Virus record (IMG/VR): IMGVR_UViG_3300008448_012223
DNA: 64,000 nt
Origin: a virus
Reading direction: 5' to 3' (one strand)
Shown: positions 1 through 64,000 of the stretch, in pieces
How positions within the stretch are numbered: position 1 is the first letter of the stretch
How the letters are laid out: every line of letters begins with the position of its first letter
Position numbers and translations under genes: made by a program
Notes under the pieces: model-generated
The model's database searches: none
What the model was told of the DNA's origin: nothing
What the model saw: only the letters and a program-made list of their open reading frames with translations

Positions 1-1137
1 GGCGTCATGCTCGCTGTAGCCGAGCTTGGCCATCTTAGTGAGCCACTCCTCAGAGCGGCTTCCGAAAGTTGTTACTAATGGGACGAGGTACTCTGGAGGA
101 TTCTCCCGTAGTAGCAATAGCTTATTAGCTACTGCTACCTTCAGGGTGGGTATATACCCCTCCTCCCCAAATATAGTTTCTTCGTTCTCTTTAAAGGCTT
201 TGAGCAAAGGGCGCTCAATAGCCCAACTAAGTTCCCCGTACAATTTACGGAGGGCTAGGCGCTTGTGGCCATTAAGCCATAAGTACTGGGCTATGGCCGT
301 GCGCCCCGAGTGGCACACCTCATTAAAGCGCTGCCAGAAGGCAGCGATGCGTTCGGTACGGGAACGACGGCGCGCCCGATCCCACTGTCCCCCCTCCTCT
401 TTCCAGAGGACCCCAGCAAGGGCTCGGAGGTCTGGGCGGGACTTGTACATAGTTCCCAGCCGTACGGCTAAAGATTTGGGAATCTCTGTGTTATATTTCC
501 ATGTCCGCGCAGCTGGGATTAGATCCCATACGTTACCAATGCGGGTGGGAACAGACATATGAACCAGTACCCGCTTAACCCAAATGGGTAAGCGGTTATA
601 GTTTGGGGTAAGCGCTACCCTTAACACTTTACTGTGATCCGGTTGGTAACCGGAGTTCCATACCCGCCCAGGGGTGCGGACATCCTCCCATAGAGGGAGG
701 ATGCGCTTGACCTCCCACCAGTACTTAACACCTAGATCTACTAAGTGTTCAGCCAGCTGAGGAGTTCTTAGCTCCTCGAACCAAACCCCTTCTTTCTCAT
801 AAGAGAGTCCGATACCCTCGTTTAAACGAAGGTATCGGATAAGGCGCAGGCGCACCATGTGCGCCTCCTTTGCTTCCTCCAAGCTTACTTCTCGGGTGAT
901 GACCCGAGAGATAATCCAGCGCTGGGAGCTGGATAGACTATTCCACTCCTCCCACTCACTCCAGGGAGTATGTGGATTGAGTTCCAGCCACTGCCGGAAC
1001 TCAAGTAGAACGTTATAAAGAGAGAAATAGTAGGGAGCGGGGTCAGCTCCTAACTCAGCTTGTGCCTCCCACTCAAGGGAGTAGGCAAGCTGAAGGCGAG
1101 CCGCCTTGGTTTTGGCGGATTTGATAAACTTAGACAT
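1..1137 (-). CDS. Hypothetical early protein, at least 379 aa, runs off the left edge (MSKFIKSAKTKAARLQLAYSLEWEAQ...)
   Basis: Manual translation: ATG at 1137 preceded by GGAGG and no stop down to position 1. Absent from the ORF track because the stop lies outside the window. No family recognised. Confidence 0.85.
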   Translation of the reverse strand, partial: MSKFIKSAKTKAARLQLAYSLEWEAQAELGADPAPYYFSLYNVLLEFRQWLELNPHTPWSEWEEWNSLSSSQRWIISRVITREVSLEEAKEAHMVRLRLIRYLRLNEGIGLSYEKEGVWFEELRTPQLAEHLVDLGVKYWWEVKRILPLWEDVRTPGRVWNSGYQPDHSKVLRVALTPNYNRLPIWVKRVLVHMSVPTRIGNVWDLIPAARTWKYNTEIPKSLAVRLGTMYKSRPDLRALAGVLWKEEGGQWDRARRRSRTERIAAFWQRFNEVCHSGRTAIAQYLWLNGHKRLALRKLYGELSWAIERPLLKAFKENEETIFGEEGYIPTLKVAVANKLLLLRENPPEYLVPLVTTFGSRSEEWLTKMAKLGYSEHDA

Positions 1138-1144
1138 AGAATTG

Positions 1145-1198
1145 TCCTCCTGGGACTAAAATTCACCAGAAGAAAAAAGGACCTTATCAAGACCCCTT
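1145..1198 (-). promoter_or_regulatory. Intergenic element copy 1 (terminator-like hairpin, U-tract, SD-occluding hairpin)
   Basis: Minus strand: hairpin-TTTTTTCTTCTGG-T-GA-attttag-TC-CCAGGAGGA, then ATG 1137. Confidence 0.75.
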
Positions 1199-1203
1199 AA
1201 TTA

Positions 1204-1347
1204 TTATTTATTTACCTCCTCACAGAGTGAAGATTTCAGGTCTCCGTAACAGGCCTCTACGGCTATTCCGCCAACAATGGCGGAGCAGCTAAATGTTAAT
1301 ATTATGATAGAGACAATATAGACGATATCGTACTTACCTAATTTCAT
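1204..1347 (-). CDS. 47-aa membrane microprotein, paralog A (MKLGKYDIVYIVSIIILTFSCSAIVGGIAVEACYGDLKSSLCEEVNK)
   Basis: ATG 1347 after AGGAGGA; hydrophobic helix followed by CYG-x4-SLC. The track ORF 1204..1398 is over-extended. Confidence 0.85.
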   Translation of the reverse strand: MKLGKYDIVYIVSIIILTFSCSAIVGGIAVEACYGDLKSSLCEEVNK

Positions 1348-1350
1348 AAT

Positions 1351-1408
1351 TCCTCCTAGGATTAATAGATCACTAGAAGAAAAAAGGGGATAAAGCATAT
1401 CCCCTTTT
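1351..1408 (-). promoter_or_regulatory. Intergenic element copy 2
   Basis: Minus strand: AAAAGGGGA..TCCCCTTTTTTCTTCTAG-T-GAT-ctatta-ATC-CTAGGAGGA. Confidence 0.8.
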
Positions 1409-1415
1409 AATTAAA

Positions 1416-1931
1416 TTACTTTAACCAGCTTAAGTCTAGCTGGTAATAGAGAAGTTTATCACTCTTCTCTATTGTCTCGAAGAGACCATAGAGGCACTCC
1501 TCGAGATGATCTCGGTCCACCCGGCTAGTCAGACCGAGCCCCTCCCAGGTAGGCTGAGGGGGTTTAATCTCTACCAAGCAGGTCTTGGTGATGCCAACAG
1601 CCAAACGAAGACTGTCGGTACGGCATAACTGGCCCAGCTTCTTATCTACTGCCTCGGCGTCGGTAGTAAGCTGAAGAGCCCATAGCTCGCCAGTATACTG
1701 GCGGACTATTACGTCCACCTTGTATACCCGGTCTAGTACTCCCCAATCATCAGTGGGGACGAGACGACGAAGGACACCGCCTCGGGAGTTGAGCTCTAGA
1801 TGTTCACCCGCGAGATCACGCGCCTGGTTATACAGATAACCCGTATTCCATATCTCTCGGGGCTTCGGACACTCGAAGCCTAACTCTTCAACTAGGCGTA
1901 ACACTACTTTCTCCATCTGTAAACCATTCAT
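1416..1931 (-). CDS. 171-aa protein, possible PD-(D/E)xK nuclease fold
   Basis: E7 in the first helix, LDRVYKVD(73)VIV, ALQ(87)LT(89): restriction-endonuclease-like D...QxT pattern, judged by eye. Confidence 0.5.
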   Translation of the reverse strand: MNGLQMEKVVLRLVEELGFECPKPREIWNTGYLYNQARDLAGEHLELNSRGGVLRRLVPTDDWGVLDRVYKVDVIVRQYTGELWALQLTTDAEAVDKKLGQLCRTDSLRLAVGITKTCLVEIKPPQPTWEGLGLTSRVDRDHLEECLYGLFETIEKSDKLLYYQLDLSWLK

Positions 1932-1937
1932 GATGTA

Positions 1938-1991
1938 CTCCTAGGATTATAGATCACTAGAAGGAAAAAGGGGCCCCCGCCCAGGCCCCTT
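1938..1991 (-). promoter_or_regulatory. Intergenic element copy 3
   Basis: Minus strand: AAGGGGCC..GGCCCCTTTTTCCTTCTAG-T-GAT-ctata-ATC-CTAGGAG. Confidence 0.8.
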
Positions 1992-1996
1992 AACTA

Positions 1997-2131
1997 CTAC
2001 TCTTTGTCTACCTCACATAGTGAAGACGGTAGAGGTCCATAACAGGCCTCATGGTATACTCCACCAACGATAGCGCCGCATACGCCAAGGATGACGGCAA
2101 CAGCCGCTATGTAAGATAATGTGTATTTCAT
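1997..2131 (-). CDS. 44-aa membrane microprotein, paralog B (MKYTLSYIAAVAVILGVCGAIVGGVYHEACYGPLPSSLCEVDKE)
   Basis: Manual translation (below the ORF-track cutoff); AGGAGGG RBS; shares AIVGG..EACYG..SSLCE with paralog A. Confidence 0.85.
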   Translation of the reverse strand: MKYTLSYIAAVAVILGVCGAIVGGVYHEACYGPLPSSLCEVDKE

Positions 2132-2134
2132 AAT

Positions 2135-2188
2135 CCCTCCTAGGGTTATAAGATCACTAAAAGAAAAGGGGCCTTACCAAGGCCCCTT
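2135..2188 (-). promoter_or_regulatory. Intergenic element copy 4
   Basis: Minus strand: AAGGGGCC..GGCCCCTTTTCTTTTAG-T-GAT-cttata-ACC-CTAGGAGGG. Confidence 0.8.
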
Positions 2189-2200
2189 ATTTATTATTTA

Positions 2201-2344
2201 TTATTTATTCACCTCCTCACAGAGTGGAGACTTCGGGTCTCCGTAACAGGATTCCACGGCTACTCCACCAACAATGGCGGAGCAAGTAATTGTTAGGAAT
2301 AGCATACATACAATGTATGCTATATCATACTTATCTAGCTTCAT
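2201..2344 (-). CDS. 47-aa membrane microprotein, paralog C (MKLDKYDIAYIVCMLFLTITCSAIVGGVAVESCYGDPKSPLCEEVNK)
   Basis: Manual translation; near-duplicate of paralog A; AGGAGGA RBS. Confidence 0.85.
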   Translation of the reverse strand: MKLDKYDIAYIVCMLFLTITCSAIVGGVAVESCYGDPKSPLCEEVNK

Positions 2345-2347
2345 ATA

Positions 2348-2397
2348 TCCTCCTAGGAGTTAACTTCACTAGAAGAAAAAGGGGCGCAGTGCCCCTT
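2348..2397 (-). promoter_or_regulatory. Intergenic element copy 5
   Basis: Minus strand: AAGGGGC..GCCCCTTTTTCTTCTAG-T-GA-agttaac-TC-CTAGGAGGA. Confidence 0.8.
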
Positions 2398-2404
2398 CTA
2401 TCAA

Positions 2405-2725
2405 CTACTTAACAAGGATGTAGTTGATGTTGAACTGGAGTATATCCTCCTCCGTCCATCGTTCTCCTTCTGCCAGCCGCCGGGGGCTGACAAATAAACA
2501 TACAATATACTCGGCCCCCGAGGGCACCTGTACCCGATTCACGGGTATGTTTACTCCGAGACGGGCGGAGAGGAGCTCCGCCGTAGAGAGGTGTCCGAGA
2601 GCACTTGTCCACTCAGTAGTGGAGAGGAGAGCGCGGGTCTCTTCCTCTGAAATACAAGTACTAGTGATAGCCCCACCCGGCGTGGTAGGGTAAAGGGAGT
2701 TTGGGAAAGAATTAAGAACGTACAT
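2405..2725 (-). CDS. acrIII-1: AcrIII-1 / DUF1874 family viral ring nuclease (anti-type III CRISPR), 106 aa
   Basis: Family hallmarks in the correct order and spacing: YVLNSF, SALGH(45)LST, NR(64), RR(83)LAE(86)G, TEEDI. Compare SIRV1 gp29 YLANAF, SIGH(47)DST, NR, RLEEG, TLEEI (recalled sequence). Confidence 0.85.
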   Translation of the reverse strand: MYVLNSFPNSLYPTTPGGAITSTCISEEETRALLSTTEWTSALGHLSTAELLSARLGVNIPVNRVQVPSGAEYIVCLFVSPRRLAEGERWTEEDILQFNINYILVK

Positions 2726-2728
2726 AAT

Positions 2729-2781
2729 CTTCCTCTAAGGTTTAAAGTTCACTAGAAGAAAAAGGGAGCATTACACTCCCT
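2729..2781 (-). promoter_or_regulatory. Intergenic element copy 6 (more diverged)
   Basis: Minus strand: AGGGAG..CTCCCTTTTTCTTCTAG-TGAactttaaacc-TTAGAGGAAG. Confidence 0.7.
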
Positions 2782-2794
2782 AAATTACCCCAAG

Positions 2795-3139
2795 TTACTT
2801 GATATAACCTGGGTTCCAGTTAATTACTGGTTCGACGACGAACTCACCGCCGAATATTACCATCTTAGACCAGACTATGCGTCTGGTTGGTAATGCAACC
2901 TCATCGTAGTAGTTTGGGTCGTCTTCGACGTACCACCAGGGGCGGTGGGCTTCGACGTTCCCGTCGAAAGCAAGGATGAAGACTGACCCGTATCCTCCAC
3001 GGGCGAAGTCCTTGGCCACTGCCAAACTGCGGCTGGCATAAAGAACTTCGCTACAACGATCCCAATCTAAGTGATCGTTGGTATGACCACGATAGGCGTA
3101 GTCATACTCCCTGGGAAGATGTTTATATATACTCATCAT
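2795..3139 (-). CDS. 114-aa protein, possible ADP-ribosyltransferase fold (R-S-E clade)
   Basis: AYR(17)G, LYAS(36)RS(38)LAVAKDFA, YYD(79)E(80)V: the three ART strand motifs, judged by eye. Confidence 0.5.
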   Translation of the reverse strand: MMSIYKHLPREYDYAYRGHTNDHLDWDRCSEVLYASRSLAVAKDFARGGYGSVFILAFDGNVEAHRPWWYVEDDPNYYDEVALPTRRIVWSKMVIFGGEFVVEPVINWNPGYIK

Positions 3140-3144
3140 AGGTG

Positions 3145-3197
3145 TTCTCCTGTGGACTAGTGTTCACAGAAAGAAAAAAGGGGCATTGCTGCCCCTT
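3145..3197 (-). promoter_or_regulatory. Intergenic element copy 7
   Basis: Minus strand: AAGGGGCA..TGCCCCTTTTTTCTTTCTGTG-aacactagtc-CACAGGAGAA; compensatory stem change to CTGTG/CACAG. Confidence 0.8.
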
Positions 3198-3214
3198 AAT
3201 TATTATTTATCTAC

Positions 3215-3358
3215 CTATTTATCAGTCTTACACATTGACAGTGCGGGGTAGTCGTAGCAGACAACCCGGTAGAAGGCGCCAAGAATTAGACCATTCACGC
3301 CGAGCACGAGTGCAGCAGCCACAATTAAACCGAGTATATCGTCTTTGATAGATTTCAT
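3215..3358 (-). CDS. 47-aa membrane microprotein, distant paralog D (MKSIKDDILGLIVAAALVLGVNGLILGAFYRVVCYDYPALSMCKTDK)
   Basis: Manual translation; AGGAGGAG RBS; TM helix plus CY-x6-S-x-C-like C-terminal Cys pair. Confidence 0.8.
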   Translation of the reverse strand: MKSIKDDILGLIVAAALVLGVNGLILGAFYRVVCYDYPALSMCKTDK

Positions 3359-3363
3359 AATGT

Positions 3364-3420
3364 CTCCTCCTGGAGATTATAGATCACCAGAAGAAAAAGG
3401 GGCCCTGCCCAGACCCCTTT
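3364..3420 (-). promoter_or_regulatory. Intergenic element copy 8
   Basis: Minus strand: hairpin-TTTTTCTTCTGG-T-GAT-ctata-ATC-T-CCAGGAGGAG. Confidence 0.8.
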
Positions 3421-3422
3421 TC

Positions 3423-3560
3423 TTATCTCATGTTTATATACTCCTGACGCACAGTCGGTATATTCTGGCCGTCTCCACGTTCTGGTAGCTGGCTGGCCAA
3501 TACCGTCATGAAGATAATAGGAATTACTACGACGCTGATAATTAGAGCTAATGATTTCAT
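3423..3560 (-). CDS. 45-aa membrane microprotein (MKSLALIISVVVIPIIFMTVLASQLPERGDGQNIPTVRQEYINMR)
   Basis: Manual translation; AGGAGGG RBS; N-terminal hydrophobic helix; fits between element copies 8 and 9. Confidence 0.75.
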   Translation of the reverse strand: MKSLALIISVVVIPIIFMTVLASQLPERGDGQNIPTVRQEYINMR

Positions 3561-3563
3561 ATA

Positions 3564-3615
3564 CCCTCCTAGGGTTATAGACCACTAGAAGGAAAAAGGG
3601 GCCAATTGAAGGGCC
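3564..3615 (-). promoter_or_regulatory. Intergenic element copy 9 (first unit; terminator hairpin weak)
   Basis: Minus strand: CCCCTTTTTCCTTCTAG-T-GGT-ctata-ACC-CTAGGAGGG; compensatory GGT/ACC inner stem. Confidence 0.75.
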
Positions 3616-3641
3616 GGGTGGGGGAGGGGATATACCCTATA

Positions 3642-3745
3642 ATACGCCCAAATACCGCCAGCAAGTTTATGGAATCTAAGAGCTCTAGGTATTAATACGT
3701 ATACACCCAAATACCGCCAGCAAATATCGAGAATCTAGAAGCTCA
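3642..3745. repeat. Two-copy direct repeat with a 59-bp period at the early/late divergence point
   Basis: CCCAAATACCGCCAGCAA identical at 3647-3664 and 3706-3723, each followed by GAATCTA-N3-AGCTC. Confidence 0.85.
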
Positions 3746-3799
3746 ATAATGAGGCAGAGAGGTGTAGTAGTATGGACCAGTTATATAGGAGGTAATGGT

Positions 3800-4426
3800 A
3801 TGTTAGAGGACATCAAGGGAGCGGTTAGGGTAGAGAAGTTGAGTGAGATACAGGTAAGGGAATTACAGAGGAGGCTAGGGATACAGCAGACAGGAATAAT
3901 GGGGCCAATGACGAGGAAGGCCTGGGAGGACTGGAAGAGGAGTAAGGGTATGGGGGAACCGGGGTTAATAGGGCCGGGTTCTATAGGTCTATTACTAGAG
4001 GAGATAAACTGGACGGATATGACGAGTAAGGTGAGTAAGTACTTCACAGTGAGAGAAGTAACGAAGGGGGAGGCGGCGCGCATACCAACGAGTAAGGTCA
4101 TCCAAGACAATATAATGAGACTAGCTAAGGAGTTAGATAAGATAAGGGAAGAGTGGGGTAAGCCCATTATAGTAACGAGTTGGTATAGGCCCCTTGCGAT
4201 TAACAGGGCAGTAGGAGGAGTGGATAATAGTCAGCATATAGAGGGGCTAGCAGTAGACATAGCGCCCATAGACCCCGCCGAGCTAATCGAGTTCGAGAGA
4301 TGGTTAGACGAGCATTGGTATGGGCCGCTGGGGTGGGGGGCCCAGAGTGGGAGGGGCTTCACGCACCTAGGGTTAACGAGGGGGTGGAGAGCAGGAGGAA
4401 AGAAGGGGCCCCGCTGGAGATACTAA
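3800..4426 (+). CDS. Lysin: N-terminal PG-binding-like domain plus peptidase M15 (Peptidase_M15_3)
   Basis: SKYFTVRE, SWYRP..N.AVGG..NSQH..G.AVDI, GFTHLG. ATG 3800 has AGGAGG; the track ORF starts at 3749. Confidence 0.85.
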   Translation: MLEDIKGAVRVEKLSEIQVRELQRRLGIQQTGIMGPMTRKAWEDWKRSKGMGEPGLIGPGSIGLLLEEINWTDMTSKVSKYFTVREVTKGEAARIPTSKVIQDNIMRLAKELDKIREEWGKPIIVTSWYRPLAINRAVGGVDNSQHIEGLAVDIAPIDPAELIEFERWLDEHWYGPLGWGAQSGRGFTHLGLTRGWRAGGKKGPRWRY

Positions 4427-4483
4427 TGCCTACCCCTCCCCATACAAGACAAGGAGCATTAGCATACTAATACAAGTAGAAGT

Positions 4484-5239
4484 ATGCTAAGAAACATTGA
4501 TAGAGCAATGCGGCTGCAAGAGTTAAATAGTCAGCAGGTGCGGGAGCTACAACAGGAGCTAGGTGGTTTAGTAGTAGATGGGGTAATGGGGCCGAGGACA
4601 GAGGCTAGGTGGAAGGAGTGGAAGGAGGCAAATAATCAAGCGGAGCCCGACCTAATAGGGCCAGGCTCTGTGCGTCTATTATTATCAGATGATGAAGTAA
4701 TGACGAGAGGAGAATACGATCTAGCGTTAGCCCCCGCCTCTAAGAGAGATAGAGATCGATACTACAGGCCCCTAATGGCAGCGATGGAGGAGTGTAATAT
4801 AAAGGAGCCCGCGCGTATAGCGATGTTCCTAGCTCAGCTGATGCACGAGTCAGGGAACCTACGCTACGATGAGGAGATATGGGGGCCCACACCAATACAG
4901 AGGGGATACGAGGGCAGGAGAGACCTCGGTAATATAAAGGTAGGAGATGGGCGAAGATTCAGGGGTAGAGGTTTATTTCAGTTAACGGGCCGGGCCAATT
5001 ACCAAAACATGGGGAATATGCTAGGGCTACCGCTAGTAGATAGCCCAGAACTAGCAAAGGAGCCCGTCAACTCAGCACGCATAGCAGCGCACTACTGGAG
5101 AACACGGGGGCTAAATGAAATAGCAGACAAGAATGATATAGACGCATTCAGGCAGGTAACGCGACGTATCAATGGCGGGCTGATAGGGTTATCAGATAGA
5201 CTAGAACACTGGAAGAGAATACAGGCAGTGCTGACATGA
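4484..5239 (+). CDS. Lysin: PG-binding-like domain plus GH19 (chitinase-like lysozyme)
   Basis: MFLAQLMHESGNLRY, GDGRRFRGRGLFQLTGRANY, INGGLIGLSDR; N-terminus paralogous to that of the M15 lysin. Confidence 0.9.
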   Translation: MLRNIDRAMRLQELNSQQVRELQQELGGLVVDGVMGPRTEARWKEWKEANNQAEPDLIGPGSVRLLLSDDEVMTRGEYDLALAPASKRDRDRYYRPLMAAMEECNIKEPARIAMFLAQLMHESGNLRYDEEIWGPTPIQRGYEGRRDLGNIKVGDGRRFRGRGLFQLTGRANYQNMGNMLGLPLVDSPELAKEPVNSARIAAHYWRTRGLNEIADKNDIDAFRQVTRRINGGLIGLSDRLEHWKRIQAVLT

Positions 5240-5646
5240 TAACAGGGAGGTTCCGTATATATCCGAGTAGAGACAACTATATGCTAGAGGAGGATAGTCA
5301 CTACTATGAGGCCCGCATTCACGACACTGTGGGATCTCTACTATTATGGGGGCACCAGAAGAGAGGGGGTCATACAGTAGACTATAAGGCCATAGTAATA
5401 CCAGACTATAATGTAAATGAGGATGGCTATATACATAGTAGAGTGGGATGGGTGGGGTTATGTCTCCCTTACCTAGATGCCGGTATAATAGCGCATGAGG
5501 CTCTACACATAGCCACATCATATCTGAGACTGAAGGGTCTACTTAAACTAGGAGAGGATATAGATGATGATGAGGAGATACTAGCATATACGCTAGGTAC
5601 GGTAATGAGCCAGATAGGGACATACATACATAAGAGATACAGTTAA
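5236..5646 (+). CDS. Hypothetical protein with an HExxH zinc-binding motif
   Basis: IIAHEALHIA followed by EEILAY; ATGA overlap with the GH19 gene. Confidence 0.7.
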   Translation: MITGRFRIYPSRDNYMLEEDSHYYEARIHDTVGSLLLWGHQKRGGHTVDYKAIVIPDYNVNEDGYIHSRVGWVGLCLPYLDAGIIAHEALHIATSYLRLKGLLKLGEDIDDDEEILAYTLGTVMSQIGTYIHKRYS

Positions 5647-5706
5647 TGTTATTACGGGAAGCGCTTAGTTCACTTAGGAGTTAATTTATCATTTAGGAGT
5701 TAATTT

Positions 5707-6627
5707 ATGACGTTACCTATTGTCGGCTCGAGATACGGATACGCAACTTATGGTTGGCGTACATCTGCGGTTGGCGGAGTATATTTTAATATGCCTAATT
5801 TTCTTTTATTCCTGGATGCTATTGGCATCACATCGACACATCGATTTGTCAGAGCGGATGGGACGCTAATTAATCTTCGATTTCCAGAAGTTGATACTGA
5901 TTTAATCCAGTTGGGAGATGTAACTGAAAGTCTTAGCCAGGGGCGGCATAGGGTGTCAATGGAACGTGCTAATAATAATGTTGGAACTAACCCATTTTTC
6001 TGGTCGCTCTTAGGGCACACCTATGCCACAAAAACTCAACTTAACGACACAAGATCTACAACAATAAGCCCGTATAGCGCAGCCTCAGGATACTTCTACG
6101 CCTGTGCCGATGATAAGGGGATTGCTATGTTCGCGGCGACTAATACTGGATTAACTACATATAGTGGCCAGACATCTTTTCACTATTTTGGATACTGCGA
6201 GGATCCAGCATCCGTAGCTTATTTTGGCAATAATAACAGCTATCCACTGGACTATGTTGGATCTGGCGGTAGTAATTTTATAAGATACAAAGATATGGTG
6301 GTACCTGGAGGAGGAGGCGGCGCGCAACCCTCTCAACCTGTGGTAGTTATTGGATCTATTAATTGCGTCACTCCTACTCCTGGTGCCAATATTACCGATC
6401 TTATGTTTAGAGATAGCGGCACTACCGATTACGGCATTAATTATCCACTGGGAATAGCGAGGCCGTTCTTATTATTTAGTAACCAAAATCTAGAAGTGAA
6501 TAGTCTAGTAAGGGTTATGTCAACCCCACCGACACCAGAAGATCACTTTCATATAGTAGTTAGCGCTGTTTCTGGTGGCGGCAGCATATTAATGCCAATT
6601 ATTACTGAAAATTACTCTCTGCCATAG
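5707..6627 (+). CDS. Putative tail-fibre/receptor-associated protein, paralog of 47635 and 48579
   Basis: C-terminal NC-x3-TPGANITDL-x2-RD...PFLL...SILM segment aligns by eye with 47635 (SCQAATPGANTTELYLRD) and 48579. Confidence 0.55.
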   Translation: MTLPIVGSRYGYATYGWRTSAVGGVYFNMPNFLLFLDAIGITSTHRFVRADGTLINLRFPEVDTDLIQLGDVTESLSQGRHRVSMERANNNVGTNPFFWSLLGHTYATKTQLNDTRSTTISPYSAASGYFYACADDKGIAMFAATNTGLTTYSGQTSFHYFGYCEDPASVAYFGNNNSYPLDYVGSGGSNFIRYKDMVVPGGGGGAQPSQPVVVIGSINCVTPTPGANITDLMFRDSGTTDYGINYPLGIARPFLLFSNQNLEVNSLVRVMSTPPTPEDHFHIVVSAVSGGGSILMPIITENYSLP

Positions 6628-6679
6628 TAGATTGATTGAGGGCGCAACACTTAACCTTCTCAAAGTCAATCAATACTAA

Positions 6680-7393
6680 TCAGCCTTGAGTTAGATCTGG
6701 CATAGCTGACTTAAGCTTATTGAATACCTGTATCTTATGGGCCACGCCGTGTACCGGTATGACTATGTTCTTACCTGTATTACCATTACATTTAAGGCAC
6801 GCGCTACACTGAGTCTCGTTAACTGAATAGAGACAGGCCTGCTCTCCCCTAATAGGTAGCTCACCATCTATAGCAACCCGATAGGTAGCCCAGCCCATAG
6901 AGTGGGCCAGCTTTAAATCCTCATATGACTCTACACTAGCATGGAGGTAGTTGCGCCACTCAGGGTCACAATCACGCCATCGATGAGTATAGCCAGTCCA
7001 TCCCGGTGCCTTATTAATCAGAGGTAGCCAGGCAGAGAGGGGCATCATAGCTGGATCGCCATAGGCTCCCAGGCGCAGGGGGAATGGTAACGTAGTGTTC
7101 TTCCAAGTATCGAGATCACCGCGTTCCCACATACGCCAGATGTTATTAGAGGCCCGCGGATCCACATAACACACCCGTTTCCGCAGAGGACAATCACCGC
7201 ATATACTACTATCAGCACCAGACTGTATATTAGATATAGGCGAGCCCTCCTGACGCAGAATATATGTCTGTATCATAAAGCCCGTCTTACGGTTCATACT
7301 GGGGCGCTGGAATCCACTGGCGAGAACTACTATAGGTTGGCTGTCCCATAGAGAAAGGCCACTCCATATCACGAGGGTACTACTTTTATACAT
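6680..7393 (-). CDS. Cys-cluster phage protein, possibly radical-SAM-like
   Basis: NRKTG.MIQTYIL, ICGDCPLRKRVCYV, LRLGAYGDP, GYTHRW, C-terminal CSACLKC. Confidence 0.5.
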   Translation of the reverse strand: MYKSSTLVIWSGLSLWDSQPIVVLASGFQRPSMNRKTGFMIQTYILRQEGSPISNIQSGADSSICGDCPLRKRVCYVDPRASNNIWRMWERGDLDTWKNTTLPFPLRLGAYGDPAMMPLSAWLPLINKAPGWTGYTHRWRDCDPEWRNYLHASVESYEDLKLAHSMGWATYRVAIDGELPIRGEQACLYSVNETQCSACLKCNGNTGKNIVIPVHGVAHKIQVFNKLKSAMPDLTQG

Positions 7394-7420
7394 AGAATAT
7401 AGTCTAGAATGGATTGAAGT

Positions 7421-7786
7421 ATGGTATTGTCATTGAAAAATATGCACACACAACTCGAAGATTGTGCTAGTCAACTACTAGTAGCAGCAGTAATCAAGAG
7501 AGATGAGGAAGCCACTGAGGCTATTCTAGATGTCATCGCCCTATTATTCACCGAGGCCGAGCAGATAGAACTAGCAGTTCATATGGCTTACAATAGCCTA
7601 GATGAGAGTGGATGTGACTGGCTTCAGGAGCAGATAGAATTGCTAGACTGTCCCTCAGCCGAGGTTAATCAGGAGGACTCGATGCGAGCACTAGAAGACG
7701 AGGGTATCTTTGTAATAGAGCAGGCCCTAGAACACACGTACGGTAAGTCGGAGCATGATGGTGAAACTAATACGATTCTTAAGTAG
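7421..7786 (+). CDS. Hypothetical acidic protein
   Basis: 121-aa ORF with phage-like codon usage, first of an overlapping gene run. Confidence 0.7.
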   Translation: MVLSLKNMHTQLEDCASQLLVAAVIKRDEEATEAILDVIALLFTEAEQIELAVHMAYNSLDESGCDWLQEQIELLDCPSAEVNQEDSMRALEDEGIFVIEQALEHTYGKSEHDGETNTILK

Positions 7787-8036
7787 TTTACTAGCTCTAG
7801 CACGCCTACTGAGTCGAGCTCATCTTACATGGGCCGGCCCGTATCTCACAGTAGACTACGAGGGAGTGATAATCCGTGTAGGTCAGGGGGAGTTGAGTAT
7901 AGATACCAGTAATCATATGATGATTAATTGCAATCACAAGGAGGATAGTAGACCAGATGTTTCCAGCGTGCAGGATAGGAGATATGGTGAGAAGCATATG
8001 CCCCAGGATACCCGACGGGCCTTTCTACACAGGTAG
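7755..8036 (+). CDS. Hypothetical protein
   Basis: ORF track; overlaps neighbours; a short beta-rich stretch (VIIRVGQGELSIDTS). Confidence 0.5.
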   Translation: MMVKLIRFLSSLLALARLLSRAHLTWAGPYLTVDYEGVIIRVGQGELSIDTSNHMMINCNHKEDSRPDVSSVQDRRYGEKHMPQDTRRAFLHR

Positions 8037-8214
8037 TCCTGATACTATGATTAATGGTAGACCCGCCATACGAATAGGAGACAAGTCAGTGCCGGGCCCT
8101 GCTATCACTGGCAGCCCGCGCACATTTATTAATGGCATACCCGCCGTGAGTATTATAGATCAGGTCTTCTGTGGCGTTATAATAACAGGTAGTGAGGATA
8201 CCTTCATAGACTGA
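7957..8214 (+). CDS. PAAR-domain spike-tip protein
   Basis: Repeated PACRIGD / TGSPDTMINGRPAIRIGD / TGSPRTFINGIPAVSIID / TGSEDTFI. Confidence 0.9.
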   Translation: MFPACRIGDMVRSICPRIPDGPFYTGSPDTMINGRPAIRIGDKSVPGPAITGSPRTFINGIPAVSIIDQVFCGVIITGSEDTFID

Positions 8215-9158
8215 TGCTTACATTTAATAGAGATCCACAGCCTGCCACCATAAGCTCACCCCCCACTACTACTAATGCCGTCATACAGCAGTTCAATAGT
8301 GAATTGGAGGAGGAATGGGTAGTAGGAGAGCAGCAGGTTACCACACAGGGGGCCCGCGTGTATAGTAGACGATATCACGAGATACGCTTCAACGAAACAG
8401 ATCTCGTACGATTAGATATGGTCAGCCTGGGTCAATATTCTCGTGTGTATGAGGCAGACCACTACTATAGACTCATACGCCCCTTCTACGAGGACGTATA
8501 CTCTAGCTCAGTGTCTAATCCCTATAATATGGGCCCGCCCAGTGATAGTGATTTTCTGCAGTGGCAGAAGCGTATTAATACGTATAGGCAGGAGAAGCAC
8601 TATAGACCTAAGTGTGTGGATACGCTAGTATGGCGGCGTCCCGCTGACTGGCCATCACTAGGAGAGGGCCTTGATGCAGGCGGTAATCCCATTGAGGTAC
8701 CCACTCAAGAGCAGGGGACCTTTCCTACTACGCCCTATGTATTACCTCTAGTCAATGCAGGTAAGAGGGTGGCCGCCCGTGTAGTCGTAGATCCCCCCGT
8801 ATCTCACACGGTAGAGATACTACAGACTCCTGATGGGCCGGCCCAGGTAGTCAGTGGTATATTCTTATTGCACTGGCCTATTATACGTATTAAACTACTA
8901 GAATTATTACTAGAGGCCCCCTGTACCGTAACCGTGGAGTTCTGGGGAGAGTATCTATTCTCTCGCTTCAGTCCTGAGATAAATCACTCAGGAGAGAGCG
9001 ATATACTACAGCACCCCGTAGGCTCTAGTCTAGAGACCAGATTATTACCCCCCAATAGGAGCAGTATGCCGCAGAACTTCTGGAATAACGGTGGGGATAC
9101 AGCCCCATTAGTAGATAATTACTGGGCTCGCCAGGGGAATGGATCATGGACAAGCTAA
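8214..9158 (+). CDS. Hypothetical protein, probably structural
   Basis: 314-aa ORF coupled to PAAR by a TGATG overlap. Confidence 0.75.
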   Translation: MLTFNRDPQPATISSPPTTTNAVIQQFNSELEEEWVVGEQQVTTQGARVYSRRYHEIRFNETDLVRLDMVSLGQYSRVYEADHYYRLIRPFYEDVYSSSVSNPYNMGPPSDSDFLQWQKRINTYRQEKHYRPKCVDTLVWRRPADWPSLGEGLDAGGNPIEVPTQEQGTFPTTPYVLPLVNAGKRVAARVVVDPPVSHTVEILQTPDGPAQVVSGIFLLHWPIIRIKLLELLLEAPCTVTVEFWGEYLFSRFSPEINHSGESDILQHPVGSSLETRLLPPNRSSMPQNFWNNGGDTAPLVDNYWARQGNGSWTS

Positions 9159-9385
9159 TACTACTAGCGCCACTAGATAAGGTGAAGTTAGAGGAGTTGG
9201 AGCCAGAGGACATGCGCCAGCTCCTACATTTATATTACCTAGATACACCGGCTGATATAGATATCCTTAGGATTAGAATAAGTAAAAGATTACTACGCGG
9301 AGTTAATCGTACCTATCTTCAGCACCTTAAGCTACTATATGTTTACTTAGGACACTACCTTAAGAAATCAGGAGTTATACATTGA
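9146..9385 (+). CDS. Hypothetical protein
   Basis: ORF track; overlapping operon arrangement. Confidence 0.6.
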   Translation: MDKLILLAPLDKVKLEELEPEDMRQLLHLYYLDTPADIDILRIRISKRLLRGVNRTYLQHLKLLYVYLGHYLKKSGVIH

Positions 9386-9636
9386 CTTATATATCAATTA
9401 CATTTTCACAGCATCAGTCTCTTGATTGGTCACATACAATAGGAGAGGATGCCTTTGGCTGGCTACAGACAGCGGAGGAGGACAATATTATAGTAGAGAA
9501 GTTAGAACCATACGAGGCAGTACTAGCCATAGAAGACGATATAGGCGATAATATAGGATATATATGCGCCATGCTGATGGAGCGGGGCATATTAGAATTT
9601 AATGTTCACGTAAGTCCTACTCAATTAGCATGGTAA
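9382..9636 (+). CDS. Hypothetical protein
   Basis: ORF track; overlapping operon arrangement, non-ATG start. Confidence 0.55.
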   Translation: MTYISITFSQHQSLDWSHTIGEDAFGWLQTAEEDNIIVEKLEPYEAVLAIEDDIGDNIGYICAMLMERGILEFNVHVSPTQLAW

Positions 9637-9905
9637 CACTCTCAGACTATAGACTCACATACGAGATAACATCACTACCGACTATAATATTCGCTGGGAT
9701 GACCGCTGCGGATGAGCCATTTCACTTCACTCGCTTTGAGGTGCCCCCCATTAATGGTCCCATCGAGTGCCGCTTTTTACTATTCGATAAGTCAGGTAAT
9801 TTGATAGAGTTATCTAATCAATATGTGCACAGTACTGCGCTAGTGGCTACCTGCAATATAGTGCCACTGCGTATGATAGAAAAGCTAGTTAAACCAGATC
9901 CATAG
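9630..9905 (+). CDS. Hypothetical protein
   Basis: ORF track; 3' end overlaps the 3' end of the giant convergent gene by 17 nt. Confidence 0.55.
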   Translation: MVTLSDYRLTYEITSLPTIIFAGMTAADEPFHFTRFEVPPINGPIECRFLLFDKSGNLIELSNQYVHSTALVATCNIVPLRMIEKLVKPDP

Positions 9906-12900
9906 AGTAACTCTCGCTCTCATTTCGATAGGCCATACTATTAGGACGGTCTACTGTTAGGTCGCTCATATAGAGGGCGTCATAGGTGTCGTATTCATCA
10001 CCATTGAATATAGTTTGTACGAAGAACTCAACAGGGGAGCCCGCGTCATCTACGACCTCGGTTTCAGCATTATCCTCTCGTTCCATGCGAGCTCTATTCA
10101 TACTCTCTTGAGTAGCGCGTATACCGGCGCTAACAGCATCTAGAGCTACGGGGGCTACACTACGCTGCATACTGACCTCTAACCCACGATGGAGTAACTT
10201 ATTTACGAAGCCTGCTGATACGAGACTCAATGCCCCCGTGATGACGTTGCTAGCTACATTACGCAGGCCCGCGAATGGGTCAGAGTCTATTGTGGGAGCC
10301 TTACCGAGTGTCTTCTCTACGAATGGGTTGATGATATAGCGGCCTGCCAGTTGAGCTGTTGCGCCAAAGGCTATCTCCTGTGCTAGTAGCATACCGACAC
10401 CAATTGTATAGTCCTCGTGTAGTTGACCTGCTAGGCGTCCCTTGAATCCCATACTCATCAGAGTACCTGCGGCGAAACGTCCCAACTGGTTACCTGCTGG
10501 GGCGCTTACGTAGGCCATAGCGCCTAGCATATTACCCATAGTCTGCTGCATTGCCTCGGGGCGGGCTCCGCCACTACTAATCATATCTCCTGCCAGTGCC
10601 ATTAGGGGGAATAGAAGTACATCCATTATATTACCGGCAGTATTGTTAAGAATAGGTAGATCATCTGCTACGCGCAAGAGGGGGCGGTCTGGTCGCGGGC
10701 GAGGATCCAGTGGGTCCACATCAGGAGGTGAGCCGGCCAGTAGATAATCGCGCCGACGAGCTGCTAACTCCTTAGCCCTATCTGGGGCGACACCCATATC
10801 CTGTAGTAGTTTTATATAGCGCGTATCGACGTCACGGCTCTCATAGTCTCGTAGCTCCTCTACTAGTCTATCGGCTGTATCTACCTGCTGACCTAGTGCT
10901 GTAGCGCGAACATAAGTAACCAATCGACTAGTGGCTATCTCATCTGTGAGAACTGTCTTCTGAATAAACTCTATTATCTCCTTATCAGCTGGGCTAGGGG
11001 TGCCGCTATTGAGTAACACACTAAAGATATCTGCTATTTCATAGCGCTTACCATCAGCGTGAGTGAAGGTATCCATAAGAGACTCGAGGGCCCGTGCTAC
11101 CTGCTCAGGCTCGTTTATCTTCCCGGCCGATACAGCCTGTAACAGTGATCTAACTAGCGGACTAGCTCCTAAGCCAGTAGGGTCACCAGCGGCAGTAATC
11201 AGATCCTGACCGAGTACATCCTCTAGTTGTCCTCCGTATAGTGTGGAGCGGGTACTATCATTAATAGCGAAGCGCAGTAGTTTACTGCCATCAGTATTAG
11301 CCCAGAGTGATGCACTCTCCCTACTACGTAGGAAGTTCATAGCTAATATACGCTTAGTATTCGTACCCATATCCTGGAAGCGCTTATCTCCTATTACATC
11401 ACGAGTGAAGTTCTGGAACTCTTCTACTTCTATCTCCATCTCGGTGAGGCCATTAGTGATGCCACCTGCTATGAGGGCATCTATCTGAGCGGCCCGCGCG
11501 GGCTCGCTATTTATGTAGGTCTCCACACTCTCTGCTAGGCCTCTACCAGAGCTAATGGGGTTACCTGCCTTATCGGTTGGCATAGCCCGCTCAAAGGCGA
11601 ATACAGCCGCCATACCTACTAGGTCCTGTCGTAGTTGATAGCTGGCTATGAGGGCGCGGCTATGAGTACCTATCTCATCTCCTCGCAGTACACTCAATCG
11701 ACGAGATAAATCTAACTGCTCAGCCTCTCCAATGGAGAGTTTAGTCAGTAGATCATTAATCTTAGAGTCCTGAGCATCATTAGTAGCTGATGCCAGTAAT
11801 TCTTTATGAGCTTCTATATACGCATCTAACTTAAATAGAGGAGTTATAGACGGTAGTAGTTTACTCATATCATCCACTACACGCTGGCGCTCCACATCAT
11901 CGACGGCATCTACAAAGCGCTTATGGTACTGCGATAAGTTCTCTAGGAACTCAGCGCCACCCATCTTAGGCTTAATAGCATCCCGCAGCATTTGTTGTAT
12001 CTCTTGCAGGAATGTGCCTACCTCGCCTACCTCTGTCCTACTCTGGCGGGCCAGTCTCTGTATATCCGCTATCTTACTATCGGCCTCTAGGTTAGCATCA
12101 CTCGCGCTCATGCCACTTGCTATACCCTGATCGATTAGTATACGACGTATGTCATCCTGTAGGGCCGAGCTATTCTCTAGTGCGTGTGATACAGCCATGA
12201 TGGGGGAGCGCTCGTATAGCATACCCACGGTAGTATTATATGTCTTACCGAGGATTACACTACCTGCCTGACCCAGTACCTTCTGCATCATATCAAATTG
12301 ACCGCCGCTCATGACACTACCATCAGCGCGCTTCATGTACTTACTGAGATTATCGCGAGCATTAACAGCAGTTAATTTATGCAGGAAGTCATATGCCTTC
12401 TCTTCCTGATCGTTACCTGTAGCGCTCAGGATATCATGTAGACTAGCCCGCACGAATGGCCCTATATCAGGATTATTAACGAGATCGGTTAGTATGTTCT
12501 GGTCTGTAGAGGTAGATAATCTATTAACTATATCAACTGCACTATCGGTTCTACTCTGCTGTATTAACTCTAATAGGGATTCGTGAGCTGGGTGTATACG
12601 CGCGTATACATCCTCCATCATACCGAAGAGACCGCGGGCCTGTTCTACTAGTACCAGGGCATGTTCTATACCTCTCTGTTCCAGCATACCCTTATCTAAT
12701 TTCATATAGCCCGCTACCCAGCTATACACTGAGTCGGTATACTCATTCCAACTAGCATTAGTGGTTACCTGCTGTATAGTATCCAGTAGAGCACTGGCAC
12801 GCGTCTCTAAATCGCTAGCTTGCTTCTCTAGAATGGTACGCTTAGCGGGATCAGCAGCCTGAGATGCCATCTCCCGCCGCTCCTTAGCGCGTTCCAGCAT

Positions 12901-15900
12901 ATCATCGCGCTGCAACTTCATCTGAGAGTAATTGAAGAATATAGCGCTGAAGGTATCCCCGTCGAAGTCTCCTAGGTTACTGGCTATAAAGCTGATGGGA
13001 TTAAGTAGAGTCAATGACTTATTACGAGTATCATCAAAGAAGTTAAAGCCACTGCCAGTCAGGTCTCGGTATATGTTATTGATACTATTGAGTGTATCTA
13101 ATCCGAACACCAGCTTATCGAGATGGGTGTTCCCAGGGGGCGGGCTACGTTGAATCCAGGCTCTCGTTAACTCCAGCTCAGTGAAGAATATACTCATATC
13201 AGCCTGCAGAGTACTATTCATTATGAATAATGAATCGCGCGCTGCACGATTAGCCATAACTGGATCTAGTTCCATTGCATAGGCGGCGTTTGCATCACTT
13301 ACCAGCTTCCTATACTGAGTTATGAGAGCCACGCCTCTATTATGTAAATCAGTGCCCCGCGGGCTCTTACCTTCTAAATACGTATCTACAGCAGAGGTTA
13401 CGTCATTAATAGTTCTCTCTAGACTATCTAGTCTAGTAGAGAATGTATTCAGCATCTCAGCACCATCCTTACCACGCGTATCGCTGAAGAAGGATAGGTC
13501 TATGGGATTCTTACGTGCACGACCCTGTAGTAGATCCAGGTTATCAAACCTATTACCTAATGCATTAGTGTCAATGTAGATCCGCATATTATCAGGTATG
13601 ATAGAGCGGGCCGGGCCCTGACTACCTATCATGAGCCCAGAGATAATAATAGGTAAGTGACCCAGATCTCTATACTTATGAGTTTCAGCTCCAGGCAGAG
13701 ATTCCAGTATTGTGCCCATCTCGGCTTCACCTAGAGTAGATACCAGAGAATCCCCGCTACCGCTGAATTTCATGCTACTGAATCTATCCATCTCGGCCTT
13801 AATTTCTATCTCTAGATGAGCGTATTCAGCTGCCTGTAAACCAGGAGCCAGTTTTTCTATACCGGCTATCCTACTCTGGAAGTTCTTACTTTTATCTACT
13901 ACTGTCTCCAGCCCATACATGCCCGCTATACTGAGTCCCTCGGTTATAGCATATATCTGCTGTTGTATTAACCTACGACCAATTCTCTTATCACCTGATT
14001 GGCCAATAACAGACAGGTTATTCTTGAGATGGTCTCCTAATCTAGTAAGTATCTCCTCTCGTGTCTGACTACCTCGCGTACCGAAGCGCTCCATAGTGGC
14101 CTCTGCTAGTACGGCGCCACGCACAGGTACATACCAGCTAGCGGCCCCTACGCCAGTAGTACCTGTCACGCCTATTTTATTACCAGTGATAGGCTGCAGA
14201 TATGCGCTCGCCAGGTCATTATAAACGCGGGCCTCATAGGTGCTATTGAGTTCCTGGAACCTAGTCAACTCCTGTATCTGGAAGTCACTGAGGCCCTCTA
14301 GTTCAATAGTAGTCCTCGAACTAGACTCAATGGCTACCTTCTCGAAGATATCACGTACTGTACTACCGGGGGCCAGCATAACCCATTTATCTACTGTAGC
14401 AGCAGCTATCTCATTCTCGTGGCTACCGAACTGAATACCTGCTATTCTCACATCTTCAGGACTCAGGATAAATCCCCTCTCCTTAATAGCTGTATTGAAT
14501 ACAACGTTATTTCCCTCTATACGGAAGGAGGGAAACTCATAAGCTATACGACGAAGATTCTTCTGGCCCATTGACTGCACGGTAGCTTCAGTGGCCTCTA
14601 CACCCAGTACTTTATCTCCTGCTAGACGCCAGCGGGACGCATGGGCATATATATCATTCTTCAGGACACGAAGTGACTGGCGTACTACATTACGTAGAGT
14701 ATCTCTATCAGTCCCCGCAGGTTGGCCCATCCATGTCGCTATCTCATCAAGTATAGTATGAGTAACATTAGTAGTATCAGGGCCCGACCCTCTAGTATAC
14801 GACACCATGTCAGTATCACTGGCACTCTCGAGTAGAGACAATGCAGTGTGGAACTGCCGGTATCGCTCGCGTAGATTAGTTATATCGCTTAGTGGGGCCC
14901 GCGCATCGTTATACACTCCTAGTAATATCTCTCCTAGCGTAGAATTAGCATGGAAGTCTAGACCAGCCAGGTCATACATAGGAATATCATCCACCGCCAT
15001 CTTATTGGGGTCTGCCCCTATAGCCATCTTCATGACGCCAAGGATAGCCCTACGCATACTATCAACACTACCATCACGCTTGAATTTATCCACGTTAGCC
15101 ATGAAGGGACTAGATACTATATGCTGCATTTCTAGTTGCGCAGTGTCCTTACTACTCAATGGCACCTTAGAGCTACTACCCATCACGGCATTATATAGCA
15201 CTACATAGCGAGAGTAATTACTCAATCTATCGAGCATAACGGCCACGTTTTCCTGGCCTACGCTTATCTCATCTGCCTGCGTAACGCCTGCTATAACGCT
15301 CATAGCCGCATACGCATGACGAGATATACTATCGCTACCAGTCACTGGCGTAGTATTGAGCTCTAGGGTATTATTAAGTGACATGAGCTGCATCATAATC
15401 TCTAGGTTACCGGCTATAGCAGCGCGCTCAAAGCCGCGACCCATAGCCCCAGTATCTACATAACCCCTGCGCGCTGCATCTGCTGCATCTACTATCAGAC
15501 CTACCTTATTAGATAATGACCCACTACTAGTTCCACTACGCAGGGCTGTCATTATCTCTGATATATCAATGGCCCCTAGAACAGGACTCTGTAGTCTATT
15601 AATAGCACCGTCGCTCCCGCGTACTAGCTTCCTACCTATTTCGAGATGAGGGGAGCCATCTCCTAGCTTATCACTCTGCATAAGTTCCAGCATAGTAGAC
15701 ATATAGAGGTCACGATAGTAATTACCGAGCCGCCCCTGCGCTGCCAACTGTGCTATTTCTATATAGACAGTGTCTATATTGATATTGCTATTATTACTAA
15801 AGAGACGCGAATCAGCTATGGAAAGGAGAGCGGCCGCTATCTGCTGATCATTCCGTTCTAGTACCCCCCGACGAAATAGCTCCCCACCATTATAGGTAAG

Positions 15901-18900
15901 TAGGGTGGCCCCGTGATTGAATGCGTAGCTCTTCAGGTTAGTGGGGCTGACTATATACTGGATGTCCTCTATCTCGAGGGCACTATGGTAGCCCCCTTGC
16001 TGTATAGTGGGGAACACCTCACTACGCATAATATCCTCGCTCAGGAACACAGGGACTATCTTAGCCAGACCGCGCTCCGCTTCTACCCTTCGAGAGCCAC
16101 CTTCAAGTAGAGTGCGTAGGAATTGTATCTGTACCTGCACTTCATTAGTAGCATCGCTACCAGTCAGCCTACTAACCTGTAGTAGCTGCTCAATAGCGTA
16201 CTCGCCGCGTATACCGGCTGCGGCACTAGTAGCCATAGCGGCCCCCATATTAGGATTACGAGATGTACTCTCTATCTGGCCTAGAAATACGCGCATCTCA
16301 CTACGACTAGTGATAGCCTGCTTACGGCGTCCCTCTCTATCTAGTAGATAGTAGCGTTGTTCTCCCTCATCGAATACAATACGGTCGTCGCTACTCACTA
16401 CTATATTATCGAATGTCCAGTCCCGCCCCAGTAGACTAGCCTTACTACTCTTAGTAGCCTGATCTAGGAAGCCACGTCTTACCCTATGTAGTGGGTTAGC
16501 ATACGCGTAGTCACTATAGGCCCCCTCTAGCGCCATAATCATAACAGTAGGGCGGGCCCGTCCAGAGCCTATCAATCCCCGCTCTCTACTAGCGAAGAGC
16601 TGAGATTGCACTATAGTAGCGCGGAATAGCTCAGCCAGTACGCTATCATCCTCAGTGGGTATATCCTCACTATCAATACCCAGGCGGTCGGCCAATTCAT
16701 AACGTATAGCCTCTAACTCTACAGCCGCCTCACTACTCATAAAGCGCGATATTCTACCACTGAATATAGCACCATAGCGATAACCATCATCTACGATACT
16801 ACTATCTAGTCCACGTGCCTCTAACCCCGCGCGCAGGTCAGCTAGGTATGCGTCTTGATACGTGCTGCCCTGCAGTACATCTACATCGCTACCACCGTAG
16901 CGGGCCCTATACCTAACGGGAGTCAACTCAGGTATGACCTTACCGGTATCAGTGGGACTAACTAGCTCCAGCACCTGGGTGTAGCTCTCACTTATATCCA
17001 TGAGGGGGCGCATGCCAATCACGTTCTTGAGACGCTGAGGCACCTGATCCGGCTTATTGGGATCAAAGAAGAACCTGAGTAGGTTATCGCCGCGGGCATC
17101 GAACTCTGCTTCTAGCAGGGAGCGGTCTATACCCAAATGACTCACTGCCTTCATGTATTCGCTCAGCTCATCTCGCCGTATGATATCCCCCACACCAGTA
17201 CTGCGTATGATGGATAGGTCGAAGACCTCACTGGCAATGGCACGGCGAGATAGAGGTAGCACATTATTATAGGCAGTGAAGTATTGACTCTCATCAGTAG
17301 CCGTAGGGCTCACGTTACCTTCAGCAACTCGTACAAAGAGGAAGTCATCGCCTACACCGAGGTCAGATACCGGACCTATAGGCAATGGGCTAGCAGTATA
17401 AGCAAAGGCACTCAGGTTACTAAAGGTAGTCTCATTAGCCTTAATACGACGTAGCGCAGCATTAACTATAGATATACCGGCAGGCTGCCTACCTTGACCA
17501 AAGCCATAGGCTACTAAACGATTACTTGCTTGTGTAGAACCATAATTACGAGCCTGCGTAGGAGTGAGGAACGCAGCGAATGCGCTATCATGTATCTCCT
17601 TTAACCTCTCGCGCACATCAATATTATAACGACTATCATTCTGGGATTCGATAAACTTGAATAACACATCAGCGAACATGGGGCCCTGATCCATAATCTC
17701 ATATAGCTTATTAGCGGCAAGATTAAGGGCCCCCCTACGGTGTGCCTCTAGGTCTATTATAGGCTGGCCTTTCTCATCTATAGACCGCGCATAGGTAAGA
17801 AATATGTTAGATAGTTCCTCGAAGGCCACTCTACGACGGCTATCAGTACGAGATATACTCGCTAGGTCTCGTATACGATCTAGATCGGGGTCACTAGAGT
17901 AGAACAAGGAAGTCAGGTTACTGAGGCCCTGCTGTACTCTACTAGTACCCTCGTCCGTGGTTAGATCGAGACCACTCACGCCCAGTAGCTTCTCGAAGAA
18001 GTTCATGGCACTCTGATACTGAGCGCCGGAGTCACGCTGTACGGCCTGGGCGGCGCGTATATTATCAGGGCTATAGTATCTCTGGTACTCTATAAGTGGG
18101 GCCCGCACTAAACGAGTAGTCTCACTCTCTAACGCAATAGAGCTCATGAGGCCCACTACTACATCCAGTGGATTAAGGCGCAGGCGTCTACGAGGATCCA
18201 GACCCACACCACGACCATCACGTTCTATAGCCAGCTCCATACGCATTGTGCCAGTATTGAACAGCTCAGCTGACTCTATCTGACGACCCCCGCTTATATC
18301 TATGAAGGCAGCGGGCCCCCGTCCACTAGCGTTCTTATAGGCACCCCATCTATATACACGCTGAGTAGGTAGGCCCTTATTGAGTGTTAGAGTAGCACCC
18401 TCTAGATTAAGACCATCGTAGTCTCGCTGTATGCCTATGACCTCAGAGCCGACAGCCGCATTAACTCTCTCTATTTCATTGATTAGGTCCAGTATGGCTC
18501 TTCTATCTACTCTATTACTATACATAGACCTACGGTCCCGCCCACTATAATGAGTCTCACCTATTCGTTGTATTCCCAGGGAGCTCTGTAATTTATAGAA
18601 GGCTCGCGCGTATTCTCTATTCTCCTCATCACGCTCCTCACTAGAGAGACTGAGAGGGCTTGTCCCCCCCACCCTATCGTAAATTATATTGATCTCCTGG
18701 TTAACGAGTTGACGGCTCAGGAGATCATCACTATCTGCCAAAGAATTAAGACCATAGTTACTAGATCCCTGGCTACCACCCAGGATATCGAAGGCTTGAC
18801 GATTGTCTATATTCTGCATGCCCAGCCCGGCCCCTTGATTTATGGCGTCATTCTCGTAGGTCGCTAGGTATGCCTTAACGTGGCTGCGCGGTACTGCGGT

Positions 18901-25940: not shown

Positions 25941-27047
25941 ATGTCTATCCACAACGTTTGGCAGGCCCTCCCTGGAGCGCGTAAGCCGATCTACGATACG
26001 CTGTATGTGTTGGGTGGGGTAACTACCGCCCCCACCGCAACTGTACAGGCCTCTCCTAACGAGGACACGATTAACTTCACTGGTGGGACCATCGAGTTCG
26101 ATGGTATTCCTATCTCTCTCAATGGCTTATCTCTTGATTTCGGTGCTCTTGGCTCTCTTGTAGCACAGGGACAGCGCTTTGTAATTAGCGCAGTACCCAG
26201 TTACTTAGAGCCGGCTGATAAAACTGCTGCTGTCGCCGCTGGTGTCAATTACTTCGTTAACTATGATGCTAACCTTGAGGCCTACGCTGATGTATTCATC
26301 AGTCCCACTGTCGAGGCTGCTGTAGCCGCTCTTGGTGGTATTGATAATGTGCGTAACCGCGTATTCAAGGGATCGGCTAGCGCAGCTGATATTGTAGCCT
26401 TCAACAATTACGAAGAAGAGCGCGCTAAGAGTACCAGCCGTCCCTATGCTCCTTATCCTCTCGTCCCTTCTGGCGTGCGCCTAGTTCTCAGGGAAGTAAT
26501 TCCCCAGACCAATGCACCATCCCAGAATCTCTTAGAGAACATTACCTCTACTGCATTTCTTGAGTTGAGTGCTCAGGTACCTGAGTTCCCTGCAGTCCGT
26601 AAGGTATTTACTAAGGCCGACGCTGTAGCCCGCTACAACACCGCTGGTAAATCCTTCTTAATTAAGCCCGGCACTGCATTCCATTACGCTAACGTTGGCA
26701 ACGCTAATGCTGGTACCGCGAGCACTGCTATTGCTGACATCAATAACATCAACGCTGCGTCCGGTACTCACGTCTCTGTGTTTGAGTATTACATGCCCAG
26801 CACTACTGCGTCTGCTCAGACTGGTAGCGAACCGGCTATCCAGCGCGTATTAACTCGTTCTGACTCTACATTACTAGGTCGCATCAATCCAATCTACTTA
26901 GCGAATGAGGCTCCTATGCGTAAGGTCGGAAAACCAGGCGACTCTCGCCTGACTAAATGGGCTGATCCCACTGATCTAGTTGAAGTGACTGTAGGCCCAT
27001 CTAATGCTCTCACTATCTCCCGCACTATCTACAGAAGCTTAATCTAG
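25941..27047 (+). CDS. Second head protein / capsid decoration protein
   Basis: 368 aa, Ala/Thr-rich, same high-expression codon style as the capsid gene, followed by a strong hairpin. Confidence 0.65.
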   Translation: MSIHNVWQALPGARKPIYDTLYVLGGVTTAPTATVQASPNEDTINFTGGTIEFDGIPISLNGLSLDFGALGSLVAQGQRFVISAVPSYLEPADKTAAVAAGVNYFVNYDANLEAYADVFISPTVEAAVAALGGIDNVRNRVFKGSASAADIVAFNNYEEERAKSTSRPYAPYPLVPSGVRLVLREVIPQTNAPSQNLLENITSTAFLELSAQVPEFPAVRKVFTKADAVARYNTAGKSFLIKPGTAFHYANVGNANAGTASTAIADINNINAASGTHVSVFEYYMPSTTASAQTGSEPAIQRVLTRSDSTLLGRINPIYLANEAPMRKVGKPGDSRLTKWADPTDLVEVTVGPSNALTISRTIYRSLI

Positions 27048-27060
27048 TAGTGTGATGCCT

Positions 27061-27096
27061 ATATAAGACGCTAGGAGAAATCCTAGCGTCTTATAT
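27061..27096. terminator. 16-bp perfect hairpin with a GAAA loop after the head genes
   Basis: ATATAAGACGCTAGGA-GAAA-TCCTAGCGTCTTATAT. Confidence 0.75.
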
Positions 27097-27161
27097 TATA
27101 GAGACCCCACTCTTTAGGGCGTCTTTATGTGTTAAATTGTTGATATCCATTTTCTAAGTAT

Positions 27162-27794
27162 ATGACTACATTAGTACTGACCATCCTAAGTCCCTTTGAC
27201 TATGAGTTCGGGGGCAAAAGTCGCGCTTACTTCACAGGAGATAGACCTCACTTCGACCTCAATGATGTACAGGCGAAGGAGGAGCTCAAGTTTCTAGTTA
27301 GCCCGCAGTCTATTCATCTAGATTACTTCTATCTCGATGAGTACCAACAGGGCTATAAGGAATTAATGGATGAAGTAAACCGCGAGGGCGCTAACTACGA
27401 TTACATTGAAGGCGAGGTTACCCACGGCGTCTCTACTCAAGAAGAGAGTGTTATCAGTTACGAAGTATATGATATCCCGGTGGGCTTACCAGGAGAGCCT
27501 CTAGTACCTATTGAAGAGAAGGCCCCTGAGTTAGGGGAGTCTGGTATGCCTCCCGCAGAGCCTGAGATTTACAATGAGGACGATGACGAGACTACGGTCT
27601 TCTTGACAGCAGATGGAAAGGAGATTGAGGTTAGCACCGTTAATAGCCCTACCCTCATTAATGCTGCTAATTTAGATAGACGAGCCCAGTTAGAAAAACT
27701 GACATCTGACAAAATCAAGGATATAGCTGTAGAAAAGGGTATTCGTTTCATCGGTAAGGCGCGTACTATTGATGCTCTAATGAACCTTGAGTAA
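27162..27794 (+). CDS. Acidic hypothetical protein with a C-terminal HeH/Rho-N-like motif
   Basis: RAQLEKLTSDKIKDIAVEKGI...KARTIDAL. Confidence 0.65.
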   Translation: MTTLVLTILSPFDYEFGGKSRAYFTGDRPHFDLNDVQAKEELKFLVSPQSIHLDYFYLDEYQQGYKELMDEVNREGANYDYIEGEVTHGVSTQEESVISYEVYDIPVGLPGEPLVPIEEKAPELGESGMPPAEPEIYNEDDDETTVFLTADGKEIEVSTVNSPTLINAANLDRRAQLEKLTSDKIKDIAVEKGIRFIGKARTIDALMNLE

Positions 27795-27806
27795 CCGGAG
27801 GTTACA

Positions 27807-29684
27807 TTGAACAGTTTTGGCCAGAGTGGTCCCATCCGCACCTATATAGAGACTAACCGCGAGGCATTCCTCGATATGGTAGTCTCTCACAGTGTTCTAT
27901 TATCAGCCTATAGACGACGGCAGGATGAGGTAGTGGCTGTAGCGCTGCAACAGGCTTATCCGCGCATGGGCTTGATACTGAGCGCAGCCCGCGCTCTGGA
28001 TAACACGTATCTATTCGGCGATACGTATCCCATAGTATTCCAGCGAGTAGTCGAGATACTCAGCGATTCTAGCGGTCCATTCCAAGAGGGTCTACTGGCC
28101 ATAGCAGCTACTCTCACTGCTAGTCGTCTAATAGCCTCCATTCCTATTGATGCTAATGTTAAGAATATAACGCTAGCGGAGAATCTAGAGAAGGCGGCTA
28201 TAACCGATCTAGAGCGTATCATAACTCTCTATAAGGATGGTTTAGTATCAGGAGACGGGGCACGAGAGCTAGATATTGATAAGGAGCGCACTCTCTACTT
28301 TGCACTCAATCTCGACCTAGGCTCACTATCCTATTCTGACTTCACATCTATTAACCTAGATACGAGCCGGCCCAACTCACCAGTACGTCAATTAGAGACA
28401 CTGCATATAGATAGCGATAACTATAGCTATGTATATCTCTACTTATCTAATAAAACGGGCCCCACCGATGGATACGTAGTAAGTAACTCTAGTGCGGTAG
28501 AGGTCATAGTGCCTATGGTAGATGGCTATACTATTCACGACGTCATATCTAGTGTCACTATGGCTATTAATAATGCTACGCTAGGCGCACTAGACTGCAC
28601 CAACCTATTGGTGGGCCCTAATAGTAAGAGGCCCCGCTCCGTACAACTAGACATAGATAGTAAGAGTTATTTCCCGAATGAGTTACCTAAGCGCACGAAG
28701 GCCTCTGTATGGTTCGAGACGGTAGGTATGAGTATGGGAGTACGGCGCCACGATGCCACTATTGGTAAAGAGCTGGTGATAATGTCGGCCCATACTATAG
28801 CGCTTAGCGTTATATTACCAGGCTATCTAGGCGAGTGGGCCGCAAGCTCTACATACGCTATTAGTAGTATAGTCAGATATAATGGCCTATTCTACCGAGC
28901 GCTAGTAGCAGGTCTAAATCCAGCTCCTCCCAGTGCACGGTGGGAAGTTGTTACTATAACTCCTGCCGTGGCTATAGCAGCCCGTACCTCTAGTGAGTAT
29001 CACATCCCAGGGCTACTCCATAGTACGGAACCCGACTTTAGTTCTATGGGGGAATGGGGGAGTCGTTCTCTTATACTCGAGGTCAAGGAGGGCAATTATA
29101 AGGCTATGGAGCCCACACCGACTACCGATTATGAGCTCAATACGTTTTACTTCAGAACTACGGGCCCCTTAGAAGGGACCGTACGACTTCGTATTAGTAG
29201 TAGTCAGCCTACGGAAGAGAGTTATACATTCTTAGATACGGACGATACATTACTCATAGAGGTAAATGGTTTAACACCTATGGCACTAGTAGAGACTCTA
29301 CTACAGGCTACATACTCTATAAGCCCTTACACGGGGGTACTAGGCGCTATACATATTGATAGAGATGGCGTGCCGGGCATAACCTTCACGTCTTTCAGAG
29401 AGTCAGCTCTTGAGATAAGAGAGATAATCGATCTACTAGCAGGAGATGATGGCTTCCCTAGCAAACTCGAGGTAGGAGTAGGAGATGAGGTAGCCAATAG
29501 ATCAGCCTATACAACGAACCCCCGCTCTCTAATCATAATGGCTAAGAAGCAAGATAACTTGAATGAGATTAAGGCCGCCATACTAGACCCTAATAAGGGG
29601 GGCGGTAAGGTAGTTAGAGTAACTACAGGAGATATGAGCCCGCGCCTCCAGGATGTATTTGACCGTCTCAGGAGACTAAAATGA
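27807..29684 (+). CDS. Neck / head-tail adaptor-like protein with an internal CBM5/12-like motif
   Basis: N-terminus resembles Mu gp36/DUF1320 (SAARALDNTYL..YPI); WAASSTY..SSIVRYNG..YRA..PPSARW at about 28836-28950. Confidence 0.5.
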   Translation: MNSFGQSGPIRTYIETNREAFLDMVVSHSVLLSAYRRRQDEVVAVALQQAYPRMGLILSAARALDNTYLFGDTYPIVFQRVVEILSDSSGPFQEGLLAIAATLTASRLIASIPIDANVKNITLAENLEKAAITDLERIITLYKDGLVSGDGARELDIDKERTLYFALNLDLGSLSYSDFTSINLDTSRPNSPVRQLETLHIDSDNYSYVYLYLSNKTGPTDGYVVSNSSAVEVIVPMVDGYTIHDVISSVTMAINNATLGALDCTNLLVGPNSKRPRSVQLDIDSKSYFPNELPKRTKASVWFETVGMSMGVRRHDATIGKELVIMSAHTIALSVILPGYLGEWAASSTYAISSIVRYNGLFYRALVAGLNPAPPSARWEVVTITPAVAIAARTSSEYHIPGLLHSTEPDFSSMGEWGSRSLILEVKEGNYKAMEPTPTTDYELNTFYFRTTGPLEGTVRLRISSSQPTEESYTFLDTDDTLLIEVNGLTPMALVETLLQATYSISPYTGVLGAIHIDRDGVPGITFTSFRESALEIREIIDLLAGDDGFPSKLEVGVGDEVANRSAYTTNPRSLIIMAKKQDNLNEIKAAILDPNKGGGKVVRVTTGDMSPRLQDVFDRLRRLK

Positions 29685-30379
29685 CAGATCTCAGGATAGA
29701 GAACTCACTATACGACATCAGCCGCCGTCTATTCGCATATTTATCTAATCACCCCCTACTCTACTACCCACTAGTAAAGCACCCTGTCACTGGAGACGTA
29801 GTGAATATAGAGTACTGGAGACAGGCAGCGGGACTAGCCACACAACCGGGCCTCGTTTGTTCTATATTCCCTAATAACGAAGCGGAAACTAGCACACCTC
29901 ATAGCTCTATGGGTTATGAGGTTAGTAGTGTATATAAGCCCCATACTATGGGAGGAATGGGGGGCTACGAACAGGCCTGCTTTAACTTCATAATACGGTT
30001 CTCTATGCAAGAGGTTAGCTTCGATGATCTCGATATAGAAGAGTGCCCTATACTTATAACTGATAATTTAGAACCACGCTTGCAAGAACCCATAGTATCT
30101 ACTGCTAGGCTGGCTATTAGTCCTCCACTAGCTATTATCAGTAATTACATGGAGCTAACGCGCCTTGCATTATACGATAATGAACACAGCATAGCGCTAC
30201 CAGGCGATAATATACAGGTACTGAGTAGTAATTACTCAACTAGTAAGTGGGAGGACAATGGTAACGTTTACTTTCATCAGGGTAGTCTATTAATAGCTCT
30301 AGATAGCTACGTCAGCAAGGGCTGGCGGGATAGATTAAGACAACCCTTAGAGAGATTTACCATACTAGATCCTACTTGA
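29681..30379 (+). CDS. Putative tail terminator / neck protein
   Basis: 232 aa, immediately upstream of the sheath gene; call is positional. Confidence 0.5.
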   Translation: MTDLRIENSLYDISRRLFAYLSNHPLLYYPLVKHPVTGDVVNIEYWRQAAGLATQPGLVCSIFPNNEAETSTPHSSMGYEVSSVYKPHTMGGMGGYEQACFNFIIRFSMQEVSFDDLDIEECPILITDNLEPRLQEPIVSTARLAISPPLAIISNYMELTRLALYDNEHSIALPGDNIQVLSSNYSTSKWEDNGNVYFHQGSLLIALDSYVSKGWRDRLRQPLERFTILDPT

Positions 30380-30430
30380 GTCTATCTAATAACTGATAAG
30401 ACTACTAAGTCCCTACGGATATATAGATAA

Positions 30431-32755
30431 ATGGCTCGCGCCCCCTTTATAGAATTTCAAGATACTAATGTAGGTTTAGCCTTGCCGCGGCCGAACGTAT
30501 TGAATCGGATCGCCATCATAGACCGATTTAATCGGGGGCCGGCTAACCTCCTGACCTACATTGGTAACTTCTCGGACTTTGCGTATCGCTATGGCTCCGA
30601 CACTAGTCCAGGTTCATTACAGTACCAGGCTGTATATGATCAATTCACTAATCCAGAGGATGCTAACATTGCCCTAGTACGAGTTACTGGTCGGGGCCGC
30701 CCTGCTTCTGCATCCCTCACATTCTCTGGTGTAGCGAGAGTTAATAACACTCTCAATATCCACACCAATTTCGTGGGAGAGGTCATTGCTCGCGAGGATG
30801 CAGCTGCTGATATAGCGTGGCCTACGCTCACTAATACTGCCGTAGCGCCTGTAGTCAATAGTAAAGAGACAGTAGCCGCAGAGGGCCCGTATACTGGTTC
30901 TACCAGTGGCCGATATTTCCTTCGTGTTGATGATGTCGATGCTGGTGTAGCTACTATTAAATGGCAATTTGTACCACTGGGTCAGAATCCACTTAACTGG
31001 GCAGCTGTCACTACGAATATTAGTGTTAATATCGCTGCTGGTGTAGGTAGTTCTAGTAACATTCTCATCCCACTAACTAGTAATAACATCAGAGTTCGTT
31101 TCGGCACTGTAGCCGGTGCAGCCCTCAATATAGTAGAGGGTAATAGCTGGAGTATTAGAGTTAACAAGTATGTAGTCTCTGTACCCATCTCCAGTGGCAA
31201 CCTACCTAACCAGATTGTCACTAGTCTGATCAATGCCTCTACAGGTGTGGAGCCCTTTGGTGAAATTACTCGTAACTCTCAGGACAACGGAGTAGTCATT
31301 CAATTAGAGCCCTCCCTCACTGGTTCTATCAGCAATCGCTTCTCGTTCTACGTAGAGGCAACTGATAACACCACTAATAGAGGATTTACCACTAGCCCTG
31401 CATTAGTCACTACTACTCTGAATCCCTCTACTCATTTCACTTCATTCCAGGGCGGATTGGATGGTCCTCGTAGCGCATTCCGTGATTTCTATACCTTCAA
31501 TGGTACCCCTCTCCTGCGTCTCCAGGCAGCCAGCGAGGGTAGCTGGGGTAATCAAGTTACGGTTAGTATCTATCCTGTGAGTAATAGCGAGTTTCGCCTT
31601 ACTGTACAAGACCTAAATGGTAGTGCCTTCAACCCGCCTCTCGCTGATGAAGTTTACACTGTTAACTTAGAGGATACAAACGAATCAGGTGAATTAAATG
31701 CACTCCTAGATTCGAAGTTTATCCGAGGTTTCTTCTTACCTAAGTCCATCGACTCTATTAATTACGACGCTACTTTAGTACGTCAGTCACCGCTGAGACT
31801 AGCCCCGCCTGACGAGAGTGAGACTGATGTTGAGAACCCTACCCACGTGGACTTTTATGGTCCTAATGTGTTGACGGATGTAACACTAGAGAATGGATAC
31901 GATGGGCCTCCTGTAACTAATGATGACTATGTTAGCATCATCCATACCCTAGAGAACCAACCTGTGCATATTCTCTTAGTGGGCACTACTAACGTAGGTG
32001 TTCAGCAGGCTCTTATTACTGAAGCCGAACGTGCTCGTGATAGTGATGGTCTTCGTATAGCAGTATTAGCTGCTCCTCCGCGCACTACCCCTACTCTGTC
32101 TGCCAGTGTTACACGTGGATTCAACTCCACCCGTGCGGTTATGGTAGCAGGCTGGTTTACGTACGCTGGCCAACCTAATAGTAGTCGCTATGGCGTGCCT
32201 GGTGCTGCTGTTTACGCAGGTAAGTTAGCCTCTATTGACTTTTATGTCAGTCCTGCAGCGCGGTCTCTTGTAGGGTCTCTCCTTAACATCATAGAGTGTG
32301 ATACTGATAACTATACCAGCCGCAGCAATCAGGACATCTATTCAGCTGCGCGGTTAGAGGTACTGAGTCTGGATTCAGTTGACCGTACCTACCGCTTTGC
32401 TAGTGGTGTTACACTATCTACTGATCCTGCATGGGAGCGTATATACTTACGCCGGGCTCACGACGTTGTTAGGCAGGGGGCGCACGCTATCCTACGGAAT
32501 TATGTGGCTATGCCTAATAGTCGTTTAGTCCGTAATCAGATGGCCGCTGCTCTTAATGCCTTTATGGGCGAGCTCAAGCGGAATGGCAGCATTGTTAGCT
32601 TCCGACCTGCCATCATCGATAGCAGCAATAATAGCACAGCGTCTTACTTTAGCCGCGAACTATACGTTAGTTTACAATTCCAGCCCCTCTATAGCGCGGA
32701 TTATATCTACGTGACGATTAGCCGCGACACAGAAACCAGTCCCTTAGGCGAGTAA
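30431..32755 (+). CDS. Tail sheath protein
   Basis: 774 aa; DRFNRGPAN N-terminus; C-terminal sheath domain (TLSTDPAWERIYLRR..LQFQPLYSADYI); length matches Ma-LMM01 g91 as recalled. Confidence 0.92.
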   Translation: MARAPFIEFQDTNVGLALPRPNVLNRIAIIDRFNRGPANLLTYIGNFSDFAYRYGSDTSPGSLQYQAVYDQFTNPEDANIALVRVTGRGRPASASLTFSGVARVNNTLNIHTNFVGEVIAREDAAADIAWPTLTNTAVAPVVNSKETVAAEGPYTGSTSGRYFLRVDDVDAGVATIKWQFVPLGQNPLNWAAVTTNISVNIAAGVGSSSNILIPLTSNNIRVRFGTVAGAALNIVEGNSWSIRVNKYVVSVPISSGNLPNQIVTSLINASTGVEPFGEITRNSQDNGVVIQLEPSLTGSISNRFSFYVEATDNTTNRGFTTSPALVTTTLNPSTHFTSFQGGLDGPRSAFRDFYTFNGTPLLRLQAASEGSWGNQVTVSIYPVSNSEFRLTVQDLNGSAFNPPLADEVYTVNLEDTNESGELNALLDSKFIRGFFLPKSIDSINYDATLVRQSPLRLAPPDESETDVENPTHVDFYGPNVLTDVTLENGYDGPPVTNDDYVSIIHTLENQPVHILLVGTTNVGVQQALITEAERARDSDGLRIAVLAAPPRTTPTLSASVTRGFNSTRAVMVAGWFTYAGQPNSSRYGVPGAAVYAGKLASIDFYVSPAARSLVGSLLNIIECDTDNYTSRSNQDIYSAARLEVLSLDSVDRTYRFASGVTLSTDPAWERIYLRRAHDVVRQGAHAILRNYVAMPNSRLVRNQMAAALNAFMGELKRNGSIVSFRPAIIDSSNNSTASYFSRELYVSLQFQPLYSADYIYVTISRDTETSPLGE

Positions 32756-32759
32756 TATA

Positions 32760-33485
32760 ATGTCATCTAAAGATGCTCTTTTCCTCACTCCTGCTGTCAA
32801 TAACTTTGGTCTCGATCCCTTTAGTGGGTTTGACTTCGAGGTCTGGGTTAATGACACTAGTAGCGGACAGGTTGCCTGGTTCGGTAAGTTCCAGTCCCTG
32901 ACGCTCAGTATTAGAAATTCGACTGAGACCTATTTAGAATTAGGCCAGCGCGTACCTGTCTATCTAGACGGGGAATATAACATCGCGTGGGTACTAGAAC
33001 AAGGTTTAGTTGATGGTGAATTTATGGGCCGCACGTTCGGCACTAATGAAATTGGTCGTGATCAAGTACTAGGTCGGAGCCCCCGGTTCCAGATTACCTT
33101 CGATGCTAATGCGTCTGAGTTAGTAACTAATGGTGGTCTCACCAATAATCTAACTCGTAGTGGAGCAGATAGCCGTAGATTAGGATCCCTCGACTCCTGG
33201 AATATCGCTTCTAATGGCGATAATCAGAGCGGCATAGAGTTCCCCACTAATAGTGCTGCTAGTCGTAATCGTAGGGCGAAGTTCAGATATGAAATAACTA
33301 GATGCAAGGTAGATAATTACAGCGTCGGCTTCATGCCTGGTCGTCGCGTACCTGCACAACGTTGGGAGGGTGTAGCTGAAGGTATTCGGTATATTGCTGA
33401 ATCTGTTCAGCAGTTCAAAAACACAACTCGTCCTCTATCTGTGGGAAGCTCTTCTTCATCGTTTGGGAATAGTATTACACAATAA
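32760..33485 (+). CDS. Tail tube protein
   Basis: Follows the sheath gene; gp19-like pattern FDFEV..FQSLTL..YLELGQ..IAWVLEQG. Confidence 0.8.
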   Translation: MSSKDALFLTPAVNNFGLDPFSGFDFEVWVNDTSSGQVAWFGKFQSLTLSIRNSTETYLELGQRVPVYLDGEYNIAWVLEQGLVDGEFMGRTFGTNEIGRDQVLGRSPRFQITFDANASELVTNGGLTNNLTRSGADSRRLGSLDSWNIASNGDNQSGIEFPTNSAASRNRRAKFRYEITRCKVDNYSVGFMPGRRVPAQRWEGVAEGIRYIAESVQQFKNTTRPLSVGSSSSSFGNSITQ

Positions 33486-33506
33486 TCCCACATTCTCTCC
33501 GCTTAT

Positions 33507-33536
33507 GGGACTCAGGATTTCCTGAGTCCCTTTTTT
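33507..33536 (+). terminator. Rho-independent terminator
   Basis: GGGACTCAGG-ATTT-CCTGAGTCCC-TTTTTT. Confidence 0.9.
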
Positions 33537-33543
33537 ATTAATT

Positions 33544-35415
33544 ATGCGCCCTAAGACACCTGCTGCAGTAATAACGCTGGCCACAGCTGTTGATGAAAAA
33601 CAACCTATATTATTTGGCACTCAGATATGCGCTACTGATATAAACAAGAGTCGCTGGACTGTACGCGCCGTAGATGTTATAATCAACGCCGATAACTGGA
33701 ATATAAATAGAGCTCGCGTAACGCTAACCGTACCAGATGCACCAGGATTACTACCAGCGTTACCTGATGTTAGTAAGTACAGGGGCGGGCGCTACCCCTA
33801 CCTCAGCGAGGAGGATGAGATACGAATTTACATGGGGATGGTGGGGTCAGATAAACAGGTACTGGATATCAATAATCTATCTGATATACCATTTCCTATA
33901 CCAGATACAAATATGAAACCGAAGGAGGGCGCTACTCTATTCCCTGTATTCTGGGGCTTCATTGAGAAGGTAGAGGTAACGGCTGATGCTAATACAGGTG
34001 TGCAGGTAGTGCTATCGTGTCAAGATCGTATGAGGCTACTACATAACACACGTGTTCTATCTAACCCAGATACCTTATTCAATGCCCCCACACCAGAACA
34101 GAAGGGCGATAGAGCCCTCATACTGCGTAAGATACTGAACTTTGCGGTAGGTTACTCCCCTATTGAAACAGAGAGCGGCTCGCAGGTAGCCAGATGCTGG
34201 AAGGAGTTCAAGGAGGGTATGACTGTACGCGGCTACGACATAGGAGCAGATGGTAAGATAGAATACTTATTCGCTAATAAACTAATAGCCGGAAATGCAA
34301 GTAATTCTGAGGTTAAGATTATACAGGACATGAATAATCTTACGCCAGGCGAAGAGCTAGTAGATGCGCCGCGTTGGACACGGGCTGCTATGTTCACGCC
34401 TATGAGCCCAGGAGGTAATCCCCGCACCCATATATGGTTACAGCGCCCGCCTATCGAACAGGGACAGAACCGCGGGGTATTCAACTTCATTAATGAGAGC
34501 CCCGCTGATATAATACAAGCAGCGTTTCTACTCAAGGAGGAGCGCGTAGTAGACGCCTCATTCAGCCATATCAATGGTGATTTTATAATAGCGCCTAATA
34601 GCGGCGATACTAGTGGCTTCCAAGATCCCAATAGGCTATATAGGACCTATTTCTTCCGCAGCCTACCAGCGGGTCTTAACATATGTCCTGATGAGAGACA
34701 GCGCATACTCTCCATGCGGGTAGTAAGTAGTAGTATAGCCACAACTAACCGCTTTATAGTGACTGATGATGGAGGTAATGGCGCATCTGATTCATTCAAT
34801 GATGCCATTGAGGTTACATTACAGGCCACGCCCTATAAGTACGCTGATAGAAAGCCTCCTATTGCATGTAGAGCCACTGTCGTTGAGGATAAGAACCTGA
34901 GCGCCTATACTGACGCAGGCATCAGTAAAGAGACAGGGGCTTTATTAGTTGGTTTAGGCATGGCCCGCCGTACCAGTAGAGATATTAGCACGATACAAAT
35001 CACGATAGTAGGGGACCCCACCTGGTATCCGAATGAGATGTTTCAGGTGTATAATACATTGATACACGATAGGCAGATTATATCAACATACGATTCTATA
35101 GCAGAGGAGAGCGCTATGCACGCTACTAAGAGGAAGTTGAGTGAACAATCAGCGCGCATGCGAGAACACACAGCAAGTAGTTCCTCGGCGCGGGCCATAC
35201 CCTTTCCTGATGGCAGTGAGATACTAACACGGTACGTGGGTGCCCACGTCAATGCCACTGATGAGGACTATGCTGATACTAATAGTGGCCGCATAGCCAG
35301 CGATGTAGGCGATAATCTAGCTAATGCGGTACTACCGAAGTACAAGGTACGCTCGATTCGTCATAAGCTAACACACAGAGATTACACTACTACTATTCAA
35401 GGAAGCGCTGATTAA
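33544..35415 (+). CDS. Baseplate hub protein (Mu gp44 / P2 gpD-like)
   Basis: EIRIYMG..FWGFIEKV..LSCQDRMRLL; GDPTWYPN..V; YKVRSIRHKL..YTTTIQG. Confidence 0.75.
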   Translation: MRPKTPAAVITLATAVDEKQPILFGTQICATDINKSRWTVRAVDVIINADNWNINRARVTLTVPDAPGLLPALPDVSKYRGGRYPYLSEEDEIRIYMGMVGSDKQVLDINNLSDIPFPIPDTNMKPKEGATLFPVFWGFIEKVEVTADANTGVQVVLSCQDRMRLLHNTRVLSNPDTLFNAPTPEQKGDRALILRKILNFAVGYSPIETESGSQVARCWKEFKEGMTVRGYDIGADGKIEYLFANKLIAGNASNSEVKIIQDMNNLTPGEELVDAPRWTRAAMFTPMSPGGNPRTHIWLQRPPIEQGQNRGVFNFINESPADIIQAAFLLKEERVVDASFSHINGDFIIAPNSGDTSGFQDPNRLYRTYFFRSLPAGLNICPDERQRILSMRVVSSSIATTNRFIVTDDGGNGASDSFNDAIEVTLQATPYKYADRKPPIACRATVVEDKNLSAYTDAGISKETGALLVGLGMARRTSRDISTIQITIVGDPTWYPNEMFQVYNTLIHDRQIISTYDSIAEESAMHATKRKLSEQSARMREHTASSSSARAIPFPDGSEILTRYVGAHVNATDEDYADTNSGRIASDVGDNLANAVLPKYKVRSIRHKLTHRDYTTTIQGSAD

Positions 35416-36989
35416 TGTTTGCTAATAACAATGGTGGCCTATACTCTGAGCCCCATTCCTATAAGTACAGTAAGAGCCAGTGGGGCACACAGCGTGGGAT
35501 AGTCCATAGTATCAGTAGGGAGGGCCGCCTAGGTAATTTCTGCTCGGTGCGCCTATTGAAAGGTATGATCCTGGATAACGTTAGGATGAGCGGCCCCTTT
35601 GGTCATAATGGGCTAGGCGTCTATAATCCACTCGAGATAGGACAGCCAGTCATAGTGGGCTTCAATGATGGGAAGATGGAGGATGCCTTCATCCTAGGCG
35701 GATATACCTCAGAGGGTAACTACGATAAGCTATACGTAGATGGTGATTTACAGGAGCCTAATCAGCGCGGCCCCGAGGGTCAGACATTCAATCAACCACT
35801 GGGGCATCCTAATCGCATAACACAGCCCAATGCCTTCTTCCACGTAACAGGTATCAATTCACTGGATACGGCATATGATAGTCCTGATTATGGCTCACTA
35901 GCAGAGGCCTATGATAGACAGCCCCGCCCCGGCGTTATAGAAATACGCAATGACGCAGGCACCCGCTCTCTATATACGAGCGGAGAGAATATACTATTCA
36001 GTGATAGTAACATCTACCTGGTAGCTAACGGCGACCGCCGCAGCAGTGTCAATCACCTCCTACAGCTATCAGCACGGCACTGCGCCCGAGCGGATGGACT
36101 AGAGATGATGCAGGGTATCAGGCCTTCATCGGCTACCACGGAGTCACTGCCTAGCGGCATAACACCTATGGTAGAGGGGCAGGGGGAGGAGCCTGTATCT
36201 ACGACTACTGCTATAACAGTTTCCTATCGTATACAAGAGGAGAGGCGGTTATGTCAGGCCTATCTAGAGGCTAGCCGTCAGAATCTACAACGACAGGCTG
36301 AGGGTATAGCGCGCGTTGAGGATAAATCACAAGACATACCTACACAGAGGGGGTCTGAGGTATCTGATACATATAATGAAAGCCGTAATAATAATAAGGA
36401 TTGGCAGAGTGCCACTAATAAGGAGCCTACTCGCTGGTTCATAACAGCCGGCCACCGCGATGGTAAATCAGGTACTTGTGGAGCTGCTGGCATACCTCTA
36501 CCCCAGGCCCCAGGTCAGTCAGTAGAGAGTTGGATGAATGAACAGGTCGTCAAGATAATGGAGAGACTAGCCCCCTCTTACGGTCTCCAATTATCTATAT
36601 TCTTACCACCAATAGGTACCTCCTGGCAATCAGTGCTAGATAGAGCCGCGCAGGAGAAGACCGATGGCGCGGGTGTTCTAGAGATACACTTTGACGCAGG
36701 TACGGCAGGAGAGTATACGGGTTCCACTGGCGTCATACCTAGCCGTAAGGAAATACTACCATCCGAGGATAGACTAGCTCAAACATTCGGCGCCTTCACC
36801 AGAAATCACCGCAACGGCTTATACGGACCCAATAGAGGGGTACCGCTAGTTGAGGTAGGAGTATTGAATACGCAGGTAGAGGCCTTAATGAGAGGAAATG
36901 ATACAGCAGCACAAAATGCCTATTTCGAAGGGAAGGCCCGTGCTGTTTTACAATCCCTGAAGGGAGGGGCGCAAGATAATGTGGAATAG
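35415..36989 (+). CDS. Central spike (OB-fold) fused to a C-terminal N-acetylmuramoyl-L-alanine amidase (Amidase_3)
   Basis: CSVRL..NVRM..PLEIGQPVIVGF..AFILG (gp5/gpV OB fold); WFITAGH, VESWMN, LEIHFDA (zinc amidase). Confidence 0.8.
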   Translation: MFANNNGGLYSEPHSYKYSKSQWGTQRGIVHSISREGRLGNFCSVRLLKGMILDNVRMSGPFGHNGLGVYNPLEIGQPVIVGFNDGKMEDAFILGGYTSEGNYDKLYVDGDLQEPNQRGPEGQTFNQPLGHPNRITQPNAFFHVTGINSLDTAYDSPDYGSLAEAYDRQPRPGVIEIRNDAGTRSLYTSGENILFSDSNIYLVANGDRRSSVNHLLQLSARHCARADGLEMMQGIRPSSATTESLPSGITPMVEGQGEEPVSTTTAITVSYRIQEERRLCQAYLEASRQNLQRQAEGIARVEDKSQDIPTQRGSEVSDTYNESRNNNKDWQSATNKEPTRWFITAGHRDGKSGTCGAAGIPLPQAPGQSVESWMNEQVVKIMERLAPSYGLQLSIFLPPIGTSWQSVLDRAAQEKTDGAGVLEIHFDAGTAGEYTGSTGVIPSRKEILPSEDRLAQTFGAFTRNHRNGLYGPNRGVPLVEVGVLNTQVEALMRGNDTAAQNAYFEGKARAVLQSLKGGAQDNVE

Positions 36990-38175
36990 AGAGAATCTAG
37001 AACCTCTACTGAATAGACCTGAGTTTAGGGCCCTCCTGGATGTAATCAGTGATAGACAATTTGAGGGGGCCGATTACAATACACTATACGGTGGATCTAA
37101 ATTCAGTAGTTACGAGGATCACCCACGCCAGAGATTCTCAATAGGGGGTGGGGGGAACTACACCACGGCTGCAGGTAGATACCAAATTTTAGATGTGACA
37201 TGGGATGGTATTAATAAAGAGACTGGGGGAATGCTATCTGACTTCAGCCCTCTGAACCAGGATCTAGCCATATTATATTTAATACTCGATGAGACTGGTA
37301 CTACGGTAGAGGAGGTCATGAGTGGTAACATACTAAGCTACTATACCAAGCTACGGAAACAATGGACTAGTCTACCGGGGGCCTCTGAAGCACGAGGTGG
37401 AGAAAATACGCTAGATACTTTATATAAACAGTATCTAGCCTATAGGCGAGGACAGGGTCCGGCACCATCTACTTTGAGTGGTGGTGGTGGGAGTAATGCC
37501 CCCACTATACCGGGCGATAGTGCTTATTCTACTCAACAGTTGGCGCAGGCATTAGTAGAGGGTATAGATGGATTTGTTAATGCTATATTCAAGCGTACAG
37601 GAGAGTTCAAGTGGCCCTATAACCAACGCGATGCTATTACCCACACAGGTTCTGTACCTCAGGTTAATAGAGCTATGACTAATAATACTCTATCCTATGG
37701 AGCAGGAGCCCCCGGCTTTCAGTTCAATGAGGCGAGCGCATTGGCAGGGCAGGTAATACCCGGTAGGTCAGGCTCTGGGGGTGGCATAGTACCCGCTGAG
37801 GGATCTCTGACTAGTGGGTTTGGCTGGCGTTGGGGTAGGATGCACAACGGTATAGATATAGGGGCTCCAATAGGCACACCTATATTAGCCACTATGGCAG
37901 GCAAGGTGATATCAGTCGGATTCGAGAATAATGGATTTGGTAATATAGTTAAACTAGAACACGTAGGGGGCAATCAGAGTTGGTACGCACATATGAGCAA
38001 GTTTGCTGTTAAACTGGCAGATATAGTGCAGCAAGGACAAGTAATAGGTGAGATGGGCAGTACTGGTCATAGCACTGGCCCTCATCTTCACTTTGAGTGG
38101 AGAGTAAGATCTGGTATAGGTGGGGGCCTGAATGCGGTAGACCCACGCCTTAGTGTATTAAAGGGATTAATATAG
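36979..38175 (+). CDS. Lambda-R-type lysozyme fused to an M23 peptidase
   Basis: RALLDVIS..EGADY.TLYGG..DHP..TAAGRYQIL..DFSP.NQD; HNGIDIG..SWYAH..GSTGHSTGPHLHFE. Confidence 0.9.
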   Translation: MWNRENLEPLLNRPEFRALLDVISDRQFEGADYNTLYGGSKFSSYEDHPRQRFSIGGGGNYTTAAGRYQILDVTWDGINKETGGMLSDFSPLNQDLAILYLILDETGTTVEEVMSGNILSYYTKLRKQWTSLPGASEARGGENTLDTLYKQYLAYRRGQGPAPSTLSGGGGSNAPTIPGDSAYSTQQLAQALVEGIDGFVNAIFKRTGEFKWPYNQRDAITHTGSVPQVNRAMTNNTLSYGAGAPGFQFNEASALAGQVIPGRSGSGGGIVPAEGSLTSGFGWRWGRMHNGIDIGAPIGTPILATMAGKVISVGFENNGFGNIVKLEHVGGNQSWYAHMSKFAVKLADIVQQGQVIGEMGSTGHSTGPHLHFEWRVRSGIGGGLNAVDPRLSVLKGLI

Positions 38176-38179
38176 ACTT

Positions 38180-38692
38180 ATGAGAACTACCAGTAAAGAT
38201 GGGGATGAACTAGAGAGGGCTATAGCCCGCGCGGGCGGTATTAGCACTCACGTAAATCAATTCAGGCTACTAACACAATATACGTACGATGCGGATACTC
38301 GTGATGCGCGCGCGGGCTACGCACTAACAGTAATACTACCCAGGCCTTGTTGGTTAGATGCTGTATGGCTACTGAGTGGTATAGAGTTAGTTAGTAGCCC
38401 CCGTCGTATGATGCCGGGCCAGGTACTGGCACTGAATGCAGCTACTATAGGTGTAAGACTGCCGCAGACCATACAGATGCGAGCTGATAGTAGAGAGAGG
38501 CCCAACGTAAACGCCGAGGGTCTCGAGGTGTTAATAAGAAAGCGAATGCCTGATACACCACTAATTAACAACTTTATGATGCTAGCTAACTCGGCTAATA
38601 AACCGCTAGTGGCAGCTCAACTAGCGCGCTGGTTCGGCTACTCGGAGGAGTCAGTGCAAAGCATAGTAGGAGTAATATATCGTGCTAATTAA
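38180..38692 (+). CDS. Hypothetical baseplate-region protein
   Basis: ORF track; operon context. Confidence 0.65.
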   Translation: MRTTSKDGDELERAIARAGGISTHVNQFRLLTQYTYDADTRDARAGYALTVILPRPCWLDAVWLLSGIELVSSPRRMMPGQVLALNAATIGVRLPQTIQMRADSRERPNVNAEGLEVLIRKRMPDTPLINNFMMLANSANKPLVAAQLARWFGYSEESVQSIVGVIYRAN

Positions 38693-39776
38693 CCTAGAGG
38701 CCGTACCTCAATTACCCGGGGCTAATACAGATGCTGTAACACGCATAGATGAAGCGGCTATTAATAATCTATCTATTCTGATAGCGGGCTCTCACGAAAG
38801 ACTAGCCAGTATCATGCGTAACGTACCCCTCCCTCGTACCCGTCCTACGTGGAGAGATATAACGCGCTCTCTAGAGGGGCAGCTCATACTGTTATTATCA
38901 CTACCTACATCGAGTAATCTGGACTACACGGTCATTACGCAGCACGCAGATAGATACAGACGTATAGCGGAGAGGCCTAATTGGCTACCACCCAATGACT
39001 ATAGTGAGACACTACTACTAACTGATAGGCGAGTATGGGGGACCTCTGCTAGTAGTATAGGCTATTACCTACTACTGGGGGGCTATAGAATGCACTATGC
39101 CAGCCCTTGTCGTCTAGTCTACGAGGCTACTCGTACTCTATGGAGCATGCAGCCCAACTGGAAGGAGTATTACGCAACGCTAGGAGCAGAGGGATCACTA
39201 GATAGCCACCGCTTCTTCAAGGCATTTCTATCCCAACCCACTGGTATAACTCGCGTAGCTGGCTTCCTGAACGCCATACAGAATATAGAGGCTACCTATC
39301 TAGAACGCTACTGGGTAGTGCCGGGCGGGCCGGATCTACTATGGGATCTATGGCACGGACAGATAGACCCAGCGTTATTTAATCTCTATGAAGATCTAAG
39401 CCAGGACCCACCAGATGAGCTACGAGAGTGGTTGATACCTACAGAGCCCGGCCTACTACGGCAGGTAAGCAGCAGTATCATAACCTCATTACCGTATCCA
39501 GGGGGCCTCAATACGCACCTGGTGACTATGGCAGCACACATGACCAACCTAGCTTATATACATGCTTATAATTCTCCTCGACCCGATGTAGAGATATACG
39601 TTCTCGCTGATGATGCAGAGAGAACACGTCTAGGACGGGTACGTAATCTACTATATACCGCCTCGCAGTATTTGCGGCGGTCTACGCTAGATCACTGGGT
39701 AATAATGGGTAATAACCTAGCAGCCATATCTGAAATAGATAATCAACGAGGAGCCATACAGGATCTAGACCTATGA
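38682..39776 (+). CDS. Hypothetical baseplate-region protein
   Basis: 364-aa ORF with overlapping neighbours. Confidence 0.7.
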   Translation: MLINLEAVPQLPGANTDAVTRIDEAAINNLSILIAGSHERLASIMRNVPLPRTRPTWRDITRSLEGQLILLLSLPTSSNLDYTVITQHADRYRRIAERPNWLPPNDYSETLLLTDRRVWGTSASSIGYYLLLGGYRMHYASPCRLVYEATRTLWSMQPNWKEYYATLGAEGSLDSHRFFKAFLSQPTGITRVAGFLNAIQNIEATYLERYWVVPGGPDLLWDLWHGQIDPALFNLYEDLSQDPPDELREWLIPTEPGLLRQVSSSIITSLPYPGGLNTHLVTMAAHMTNLAYIHAYNSPRPDVEIYVLADDAERTRLGRVRNLLYTASQYLRRSTLDHWVIMGNNLAAISEIDNQRGAIQDLDL

Positions 39777-42700
39777 GTAAAATAGAAGATCAACTAGTGA
39801 AGGGAGATCTAGGGGCGGGCCGCAACACTCCTACGCTGGGGCCCGCGCTCAATGATCTCAATGAGACATCCAAGAACACAGCATACCAACAAGCAACAGA
39901 GACACTAGGGCAGGCAGCGGCATCTACCACTCCGTTCGAACCTCGTCGCATCAGCTCTCAGATTATAGTGGAGCCCGTGCGGGCGGTAGAGGGGCTATTA
40001 GAATTAAGAGACATGAACCTACAGGCCAACCAGGTTCTGCGGGAGGGCATAGCGCCTAATACAGAACAGAATATTAATGCTGTAGGTACGGCAGTTAATG
40101 GTAATACTGAGCAATCACTAGATGGAATCCGTAAGCTCAAGGAGAGCTCACTCCTTAGTGATAAAGCAGAGCTAGCTGATATAAGTCAGGGCAATGTCAA
40201 TATTGCCCCTGCCAATAGACTCACGCAGGTAGCCAATAACATACAGTTTGTGAGTGATACCAATATCACGCAACGGGCCCCCTTTATGCAGTCCGTCACC
40301 GATAACTATGTAGTGCAGTCCGGGAACTCCATTAATCACATTAGCGACCACCATTACGCAATAGGTAAGGATAGTACTCGAATTATAGAGGGGGACGACT
40401 TACAGCGATCAGGTAATAGACTACGCCTATCAAATAGAAGTGAGACAGTAACCCAAGTAGATAAGGCTACGGCCCTAGGCGAGATGGAGCGGGTCTCTGC
40501 TGATTACAAGAGTTATGCTACTACACACACTAGCACATCATTAAACGAAATGAGGCTCTATAGCTACGGTGAGATGGTAGCAAGAGCCACTAACGTAGAT
40601 CTAATAGCAGCCGCATCACCTGTAGGATCGGAGGCTGCAGACGATAAAGAGGAGCCAGCTGAGATACCAGTGGGCCGCGTTAATATATACTCATCGGTAC
40701 CAGGAGGCGGGCTATCAGGTATGACCTTCAGTCCTGAAGGTATGAACTCCTATGCACTGAAGAGTGCCTTCCAGGGCATAACTCACAATCACATAACTGC
40801 GGGGCCCAGCATATTCCAGGGCGCGGGTGCTGTATTCTCCCTAAGCGGAGTTATGACTCTCAATACACTACCGGCTATACCTGATGAGATAGAGTTGAAC
40901 GTCGACCTCATCCCACACATACCAGAGTTCCCTAAACTACCTGATTTACCTAATGGATGTGGGGCCATACTTGAAAATACAGATACTCCTGAGGAACCAA
41001 CTCAGTCTGATATAGAGCAGTCTGATCCAGATGGCGCTCAAGTACCCACCGAGTCTAATGACTCTGCCACTACGTCGGGTGACACATCGTCGGGTGCCAC
41101 TACGCCAGGAGGCGATGCTATAGGCTCACTAGGAGAGGATATACGGAGCTCTATATCAGCCTCTAAGGTAACTCCTAAGAACCCAGGTAAGGAGAACATA
41201 GCTAAGAGCGCTACTGATACAGCTAAGAATCCACCAGCGTTGGTAGCAGTAGAGCCGGCCGCAGTATCATCGGTAGCCAGTGATGTATATCTAGAGCGAG
41301 AGGGTGAAACGGTAGGAGAGTTGACTATATCTGTCAATACGCCCCTTATAGATATAGCGGGGGACGTGCAATTAGAGGTACAAAAGGTAGGAGAGGATCT
41401 ACAACAATTGGGGCTCAGTGTATCTGCTACTCAGGTAACCACTCTAGTCAATCAGGTACTAACTATCAGTAGAAATAATAGCATAGATGCCATAGCCATG
41501 CTAGAGGGCGGGACCAGTCAGGATCTAGTGCCCGCAGAATTGAAGCAATTGTTTCTTAATTCTCCTTCACTCAAGACTTATATAATCAATGAGATTAAGG
41601 ACGCCCTATCGCTATTATCTATTGGTTTCCTAGAACTAAGTGATCTAGACACCTCGGCCCGCGGGCTAGTAGTAAGTGATAACTCAACAGACCTAGCGCG
41701 GGTATACTCCTTAGTATCACCTGCATTAGACCGGCTATACGAGAGCACAGGTCTTAGCCAATACGGAGACACCACTCAACTAGCGCAGCTGGGGACCTCA
41801 CTATTAAATGGCGAGAAGCTAAACGAACAGACTGTAGACGCTCTAATAATTAACTCTATTAGCAGTAACCTAAATAGAACACTGGGTATAGATGGGGCAG
41901 ACGTAACTAATAAAGTATATAATTTAGCTAAACGACTGGCCAAAGCCAATGACAAAGCCGATGACGAAGCCGATGACGAACCCATAGACGTTGATAAGGA
42001 GATAACCTCTCTCATGAGTTCATTAGGCACTACACTGGACTCTGATTTACTAAAAGATGCTGTATATTATAAAGAACTAGGAGAGAGTATATATAACAGT
42101 GCCTCTGTACTGGCTGACAGTATCTCCACCGGGGATATAGGTAGTATCATACGCGGTGATGGCATCAAATCCCTACTATCAGGGGGGCTAGATAAAATCA
42201 TAGGTGAGAATAATACTGCCCTCATCAGGGCAGCAACTGATATAGGCCGCACCGGACTAGCCCTAGGTAAGTCACTGGCATTAATGCCCAGTATCGTAGG
42301 CGCGCTAAGCGGTAGCGCTATCCAAAAAATAGTGCAACTAATAGATATAATCTCTTGTCTAGATATCGTAGATCAGGCCCGTGACCTAGTTACCGCCATA
42401 GGTAATATCAGTACACAACCTAATAGTAGTCGACCGGGCCGCTCTGGTACTACTGATACATTAGACACACTAGATACTATATCTCTATTACCACGTCTAA
42501 CTCAGTATACCAATACTGTAATCGATCTATACAATAATGGAGATGAGGAGCTAAAGCAAGAGATCATCGAATTAATTGAGGGGCCCATTGATGACGAGGA
42601 TACTGTAACTCCCCGAGAGCCATTATCTACTACAGTAGAGCTACTGGAGGGCCGCTGGAGACTAGGGGTAGATGAGTGCTTCCGACTGCCGCGCCTCACG

Positions 42701-43075
42701 CTAGCCCTAGCAGATACACAGATATTATCAATCAATACTAAATTAACGTGGGGCCTAACTAATCCATTACTCTTCTATACTCAACTAGAGTTACTACCTG
42801 GTAGAGGGGACGACTTACAAATAATAGTAGATAGCTGGACATACGATAATAATACTCTGTACCCAGTGCAGGTTGATAATAGCTATACATCCTCAGTGCT
42901 AACCTACAGGATAACTGACTATGATTGGGGAACTAATGTAGGCCATGCTATATATGATGGTCAGTATGGTTATCTCCGTCTCATCGATGATAGAGGTACT
43001 ATATACACTATACCCAGTACTGCTATCGGAGGCCGCCTCATTCCTCTCATCTCATCATCGTACCTAGTGAAATAA
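39773..43075 (+). CDS. 1100-aa putative virion protein (beta-rich N-half, low-complexity linker, helical C-half)
   Basis: Long ORF inside the baseplate operon; no family recognised. Confidence 0.7.
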   Translation: MSKIEDQLVKGDLGAGRNTPTLGPALNDLNETSKNTAYQQATETLGQAAASTTPFEPRRISSQIIVEPVRAVEGLLELRDMNLQANQVLREGIAPNTEQNINAVGTAVNGNTEQSLDGIRKLKESSLLSDKAELADISQGNVNIAPANRLTQVANNIQFVSDTNITQRAPFMQSVTDNYVVQSGNSINHISDHHYAIGKDSTRIIEGDDLQRSGNRLRLSNRSETVTQVDKATALGEMERVSADYKSYATTHTSTSLNEMRLYSYGEMVARATNVDLIAAASPVGSEAADDKEEPAEIPVGRVNIYSSVPGGGLSGMTFSPEGMNSYALKSAFQGITHNHITAGPSIFQGAGAVFSLSGVMTLNTLPAIPDEIELNVDLIPHIPEFPKLPDLPNGCGAILENTDTPEEPTQSDIEQSDPDGAQVPTESNDSATTSGDTSSGATTPGGDAIGSLGEDIRSSISASKVTPKNPGKENIAKSATDTAKNPPALVAVEPAAVSSVASDVYLEREGETVGELTISVNTPLIDIAGDVQLEVQKVGEDLQQLGLSVSATQVTTLVNQVLTISRNNSIDAIAMLEGGTSQDLVPAELKQLFLNSPSLKTYIINEIKDALSLLSIGFLELSDLDTSARGLVVSDNSTDLARVYSLVSPALDRLYESTGLSQYGDTTQLAQLGTSLLNGEKLNEQTVDALIINSISSNLNRTLGIDGADVTNKVYNLAKRLAKANDKADDEADDEPIDVDKEITSLMSSLGTTLDSDLLKDAVYYKELGESIYNSASVLADSISTGDIGSIIRGDGIKSLLSGGLDKIIGENNTALIRAATDIGRTGLALGKSLALMPSIVGALSGSAIQKIVQLIDIISCLDIVDQARDLVTAIGNISTQPNSSRPGRSGTTDTLDTLDTISLLPRLTQYTNTVIDLYNNGDEELKQEIIELIEGPIDDEDTVTPREPLSTTVELLEGRWRLGVDECFRLPRLTLALADTQILSINTKLTWGLTNPLLFYTQLELLPGRGDDLQIIVDSWTYDNNTLYPVQVDNSYTSSVLTYRITDYDWGTNVGHAIYDGQYGYLRLIDDRGTIYTIPSTAIGGRLIPLISSSYLVK

Positions 43076-43425
43076 TGATAACACCAGTAGACGCCCCACA
43101 AGTCATACGCTACGGCATAGCAATATACGCGCCCCCTCTACCTAGCGTAGATAGTCTGACGCTCGAGATTCTTTATAGTGAGAGCCCCAACCCTCGCCTC
43201 ATACCCTGCTCTACTAGTGTGCGCCTATGGAAACGAGAGAGTGAGCAGGGAGAGAGGGGCACCCTATTCCTATGGAAGAAGGATAATCAATTAACTAAAG
43301 GCTACTATACGCTTATATTAGAGGCAAATAATAGACGAGGCTATTGTTCTATTGCGTTAACGGCGCCCACCGACTACTGGATAGTGGGGCTACCCTATAG
43401 TATTTATCCCCCTATAGCTTTATAA
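43075..43425 (+). CDS. Hypothetical protein
   Basis: ORF track; TAATG coupling to the upstream gene. Confidence 0.65.
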   Translation: MITPVDAPQVIRYGIAIYAPPLPSVDSLTLEILYSESPNPRLIPCSTSVRLWKRESEQGERGTLFLWKKDNQLTKGYYTLILEANNRRGYCSIALTAPTDYWIVGLPYSIYPPIAL

Positions 43426-43427
43426 CT

Positions 43428-43805
43428 GTGGATATAGCGACGAGAGACGGAGATATACTCCTCAGCACAACTGGCGATCTAATGCTAGTAGACGAAAGAG
43501 ACTATCTAGTAAGGCGAGCTCTGGAGATTCCATTGGGTCACGTAGCTATATGGGTACCTGGTACTAGCGACTTTCGATTAGTTGATGCTGACGTGGGGAA
43601 TGCCCTCTATAATTATCTATCTGATCCCCTCAATCTTGACTGGGTAGGTAGGGCTGATATAGCTATAGCCAACGCTCTACGCGCCTTACCATCTGTGTAT
43701 AGTGTACGCGATGTGGATATTCAGGTAACAGGCCCGCGCGAGGTACGCATTAACGTTATATATAATGATAACCGCTCTCTCACGACTACATTGACACCTT
43801 CGTAA
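43428..43805 (+). CDS. Baseplate wedge protein, gp25-like
   Basis: GDILLSTTGDL..RRALEIPLG..GNALY..IANALRALPSVYSV..VRINVIY; lies upstream of the J-like gene. Confidence 0.75.
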   Translation: MDIATRDGDILLSTTGDLMLVDERDYLVRRALEIPLGHVAIWVPGTSDFRLVDADVGNALYNYLSDPLNLDWVGRADIAIANALRALPSVYSVRDVDIQVTGPREVRINVIYNDNRSLTTTLTPS

Positions 43806-43869
43806 GCGCCCCCTCTAGAGCGAGTTTCAATTAATCTTAAGCCTTATTAGGGACATAACAGGTATTTTT

Positions 43870-44850
43870 ATGAATCTAAACACTATATTAAGTACCATCC
43901 AGCAAAAACTGCAGGGGACAATACTAAATGGTACCATCAGTCCACTCAGTAATCTCTACTTCCTATTACGAGCTATAGCCACCTGTATAGTAGATCTATA
44001 CGAGGAGACACGGCCCGTTACTATAATGGATGCCACCGACGTAGAGTTAGATGCGATGGCTCTATTATACGGTATAATTAGAAGAGAGGGCACACCAGCT
44101 AATGGCTACGCACTAGTGCTGGGCCCGGTACCAGCAGGTACTGTTATGCTGACACCTGATAATGTAACTATTATTCTAAGTGAGGCCATAAACAATAGTG
44201 GCGAGACACGCGTAGCTGTAACAGTAGGGAGGCCAGGTGAGGCTGTCATACCAGCTGGCACCCCACTGCGCGATCCCGTAACGGGTGCTACTGGCGTAGT
44301 AGGCCTATATAGAAACCCATTCAATGAAGCCGTAGGTGATATCGTAAATGGCACTGATAGAGAGAGTGACGATGATTTACGTCTACGCGCCCTTGAATAC
44401 CTAGACTTATCAGATAGCAGTAGTCTATCAGCTCTACGCGCGACTATAATTAACGAGATAAATACACTCAGCCGAATAGTCATAGTTGATTCTGACCCCA
44501 CGCCTGGCTATATAACTGTTTATACCGACGCGAGCGATGAGCGCACATTATTTCAGATAAGTAAGGTTATAGAGAATAATAAGGCAGTAGGCATCGGGTT
44601 CAGGGTCAGGACACTACAGCCATTCCCGTATAATGTACGTGTGGCCGTAGCAGGTAATGTCAACGCGGGTCTAGTTATAAGACAATACTTCAGAAACCTA
44701 GCTCCTCTCACTAGTCCATCAGCGAGAGGTATAGGTCTTGCTCTAGTGAATTCAGGAGCCAGCGCAGCCCGAGTGCTGAGTACATTACCACTCGCACCAG
44801 TTGATACTATGCCAGTCCTAGAGAGTGTAGAGGTGGTTCCAATTGGTTAA
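43870..44850 (+). CDS. Baseplate J-like protein
   Basis: LDAMALLYGIIRREGTPA.G; GTDRESDDDLRLRA; PGYITVY. Confidence 0.85.
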   Translation: MNLNTILSTIQQKLQGTILNGTISPLSNLYFLLRAIATCIVDLYEETRPVTIMDATDVELDAMALLYGIIRREGTPANGYALVLGPVPAGTVMLTPDNVTIILSEAINNSGETRVAVTVGRPGEAVIPAGTPLRDPVTGATGVVGLYRNPFNEAVGDIVNGTDRESDDDLRLRALEYLDLSDSSSLSALRATIINEINTLSRIVIVDSDPTPGYITVYTDASDERTLFQISKVIENNKAVGIGFRVRTLQPFPYNVRVAVAGNVNAGLVIRQYFRNLAPLTSPSARGIGLALVNSGASAARVLSTLPLAPVDTMPVLESVEVVPIG

Positions 44851-47629
44851 TTATCGTTATAGGCTATCACGACTACTAATCCCGGGGGGCATACCTGATC
44901 CTGAGATAGGAGAGGTAGAGCTATTCCTGGCTAGTGATAGAGAGGGCTATGTTAATAATATAGACCTACCACCGGATCCCAATTGCCTGGAGATCAACTG
45001 TACCCCTACGCAATGCGTAGAGCGGATAGGTATATGGAGCAATCAGGCACTAGGCCCGCTGGGTACAGGAGGTTTCTTCATAGCAGGTGAACCTGATGAT
45101 GAGAATAGAGTTACTGTAATCAACGTGGGTGTAGTATGCCCCCTCACTGGCACACCGGGGCGCTCCAATTACGCTCTCTATCCACAGAAGCAAGGTACCC
45201 TTGAGCTAACTACACCTCTCATACCAGGTATGCCGTACGCCGAGATAGTGCGCGTCACCCCAACGGCAGGAGAGTTCCTATTACGCTACTACAAGATAAA
45301 AGGCCTTCCTCATGCGCAGCTAAGCATAGCTCGCTCCCTATCGAATCAGACGGTGGATACTGAGGAGTTAGCGTGGACTGTCATAGGTATGGTAGGAGCA
45401 TCTATACGGCCAGACGCTAATGTAATATACCGCAGTTCTGAAATAGATGCGACAGTCAGCGAATACATTAGACGAGCATGCTCGGGCCTACTAGAACTAA
45501 TGGATCCCGGCAGTCTACCGGGCAGACGAGGGAGTATCCCTCGCTTTGTGTATAGCCTGAGCTCTGAGGCCGATATATACGGCTCCGAGGCAGAGAAACT
45601 ACAGGCATTAACTGAGATACGCGTAGTAGAGAACTGCAGCGACTGTATAGAGGTGGGCCCCAATAATAAACGCGTATCTCGAGAGGTACGGGATAGATCA
45701 TGCGCCGCTGTACTGCTAGCGCTCTGCATCGCGGGCTACGGAGATAAGGCCACCCCACTAGCAGAGTATCTAGTGAGTCGTATAGATAGCCGCGGCAGAA
45801 TGATTACTGGCTGGACAGACGCACGGCCTCTAAGCACGTCACTTAGTCTAGATAGTCCTACAGCTAGTGGTACGATAACAGCGGCCCTAGCTATATTGGC
45901 CTATAGTCGTGTAGATAGATCATACCTACCCCATGCTCATAGATTAATAGAGAGTGCGCGCCTCTACTATTACACATCCTCCTGGGGTACTGATGCTATA
46001 GATAGAACACTAGGGGCCCTTATAAGCCGCGTGCTAGTTGACTACGCCGATACACCTAGCCAGGCGCAGGCGAGCCTCATTAATGTAATAGGGCAGGCAG
46101 GTACAGTAAGTCCTACATTCCTAGCACTCCAACTAGAGTTAATAGGAGATGTTAGTTTAAATACTACATACCGCGCTATATTAGATAATGACCCTACACT
46201 AGAGTGTGGATTATCACTAGCTAGAGAGCTATCCAGCACCTCATTTCTAAGAGTACTAGATGAACTGGGCCCTGTGTATAGGAATTATCTCTATCGTATA
46301 GATAAGACAATGTCGCGCGTAAGAGGGGCTCTACCTACAGACTTCGGCCTATTCAGTAAAACAGCTATTAGATCAGGTAATCTAGGCCGCATACTAGAGG
46401 CCCTAGTACCCTCAATTAGTGCGGCGTATAATAAACCACTAGTAGTACCTACGGCTCCGACTAAGGTCCCTGTGACTATATCGGGTATTCTTAACTGGTT
46501 AACAGGATTAGGGTATCAAGAAGTATATGTTACAGAGGCGTGGAGAGAGGCGCTGCACGTAGTTGGTAATCTACCTACTTACGGTAACACCACCCTAGGC
46601 ACAGGACTACTAGGTATGCCCCGCCCATCAGCGCGCGTAGGAGTACTAGGACGGTGGGAGGAGAAAATTAATCCTGCTCCTGGCGGCGTGCTGGTTATAC
46701 GAGAGGGTAATATACTGGGGGCTGGCATTATAGATGATACACCAGCAGTAGGCGCGCTAGTCCCAGATGACGAGGAGTGTAATATCTGTTACTGGTTTGG
46801 TATTTGTGAGGCACCAGAGCCATATGACTGTATCGCAGGTCAATTTGACTTCTGTGAATTTGAATTATTGTTGATATATTGCCCTGGGGTTTTACCCAAT
46901 AGGCCGATAAAAATCATTGAAGTCAACCAATCTGCTGTATATTGCCCTGGGATTTTACCTGATAGGCCAAAACTTGTCTATTGCTCCCTCTCTAACTCTC
47001 AATTAACAATCTTTAGACCAGTCGATACCGTTGATGGCACTTTTACCTATTGTACTTTTCCTATCACTGTTAGCGGCAATTTTACCTATTGTGCTTTTTC
47101 TACCGCCGAATTATCGACTTTTAGACCAGCCGAAAATCTTGTTGATAATTTACCTCCAGTAACCACCACCTCTCAAGGGCAGTGGATACAATTCAATCAA
47201 TGGCTAAGGATGGGTTTTACAACTGGGAATAACAGTAGTGGTTATATTATCAATTCGGTCACTCTTCGGTTAGCAGAAATCACCGCAAGTCCCAATTTAG
47301 TTGTCAGGCTCTATAACGACAGCCCTGGAGGACTCGGTAGTCGGATAACCACTTTTACTAACCCTAGTTTCACTCCTAACATTACCAACAATTACACCTT
47401 TACTCTTACTAATCCGCAAATATTAGCCGCTAATACTACTTATTGGTTAGTTGTCGAAATTTTAAGCGGTAGTGGGCAGTATATATGGGCCTTTACTACC
47501 TCTGGCAACCAATCAGGATCGTTGGGGTGGTCGATTCGCGACGATTCTTTGTTTAGCTCTAATCAAGGAGGCACTTGGGAGTTTTTCGCTGGATCTGTAG
47601 TTTTTCAATTTAAAGTAACAGGAACTTAA
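44843..47629 (+). CDS. Baseplate wedge/tail protein with an AT-rich, host-like C-terminal extracellular domain (choice-of-anchor R-like)
   Basis: Follows J; P2 gpI-like TISGILNWL..GY.EVYVTE; from about 47135 NLVDNL..FTTG..GY.INSVTLRL..RLYND..L.ANTTYWLV resembles cyanobacterial PEP-CTERM-associated domains. Confidence 0.65.
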   Translation: MVNYRYRLSRLLIPGGIPDPEIGEVELFLASDREGYVNNIDLPPDPNCLEINCTPTQCVERIGIWSNQALGPLGTGGFFIAGEPDDENRVTVINVGVVCPLTGTPGRSNYALYPQKQGTLELTTPLIPGMPYAEIVRVTPTAGEFLLRYYKIKGLPHAQLSIARSLSNQTVDTEELAWTVIGMVGASIRPDANVIYRSSEIDATVSEYIRRACSGLLELMDPGSLPGRRGSIPRFVYSLSSEADIYGSEAEKLQALTEIRVVENCSDCIEVGPNNKRVSREVRDRSCAAVLLALCIAGYGDKATPLAEYLVSRIDSRGRMITGWTDARPLSTSLSLDSPTASGTITAALAILAYSRVDRSYLPHAHRLIESARLYYYTSSWGTDAIDRTLGALISRVLVDYADTPSQAQASLINVIGQAGTVSPTFLALQLELIGDVSLNTTYRAILDNDPTLECGLSLARELSSTSFLRVLDELGPVYRNYLYRIDKTMSRVRGALPTDFGLFSKTAIRSGNLGRILEALVPSISAAYNKPLVVPTAPTKVPVTISGILNWLTGLGYQEVYVTEAWREALHVVGNLPTYGNTTLGTGLLGMPRPSARVGVLGRWEEKINPAPGGVLVIREGNILGAGIIDDTPAVGALVPDDEECNICYWFGICEAPEPYDCIAGQFDFCEFELLLIYCPGVLPNRPIKIIEVNQSAVYCPGILPDRPKLVYCSLSNSQLTIFRPVDTVDGTFTYCTFPITVSGNFTYCAFSTAELSTFRPAENLVDNLPPVTTTSQGQWIQFNQWLRMGFTTGNNSSGYIINSVTLRLAEITASPNLVVRLYNDSPGGLGSRITTFTNPSFTPNITNNYTFTLTNPQILAANTTYWLVVEILSGSGQYIWAFTTSGNQSGSLGWSIRDDSLFSSNQGGTWEFFAGSVVFQFKVTGT

Positions 47630-47634
47630 GCACT

Positions 47635-48495
47635 ATGAATTTCCCTCTCATTAACAACGATACTGCTGGCAACTCCTATTATGGCTGGAGAGCTAATAAT
47701 CTTATTTACAGTCCTGATTCTATAGGATTTACCGCAGACAAATGGCAAAGCTGGATTAATGGTTTTTTTGGGCAGACTTGCGTTGACGACCAATTTCAGC
47801 TAATACTACCAGCCCCTTTTGAAACTTTAAGTTTGCCTGTGTCATCTTCTAATTGGAGATTTTCTAACCTACATATAAATACAACAAATACTACTGGCAC
47901 TTTTGCAGCATCGATGCCATCACCAACTGGAAATCATACTCTGTTTAATTCTCAAGCAATTGGCACTACCACACGAGCCCATTATGGGATATTAAATAAT
48001 TTAAGTTTTTCTATGTTTTCTATAGATCTCAATAATGCTAATTATTCTTTTTGCAGTATAGGCTGGCTCAAGAATCCCCTTTATAGTGGTAGTGCTTTTC
48101 CTAGAAATTCGTATTATTTTTTCCACAATGCAAACGGTGGCGACAATTTTAATAGCAGTGGTCGTCCTTCTGCCGAAAATACTACTGTTTCGCAACGGAT
48201 GCAGTATCCGGCAGTTAATACTACCGACTCTATTGCTAATTACCCCGTTTCTTGTCAGGCGGCAACTCCTGGAGCCAATACCACAGAACTTTACTTGAGA
48301 GACAATGTTGCTCCAAATAAAGCTATAGGATATGTACCAAATCTATTAAAAACGAGCTTACAGATTCCCGTAGGACAAGTTTACCGAAATACAGGAATAG
48401 ACCCTGATGGTTCTAATATAGATACTTGGATGTGTGTTGGGATATTTGGCTCGGAAAGAATATTAATGCGCGTCTGGAATGCAGGATTAGTCTAA
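47635..48495 (+). CDS. Tail-fibre/receptor-associated protein, AT-rich host-like copy (paralog of 5707 and 48579)
   Basis: Shared SC-x3-TPGAN-x2-L-x2-RD..LL..ILMRV C-terminus. Confidence 0.6.
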   Translation: MNFPLINNDTAGNSYYGWRANNLIYSPDSIGFTADKWQSWINGFFGQTCVDDQFQLILPAPFETLSLPVSSSNWRFSNLHINTTNTTGTFAASMPSPTGNHTLFNSQAIGTTTRAHYGILNNLSFSMFSIDLNNANYSFCSIGWLKNPLYSGSAFPRNSYYFFHNANGGDNFNSSGRPSAENTTVSQRMQYPAVNTTDSIANYPVSCQAATPGANTTELYLRDNVAPNKAIGYVPNLLKTSLQIPVGQVYRNTGIDPDGSNIDTWMCVGIFGSERILMRVWNAGLV

Positions 48496-48578
48496 TCAAG
48501 TGATCTATCAAATCCTGAATTAGCCTAGCCAAAAAGCAATAAATCAAATTTCCATCTACTGTATACACAGGGCGAAGT

Positions 48579-49421
48579 TTGTATTTCACTATACCGGTAA
48601 GAATAATGATTACCCCAATAAACACAATAAACGGCATTACATACTTTGGTTATAAATCAGGGCCCAGTCCTGGTATAGATATCACACGTTCTCAGTTAGT
48701 AGAGTTTCTAGACACAGCACTAGGTGCTGCTAATAATGAAGTATTACCTAATGTTATGGGGTTCCACGCGCGTATACCGTCCCGAGAGCTTATAACTGGA
48801 GCCGTTACGACTACTGCTAGTGATAGTAAAACTCGTGTGGTATTTGACAATAACTTACGCATAGCAGAGGTATATCCTCACAATGAGACTACGCCGGGCC
48901 CATTTGTTCCTGTGCAGAACCCATATATCCTACCTAACTTGACAGGTGAGCGAGTTGTATATATGTGCGCCTCTAGTGCGGGTCTAGGTATACTACAGAT
49001 ACGTCTGAACTCAGGTATACCAGACCAGAACGGCTATGTGTTTAATTATATAGGTTATTCGACTGAGGCATACACTGTTAACTACCCAATGGATCTGCAC
49101 TGTATAGTGTCGTATAAGATAGGGAACTCTACTGACAATGGCGTATTCGGCATAACTAGTAATATTAGTACTGCAGCCCGCACTATAACCCCCAGGCCTA
49201 ATGTGAGTTGTAGGGAGAATCGGGCAAAGCCAGTTAGTGATGTAGTCCTCGATGAATTTATTAAGGCGCAGCCATTTCTAGTATGGTTGGATAGGCCGCT
49301 GGCAATTGGAGGCGTAGCGAGCATAGTAGGTAATTCACATGGGTTATATATAAGTTGTGGTCGTCTAGGCTCCGGCAGTATACTGATGAGAGTAATAGGA
49401 CAACATCTAGTATATTGCTAG
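48579..49421 (+). CDS. Tail-fibre/receptor-associated protein, phage-style copy (probable ATG at 48606)
   Basis: C-terminal VSC..PFLVW..GSGSILMRV aligns with 5707 (INC..PFLLF..GGGSILMPI). Confidence 0.6.
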   Translation: MYFTIPVRIMITPINTINGITYFGYKSGPSPGIDITRSQLVEFLDTALGAANNEVLPNVMGFHARIPSRELITGAVTTTASDSKTRVVFDNNLRIAEVYPHNETTPGPFVPVQNPYILPNLTGERVVYMCASSAGLGILQIRLNSGIPDQNGYVFNYIGYSTEAYTVNYPMDLHCIVSYKIGNSTDNGVFGITSNISTAARTITPRPNVSCRENRAKPVSDVVLDEFIKAQPFLVWLDRPLAIGGVASIVGNSHGLYISCGRLGSGSILMRVIGQHLVYC

Positions 49422-49562
49422 CACCTGCGTATAGTTCTGACGCTGTATCTATTATTGGCTCTATTGCGACTGCCACGAACGACTCGTAACTGAGCGTTTA
49501 AGTGGTTTAACTTTGTTTCTAGCGTGTTCGTTTATTTGTCCTTGTTTTTTGAGTTTACTGAT

Positions 49563-49882
49563 GATAACTGATAACCAATAAACTAATTTAATAATTTATT
49601 TCTATAGGACATAACTGAATTTTATCACCTGTTTCAGACACTCCCCAAAGTTCTAAAATTTTGCGTGTATTTTTATCACCCAAAATATCTGTAATCCTCA
49701 TAATACAATTTATGTCAATTAAATTACAGTTACTAGAGTGATATGTATACCAATGTGATATAGCATCTTCTTCGCATTTAGCCATTATTAACGAAGCATG
49801 TCTTGTTATTTTGTCTTTAATCAAAAATAGTTTCATATTTTTACTCTTAAGTAATTTAGTTTTTTACTGATAACTGATAACT
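49563..49882. repeat. Short ACTGATA-type heptamer tandems at the left part of the AT-rich island
   Basis: GATAACTGATAAC at 49563-49575 and ACTGATAACTGATAACT at 49866-49882; resembles cyanobacterial short tandem repeats. Confidence 0.5.
49588..49836 (-). CDS. Hypothetical protein (AT-rich island)
   Basis: ORF track, 82 aa. Confidence 0.6.
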   Translation of the reverse strand: MKLFLIKDKITRHASLIMAKCEEDAISHWYTYHSSNCNLIDINCIMRITDILGDKNTRKILELWGVSETGDKIQLCPIEINY

Positions 49883-49950
49883 AACACAACTAAATTCTTC
49901 CCCAAGTGACCAAAAAATCAAAAGTTTGTTCGGCAATTACATATATTTAA

Positions 49951-50098
49951 CTACCTCTTGCCTATTCTAAGTTCTTTATTTATTGCCATTGTTTTAAGTG
50001 TCTGTAGCCTCAGTTGTTTTAATAAAGCCTAAAATAGTCTCCATTATCTTTGTTGCTTCTGGAATCAAAATATTGAACTCTTCTGCTGTTATTATCAT
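49951..50098 (-). pseudogene. Duplicated remnant: 34-aa C-terminal fragment of the 50868 gene plus a truncated start of the 50531 gene
   Basis: MIITAEEFNILIPEATKIMETILGFIKTTEATDT* (50098-49994), then MAINKELRIGKR*; about 49982-50074 is a near-identical repeat of about 50856-50948. Confidence 0.7.
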
Positions 50099-50520
50099 GG
50101 TGTTACCTCGGTTTGTATTTCATTTTCGATAAATGAAAGGATATTAATCATGATTTGTGTTCCTTTTTCACGCCATAGATTTAATTCTTCATGTTTAGCA
50201 GTCCCACTTTTCTTGAATGAGATTTTACTGTTTTTTCTATTATTTATCCATATAAGAAAACTTCCTTCCCAATCTATATTAGAGATAGTAGTTCGACCAT
50301 CTATATAATTTCTAAAATCACTAGGTGAACCGTCACTACTATAAGAGTTGTTGCTATTGACCTTTATATCTATTTGTATTCCATTTATAGAATTAAGAAT
50401 AGGGTGATACCCGTAAATCATGTCTTGAGTTTTAGTTAAAGACGTAAGTGACCACTTTATCTCTGGGTAAGTTTTTTGGCAGAAATTAAATATTTTTTGG
50501 GATGTTTCTTGTTTGTTCAT
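50095..50520 (-). CDS. Tandem paralog family member (KI..FC...YP...W ... ILSFI.NEIQ)
   Basis: Shared N- and C-terminal motifs with 50868, 51371, 51795 and 52173. Confidence 0.75.
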   Translation of the reverse strand: MNKQETSQKIFNFCQKTYPEIKWSLTSLTKTQDMIYGYHPILNSINGIQIDIKVNSNNSYSSDGSPSDFRNYIDGRTTISNIDWEGSFLIWINNRKNSKISFKKSGTAKHEELNLWREKGTQIMINILSFIENEIQTEVTP

Positions 50521-50530
50521 TGTTATTACC

Positions 50531-50863
50531 TTAAATACAAATAACTAGATCACCGACGCAAACATTGATAAATTTCTCGCAATTGTATCGAGAATTATTG
50601 CAAGCTTGAATAATAGAGGTATTTTCTTCAACAGAAATAATCCTTCCTGACCCTTTATAAAGAATACAATGACCAATGAAGTCGCTAGTTATCGGGTCGT
50701 ATATTGGTTTGTTTGTAATTGAATAAACCAAGTGAGAGGCATCTATTCGGATACTATTTAATTCACCGCGGTTTATTACTACTTTAAAATCATCGATAAC
50801 TTCAATTACCTTAGCTGGATACGTTCCTTTAGGCGTAAGTCCTAGTTCTTTATCTGTTGCCAT
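50531..50863 (-). CDS. Hypothetical beta-barrel-like protein
   Basis: 110 aa; AKVIEVIDDFKVVINRG..IGHCILYKGSGRIISVEENTS. Confidence 0.7.
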   Translation of the reverse strand: MATDKELGLTPKGTYPAKVIEVIDDFKVVINRGELNSIRIDASHLVYSITNKPIYDPITSDFIGHCILYKGSGRIISVEENTSIIQACNNSRYNCEKFINVCVGDLVICI

Positions 50864-50867
50864 TGTT

Positions 50868-51365
50868 TTAAGTGTATGTAGCCTCAGTTGTTTTAATAAA
50901 GCTTAAAATAGTCTTCATTATCTTTGTTGCTTCTGGAATCAAGATATTTAAACCTTCGTTATCTCCCGCAACATCTGATTCTTCTTTAGTTGAAGTAAGC
51001 TGAACCCAGCTTTTATTTTCTCGGTGATACTCTCCTATTAGCAACATAGTCCTCTGAGTTTGTGTCAAATAACTTTCTACTTTAGTCTCTAAAATGTTGG
51101 ACGGCTTGGAAAGATATTTAATTGAAATATAATATCTTCCTAGTAATATGTCAAGAGGAAAAACTCTTTGTAGTAATTCGCTAGGATAAATAACAAAAAT
51201 CACGCCTTTTAAGACAAGCTCCCCATCTCTATCTAATAAATACTCGATATTGCCGTTCTTGTCGTAGGTATAGCTCTTCTGCGCTTCAAGACTCCAATTT
51301 TTAGGCTGCTTAAAAGTTTCTTTACAGAAAACCTCAATTTGTTTTAATGCTTCTGTTTTGTTCAT
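50868..51365 (-). CDS. Tandem paralog family member
   Basis: LKQIEVFCK..W; C-terminal NILIPEATKIMKTILSFIKT. Confidence 0.75.
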   Translation of the reverse strand: MNKTEALKQIEVFCKETFKQPKNWSLEAQKSYTYDKNGNIEYLLDRDGELVLKGVIFVIYPSELLQRVFPLDILLGRYYISIKYLSKPSNILETKVESYLTQTQRTMLLIGEYHRENKSWVQLTSTKEESDVAGDNEGLNILIPEATKIMKTILSFIKTTEATYT

Positions 51366-51370
51366 TAGCG

Positions 51371-51781
51371 TTAATCCTCAGATTTAATTGTTTCGGTGAA
51401 ACTTAAAATAGTCTCCATTATTTTTGTCGTTTCTGGAATCAAGATATTTAAGGTTTCGTTGTCTCCTTCACTTTTTGGTTCTTTTTTAATCGAATCTATC
51501 TTAACCCAATCATGCCCAGTGGCTGTCCCCTCTACCCTAACTACTAAAGATTTAGATGACTTAGAACGATACTCAACCCAAACATCGTATCTTCCTTTTA
51601 GCTTGTTTGGATAGAGAATATTGATAGAGCCTTCTAATACTAAGTCGGTGAAAACATCTATTTGCCTTAGTTTAAGAGTCCATTTTGAGTAATCAACCAT
51701 TTTATAGGCATTATCACAAAAAACCCCGATTTGTTTTAATACTTCTATCATTTTGTAAGCATCTATTTTCCATGCGCCCAT
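51371..51781 (-). CDS. Tandem paralog family member
   Basis: LKQIGVFC..W; C-terminal NILIPETTKIMETILSF. Confidence 0.75.
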   Translation of the reverse strand: MGAWKIDAYKMIEVLKQIGVFCDNAYKMVDYSKWTLKLRQIDVFTDLVLEGSINILYPNKLKGRYDVWVEYRSKSSKSLVVRVEGTATGHDWVKIDSIKKEPKSEGDNETLNILIPETTKIMETILSFTETIKSED

Positions 51782-51794
51782 CTGTTGCTCCTAT

Positions 51795-52157
51795 TTACTC
51801 TTGAATCTCATCAAGAATGAAAGTGAAAATGTCTAATATTACTTTTCGAGTTTCTCTGTATTTGTTGTCAAAATAATCAGATTTTGGCCTTCTAATATAA
51901 TTAAATACTATTTTATTTTCATAGGAACAGTTATTGTCTCTATCGTCAGGGTTTATCCATAATTCAAATGTGCCTACACTATACGCTTCGCATAAAACGC
52001 GCTTAAGCAGTCCATCCAGAAAAACCTCTATTATTAATTCATCAGGAAAAAGGGGACACTGAATTATATTATCTTCAGAGTCAAGATTCCATCTTAAATT
52101 TGGATAACTTCTGTGACAGAATTCCAATATTTTTTCTGTTACTTGTTTTATGTCCAT
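51795..52157 (-). CDS. Tandem paralog family member
   Basis: QVTEKILEFCHRSYPNLRW; ends IFTFILDEIQE; AGGAG RBS. Confidence 0.75.
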   Translation of the reverse strand: MDIKQVTEKILEFCHRSYPNLRWNLDSEDNIIQCPLFPDELIIEVFLDGLLKRVLCEAYSVGTFELWINPDDRDNNCSYENKIVFNYIRRPKSDYFDNKYRETRKVILDIFTFILDEIQE

Positions 52158-52172
52158 TAATTTGACTCCTGT

Positions 52173-52571
52173 TTATTCTTGAATTTCGTTAGCAATAAAG
52201 TTGAAAATACCTAGCATCACTTCTCGATATTTTTTGTACAAGTCCCAGTCTTTTTTATCCCACTCTTTTGTTATTGGGAGACTACGAAAATCTATTTTTT
52301 TGTCACAATTTAGATGAATACCAAACATCCCCAACCAACCTACATTAACTAGGTCAAAGTGTCCGATTATATAATCATCAGTAGTTTCTTCTTATAAAGA
52401 AGAAACCTTATTTCTTTTGTCTGAGCAAATTTTTAGAGTTACTTTAAACGGAAAATCTACCCCACAAATTACGGTTTTATTTGCATACTCACTATTTACA
52501 TTCCACTCTAAATTTGGGTATTGATTTAGACAATAACCTGATATTTTATAAGCTATTTGCCATGTGTCCAT
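52173..52571 (-). pseudogene. Paralog family member broken by one in-frame TAA (52394-52392)
   Basis: MDTWQIAYKISGYCLNQYPNLEW...KVSSL*EETTDD...IFNFIANEIQE*; AGGAG RBS; 133 codons. Confidence 0.8.
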
Positions 52572-52625
52572 TGGTGTTACTCCTATTAGGTGAATTTACT
52601 AGACAGAATATCTGCTTAGTATTGT

Positions 52626-52655
52626 TTTTATTCTTGAATCTCATCAAGAATAAAA
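52626..52655. repeat. 12-bp perfect inverted repeat that is also an orphan 3' end (FSFILDEIQE*) of the paralog family
   Basis: TTTTATTCTTGA-ATCTCA-TCAAGAATAAAA. Confidence 0.7.
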
Positions 52656-52679
52656 CTGAACTATTTTGACAAGATTTCT

Positions 52680-52704
52680 ATTGCGAAAACGAAGGATATG
52701 ACTG
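52680..52704. repeat. 25-bp exact copy of an internal selO segment (56550-56574)
   Basis: ATTGCGAAAACGAAGGATATGACTG at both positions; flanking bases differ. Confidence 0.9.
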
Positions 52705-52828
52705 CACTTTGTCACAAAATTTTACTATTATTTTGACAACTCTCAATGGTTAGAGAGAAAACATCCAATCCAGTCTTTGACAATAGCTTGTAACGGTAAA
52801 TCACGACGCTGACTTTATTCTTATCTAA

Positions 52829-52858
52829 GAGATACCACAAGCTTTATAGAAATGTCAA
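52829..52858 (-). promoter_or_regulatory. Sigma70-like promoter copy 1
   Basis: TTGACA-18nt(TTTCTATAAAGCTTGTGG)-TATCTC with an extended -10 TG. Confidence 0.55.
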
Positions 52859-52935
52859 GGAAGAAGTCTAAGGGTTTTATCTAGAAAATACACCTTAACA
52901 GTCCTATCGCTAAAAATAACAGGGCTCCTTAATAT

Positions 52936-53202
52936 TTAATCATCCCCCCAGTCCGGGTAGTATTGCAAATAAACAGCTTGTCGCTCAATAGCCTGCTTCT
53001 TAAGTTTTTCAATTTCTTCATCATCAAAGTCATACTCCCAAACTATAGAATCAAGAAACTGGTCTTCTTTTTCCATAAACAATTTCTTTTTAACCATAAA
53101 ATCTTGGCAACCATAAGACATCCCTCCGCTTTTCCCTATAAAAATAAGGGCATTGTCTTCAACGGTCGCCAAAAGCTCTTTTAATTGTTTTGCAGTAATC
53201 AC
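52936..53202 (-). CDS. Hypothetical protein (probable GTG start at 53202)
   Basis: AGGAG RBS before GTG ATT ACT GCA; GTGA overlap with 53199; the track ORF starts at 53220. Confidence 0.65.
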   Translation of the reverse strand: MITAKQLKELLATVEDNALIFIGKSGGMSYGCQDFMVKKKLFMEKEDQFLDSIVWEYDFDDEEIEKLKKQAIERQAVYLQYYPDWGDD

Positions 53203-53522
53203 TTTGTGTCTCCTAAACAAAAAGCTATCTTATCAATATAAAGAGGAAACCCTAATACTTCCCAGCATTCTAATAGTCTTGGCACGTCAACGGTTTGAGC
53301 CGTATAATTTAATCCTGTTTCAGTGATAATGAATTTTTCAAAAATCTCTGGGGCAACCTCAACGCAACAGCAGTTGGTGTCGTCAAATTTACCAGACTTT
53401 TCGGCTAATTCAGAAGTAATCTCGATCAAAACCTCTTTTGTGAGTAATTTTTTCCAAGCTACATTATAAATGTCGTTAAACTGAGCGATAAATTTAGCGT
53501 AATCAGATCGGGAATTAGACAT
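53199..53522 (-). CDS. Hypothetical protein, paralog of 53644
   Basis: Shares ELA.KSGKFDD and VAPEIF..F.IT.TG.NYTAQTVDVPRLLE.WE.LGF with 53644. Confidence 0.8.
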   Translation of the reverse strand: MSNSRSDYAKFIAQFNDIYNVAWKKLLTKEVLIEITSELAEKSGKFDDTNCCCVEVAPEIFEKFIITETGLNYTAQTVDVPRLLECWEVLGFPLYIDKIAFCLGDTK

Positions 53523-53566
53523 AGCTTATGGCAGAAAAAGGTGTTAAACTATATTTGACTTACTTA

Positions 53567-53596
53567 AATCTACCATAAGCTTTATAGAAATGTCAA
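53567..53596 (-). promoter_or_regulatory. Sigma70-like promoter copy 2
   Basis: TTGACA-18nt(TTTCTATAAAGCTTATGG)-TAGATT. Confidence 0.7.
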
Positions 53597-53643
53597 GTAA
53601 GAAGTCTAAAAACTTTTTGGGATACCAGTCCCTGCATCAAAAC

Positions 53644-54105
53644 CTATGGGCAACTCTTATAAAAATTAAAGGCGGTAGTATCAATATAACCAGTAAACCC
53701 TAATGCTTCCCAGTATTCTAATAGTCTTGGCACGTCAACAGTTTGAGCCGTATAATTTGATCCTGTATTAGTAATAAGAAATTCTTGAAAAATTTCTGGT
53801 GCAATGTAAACTGAAAGATAGCTAGTGCCGTCAACCTTGCCAGTTTTGCCCTGTAATTCAGGAGTAATCATATCAGCATCGTCAAATTTACCAGACTTTT
53901 TGGCTAATTCAGCGGTAACCCCAAGTGAAATTTTGGTTACAAGCAATTCTTGATAAACTGAATCGCTTTCATCAGATAAGCCCCACGCAATAAATCTAAC
54001 AATATAATCAGGTTTTAATTCTGTAACTTGATCTTTGACAATTTTTCCAGTTACTCCATAAACAGGAGTATTAAAATTTTGTTGCACTTCTGGAGAATTA
54101 GACAT
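53644..54105 (-). CDS. Hypothetical protein, paralog of 53199
   Basis: Both start MSNS and share the long C-terminal block. Confidence 0.8.
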   Translation of the reverse strand: MSNSPEVQQNFNTPVYGVTGKIVKDQVTELKPDYIVRFIAWGLSDESDSVYQELLVTKISLGVTAELAKKSGKFDDADMITPELQGKTGKVDGTSYLSVYIAPEIFQEFLITNTGSNYTAQTVDVPRLLEYWEALGFTGYIDTTAFNFYKSCP

Positions 54106-54148
54106 AACTTGTAGTAAAAAAGATGCTAAATTATATTTGACTTACTTA

Positions 54149-54178
54149 AGTCTACCATAAGCGTAATAGAAATATCAA
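54149..54178 (-). promoter_or_regulatory. Sigma70-like promoter copy 3
   Basis: TTGATA-18nt(TTTCTATTACGCTTATGG)-TAGACT. Confidence 0.65.
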
Positions 54179-54321
54179 GCAATAAGCCTAAAAATTATTA
54201 TCCTCTTAACGCCCGTACTTCACTACTTGAATATGAAAGACTAAAAAAATACTGCAATTTCCAAAAGCGGTCAATAACCGAAGTAGTCTGGGAATTAATT
54301 AGAAGTTTACCCGATGACTGA
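54172..54321 (+). pseudogene. Small ribbon-helix-helix-like regulator with the start codon apparently changed to ATA
   Basis: (I)SSNKPKNYYPLNARTSLLEYERLKKYCNFQKRSITEVVWELIRSLPDD*; the other two promoter copies have ATG TCA AG at the equivalent position. Confidence 0.5.
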
Positions 54322-54325
54322 TACT

Positions 54326-54355
54326 AAAAGTGCCAGTTCATAGACTGGTACTTTT
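54326..54355. terminator. Bidirectional terminator between convergent genes
   Basis: AAAAGTGCCAGT-TCATAG-ACTGGTACTTTT. Confidence 0.7.
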
Positions 54356-54752
54356 ATTTTATTCTCTGATTAATAGCCGACGGTTTTAGCCTGCTTTCGG
54401 TTTTTTCAACTTCATCTGGAAGCTTATCTGTTATTTCTGCGTCTAGTTTTTGCTCGATTTGTAGTTCTCGCCAAAAATTAGCAATAATCCAATCAGCTAT
54501 TTCTTTAAAATCCATTTGCTCACGGCATGAATGCCAGTAATCAATGTCGTTGTTTTTTTACCACCAATAGTAAAAAGCATCCCAGATTTCTTGCCGCGTT
54601 TCTTCAGTAAGAAGAAGATTGATTCGAGTAAGTACCTTTCCTCGATAGGAATCAAGGGAAGCAATAGATCGGTGATTATAGTTCTTTGAGCGATCAAAAA
54701 AGATTTCGGAATTTATGCGATCAATTATGGGATTAGTAGAAGGGAAAAACAT
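54354..54752 (-). pseudogene. 133-codon gene broken by one in-frame TAA (54560-54558)
   Basis: MFFPSTNPII...AFYYWW*KNNDIDYWHSCREQMDFKEIADWIIANFW...QRIK*; ends at the terminator. Confidence 0.7.
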
Positions 54753-54949
54753 TGATTTGTCCTCTTGTGTGTTTTTGTTTACTAGTAGTCGTACAAAATA
54801 AATTTCCCAGTGAAGAAAAGCAGGGGGGTAAGAGATAAGGAGGGGGTTAGATATATGTAATTAATTTTGCTTAGGTACTTATAGAATAAATACATTATGC
54901 ACGATAGCTTAACTCAACATTTGCATCTACCGCCTCATACCAAAGGCCA

Positions 54950-55156
54950 TTAGTTATCATCTTCGAGTCGAGACTTATCAATTATAACACAAGGTTTCCA
55001 AGTGGATTTTTCCTGAGATTTAATGTTTACTTCTTCGGAAAATAAGATTTTCGGTTGATGAGAAACTACATTAGAACGTTTAATTTTAGTTAAATCCAAG
55101 TATTCGATAATATTTTCTCCATCATCAAATTTGCGGTCAAAATCTTCAGCTTTCAT
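54950..55156 (-). pseudogene. brnA: BrnA/CopG-type antitoxin N-terminus with a replaced C-terminus
   Basis: MKAEDFDRKFDDGENIIEYLDL matches the family N-terminus; the RHH half is not recognisable. Confidence 0.6.
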
Positions 55157-55238
55157 AAATTTTTACCTCTTTAGGTCTAGAGCATCGGACTGAAATAATA
55201 CGGATTTTGGTTTGACGATAGGTAACTACAGCTGACCA
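55146..55238 (-). pseudogene. brnT: 3' fragment of a BrnT-type toxin
   Basis: WSAVVTYRQTKIRIISVRCSRPKEVKIYES*, overlapping the antitoxin start; immediately preceded by an in-frame TAA. Confidence 0.65.
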
Positions 55239-55253
55239 TTACTTATTACTTAA

Positions 55254-56678
55254 TTACTGTTTATTCTGTAATTTTATCACTAATTCATGGAAAGGTTGCC
55301 AATCATCGTTATAAGTAATTGCCTCCCAAACCGATTCGATTAGCGGTCTAAGTAAAGCGGTTTTAGGATTATAATGCGTTAAGGTGTCGTCAACTTCAGA
55401 CAAGGAATCTAGGGGTAATTGATTTAAGACCAAACTATATAACTCTCGCCAACGTTGCCAATCAGCTTTTGGTAAATCCGTATTTTCAAGAATTAGGGAA
55501 CTATTTTCTCGCCAACCGTAATTAAATTGTTCACTTAATTGATAGAAAAGTTCGTGATAACCCAGATCAGTTTCTTGGAGAACTTCCACAGTTTTGCTGA
55601 CCAGTAAAGCGGATTCGGGAGTAAAAATATCCTCAAAACCTAACTTTTTGAGCATCATTTTTTGATAATAAAAATTGTAATGCTGGTCATAGTTAGCCAA
55701 AGCCATATCTAACTCTAACAAGGAGATGACCATCGACAGGGGAGATTGCAGTAACTCTAGATTTAAACGACAGATAAAAGGCTGATTACCATAACTATAA
55801 CGGCCACCGTAGTCGAAATAAGCCGCCGTAAATTGGGGGTTATAGGAAGGAATAAAAGCGTAGGGACCATAATCGAAACTTTCCCCAGTAATTGACATAT
55901 TATCGGTATTAAGAACCCCATGACAAAAACCTGCGGCCATCCATTGGGCTGCTAGTTTAGCGGTTCTTTCGATTAAAGCGGCGTAAAATTTTAAATAGCG
56001 ATCACTATCTTGGGGATTGATTTCAGGATAATAATAAATAATCACATGATCGAGGAGTCTTTTAATTAAATCGCCACGTTTAATATGAAATAAACGCTCA
56101 AAAGTCCCGAAACGAATATGAGAATTACTAACTCGAATCATCACCGAAGATCGCGTCGGGGAAGGTTCATCGCCGCGCCAGAGAGCTTCCCCCGTTTCCA
56201 CCAAACTCAGACAGCGAGAGGTATTCACCCCTAAACTGCGTAAAGCTTCCGCGGCTAAGACTTCTCTGACTCCACCCTTGAGAGTTAACCTACCGTCTGC
56301 ATGACGAGAATAGGGAGTCCGTCCCGATCCTTTCGTACCAAAATCGTATAATTTGCCATCAATACCCCTAACTTGACCGTAGAGAAAACCGCGACCATCT
56401 CCCAAGAAAGGATTATACTCGCCAAATTGATAACCGTGGTAACGCAGGGCCAAAAAGGGGGTCAGGGATTGAAATTTACCAAAAGCCTCGATAAAATGCT
56501 CATCTAAAGTTAATTCTGGCTGAATTCCCACCAAAGGTAATAAAGCATCATTGCGAAAACGAAGGATATGACTGGGAAAATCCGCAGCCGCAACTTGATC
56601 ATAGTATTGGTCCCCCAAGTCCTGCATGGCGCTTTCGTAAGGGAGACTGAGAAAGGGATTGGTGAGGTGGTCTGTCAT
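55254..56678 (-). CDS. selO: Protein adenylyltransferase SelO (YdiU family), host-like
   Basis: [64 protein letters not shown]. Confidence 0.95.
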
Positions 56679-56919
56679 AGTGGTGGTGTTAATCGAGCGT
56701 TGAGGCGATAAAGTGATAAAGAGGGTTAATACTAAATCCGTTGAGTATGCGCTACATATCAGGCCGCTGCTCCCAGGGTTATGGTTAAATATGAGCTACC
56801 CTAATATTAGAATATATAGTGCAGGAGAAAAAAGCCATCCCACAAGTTAGAGTCCAGAGGTGTTTAGTATGACTCTTAATATGTGCAATATTTAACCCCT
56901 ACACTACAACGCAAATTAT

Positions 56920-58962
56920 ATGTCTATTCAAGATAATGCACTAGCATTACCATTACTCCCCAGCATAATAACTGGGGACTCAATGGTAATAGTACTAATT
57001 CGTAATGGAATGGTAACACCATACCGCACTAATCTAAGTACTCTATTACCTGGGCCCGCTACAGCCAGCGTACTAGGTACTATCAGGCTAACCGGCGACT
57101 TAGGTGGTACAGCAACAGCGCCTACCGTACCCGGCCTGACAACGCGGGCCCCTATCAATAATGCAGCACTAACCGGGGCCCCCACTGCACCCACACCTCC
57201 TAGTGGCGACAATAACACGCGGTTAGCCACTACTGCCTGGGTACGCACGCATATAAACAGCACTGGTATTAATACGCTGAGTGATGTAGCTATAACTACT
57301 CCTGTTATAGGGCAGGGCCTAACATGGAATGGTACTAACTGGGTTAATGCTACAGCATCTGGTGGGGGGGATTTACTGGCGCTCAATAATTTAGATGATG
57401 TAAATAACACACAGACTGCGCTCAATAATCTAATAGATGGTGATAATAACATACACACTACAGGCACTATTAGGTGGAGCACCAATATAGCTAATATAGG
57501 CGGCCTACCGCCAGCTAATACCTACCGAGGTATGTTTGCTGCAGTCAATGATGCGGGGGGTGCCTATTATTCTAATGGTACTGAGTGGCTACGGCTAGAT
57601 AGAGCCCTGCTCAATGATCTCAATGATGTTAATACTGCAGGCGTAACTAATGGTCAGGTTCTAGCATATCAGAGTGGTAACTGGATACCTACTACTCTGG
57701 TGTCAGGAGGGGCGGGTCCAGCCACTACTACTGATCTACCTGAGGGGGCTAATCTCTATTATACAAGCGCTCGAGTAGATGCGCGTATCGGGCTGGCGGA
57801 ATTATCTGATCTACTGAATGTCAGCAATACAGCAGCTACTAATGGGCAGTACCTAGCGTGGAATAGCGCAACTGGTAACTGGGTCCCTACCACACCAGTT
57901 ACCAGTGGTGGTTCTACTTTCACTAGCCCTCTTACTACTAAGGGCGATATACATACGTATAGTACTACTGATGCCCGTCTGCCTATAGGGGCTAATGGCA
58001 CCTTCTTAGTAGCTGACTCTGCAACGACGACGGGGCTACGGTGGCAGGCTGCTCTATCACTTAATAACATTGCTGATGTTAATACGCCAGATCCCAATGA
58101 TAATGATGTGTTAACCTGGACGGGCAGTCAATGGGAGGCTGTTGCACTTGAGCCTCTCTTACCACTAGACATAACAACTCCTAGCGCGGGGCAAGTACTA
58201 CGATATAATGGCACTGACTGGGCCAATGAATCTCTCCCTCTGACTAGACTATCAGACGTGAATATAAGTAGCATTGATCTAGAAGATGGAGACACTATAG
58301 TCTGGGATAACACTAGTAATAGATGGGTGCGCTCTAGTGTACAGCCGCCCCCTGATACTGATGATATAGCTGAGGGTACAACTAATCTCTACTACACTGA
58401 TGCGCGTGTAACTACTAGATTCAATACTCTAATCCCCACAGTAGCTAAGGGGGATCTATTGGTACAGGGTGCCACAGTACTAAGTCGGCTCCCCGTAGGT
58501 AACAACGACCAGGTACTACTGGCTGATAGCACTACAGCCACTGGTTTGCGCTGGGGCGCAGTTAGCGGCACTCTGGCAGGCCTATCTGATGTTGCTATCA
58601 CTAGCCCTGCGCAGGGCCAGGTGTTGACGTGGAATGCTACTACCAGTAGATGGAACGCGGCTAACCTCAGTAATCAGGTATCACTGAATAGGCAGACTCT
58701 CACTGGTGCGCTGACTCTCACATTATCTAGCGCTGGTACACAACACCTAGACCCTGGTGGTACGAACAGAGATGTATTATTACCGCTTAATCCTACGGTG
58801 GGGACGCGCTTCCGTATACTGAATCTGGCGCCCGCGTTTAATATTCTAGTTAAGAATCCCAATACTAGCGCTACCGTACTGACGCTGGGTAATAGCAGCA
58901 CGAGTATACAGGCAGAGTTCACATGGGATGGCGTAGATTGGTACTCCTGGGAACCTGCCTAA
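56920..58962 (+). CDS. Tail fibre protein with internal repeats
   Basis: Repeats L-x2-L-x-DV-x-I..GQ.L.WNG..W; two TKGD..RLP.G.N..L.ADS..TGLRW blocks; two D(L/I).EG..NLYYT.AR blocks. Confidence 0.85.
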   Translation: MSIQDNALALPLLPSIITGDSMVIVLIRNGMVTPYRTNLSTLLPGPATASVLGTIRLTGDLGGTATAPTVPGLTTRAPINNAALTGAPTAPTPPSGDNNTRLATTAWVRTHINSTGINTLSDVAITTPVIGQGLTWNGTNWVNATASGGGDLLALNNLDDVNNTQTALNNLIDGDNNIHTTGTIRWSTNIANIGGLPPANTYRGMFAAVNDAGGAYYSNGTEWLRLDRALLNDLNDVNTAGVTNGQVLAYQSGNWIPTTLVSGGAGPATTTDLPEGANLYYTSARVDARIGLAELSDLLNVSNTAATNGQYLAWNSATGNWVPTTPVTSGGSTFTSPLTTKGDIHTYSTTDARLPIGANGTFLVADSATTTGLRWQAALSLNNIADVNTPDPNDNDVLTWTGSQWEAVALEPLLPLDITTPSAGQVLRYNGTDWANESLPLTRLSDVNISSIDLEDGDTIVWDNTSNRWVRSSVQPPPDTDDIAEGTTNLYYTDARVTTRFNTLIPTVAKGDLLVQGATVLSRLPVGNNDQVLLADSTTATGLRWGAVSGTLAGLSDVAITSPAQGQVLTWNATTSRWNAANLSNQVSLNRQTLTGALTLTLSSAGTQHLDPGGTNRDVLLPLNPTVGTRFRILNLAPAFNILVKNPNTSATVLTLGNSSTSIQAEFTWDGVDWYSWEPA

Positions 58963-58973
58963 CGTTCAGGTTA

Positions 58974-59231
58974 ATGGCGCAGCATATAGTAGAGACTATT
59001 GAGACTATAGCAACAGGTAATACTAGCGATACTGCACTGTCACTAGGTACAATAGATCAGACGGTATGGTTAACTCACCACGCCGGCGTACGGTGTATAA
59101 CGGGGGCTATAATTTGTGATTGTAAATATAATGGGACTAGGCCCGCGTGGCCTATCAGTAGCGTTAGAAGCACTCAGTCGAGGTCTAACTGTACGCGCAT
59201 GGGACCCGAGGCCCCTGAGCAGCTGGGGTAA
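58974..59231 (+). CDS. Small hypothetical protein
   Basis: ATG 58974 inside track ORF 58923..59231; 3' half overlaps the next gene, so uncertain. Confidence 0.35.
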   Translation: MAQHIVETIETIATGNTSDTALSLGTIDQTVWLTHHAGVRCITGAIICDCKYNGTRPAWPISSVRSTQSRSNCTRMGPEAPEQLG

Positions 59232-60129
59232 AGATGAAGTAGTACCCAATTTACAGATGAGGAGTCCTATCTCCTTCGACCTATGTACTAATATAGAGGG
59301 TGCTGATTACAGCCTCTGTCACTACCTACAACGAGAGCGTATACTGGGGAGCCAGCGTGAGATAGAGGCAGTGCAGGAGCGATGCAACAGGGATATATTC
59401 GAGGGCTACTTACAGTGGGCCTTACAACGAGCACTGAGCATGGGTCTAGAGATAGGCCCCCTGGAGGAGGGGCCCCTGGTTATAGCTACAGGACAACGAG
59501 AGCAGCGCGTGCCTGATTGGACAATGGGTTACGATACTCATGCGCTCAGTCACTACCTGAAGCACCCGGCACGCAATAAGCGCCTCCTAGTACTAGGAGG
59601 CGGTCAGGGTGCGGCAGAGGCAGTAGCATACCTAGCGCAAAACAATGAGGTTACCTGGAGTCACGGGGGGTACCGTATAGATAATTACCCCGCCCCATCC
59701 TACGCGCACTGGTATAATAAAACAGCGCTGGGCGGATACTATAGAACCCTCCCATTAAATAAACGTGCTGAGTACCTATCTCGTGTTAAGAGATGGGGGC
59801 CCAGCATCACACCCTATATAGCCAATGAGCTAGCCCAATATAATTACAAGGAGATGCCCCGCATAACTAATAGTAAAGAGATACCAGGTGTGGATTCTAT
59901 TGTATTAGCGACCGGCTTCTACCCATCGTGGCCAATGAATTATCCTGCTGATCCAATATTAGTTAGATTTCCACTAGTTAAGCCCGGCTTTCGTCTAATA
60001 AAGAATGTATATATAACGGGAATAGGGGCTACAGCATACGACGGGCCTCGGCAGAACTCATTGATTAGTGCTGGTATAACCAGTCGCGAGATAGTCAATG
60101 CCATAATAGAAGACGACATAGTGAGATAA
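59116..60129 (+). CDS. FAD/NAD(P)H-dependent oxidoreductase, lysine/ornithine N-monooxygenase-like
   Basis: IMGLGPRGLSVA (FAD site), W...MRSP..DL, LLVLGGGQGAAEA (NADPH site), two ATG motifs. Confidence 0.75.
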   Translation: MIVNIMGLGPRGLSVALEALSRGLTVRAWDPRPLSSWGKDEVVPNLQMRSPISFDLCTNIEGADYSLCHYLQRERILGSQREIEAVQERCNRDIFEGYLQWALQRALSMGLEIGPLEEGPLVIATGQREQRVPDWTMGYDTHALSHYLKHPARNKRLLVLGGGQGAAEAVAYLAQNNEVTWSHGGYRIDNYPAPSYAHWYNKTALGGYYRTLPLNKRAEYLSRVKRWGPSITPYIANELAQYNYKEMPRITNSKEIPGVDSIVLATGFYPSWPMNYPADPILVRFPLVKPGFRLIKNVYITGIGATAYDGPRQNSLISAGITSREIVNAIIEDDIVR

Positions 60130-60686
60130 TGAGCACTACCATCATAAGTAAGACTACATCAGAAGGGCGGGTATATCGTCTGATACAGATGAGAGACACA
60201 CTGCCCTTACGTGTGGGAATAGGCCGCTATACGACATGGGCCCCCGATAACCCACTAGATATAGATGAGCCGCCGGATAGACCTATACCGCAGGACTCTG
60301 CATTCCTGAGCACACAGGTTATACTGCGCCCTCACCGAGTATCACTGGCCTATAGAGTAGAGAGCGGCGGTGATATTATACAGGGGGACCAGCGCTGGAA
60401 CATAATACCTAACGATAGAGCTGACCTTACATCACTCCTAGGCTTATTACCCCAGGCGCTATACGTAGAGGCAATAGTATCCGGTGAGCAGGTACCCGGG
60501 GCCTTTCGCTCTGCATCACTGCTAACTGATGTAGTATTACAAACAGGCGCGAATACTAATGCTGACTTCTGGCTACCCGGCGAATGGGTCGACACGGGCC
60601 CTGCGCAGATGGCACTCCTATTCACTCCCGTGATTCACGCGGCCCCTACTGACCGCACACGCGTTAAATTCATATTACCTATTTAA
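60129..60686 (+). CDS. Hypothetical virion-module protein
   Basis: 185-aa ORF coupled by TAATG. Confidence 0.65.
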   Translation: MSTTIISKTTSEGRVYRLIQMRDTLPLRVGIGRYTTWAPDNPLDIDEPPDRPIPQDSAFLSTQVILRPHRVSLAYRVESGGDIIQGDQRWNIIPNDRADLTSLLGLLPQALYVEAIVSGEQVPGAFRSASLLTDVVLQTGANTNADFWLPGEWVDTGPAQMALLFTPVIHAAPTDRTRVKFILPI

Positions 60687-60689
60687 TCG

Positions 60690-63600
60690 ATGTCCATATT
60701 ACAAAGAGCAGATTACCCCGAGAATTATACCCTCAATAGTAATTGGGTGAAAGTACTACCAGAGGACGGCCAACCCTTAGTGGCACAGGACCTCCTAGAG
60801 ATGCAATCAATAGTGCAGGGCCAGTTCCAGACTGGCATGGATGCGCTCTATAGAGATGGTACTATACTCTCGGGTGTAGAGTTAGTCGTCGTAGGTGATG
60901 ACGGTACGACCATGGATATCCTGATAACTGAAGGCCGTGTATATGCTGCGGGTGTAGTAGTCAAGACTGAGCCCGCGCGCTTTCAGGTATCACGAGAGGG
61001 AGAGACTACATTTTATCTCGAGGTCACTACTACCGTACTCGAGGATGAGAGTATGCGGGCCGGTAATCAATACGGGCCCCGGGGGGCATCTCGATTAGTA
61101 GTTAATAGTAGTATAGTCCTTACGGGGCGAGGGTATCCCCTCTACTCTATACGCAATGGAGTAGCTATTAATAGAGCGAGGGACCTACCTGGTGGTATCG
61201 AGGAGACACTAGCAGAGAGAGTATTTGAGAGACACGGTAACTTCTGCGTGCGCGGTCTGAACCTAGCGCTCCTGGACCGCCCCCGCACTCTAGCTGATAC
61301 TAGTCTAGTGGCGCTCAATGAAAACTACTCTACACTAGAGGCGCGGGCTACTGAGTCGCGTAGCCTATACCTAGAGAGTAAGAGTAGACTAGATGGATTA
61401 CTACTGCGACTAGATGACGCACGGGATATAAGTAGTGTCAGCCCCACACCCGCTAACCTGACTATACTCGCTGATCTTGAGACGCGTGTAGTGGAAGAGG
61501 AGGCCCTGGTAGCTACACTAGAGGCTACCTACAGAGAGAGACAGACGGCAGCACGGAGCGGGCTAGCAGAATTAGAGGAGGCCCGACGTAGATCAGAGTC
61601 CTCACTTGGTATGTCACTGGCACCTGGAGTAGCCTACGTTGTGGGGCGTAGAGTAGTTATTGATACACCAATAAACCTAGCACTACAGCGTACCACAGAT
61701 AGTCAGGTAGTAACGGCGGCTACATTTACTTATGCAGGTGTAACTGCTATAGCTAACCGCACCATATCGCTGCAGGGTACCTCTACATGGGCTAATGTAG
61801 TAACACAGGGTACCCGAGTAAGCATAAGCTTTGCCCCTATCAATAACTCGACTATAACCGTGACGGCTAATACTTCAGCAGCCACCTCAGTAGAAACCTT
61901 CATAGACTACATAATAGCTCGCATAGCTACTGGTACTGATAATAATAGTACCATTACCGGTACCAACATTACTACGGATGCGGCCCGTAATCTACTCCGA
62001 GATGCCATAGCCTTCCGCCGTAATGGACTGACACTCGTCATGGAGTCCATAGGTATAGGTACCACGTCTAACCTAGTGAACATTACCATAGGTATCACTA
62101 TCACAGGGGGGGCCCCTAGTAGTATACTACTCGTCGACGTGCCCAGCGGTCCCATTGGAGGTGCAGCCAATACTAATGAGTTCAAGTTAACTCGCCGACC
62201 CGTCAAGGAGGTAACACGACTAGTAGCTACGCTCCAGGAGAATACGGCTGCCATAGTGCGCGGGCCTACACCTGGCACTAGTGACTACCTAGGGCGCGAT
62301 ACTGTATCTAGAGTGAAACGGGTATTCCAGGGCTCCATTAATTACGCAGAGGGCCGGGACTTCCAGGTTCTCGATGGTGGTAGACTGGAGTGGGCTCCTA
62401 ATGGCGCAGGAGCTCTAGAGCCGGCACCTGGCACTACCTACTTTGTGACGTATACGTACTCCAGTCAATTAGCACTAGGAGTAGATTTCAATCTCCTGAC
62501 GGCTACTGACACTATAGTATTTACTGGTACACGGAGCCCCGCACCTAATACCACATTCCAGGTAGACTATAGCTATTTCCTCAGCCGTATAGCTATAGTG
62601 ACGCTAGATAAGGAAGGGCAGCCCGCTGTCATATATGGTGAGGTAGGAGTTAATCCTCAGCCTCCTGCCGTTAGTGATTCAGTATTACCACTAGCACGTG
62701 TACTTATAAGTAATAATAACGCCATCATTGAGCCCATCGATTGCCGCCCTGTCAATTACGATAGTATACGACAGCTATCCAGCGCCGTATCATCGCTATC
62801 AGATGATATAGATAGACTACGACTCACAACGAGAGCAGAGGGGCTGGCTTTCACTAATACAGGGGCCGTACCCAACTTTACATCTATCGATGCTCTAGTG
62901 AATAGTAGTGGTATTAATCTAACGGAGAGCACAGGTATGCTCTCGCCTCTAACTAATAGTCTGACATCCAATAGAGTATATAGTGATGTCAGAGCAACGG
63001 CTCCCTCGGCTAGACCTAATAACGCAGGGGACCCCTACATTGTAGTACCTACATATACAGATAGTATATTCCTTGAGCAAACTAAGCTGACGAAAGAGAG
63101 GAGTATACAGCAGACTACAGCCCCGCGGTTATTCTGTCGTAGAGTCATCATGGCTAATCGCGATCTAGGGCGGATTAACCCCTGCGACGAGCTGGCCGTC
63201 CGAGGAGCTGCTCTATTCAGCTCCACTAGTAATCTCCTCTATCGATTTATCAATGAGGGGAATAGAGCAGAGTTCACGCGGCTATCTCGTCGTGTACGAG
63301 AGGCCATCTCAGCAGGTGAGGCTATACCAGCTATAGGCGCTAATCTAATGGGGAGCGAGGAGATAGATAAGGCGCGGGCCCAGAACATACGATACACTAT
63401 ACGAGGAGAGGGGCTCCCCCAGGGCAGCTATCAACTACTGATAGCTGATACTATCATGACTACTGCAGTATCAATTAATAACACACCAATATCGGGCACC
63501 CTACCATTCGCGTTCCGGCCCCGCTCTAATGGCATACTCGAGGTCGAGCTATTCCTACCCGCACTACCCCCCGGTGTCCATGCCGTAGTGCTACACTCTG

Positions 63601-64000
63601 ATACACTGAGTGTAAGTAATACGCTATCTATATTCAATAATAACCTGACCCACGTGGCGCTAGGCGGGGCGGCCTCCTGGGGTTTACCATCATCCTCAGT
63701 AGATACTCAGCCCCTACCCCTGATGCCGAGGGTAGGCTTCGACCCACTGATGCAGACATTTCAGGCACCCTCTGATATGTACCTGAGCGGCCTTGATATA
63801 AAAATAGCATCGGCGCCGGCATCAGGGGCCCTAGTTATATCACTACGGGATGGCACAGCTACTACACCAGGGCAGATACTACTAGGAGAGGCCCTTGTCA
63901 GTGGAGCCGTATTACCTGATATACAGGGGCGGCTCTGGACTAAATACGTATTCCCTACTCCCATCTATCTCAAGGAGGATCAGTATTATACACTAGGCTT
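60690..64000 (+). CDS. DUF4815-like large tail/baseplate protein, runs off the right edge (about 1100 codons in the window)
   Basis: MSILQRADYPENY..PLVAQDLLEMQSI..LYRDGTILSG; a DPLMQTF motif near 63741 is in the same frame. Absent from the track because there is no stop in the window; I checked the frame at both ends, not every codon. Confidence 0.75.
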   Translation, partial: MSILQRADYPENYTLNSNWVKVLPEDGQPLVAQDLLEMQSIVQGQFQTGMDALYRDGTILSGVELVVVGDDGTTMDILITEGRVYAAGVVVKTEPARFQVSREGETTFYLEVTTTVLEDESMRAGNQYGPRGASRLVVNSSIVLTGRGYPLYSIRNGVAINRARDLPGGIEETLAERVFERHGNFCVRGLNLALLDRPRTLADTSLVALNENYSTLEARATESRSLYLESKSRLDGLLLRLDDARDISSVSPTPANLTILADLETRVVEEEALVATLEATYRERQTAARSGLAELEEARRRSESSLGMSLAPGVAYVVGRRVVIDTPINLALQRTTDSQVVTAATFTYAGVTAIANRTISLQGTSTWANVVTQGTRVSISFAPINNSTITVTANTSAATSVETFIDYIIARIATGTDNNSTITGTNITTDAARNLLRDAIAFRRNGLTLVMESIGIGTTSNLVNITIGITITGGAPSSILLVDVPSGPIGGAANTNEFKLTRRPVKEVTRLVATLQENTAAIVRGPTPGTSDYLGRDTVSRVKRVFQGSINYAEGRDFQVLDGGRLEWAPNGAGALEPAPGTTYFVTYTYSSQLALGVDFNLLTATDTIVFTGTRSPAPNTTFQVDYSYFLSRIAIVTLDKEGQPAVIYGEVGVNPQPPAVSDSVLPLARVLISNNNAIIEPIDCRPVNYDSIRQLSSAVSSLSDDIDRLRLTTRAEGLAFTNTGAVPNFTSIDALVNSSGINLTESTGMLSPLTNSLTSNRVYSDVRATAPSARPNNAGDPYIVVPTYTDSIFLEQTKLTKERSIQQTTAPRLFCRRVIMANRDLGRINPCDELAVRGAALFSSTSNLLYRFINEGNRAEFTRLSRRVREAISAGEAIPAIGANLMGSEEIDKARAQNIRYTIRGEGLPQGSYQLLIADTIMTTAVSINNTPISGTLPFAFRPRSNGILEVELFLPALPPGVHAVVLHSDTLSVSNTLSIFNNNLTHVALGGAASWGLPSSSVDTQPLPLMPRVGFDPLMQTFQAPSDMYLSGLDIKIASAPASGALVISLRDGTATTPGQILLGEALVSGAVLPDIQGRLWTKYVFPTPIYLKEDQYYTLG

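Follow-up and report, generated by a model that had tools for sequence, protein, structure and literature searches.

We identified nine copies of a unit of about 60 bases on the minus strand of the window, the whole 64,000-nucleotide stretch of viral DNA analysed here. They run from position 3615 to 1135, with one copy ahead of each gene of an array (Table 1). The phage carrying this array is a Fukuivirus, a Microcystis phage related to Ma-LMM01; an N4-like identity was rejected. The array has its homologues in Ma-LMM01 gp067-gp065, reported as 'middle' genes of low expression. At its head lie two tandem copies of a promoter-like repeat that occurs nowhere else in the window, is present in two to three copies in CH01 and Ma-LMM01, and is the element given as the gp067 promoter in Morimoto 2018. 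In both of these relatives a strong terminator stands between the promoter repeats and the first gene, an odd arrangement that would be unexpected in a plain operon.

Each unit consists of a GC hairpin, a tract of four to six T, CTTCT(A/G)GTG(A/G), a loop and C(T/C)AGGAG, followed by ATG after 4-8 nt. All nine carry AGGAG(G) or GAGG 4-8 nt ahead of the start codon. When the 64 kb window was searched with a covariance model built on relatives, exactly nine matches emerged, each on the minus strand within the array, with scores of 33-50 bits and E values of 1e-10 to 6e-6. The leftward array of nine copies proposed in the initial annotation was thus recovered, with every copy at its claimed place. 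An exact 10-mer of the repeat occurs eight times in the window, always within the array. Neither the window nor the complete genomes of Ma-LMM01 and CH01 contain the unit motif outside the array, and an Rfam search of the 64 kb window returned no family at gathering score. The architecture, with an identical unit core, recurs in a phage that shares just 25-30% identity in its gp064 homologue.

Table 1. Coordinates of the array features in the window. Units are numbered in the direction of the array. Hairpin 2 is the predicted masking hairpin, SD the Shine-Dalgarno sequence, and bits are scores of the covariance model.
Feature	Position	Strand	Description	Bits	Energy (kcal/mol)
Promoter-like repeat, two tandem copies of ~59 bp	3630..3745	-	TTGCTG, 17 nt, TATAGG/TATTAT; at array head		
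Unit 1	3558..3615	-	first hairpin 3600-3615, weak; T5 3593-3597; hairpin 2 3562-3594; SD 3565-3568; ATG 3558-3560	45.3	first hairpin -6.4; hairpin 2 -14.8
Gene 1	3423..3560	-	45 aa, hydrophobic, orphan; none found in family search		
Unit 2	3356..3417	-	terminator 3399-3417; T5; hairpin 2 3363-3396 (CTGG/CCAG); SD about 3364-3371; ATG 3356-3358	45.9	terminator -11.4; hairpin 2 about -15
Gene 2	3215..3358	-	47 aa, membrane protein with single helix, small family 'A'		
Unit 3	3137..3197	-	terminator 3178-3197; T6; hairpin 2 3143-3176 (CTGTG/CACAG, register shifted by one); SD 3147-3150; ATG 3137-3139	32.8	-10.0
Gene 3	2795..3139	-	114 aa, Ma-LMM01 gp067 homologue, phrog_35503		
Unit 4	2723..2781	-	terminator 2763-2781; T5; hairpin 2 2729-2761 (two G.U pairs); SD GAGG 2732-2735; ATG 2723-2725	38.9	-8.1
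Gene 4	2405..2725	-	106 aa, STIV B116-like (PF08960), phrog_5063		
Unit 5	2342..2395	-	terminator about 2381-2395; T5; hairpin 2 2346-2378; SD 2349-2352; ATG 2342-2344	41.6	-9.9
Gene 5	2201..2344	-	47 aa, membrane protein, family 'A'		
Unit 6	2129..2188	-	terminator 2166-2188; T-tract; hairpin 2 2133-2166 (TTAG/CTAG, U.G); SD 2136-2139; ATG 2129-2131	40.3	-6.0
Gene 6	1997..2131	-	44 aa, membrane protein, family 'A'		
Unit 7	1929..1991	-	terminator 1968-1991; T5; hairpin 2 1934-1966; SD 1938-1941; ATG 1929-1931	49.8	-8.9
Gene 7	1416..1931	-	171 aa, Ma-LMM01 gp066 homologue, phrog_28304		
Unit 8	1345..1408	-	terminator 1382-1408; T6; hairpin 2 1349-1382; SD 1352-1355; ATG 1345-1347	47.9	-12.2
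Gene 8	1204..1347	-	47 aa, membrane protein, family 'A'		
Unit 9	1135..1198	-	terminator 1176-1198; T6; hairpin 2 1143-1175 (CTGG/CCAG); SD 1146-1149; ATG 1135-1137	47.2	-11.6
Gene 9	1..1137	-	>379 aa, continues past window edge		

Terminator-type hairpins and a predicted ribosome-site mask

The first half of the unit has the form of an intrinsic terminator (a GC-rich stem of 5 bp or more, then a short loop and a U-tract). A GC hairpin followed by four to six T is present in eight of the nine units rather than in every copy as first described; unit 1, which has no upstream gene, has only a weak 4-bp first hairpin. A terminator scan flagged seven of the nine first hairpins, against 3.5 expected for the whole region. 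Published transcript levels in Ma-LMM01 are flat from gp067 to gp064 (log2 FPKM 7.9, 6.8, 6.6 and 7.5 at 3 h), and five or six terminator-type hairpins lie in between. This flat profile argues against strong termination along the Ma-LMM01 array, and reflects either poor termination in vivo or a restart of transcription at each unit.

In the predicted fold of the second hairpin, AGGAG is paired with CUUCU, and often with the T-tract too, by way of an invariant U.G, which buries the entire Shine-Dalgarno sequence. The stem is therefore longer than initially drawn, when only the start of this sequence was thought to be occluded. The minimum-energy fold pairs all four Shine-Dalgarno bases in 53 of 57 distinct copies from 14 loci. 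The Shine-Dalgarno sequence has an unpaired probability of 0.06, compared with 0.46 at ten GGAG-ATG sites elsewhere in the window (p=0.003). Unit 6 is the weakest masking copy, with an unpaired probability of 0.46. Helices in the window are predicted to span 10-12 bp, and the longest elsewhere, in one G001 copy, reaches 18 bp; loops are 5-13 nt or more. In 46 of 51 copies the fold is stronger in the sense RNA (-10.9 kcal/mol) than in the antisense (-7.8 kcal/mol), and one-sided pair changes are nearly all to G.U. The G.U pattern and the fixed register with the Shine-Dalgarno sequence point to a structure at the level of RNA.

The stem variants listed in the initial annotation are all present (numbering copies from the left, CTAG/CTAG in 2, 3, 5 and 9; CTGG/CCAG in 1 and 8; CTGTG/CACAG in 7; GGT/ACC in 9), as are GTGATC, seen in four copies, and the bulged T of the second stem. 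Across all copies compared, about 90% of pair cells are paired, versus 45-72% when the partners are slid, and the 29 double-change cells were matched in none of 500 shuffles. Independent stem versions include CTGG/CCAG, CTGTG/CACAG, TTGTTG/CAACAA and an inner GGGC/GCCC. Double changes cluster at two pairs, and the copies comprise both paralogues and orthologues, so that these counts are not counts of independent events; the evidence from covariation is thin. Pairing is maintained and sequence is conserved too; the earlier conclusion that structure rather than sequence is under selection was overstated. In the 5' arm the bulged T (69/69), a G (60/61) and an A (53/59) exceed their 3' partners, which reach about 0.9 bits. 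Conservation of these bases beyond the needs of pairing suggests a second, sequence-specific reader.

A proposed composite module boundary

We hypothesize, with a probability of roughly 0.6, that the nine repeats are PeSL-like module boundaries in a hyperplastic array of a Ma-LMM01-like Fukuivirus, at which a terminator is combined with a translation mask and with a point of recombination. Judging by its form, the first hairpin with its U-tract would end the upstream gene. Hairpin 2 would then mask, in the sense RNA, the Shine-Dalgarno sequence of the next gene on any RNA containing the whole unit, a translational effect that we infer from the computed fold. Its predicted stability is held at a moderate level (-6 to -17 kcal/mol) by the invariant U.G in its centre together with the bulged U; a helix of this kind could damp translation or could open via standby 30S/S1 on the U/C tract, via cleavage or via a factor. 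The roughly 45 conserved bases also supply homology between unrelated genes, through which one-gene cassettes are inserted, deleted, duplicated and reordered by recombination.

The PeSLs (promoter-early stem-loops) of T4-type myoviruses (Arbiol 2010, PMC2839356; Comeau 2014, PMC4122927) resemble the unit in combining a terminator stem-loop, a regulatory block, a Shine-Dalgarno sequence and a start codon, in being repeated ahead of small orphan genes in hyperplastic regions, and in that indels, replacements and displacements between close relatives stop within them. The terminator stem-loop, the Shine-Dalgarno sequence with its start codon and the hyperplastic location are all found here, but the sigma-70 promoter is not: PeSLs carry -35/N17/-10 between stem-loop and Shine-Dalgarno sequence, whereas the unit has neither such a space nor a -10 signal and instead has the hairpin predicted to mask the ribosome site. 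The lineages also differ, being T4-type in one case and a Fukuivirus of Microcystis in the other.

By analogy, what stands in the place of the PeSL promoter would be a translation mask similar in kind to that of T4 gene e. The hairpins of T4 gene e and I-TevI likewise hide the ribosome site on upstream RNAs, have similar predicted stability and cut translation about 100-fold (PMC3014915). In T4, however, a late promoter lies in the DNA of the 5' strand and proximal transcripts escape the mask, while in the unit such a promoter is hypothetical; moreover, the T4 masks belong to single genes, whereas here the mask is repeated and fused to a terminator. Thermometers that pair the Shine-Dalgarno sequence (fourU, ROSE and the cyanobacterial hsp17 leader) also set U/C-rich bases against AGGA in one hairpin weakened by G.U and a bulge, but each is a lone leader in front of a heat-shock or virulence gene.

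Other readings of the repeat

An alternative, to which we give tentative and clearly minority weight, is that the T-tract and 5' arm (TTCTAGTGA) form a promoter for a phage-encoded RNA polymerase, with transcripts beginning in the 3' arm or the loop. Only mRNAs initiated at the unit itself, which would be missing the masking strand, would then have a free Shine-Dalgarno sequence and be translated; RNA reading through from upstream would keep the mask and be untranslatable. Each unit might, with the same low confidence, be a self-insulating expression module for a two-barrel phage polymerase, with T-tract + TTCTAGTGA as promoter and the terminator halting incoming transcription. The array, ending in a gp064-type polymerase gene, would in that case amount to a plug-and-play rack of cassettes served by a transcription system of its own, in contrast to the published description of this phage group as wholly dependent on host sigma-70. 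Consistent with such a promoter are the excess conservation of the 5' arm, the flat FPKM along serial terminators, the terminator placed between sigma-70-like promoters and first gene in Ma-LMM01 and CH01, and the precedent of T4 gene e and I-TevI (PMC3014915). A gp064-type giant gene ends both arrays, including that of the phage with a 25-30% identical gp064 and an identical unit core, and the window's giant ORF contains GDFDGD. Two-barrel phage polymerases with motifs of their own are known: Thermus phage P23-45 (PMC10770324) likewise has two giant candidate polymerases, one virion and one non-virion, and a conserved short motif repeated before a run of small genes, and seven of its termination sites share a 26-nt motif that is also conserved. 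The P23-45 motifs, however, were mapped by ONT-cappable-seq and ChIP and share no sequence with the unit, whereas the two giant proteins here are only tentatively assigned as polymerases, from one motif. Against this promoter, too, CUUCU and CTAG are already accounted for by pairing with the Shine-Dalgarno arm, the first unit keeps its full hairpin even though it lies downstream of the promoter-like repeats, and confinement of the motif to the array would make it a promoter class for a single array.

It is somewhat more doubtful still that the unit acts in RNA processing and stability, with a host endonuclease (e.g. RNase E) cutting the single-stranded U/C tract between the hairpins. The products would be one-gene mRNAs with a protective hairpin at the 5' end and the terminator hairpin at the 3' end; a cut within the 5' arm would unmask the Shine-Dalgarno sequence. 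A U-rich single strand between two stable hairpins in every unit and the equal transcript levels of the cassettes favour this, as does the shielding of T4 mRNAs from RegB where GGAG lies within secondary structure (PMC3014915). Since the U-tract itself enters hairpin 2, however, often no more than 2-5 unpaired bases separate this hairpin from the terminator stem, and there is no sequence feature specific for a known RNase. Such processing is compatible with the composite boundary rather than excluding it. RNase III, as at the R sites of T7, needs about 20 bp, or about two turns of dsRNA, often with an internal loop; a site of this type, one of the options raised in the initial annotation, is unlikely because the stems here are only 10-12 bp.

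Two further possibilities are very improbable. One is a sigma-70 promoter of the host whose -10 box would sit in the AT-rich loop, in the fashion of PeSLs; four window loops read TATAAT or TATAAC, and a -35 is often absent from cyanobacterial promoters. Yet TANNNT is unenriched: of 33 and 12 distinct loops it occurs in 12 and 4, respectively, against 10.1 and 4.6 after shuffling, and a consensus promoter scan found none in any unit. With only about 20-27 nt from T-tract to Shine-Dalgarno sequence, a -35 would fall in the terminator stem, and a start 7 nt past the loop would delete the conserved Shine-Dalgarno sequence. Equally remote is a hairpin acting in DNA, either as an N4-type promoter on extruded single strands or as an attC-like recombinase site. 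Inverted repeats with a conserved bulged base in a cassette-like array would fit it, and crAss-type virion polymerases favour single-stranded templates. Like the unit, N4 vRNAP promoters are small hairpins that precede genes, and both phages encode a protein of ~3500 aa; the N4 hairpins form on the template strand, with a 5-7 bp stem and a purine-centred loop of 3 nt, and are recognized by a T7-like virion polymerase. The N4 analogy drawn in the initial annotation failed on several counts: the phage is a Fukuivirus, the loops span 5-13 nt or more rather than 3, the Ma-LMM01 homologues are middle rather than early genes, and searches with the giant ORF gave no match by sequence to solved polymerases (N4 vRNAP included) and none in PDB or Pfam, so that this search found no N4-like polymerase. 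N4 geometry would also place the RNA start at or past the Shine-Dalgarno sequence. On the template strand the invariant U.G and many other G.U pairs become C.A, with the weaker antisense folds noted above, and the 3' arm is fixed at the Shine-Dalgarno sequence 4-8 nt from ATG, a translational register. Integron attC sites are imperfect palindromes carrying extrahelical bases, on which a neighbouring IntI integrase acts; the unit has a bulged T, but the G.U pattern and this register point to RNA, and a scan of nine flanking proteins gave no recombinase domain.

Cassette exchange between relatives

The recombination role that the composite boundary assigns to the roughly 45 conserved bases is shown by comparison of related sequences. 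Endpoints of homology blocks fall inside units (+-10 nt) in 24 of 26 cases, against 7.5 expected (p=1.6e-11), which agrees with the earlier suggestion that the units are points at which cassettes are shuffled. Comparing cassettes across relatives, as had been proposed, revealed that both content and order vary among the 12. Gene 9 with its own unit (block 1180-1), for example, is last in the window's array and occupies array position 1 in the relatives L022 and L026.

Layout and predicted folding of the repeat unit

The repeat ahead of the cassette genes is a real element. Nine units lie on the minus strand, one ahead of each array gene, and share a single order of parts: a GC hairpin (hairpin 1), T4-6, CTTCT(A/G)GTG(A/G), an AT-rich loop and C(T/C)AGGAG(G), followed after 4-8 nt by ATG. 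Read on that strand, the per-copy details of the initial annotation were correct. An exact 10-mer occurs eight times, always within the array, and a covariance model built on relatives recovers nine copies in the 64 kb and no more, every one in the array. No family was matched in an Rfam search of the window, and a literature search found no description of the unit for Microcystis phages. We infer that the unit functions as a stereotyped fusion of a terminator and a ribosome-site mask.

Coordinates of features in the window and related genomes
Feature	Coordinates	Strand	Remarks
Array, counterpart of Ma-LMM01 gp067-gp065	3615-1	-	Flanked by endolysin genes and 1673-aa gp064
Start codons after units 1-9	3560, 3358, 3139, 2725, 2344, 2131, 1931, 1347, 1137	-	
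44-47-aa paralogues	3215-3358, 2201-2344, 1997-2131, 1204-1347	-	One hydrophobic helix; C-terminal C-Y-G ... S-x-L-C motif
STIV B116-like cassette	2405-2725	-	PF08960, E 2e-12
Promoter-like repeats (~59 bp)	3630-3745	-	TTGCTG, 17 nt, TATTAT/TATAGG, then C-rich run
Same, Ma-LMM01 (L001)	7290-7440		
Same, MaMV-CH01 (L002)	7900-8100		
Leader and terminator, Ma-LMM01 (L001)	7120-7290		Leader ~110 nt
Leader and terminator, MaMV-CH01 (L002)	7780-7900		Leader ~110 nt
gp064, Ma-LMM01 (L001)	2-4690		
2032-aa ORF, G001 (L028)	81-6176		Colinear with gp064
3562-aa ORF, gp080 homologue	9889-20577	-	GDFDGD at residue 2537
Low-GC block	48000-56000		GC fraction ~0.47 to 0.33-0.38 across ~8 kb

Hairpin 1 has the canonical form of an intrinsic terminator, and a terminator scan, whose coordinates we took as the terminator bounds of the units, flags seven of the nine. 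Unit 1, which has no gene upstream and is placed after two promoter-like 59-bp repeats, combines a hairpin 1 of only 4 bp with a full hairpin 2, a makeup that fits a termination role for the former and a distinct role for the latter.

The CTAG/CTAG stem first proposed for hairpin 2 is real but incomplete: CUUCU just upstream forms further pairs with AGGAG, the central one being U.G, and the lower stem thereby reaches 7-9 bp with the whole Shine-Dalgarno (SD) sequence inside. Beyond it the predicted fold has a bulged U and 2-4 inner pairs, and in many copies the helix is lengthened by pairing of the terminator's own U-tract with purines 3' of the SD. Predicted energies of the window copies range from -6 to -15 kcal/mol, and among 57 distinct copies drawn from 14 loci, 53 are predicted to have all four SD bases paired. 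The probability that the SD is unpaired is 0.06 in the window units; the window has just ten further gene starts of the form GGAG-N4-10-ATG, and for these the value is 0.46 (p=0.003). Strong SDs thus cluster in the array, and they are masked there. For 46 of the 51 copies examined the sense RNA has the more stable fold, and this strand bias, together with the fixed SD-ATG register, points to coding-strand RNA rather than a DNA cruciform. The repeat itself, the predicted mask and its strand bias are demonstrated by the present analysis. GTGATC, initially read as a second block pairing with 16S rRNA, is located upstream of the SD, opposite to the order that a continuous extended SD would require, and is treated here as coincidence; a distant lineage has GTGAAC in its place.

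Conservation of the unit and exchange of cassettes

The first 8 kb of the window are 86-91% identical to Ma-LMM01, MaMV-DC, -CH01/02, -DL01/02 and -DH01 (genus Fukuivirus). All Fukuivirus isolates carry the unit, as do eight IMG/VR contigs; in the complete genomes of Ma-LMM01 and CH01 it is found nowhere but in the array. Of the pair cells in 34 distinct Fukuivirus copies, 90.3% hold standard pairs, versus 48-72% with partners slid; the value is 89.6% for 69 distinct rows aligned to the covariance model. Both sides have changed in 29 cells of those rows, a count matched by 0 of 500 shuffles. These double changes fall mostly in two pairs (A-U to G-C, and C-G to U-A), one-sided changes are nearly all G.U, and a CTGG/CTAG intermediate state is seen in one orthologous pair. 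Other independent stem versions are CTGTG/CACAG and one copy with a long loop, while those of the distant lineage are TTGTTG/CAACAA and inner GGGC/GCCC; the two lineages were counted separately, as their 3' arms were misaligned when both were put in one MAFFT alignment. The bulged T is invariant (69/69), and the G and A that follow carry 1.9 and 1.4 bits versus 0.9 bits for their partners. The structure is therefore maintained; the copies, though, are related to each other, and strong conservation extends to their sequence as well. The earlier claim that structure rather than sequence is under selection was too strong, since bases of the 5' arm are conserved beyond their partners.

All twelve arrays compared differ in which cassettes they hold and in how these are ordered; gene 9 and its unit, for example, stand last in the window and first in two related loci (L022 and L026). 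The suggestion that units are recombination points is borne out by the endpoints of homology blocks, 24 of 26 distinct ones lying inside the unit ±10 nt versus 7.5 expected (p=1.6e-11). At the level of sequence comparison, these data show cassette exchange at the units, and the unit explains how unrelated small genes are swapped among phages as one-gene cassettes. Four of the nine cassette genes encode paralogous 44-47-aa membrane proteins, for which no Pfam or PHROG family was found, and the remainder are mutually unrelated. Across relatives these paralogues are the most frequent cargo, with 25 copies in 15 arrays. Another cassette encodes an STIV B116-like protein, whose family was originally recognized in a virus of archaea. 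The swapped genes are probably host-interaction or anti-defence genes. A metagenome motif scan returned 80 loci, of which the covariance model retained one real array (L125, similar to L019) and dismissed the others as single chance palindromes.

The closest known kind of element is the promoter-early stem-loop (PeSL) of T4-type phages (PMC2839356; PMC4122927), with which the unit shares four of five defining features, the promoter being the one it lacks. In its part as a recombination handle it acts like the PeSL, and as a mask like the leader of T4 gene e. The array extends the idea of regulatory sequences as recombination handles past T4-type phages, with a translational part replacing the transcriptional one.

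Expression of the array and alternative readings

In the mechanism that we favor, hairpin 1 would stop transcription and hairpin 2 would reduce or gate translation, the U.G and the bulge keeping helix 2 openable. Helices of such strength normally depress initiation strongly, and an upstream U/C tract could act as a standby site for 30S/S1. The masking hairpin of T4 gene e has a ~100-fold effect on translation (PMC3014915). Translational coupling was rejected as a means of opening the mask, as upstream stop codons lie 1-22 nt ahead of the terminator stem and too distant from hairpin 2.

At the array head, every relative carries 2-3 tandem copies of the promoter-like repeat, which is conserved far past its two hexamers and of which no further copy was found elsewhere in the window. 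Between these repeats and the first gene of the array, Ma-LMM01 and MaMV-CH01 have a conserved leader and a strong terminator; this leader is absent from the window. Published log2 FPKM values of Ma-LMM01 gp067-gp064 are low and flat (7.9, 6.8, 6.6 and 7.5 at 3 h), against ~10-12 for most other listed genes and 9-12.5 for the adjoining early genes gp054-gp063. Flat expression and a strong terminator after the promoter repeats complicate the picture of a plain operon. Either the hairpins are inefficient terminators during infection, or each unit starts transcription anew. Such restart agrees with the excess conservation of the 5' arm and with the design of T4 gene e, where a promoter sits inside the masking strand. 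The version in which a phage polymerase would read the 5' arm as promoter we consider rather unlikely. If correct, it would provide the first recognition site for the phage's candidate polymerase. The 3562-aa homologue of Ma-LMM01 gp080 had no match in Pfam and PDB sequence searches; its GDFDGD motif, the catalytic, metal-binding signature of two-barrel RNA polymerases, offers a motif-level lead to such an enzyme. The proposed analogy to N4 hairpin promoters fails, as the phage belongs to Fukuivirus and is thus not N4-like, the giant ORF lacks a PDB sequence match, and nearly all copies (46 of 51) fold less stably as antisense. The loop sequences gave no support to a host -10 box at that place, and this reading was likewise rejected.

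The array, read as a series of terminators and masks, bears on how Ma-LMM01-type phages time the expression of their genes. These phages are the main viruses in culture that infect Microcystis, a toxic bloom-former, and their published transcriptome reported host-like promoters only and left the temporal classes unexplained.

A distant virus and further observations

In a 168-kb IMG/VR virus (G001) the stem takes a perfect 11-bp form, CTTCTAGTGAA paired with TTCACTAGGAG, in 15 or more units, and a second viral scan for this perfect palindrome found many copies in G001 only. Its array terminates in a 2032-aa ORF with 25-30% identity to gp064; a search with three window proteins found nothing in G001, and its kinship is visible in the gp064-type protein only. 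Retention of the unit core despite such divergence implies that the core sequence is conserved over a large evolutionary distance. The aligned ends of the two proteins read NRGDGDG (G001) and NEGDADG (gp064), and the unit ahead of Ma-LMM01 gp064 consists of terminator and 5' arm without AGGAG. Elsewhere in the window, the drop in GC fraction across the low-GC block suggests a different origin for that region.

Follow-up and report, generated by a model that had tools for sequence, protein, structure and literature searches.

Does a phage of Microcystis carry an enzyme that could silence the type III CRISPR signalling of its host, and does such a gene belong to a dedicated anti-defence locus? 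Microcystis has among the largest defence arsenals known and is a target of phage-based bloom-control ideas. The question is raised by a 106-aa open reading frame in IMG/VR virus record IMGVR_UViG_3300008448_012223, from which a stretch of 64,000 nucleotides (the window) was analysed. A first-pass annotation, made from the letters alone, had read the product of this ORF as an AcrIII-1-type (DUF1874) ring nuclease encoded in an early array of a cyanophage. Nucleotide comparison assigns the window to a Ma-LMM01/MaMV-like Microcystis myophage of the genus Fukuivirus. Its first 12 kb are 91–96% identical to MaMV-DC, Ma-LMM01, MaMV-CH01, -CH02, -DL01, -DL02, and -DH01 (all Fukuivirus), and overall it is ~92% identical to genomes of this genus; the designation as a cyanophage is therefore correct. 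The features of the locus are collected in Table 1.

Table 1. Features of the ring nuclease locus in the window.
Feature	Position	Strand	Basis
DUF1874/AcrIII-1-type ring nuclease gene, 106 aa	2405..2725	-	ORF list, Pfam, SIRV1 gp29 alignment, AF2, Foldseek, dN/dS
Stretch without counterpart in MaMV-DC or Ma-LMM01 (inserted or deleted cassette)	2384..2744	-	blastn
Upstream intergenic unit of the ring nuclease gene	2728..2781	-	Terminator scan, repeat family D1/D2, RNA fold, motif scan
Downstream intergenic unit of the ring nuclease gene	2348..2398	-	Sequence, repeat families, RNA fold
Four paralogous small membrane-peptide ORFs, 44–64 aa	1204-1398, 1997-2131, 2201-2344, 3215-3358	-	
gp067 orthologue, 114 aa, phrog_35503	2795-3139	-	PHROG, Atlas, motifs
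gp066 orthologue, 171 aa, phrog_28304	1416-1931	-	PHROG, Atlas

The ring nuclease ORF begins with an ATG at position 2725, five bases past the Shine-Dalgarno sequence GAGGAAG, and the remaining five frames across 2405–2725 hold short ORFs only. The motifs quoted in the first-pass annotation were all present and exactly numbered: YVLNSF at residues 2–7, S41-A-L-G44-H45-L-S47-T48, N63-R64, R83-L-A-E86-G87, and T91-E-E-D-I95. The HMM search proposed there as a check gave PF08960 (STIV_B116-like, formerly DUF1874) as the single Pfam-A match of the protein, at 47.3 bits (gathering score 26) and an E-value of 2.3e-12; protein residues 2–101 are aligned with positions 2–100 of the 101-position profile. 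The PHROGs match was phrog_5063 (3.5e-15), and sequence matches in the PDB comprised AFV3-109 (2j6b, 1e-12), SIRV1 ORF114/gp29 (2x4i, 0.0085), STIV B116 (2j85), and the AcrIII-1-cA4 complex 6scf. The full-length PF08960 match, phrog_5063, and the AFV3-109 match together exclude a chance resemblance. By exhaustive phmmer search of 1.84 billion representatives, we retrieved 266 relatives with E ≤ 1e-3; the nearest ones outside the phage clade are metagenome proteins with ~50% identity. A single-protein search of 185,579 species genomes returned no relative of the ring nuclease, and no cellular donor was found among them.

Structure prediction led to the same family. AlphaFold2, run as a single chain on an alignment of the query with 55 phmmer relatives (56 sequences), gave a mean pLDDT of 96.6 and a pTM of 0.86. 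When the model was compared with the PDB using Foldseek (E ≤ 1e-3), the matches were exclusively DUF1874 structures, namely 2j6b, 6scf, 2j85, 2x4i, and the Csx1-Crn2 fusion 8y7f/8y7g, with TM scores of 0.65–0.76 (0.75–0.76 for several chains of 6scf); anything beyond these was noise (E > 0.3). Structures with bound cA4 are among those matched, both for AcrIII-1 (6scf) and for Csx1-Crn2 (8y7g). Judged from the model, the 106-aa protein is predicted to adopt the AcrIII-1 family fold, as in 2X4I, 6SCF, 2J85, and 2J6B.

The active site was examined in an alignment of the query with SIRV1 gp29 (from NC_004087), AFV3-109, the homologues from Hydrogenobaculum phage 1 and Fusobacterium phage Fnu1, and the MaMV-CH01 copy, in which N5, I25, G44, H45, T48, G57, N63, R64, R83, L84, E86, and G87 are invariant columns. 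The HMMER alignment to 2x4i runs without an indel over query residues 32–98 at an offset of +2, and equates H45, S47, T48, R64, R83, and E86 with H47, S49, T50, R66, R85, and E88 of SIRV1 gp29; N5 corresponds to N8. In the SIRV1 enzyme, H47, conserved without exception, acts as general acid (H47A is down by more than 2500-fold), R85 keeps the dimer shut over cA4, and the ligand is contacted by N8, S11, N13, S49, T50, R66, and Q81, the contact positions being termed "semi or fully conserved" (Athukoralage et al., bioRxiv 10.1101/778746). From the SIRV1 catalytic and contact set, the window protein keeps N5, H45, S47, T48, R64, and R83, while three of 11 cA4-contact positions are changed (S11 to P8, N13 to S10, and Q81 to V79). 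Over the 56 diverse homologues, G44, H45, R64, R83, L84, E86, and G87 are conserved at ≥ 90%. H45, aligned with SIRV1 H47 in the G-H motif, is the predicted catalytic histidine. As H45, R64, R83, and E86 are kept both in the SIRV1 gp29 alignment and in the 56-sequence alignment, the product is a canonical histidine-type DUF1874 protein (viral AcrIII-1/cellular Crn2) and not a member of a variant branch. Pfam, the alignment, AlphaFold2, and Foldseek all agree with the family identity proposed in the first-pass annotation, and the GH histidine and the R/R/E residues are in place.

We then asked how the gene is distributed among related phages. A tblastn search located it in five newer MaMV isolates (84.9% amino-acid identity), where the records label it "hypothetical protein," and gave no match in Ma-LMM01 or MaMV-DC. 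When the complete records of the latter two (NC_008562 and NC_029002) were scanned with the PF08960 profile, zero matches were obtained; the same scan detected one copy in MaMV-CH01 and one in an IMG/VR contig, and was positive for B. subtilis, the control. The gene is also carried by seven IMG/VR contigs (87–91% identity), among which the order of the cassettes and the number of adjoining small membrane-peptide genes differ. In two contigs (L008/L009) an ORF68L-like gene lies upstream of the ring nuclease gene, replacing the gp067-like gene, so that not only the presence but also the order of entire cassettes varies. In a blastn comparison of window positions 1–4500 with MaMV-DC and Ma-LMM01, homology ends at 2383 and restarts at 2745, and each edge falls within a copy of a repeated intergenic unit. 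With edges in repeat units and a variable order and number of cassettes, the ring nuclease gene is one cassette of a recombining accessory array; in Ma-LMM01/MaMV-type phages it is an optional element among small leftward genes. Its base composition gives no indication of recent import (GC 0.53 vs. 0.49–0.53 in the larger neighbours). Judged from its surroundings, the gene is encoded by a virus rather than by a CRISPR locus, which would place it with AcrIII-1 rather than with Crn2.

Despite being optional, the gene is maintained by purifying selection. All 14 copies inspected have an unbroken reading frame, and dN/dS among nine copies ranges from 0.14 to 0.39 (median 0.23). Across the nine phage copies N5, S41, G44, H45, S47, T48, R64, R83, L84, E86, and G87 never change, at a protein divergence of 12–15%.

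The repeated unit at the cassette edges is ~45 nt long (repeat family D1/D2) and occurs in nine copies within positions 1–4000, spanning 1137–3603 on the minus strand. On the coding strand it consists of a GC hairpin with a T-tract, the motif CTTYTRGTG, and a stem that pairs with the Shine-Dalgarno sequence of the next gene. In the unit upstream of the ring nuclease gene, the GC hairpin (2781–2763) with its U-tract is followed by CTTCTAGTG (2758–2750), and a second hairpin (2762–2728) is formed in which the U-tract/CUUCUAG pairs with GAGGAAG, the Shine-Dalgarno sequence shortly upstream of the ATG. The downstream unit has a terminator-like hairpin, AAGGGGC...GCCCCTT (2398–2378), a U-tract, and again CTTCTAGTG (2375–2367), and its second hairpin (2377–2348) covers the Shine-Dalgarno sequence of the next small gene; the RNA fold of this unit has an energy of -23.5 kcal/mol (z -2.6). 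A motif scan of the whole window gave 11 matches vs. 2.0 expected. In positions 34000–52000 of Ma-LMM01 there are six matches, five of them in the spacers after gp064, gp065, gp066, and gp067 and the sixth inside the annotated gp067 ORF, at its 5′ end; this search found no cassette motif in the early cluster gp054-063. The Ma-LMM01 region listed for the element is L015:9758-17284. Terminator, promoter, and processing site are all candidate roles for the unit. A sigma-70 promoter scan of positions 1–4000 gave five sites vs. 4.7 in shuffled sequence, i.e., no excess.

The leftward cassette array is bounded by a divergent intergenic region, beyond which lie rightward lysis genes. This region holds a 44-nt direct repeat (3642–3685 and 3701–3744, 82% identical), which is repeated in related phages too. 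The lysis enzymes, encoded in tandem on the plus strand, are a Peptidase_M15_3 protein (3749–4426) and a GH19 chitinase-like lysozyme (4484–5239), with a common N-terminal module of ~70 aa (43–50% identity, weak PG_binding_1 match). MaMV-DC is without the M15 gene.

When would the ring nuclease be made? The insertion site is flanked by the gp066 and gp067 orthologues, and expression data for these genes exist for Ma-LMM01. In this phage the early class (B1) comprises gp054-gp063 (Morimoto et al., PMC5780444), while gp064-gp067 are in class B5, with a middle-promoter call for gp066 and gp067 (PMC5780444, Table S3); B5 is the middle class, of 162 genes (PMC5780444). At 1 h, log2 expression of gp064-gp067 is 1.6–2.8 vs. 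7.3–7.9 for the early genes gp061-gp063 in adjoining table rows (PMC5780444). Since the flanking orthologues are of class B5 and the motif occurs only after gp064-gp067, the array that holds the ring nuclease probably belongs to the middle genes, as judged through Ma-LMM01 as a proxy that is itself without the gene. The first-pass description of an early array is thus not supported, with flanking genes of middle class and a cassette element absent from the early cluster. By the same proxy, expression would come too late to pre-empt signalling, although a middle-phase enzyme could still do so where signalling is set off by late transcripts. It is when late transcripts are targeted that Csx1, activated by cOA, is held to be required (PMC11855584).

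A suitable target is present in the host. M. aeruginosa FACHB-524, from which the MaMV phages were isolated, carries type III-B systems at three loci; clusters 4 and 5 include accessory genes for Csx1 and CARF proteins, and two of the three loci hold spacers that match all six MaMVs, one of them perfectly (PMC11855584). The reconstituted Cluster 4 Cmr complex of FACHB-524 gives ~10-fold protection of E. coli against T4, to which Csx1 adds ~10-fold (PMC11855584). The expectation that Microcystis carries type III systems is borne out by this strain, and its combination of type III-B, Csx1, and MaMV-matching spacers makes degradation of cA4 a sensible counter-measure. At the same time, MaMV-DC infects FACHB-524 (PMC11855584) without the gene and despite matching III-B spacers; hence the gene is not required for infection of this strain.

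Taken together, we consider it probable that the locus carries a canonical DUF1874 cassette that cleaves cA4 to blunt host type III-B signalling, most likely in the middle phase. The analysis shows that the protein belongs to the family, has its fold, and conserves its residues, and that the gene lies in a phage, is present in some relatives and absent from others, and evolves under purifying selection; that the protein dimerises and cleaves cA4, when it is made, and that it counters CRISPR in vivo are extrapolated from homologues and neighbours. By homology to SIRV1 gp29, a homodimer would bind one molecule of cyclic tetra-adenylate (cA4) at the dimer interface and R83, on a mobile loop, would shut over it. 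H45 of each subunit would serve as general acid, and in-line attack by the 2′-OH would convert cA4 into two A2>P halves. In infected Microcystis, loss of cA4, the presumed second messenger produced by Cas10 of the type III-B (Cmr) system, would then leave Csx1 and other CARF effectors off. Expression, by analogy with the neighbours, would most likely fall in the middle phase and precede the late transcripts that some host spacers would target. Signalling by cA6 is not countered by AcrIII-1 (bioRxiv 10.1101/778746).

The same enzyme could be an active cA4 ring nuclease and yet play no anti-CRISPR role in natural infection, because it appears too late or because the host systems are evaded otherwise; its value would then lie elsewhere, e.g., in limiting late collateral damage by Csx1 or in a second, protein-binding activity like that of SIRV2 gp37. 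We regard this as unlikely. The middle class of the flanking gp066 and gp067 in Ma-LMM01, the lack of the cassette element in the early cluster, and the infection of FACHB-524 by MaMV-DC without the gene all fit it. A precedent is SIRV2 gp37, whose middle/late expression abolished native anti-CRISPR activity, although the plasmid-expressed protein works, and which binds a host methyltransferase (10.1101/2023.01.10.523387); that partner, however, is confined to crenarchaea (10.1101/2023.01.10.523387). The timing argument itself rests on Ma-LMM01, which is without the gene, and against spacers to late genes an enzyme of the middle phase would be on hand in time. The strict conservation of the residues for cA4 cleavage under purifying selection also speaks against this explanation.

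Two further explanations were weighed. RefSeq names the lipothrixvirus and bicaudavirus homologues "DNA binding protein," which would suggest a small DNA-binding or regulatory protein with no role in cyclic-nucleotide signalling. This label was given before members of the family were shown to be ring nucleases (bioRxiv 10.1101/778746) and was rejected as outdated; with the catalytic histidine and the cA4-contact residues kept (except P8, S10, and V79) and a model that matches a cA4-bound structure, we find such a role very improbable. That the gene is a passenger in decay, without present function, might be suspected from its dispensability in two sequenced relatives, but this is already contradicted by the selection analysis: 14 of 14 frames are intact, the median dN/dS is 0.23, and the key residues are invariant at 12–15% divergence. 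The gene also has its own Shine-Dalgarno sequence and terminator, and we give the passenger explanation hardly any credence.

Returning to the cassette that probably blunts type III-B signalling, we considered whether its neighbours share this purpose. The first-pass annotation had described the array as an anti-defence island and its other genes as anti-defence candidates by association. Positions 1–3600 hold about nine cassettes, and the ring nuclease is the only one with a match to a known family. The others, i.e., the ORF68L-like gene, the 171-aa gp066-like and 114-aa gp067-like genes, four membrane peptides of 44–64 aa, and a 45-aa ORF, matched nothing in Pfam or NCBIfam, and in PHROGs only families of unknown function. 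With one recognisable anti-defence gene among nine cassettes, the island is not supported, and guilt by association is weak.

The individual neighbours nonetheless have features of their own. Each membrane peptide has one hydrophobic helix, then a C-Y-G...L/M-C-x-x motif and a K/E-rich tail, and each ORF has its own Shine-Dalgarno sequence and hairpin unit; one to three copies adjoin the ring nuclease gene in related phage contigs. In the 114-aa protein, the motifs Y-R17-G, S36-R-S38, and D79-E80-V-x-L-P are invariant among relatives, of which only close ones were found, and recall R-S-E ADP-ribosyltransferases; its ESM Atlas feature lead is an Arr-type (Arr-ms) ADP-ribosyltransferase cluster (0.92). 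It had no Pfam match and its AlphaFold2 model was unusable (pLDDT 36), and we treat a putative ADP-ribosyltransferase as a lead only. For the 171-aa protein no profile match was found; its ESM Atlas feature leads are a cyanobacterial "putative endonuclease" cluster (0.94) and MjaI/TaqI restriction-endonuclease clusters (0.88–0.89). It is conceivable, but in our opinion doubtful, that the leftward array (1–3600 and beyond) is a modular counter-defence/host-takeover locus whose cassettes are swapped by recombination at the hairpin-CTTYTRGTG units, with acrIII-1 as its sole recognisable member and the neighbours as unrecognised counter-defence factors. If so, the R-S-E-like 114-aa protein, the nuclease-like 171-aa protein, and the 44–64-aa membrane peptides would be tuned to defence-rich Microcystis.

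The identification of the ring nuclease is sound but routine, since an ordinary Pfam scan is enough to find the gene. The founding paper already reported DUF1874 genes from Caudovirales and from cyanobacterial genomes (bioRxiv 10.1101/778746), and a copy from a Microcystis MAG, 88% identical to the window protein, carries the automatic NCBI name "DUF1874 domain-containing protein" and the UniRef name "STIV orfB116 family protein." Our literature search returned nothing that links AcrIII-1 or DUF1874 to Microcystis phages, and no anti-CRISPR reported for the Ma-LMM01/MaMV group, the best-studied group of Microcystis phages. Five MaMV isolates with the gene and MaMV-DC without it, all six infecting FACHB-524, form a natural comparison; with the type III-B/Csx1 system of this strain already reconstituted in E. 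coli (PMC11855584), the function is open to direct test, and it matters for predicting host range. The main value of the locus is this ready-made comparison on one host together with the available reconstituted target system.

Known systems resemble the locus at the level of both the array and the enzyme. In the hyperplastic regions of T4-type phages, cassettes are shuffled by promoter/stem-loop (PeSL) elements; small accessory genes are likewise bracketed by repeated hairpin units, and their content and order vary between close relatives. The window's motif differs from PeSL in its make-up (hairpin, T-tract, CTTYTRGTG, and a Shine-Dalgarno-pairing stem), and its promoter or terminator role is putative. 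Among the enzymes, AFV3-109 of Acidianus filamentous virus 3 (2J6B) is the best sequence and structure match (35–40% identity, E 1e-12, Foldseek E 3e-8); it differs in being an archaeal-virus protein, and the literature searched yielded no cA4 assay of this protein. Another close system is AcrIII-1 of SIRV1 (gp29; 2X4I, 6SCF), beside which the DUF1874 protein of Thermoanaerobacterium phage THSA-485A is to be named. SIRV1 gp29 and the window protein have in common the Pfam family, fold (TM 0.75 to 6scf), length class, the catalytic histidine with equivalents of N8, S49, T50, R66, R85, and E88, and a virus-encoded, stand-alone gene. The window protein is only ~22% identical to it, differs at P8, S10, and V79, comes from a phage of a mesophilic cyanobacterial host, and has a predicted activity. 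Crn2, as in the Marinitoga Csx1-Crn2 fusion (8Y7G) and B. subtilis YddF, has the same domain and, by homology, presumably the same chemistry; yet it lies in or is fused to type III CRISPR loci as an off-switch of the host, whereas the gene described here is a free-standing phage cassette.
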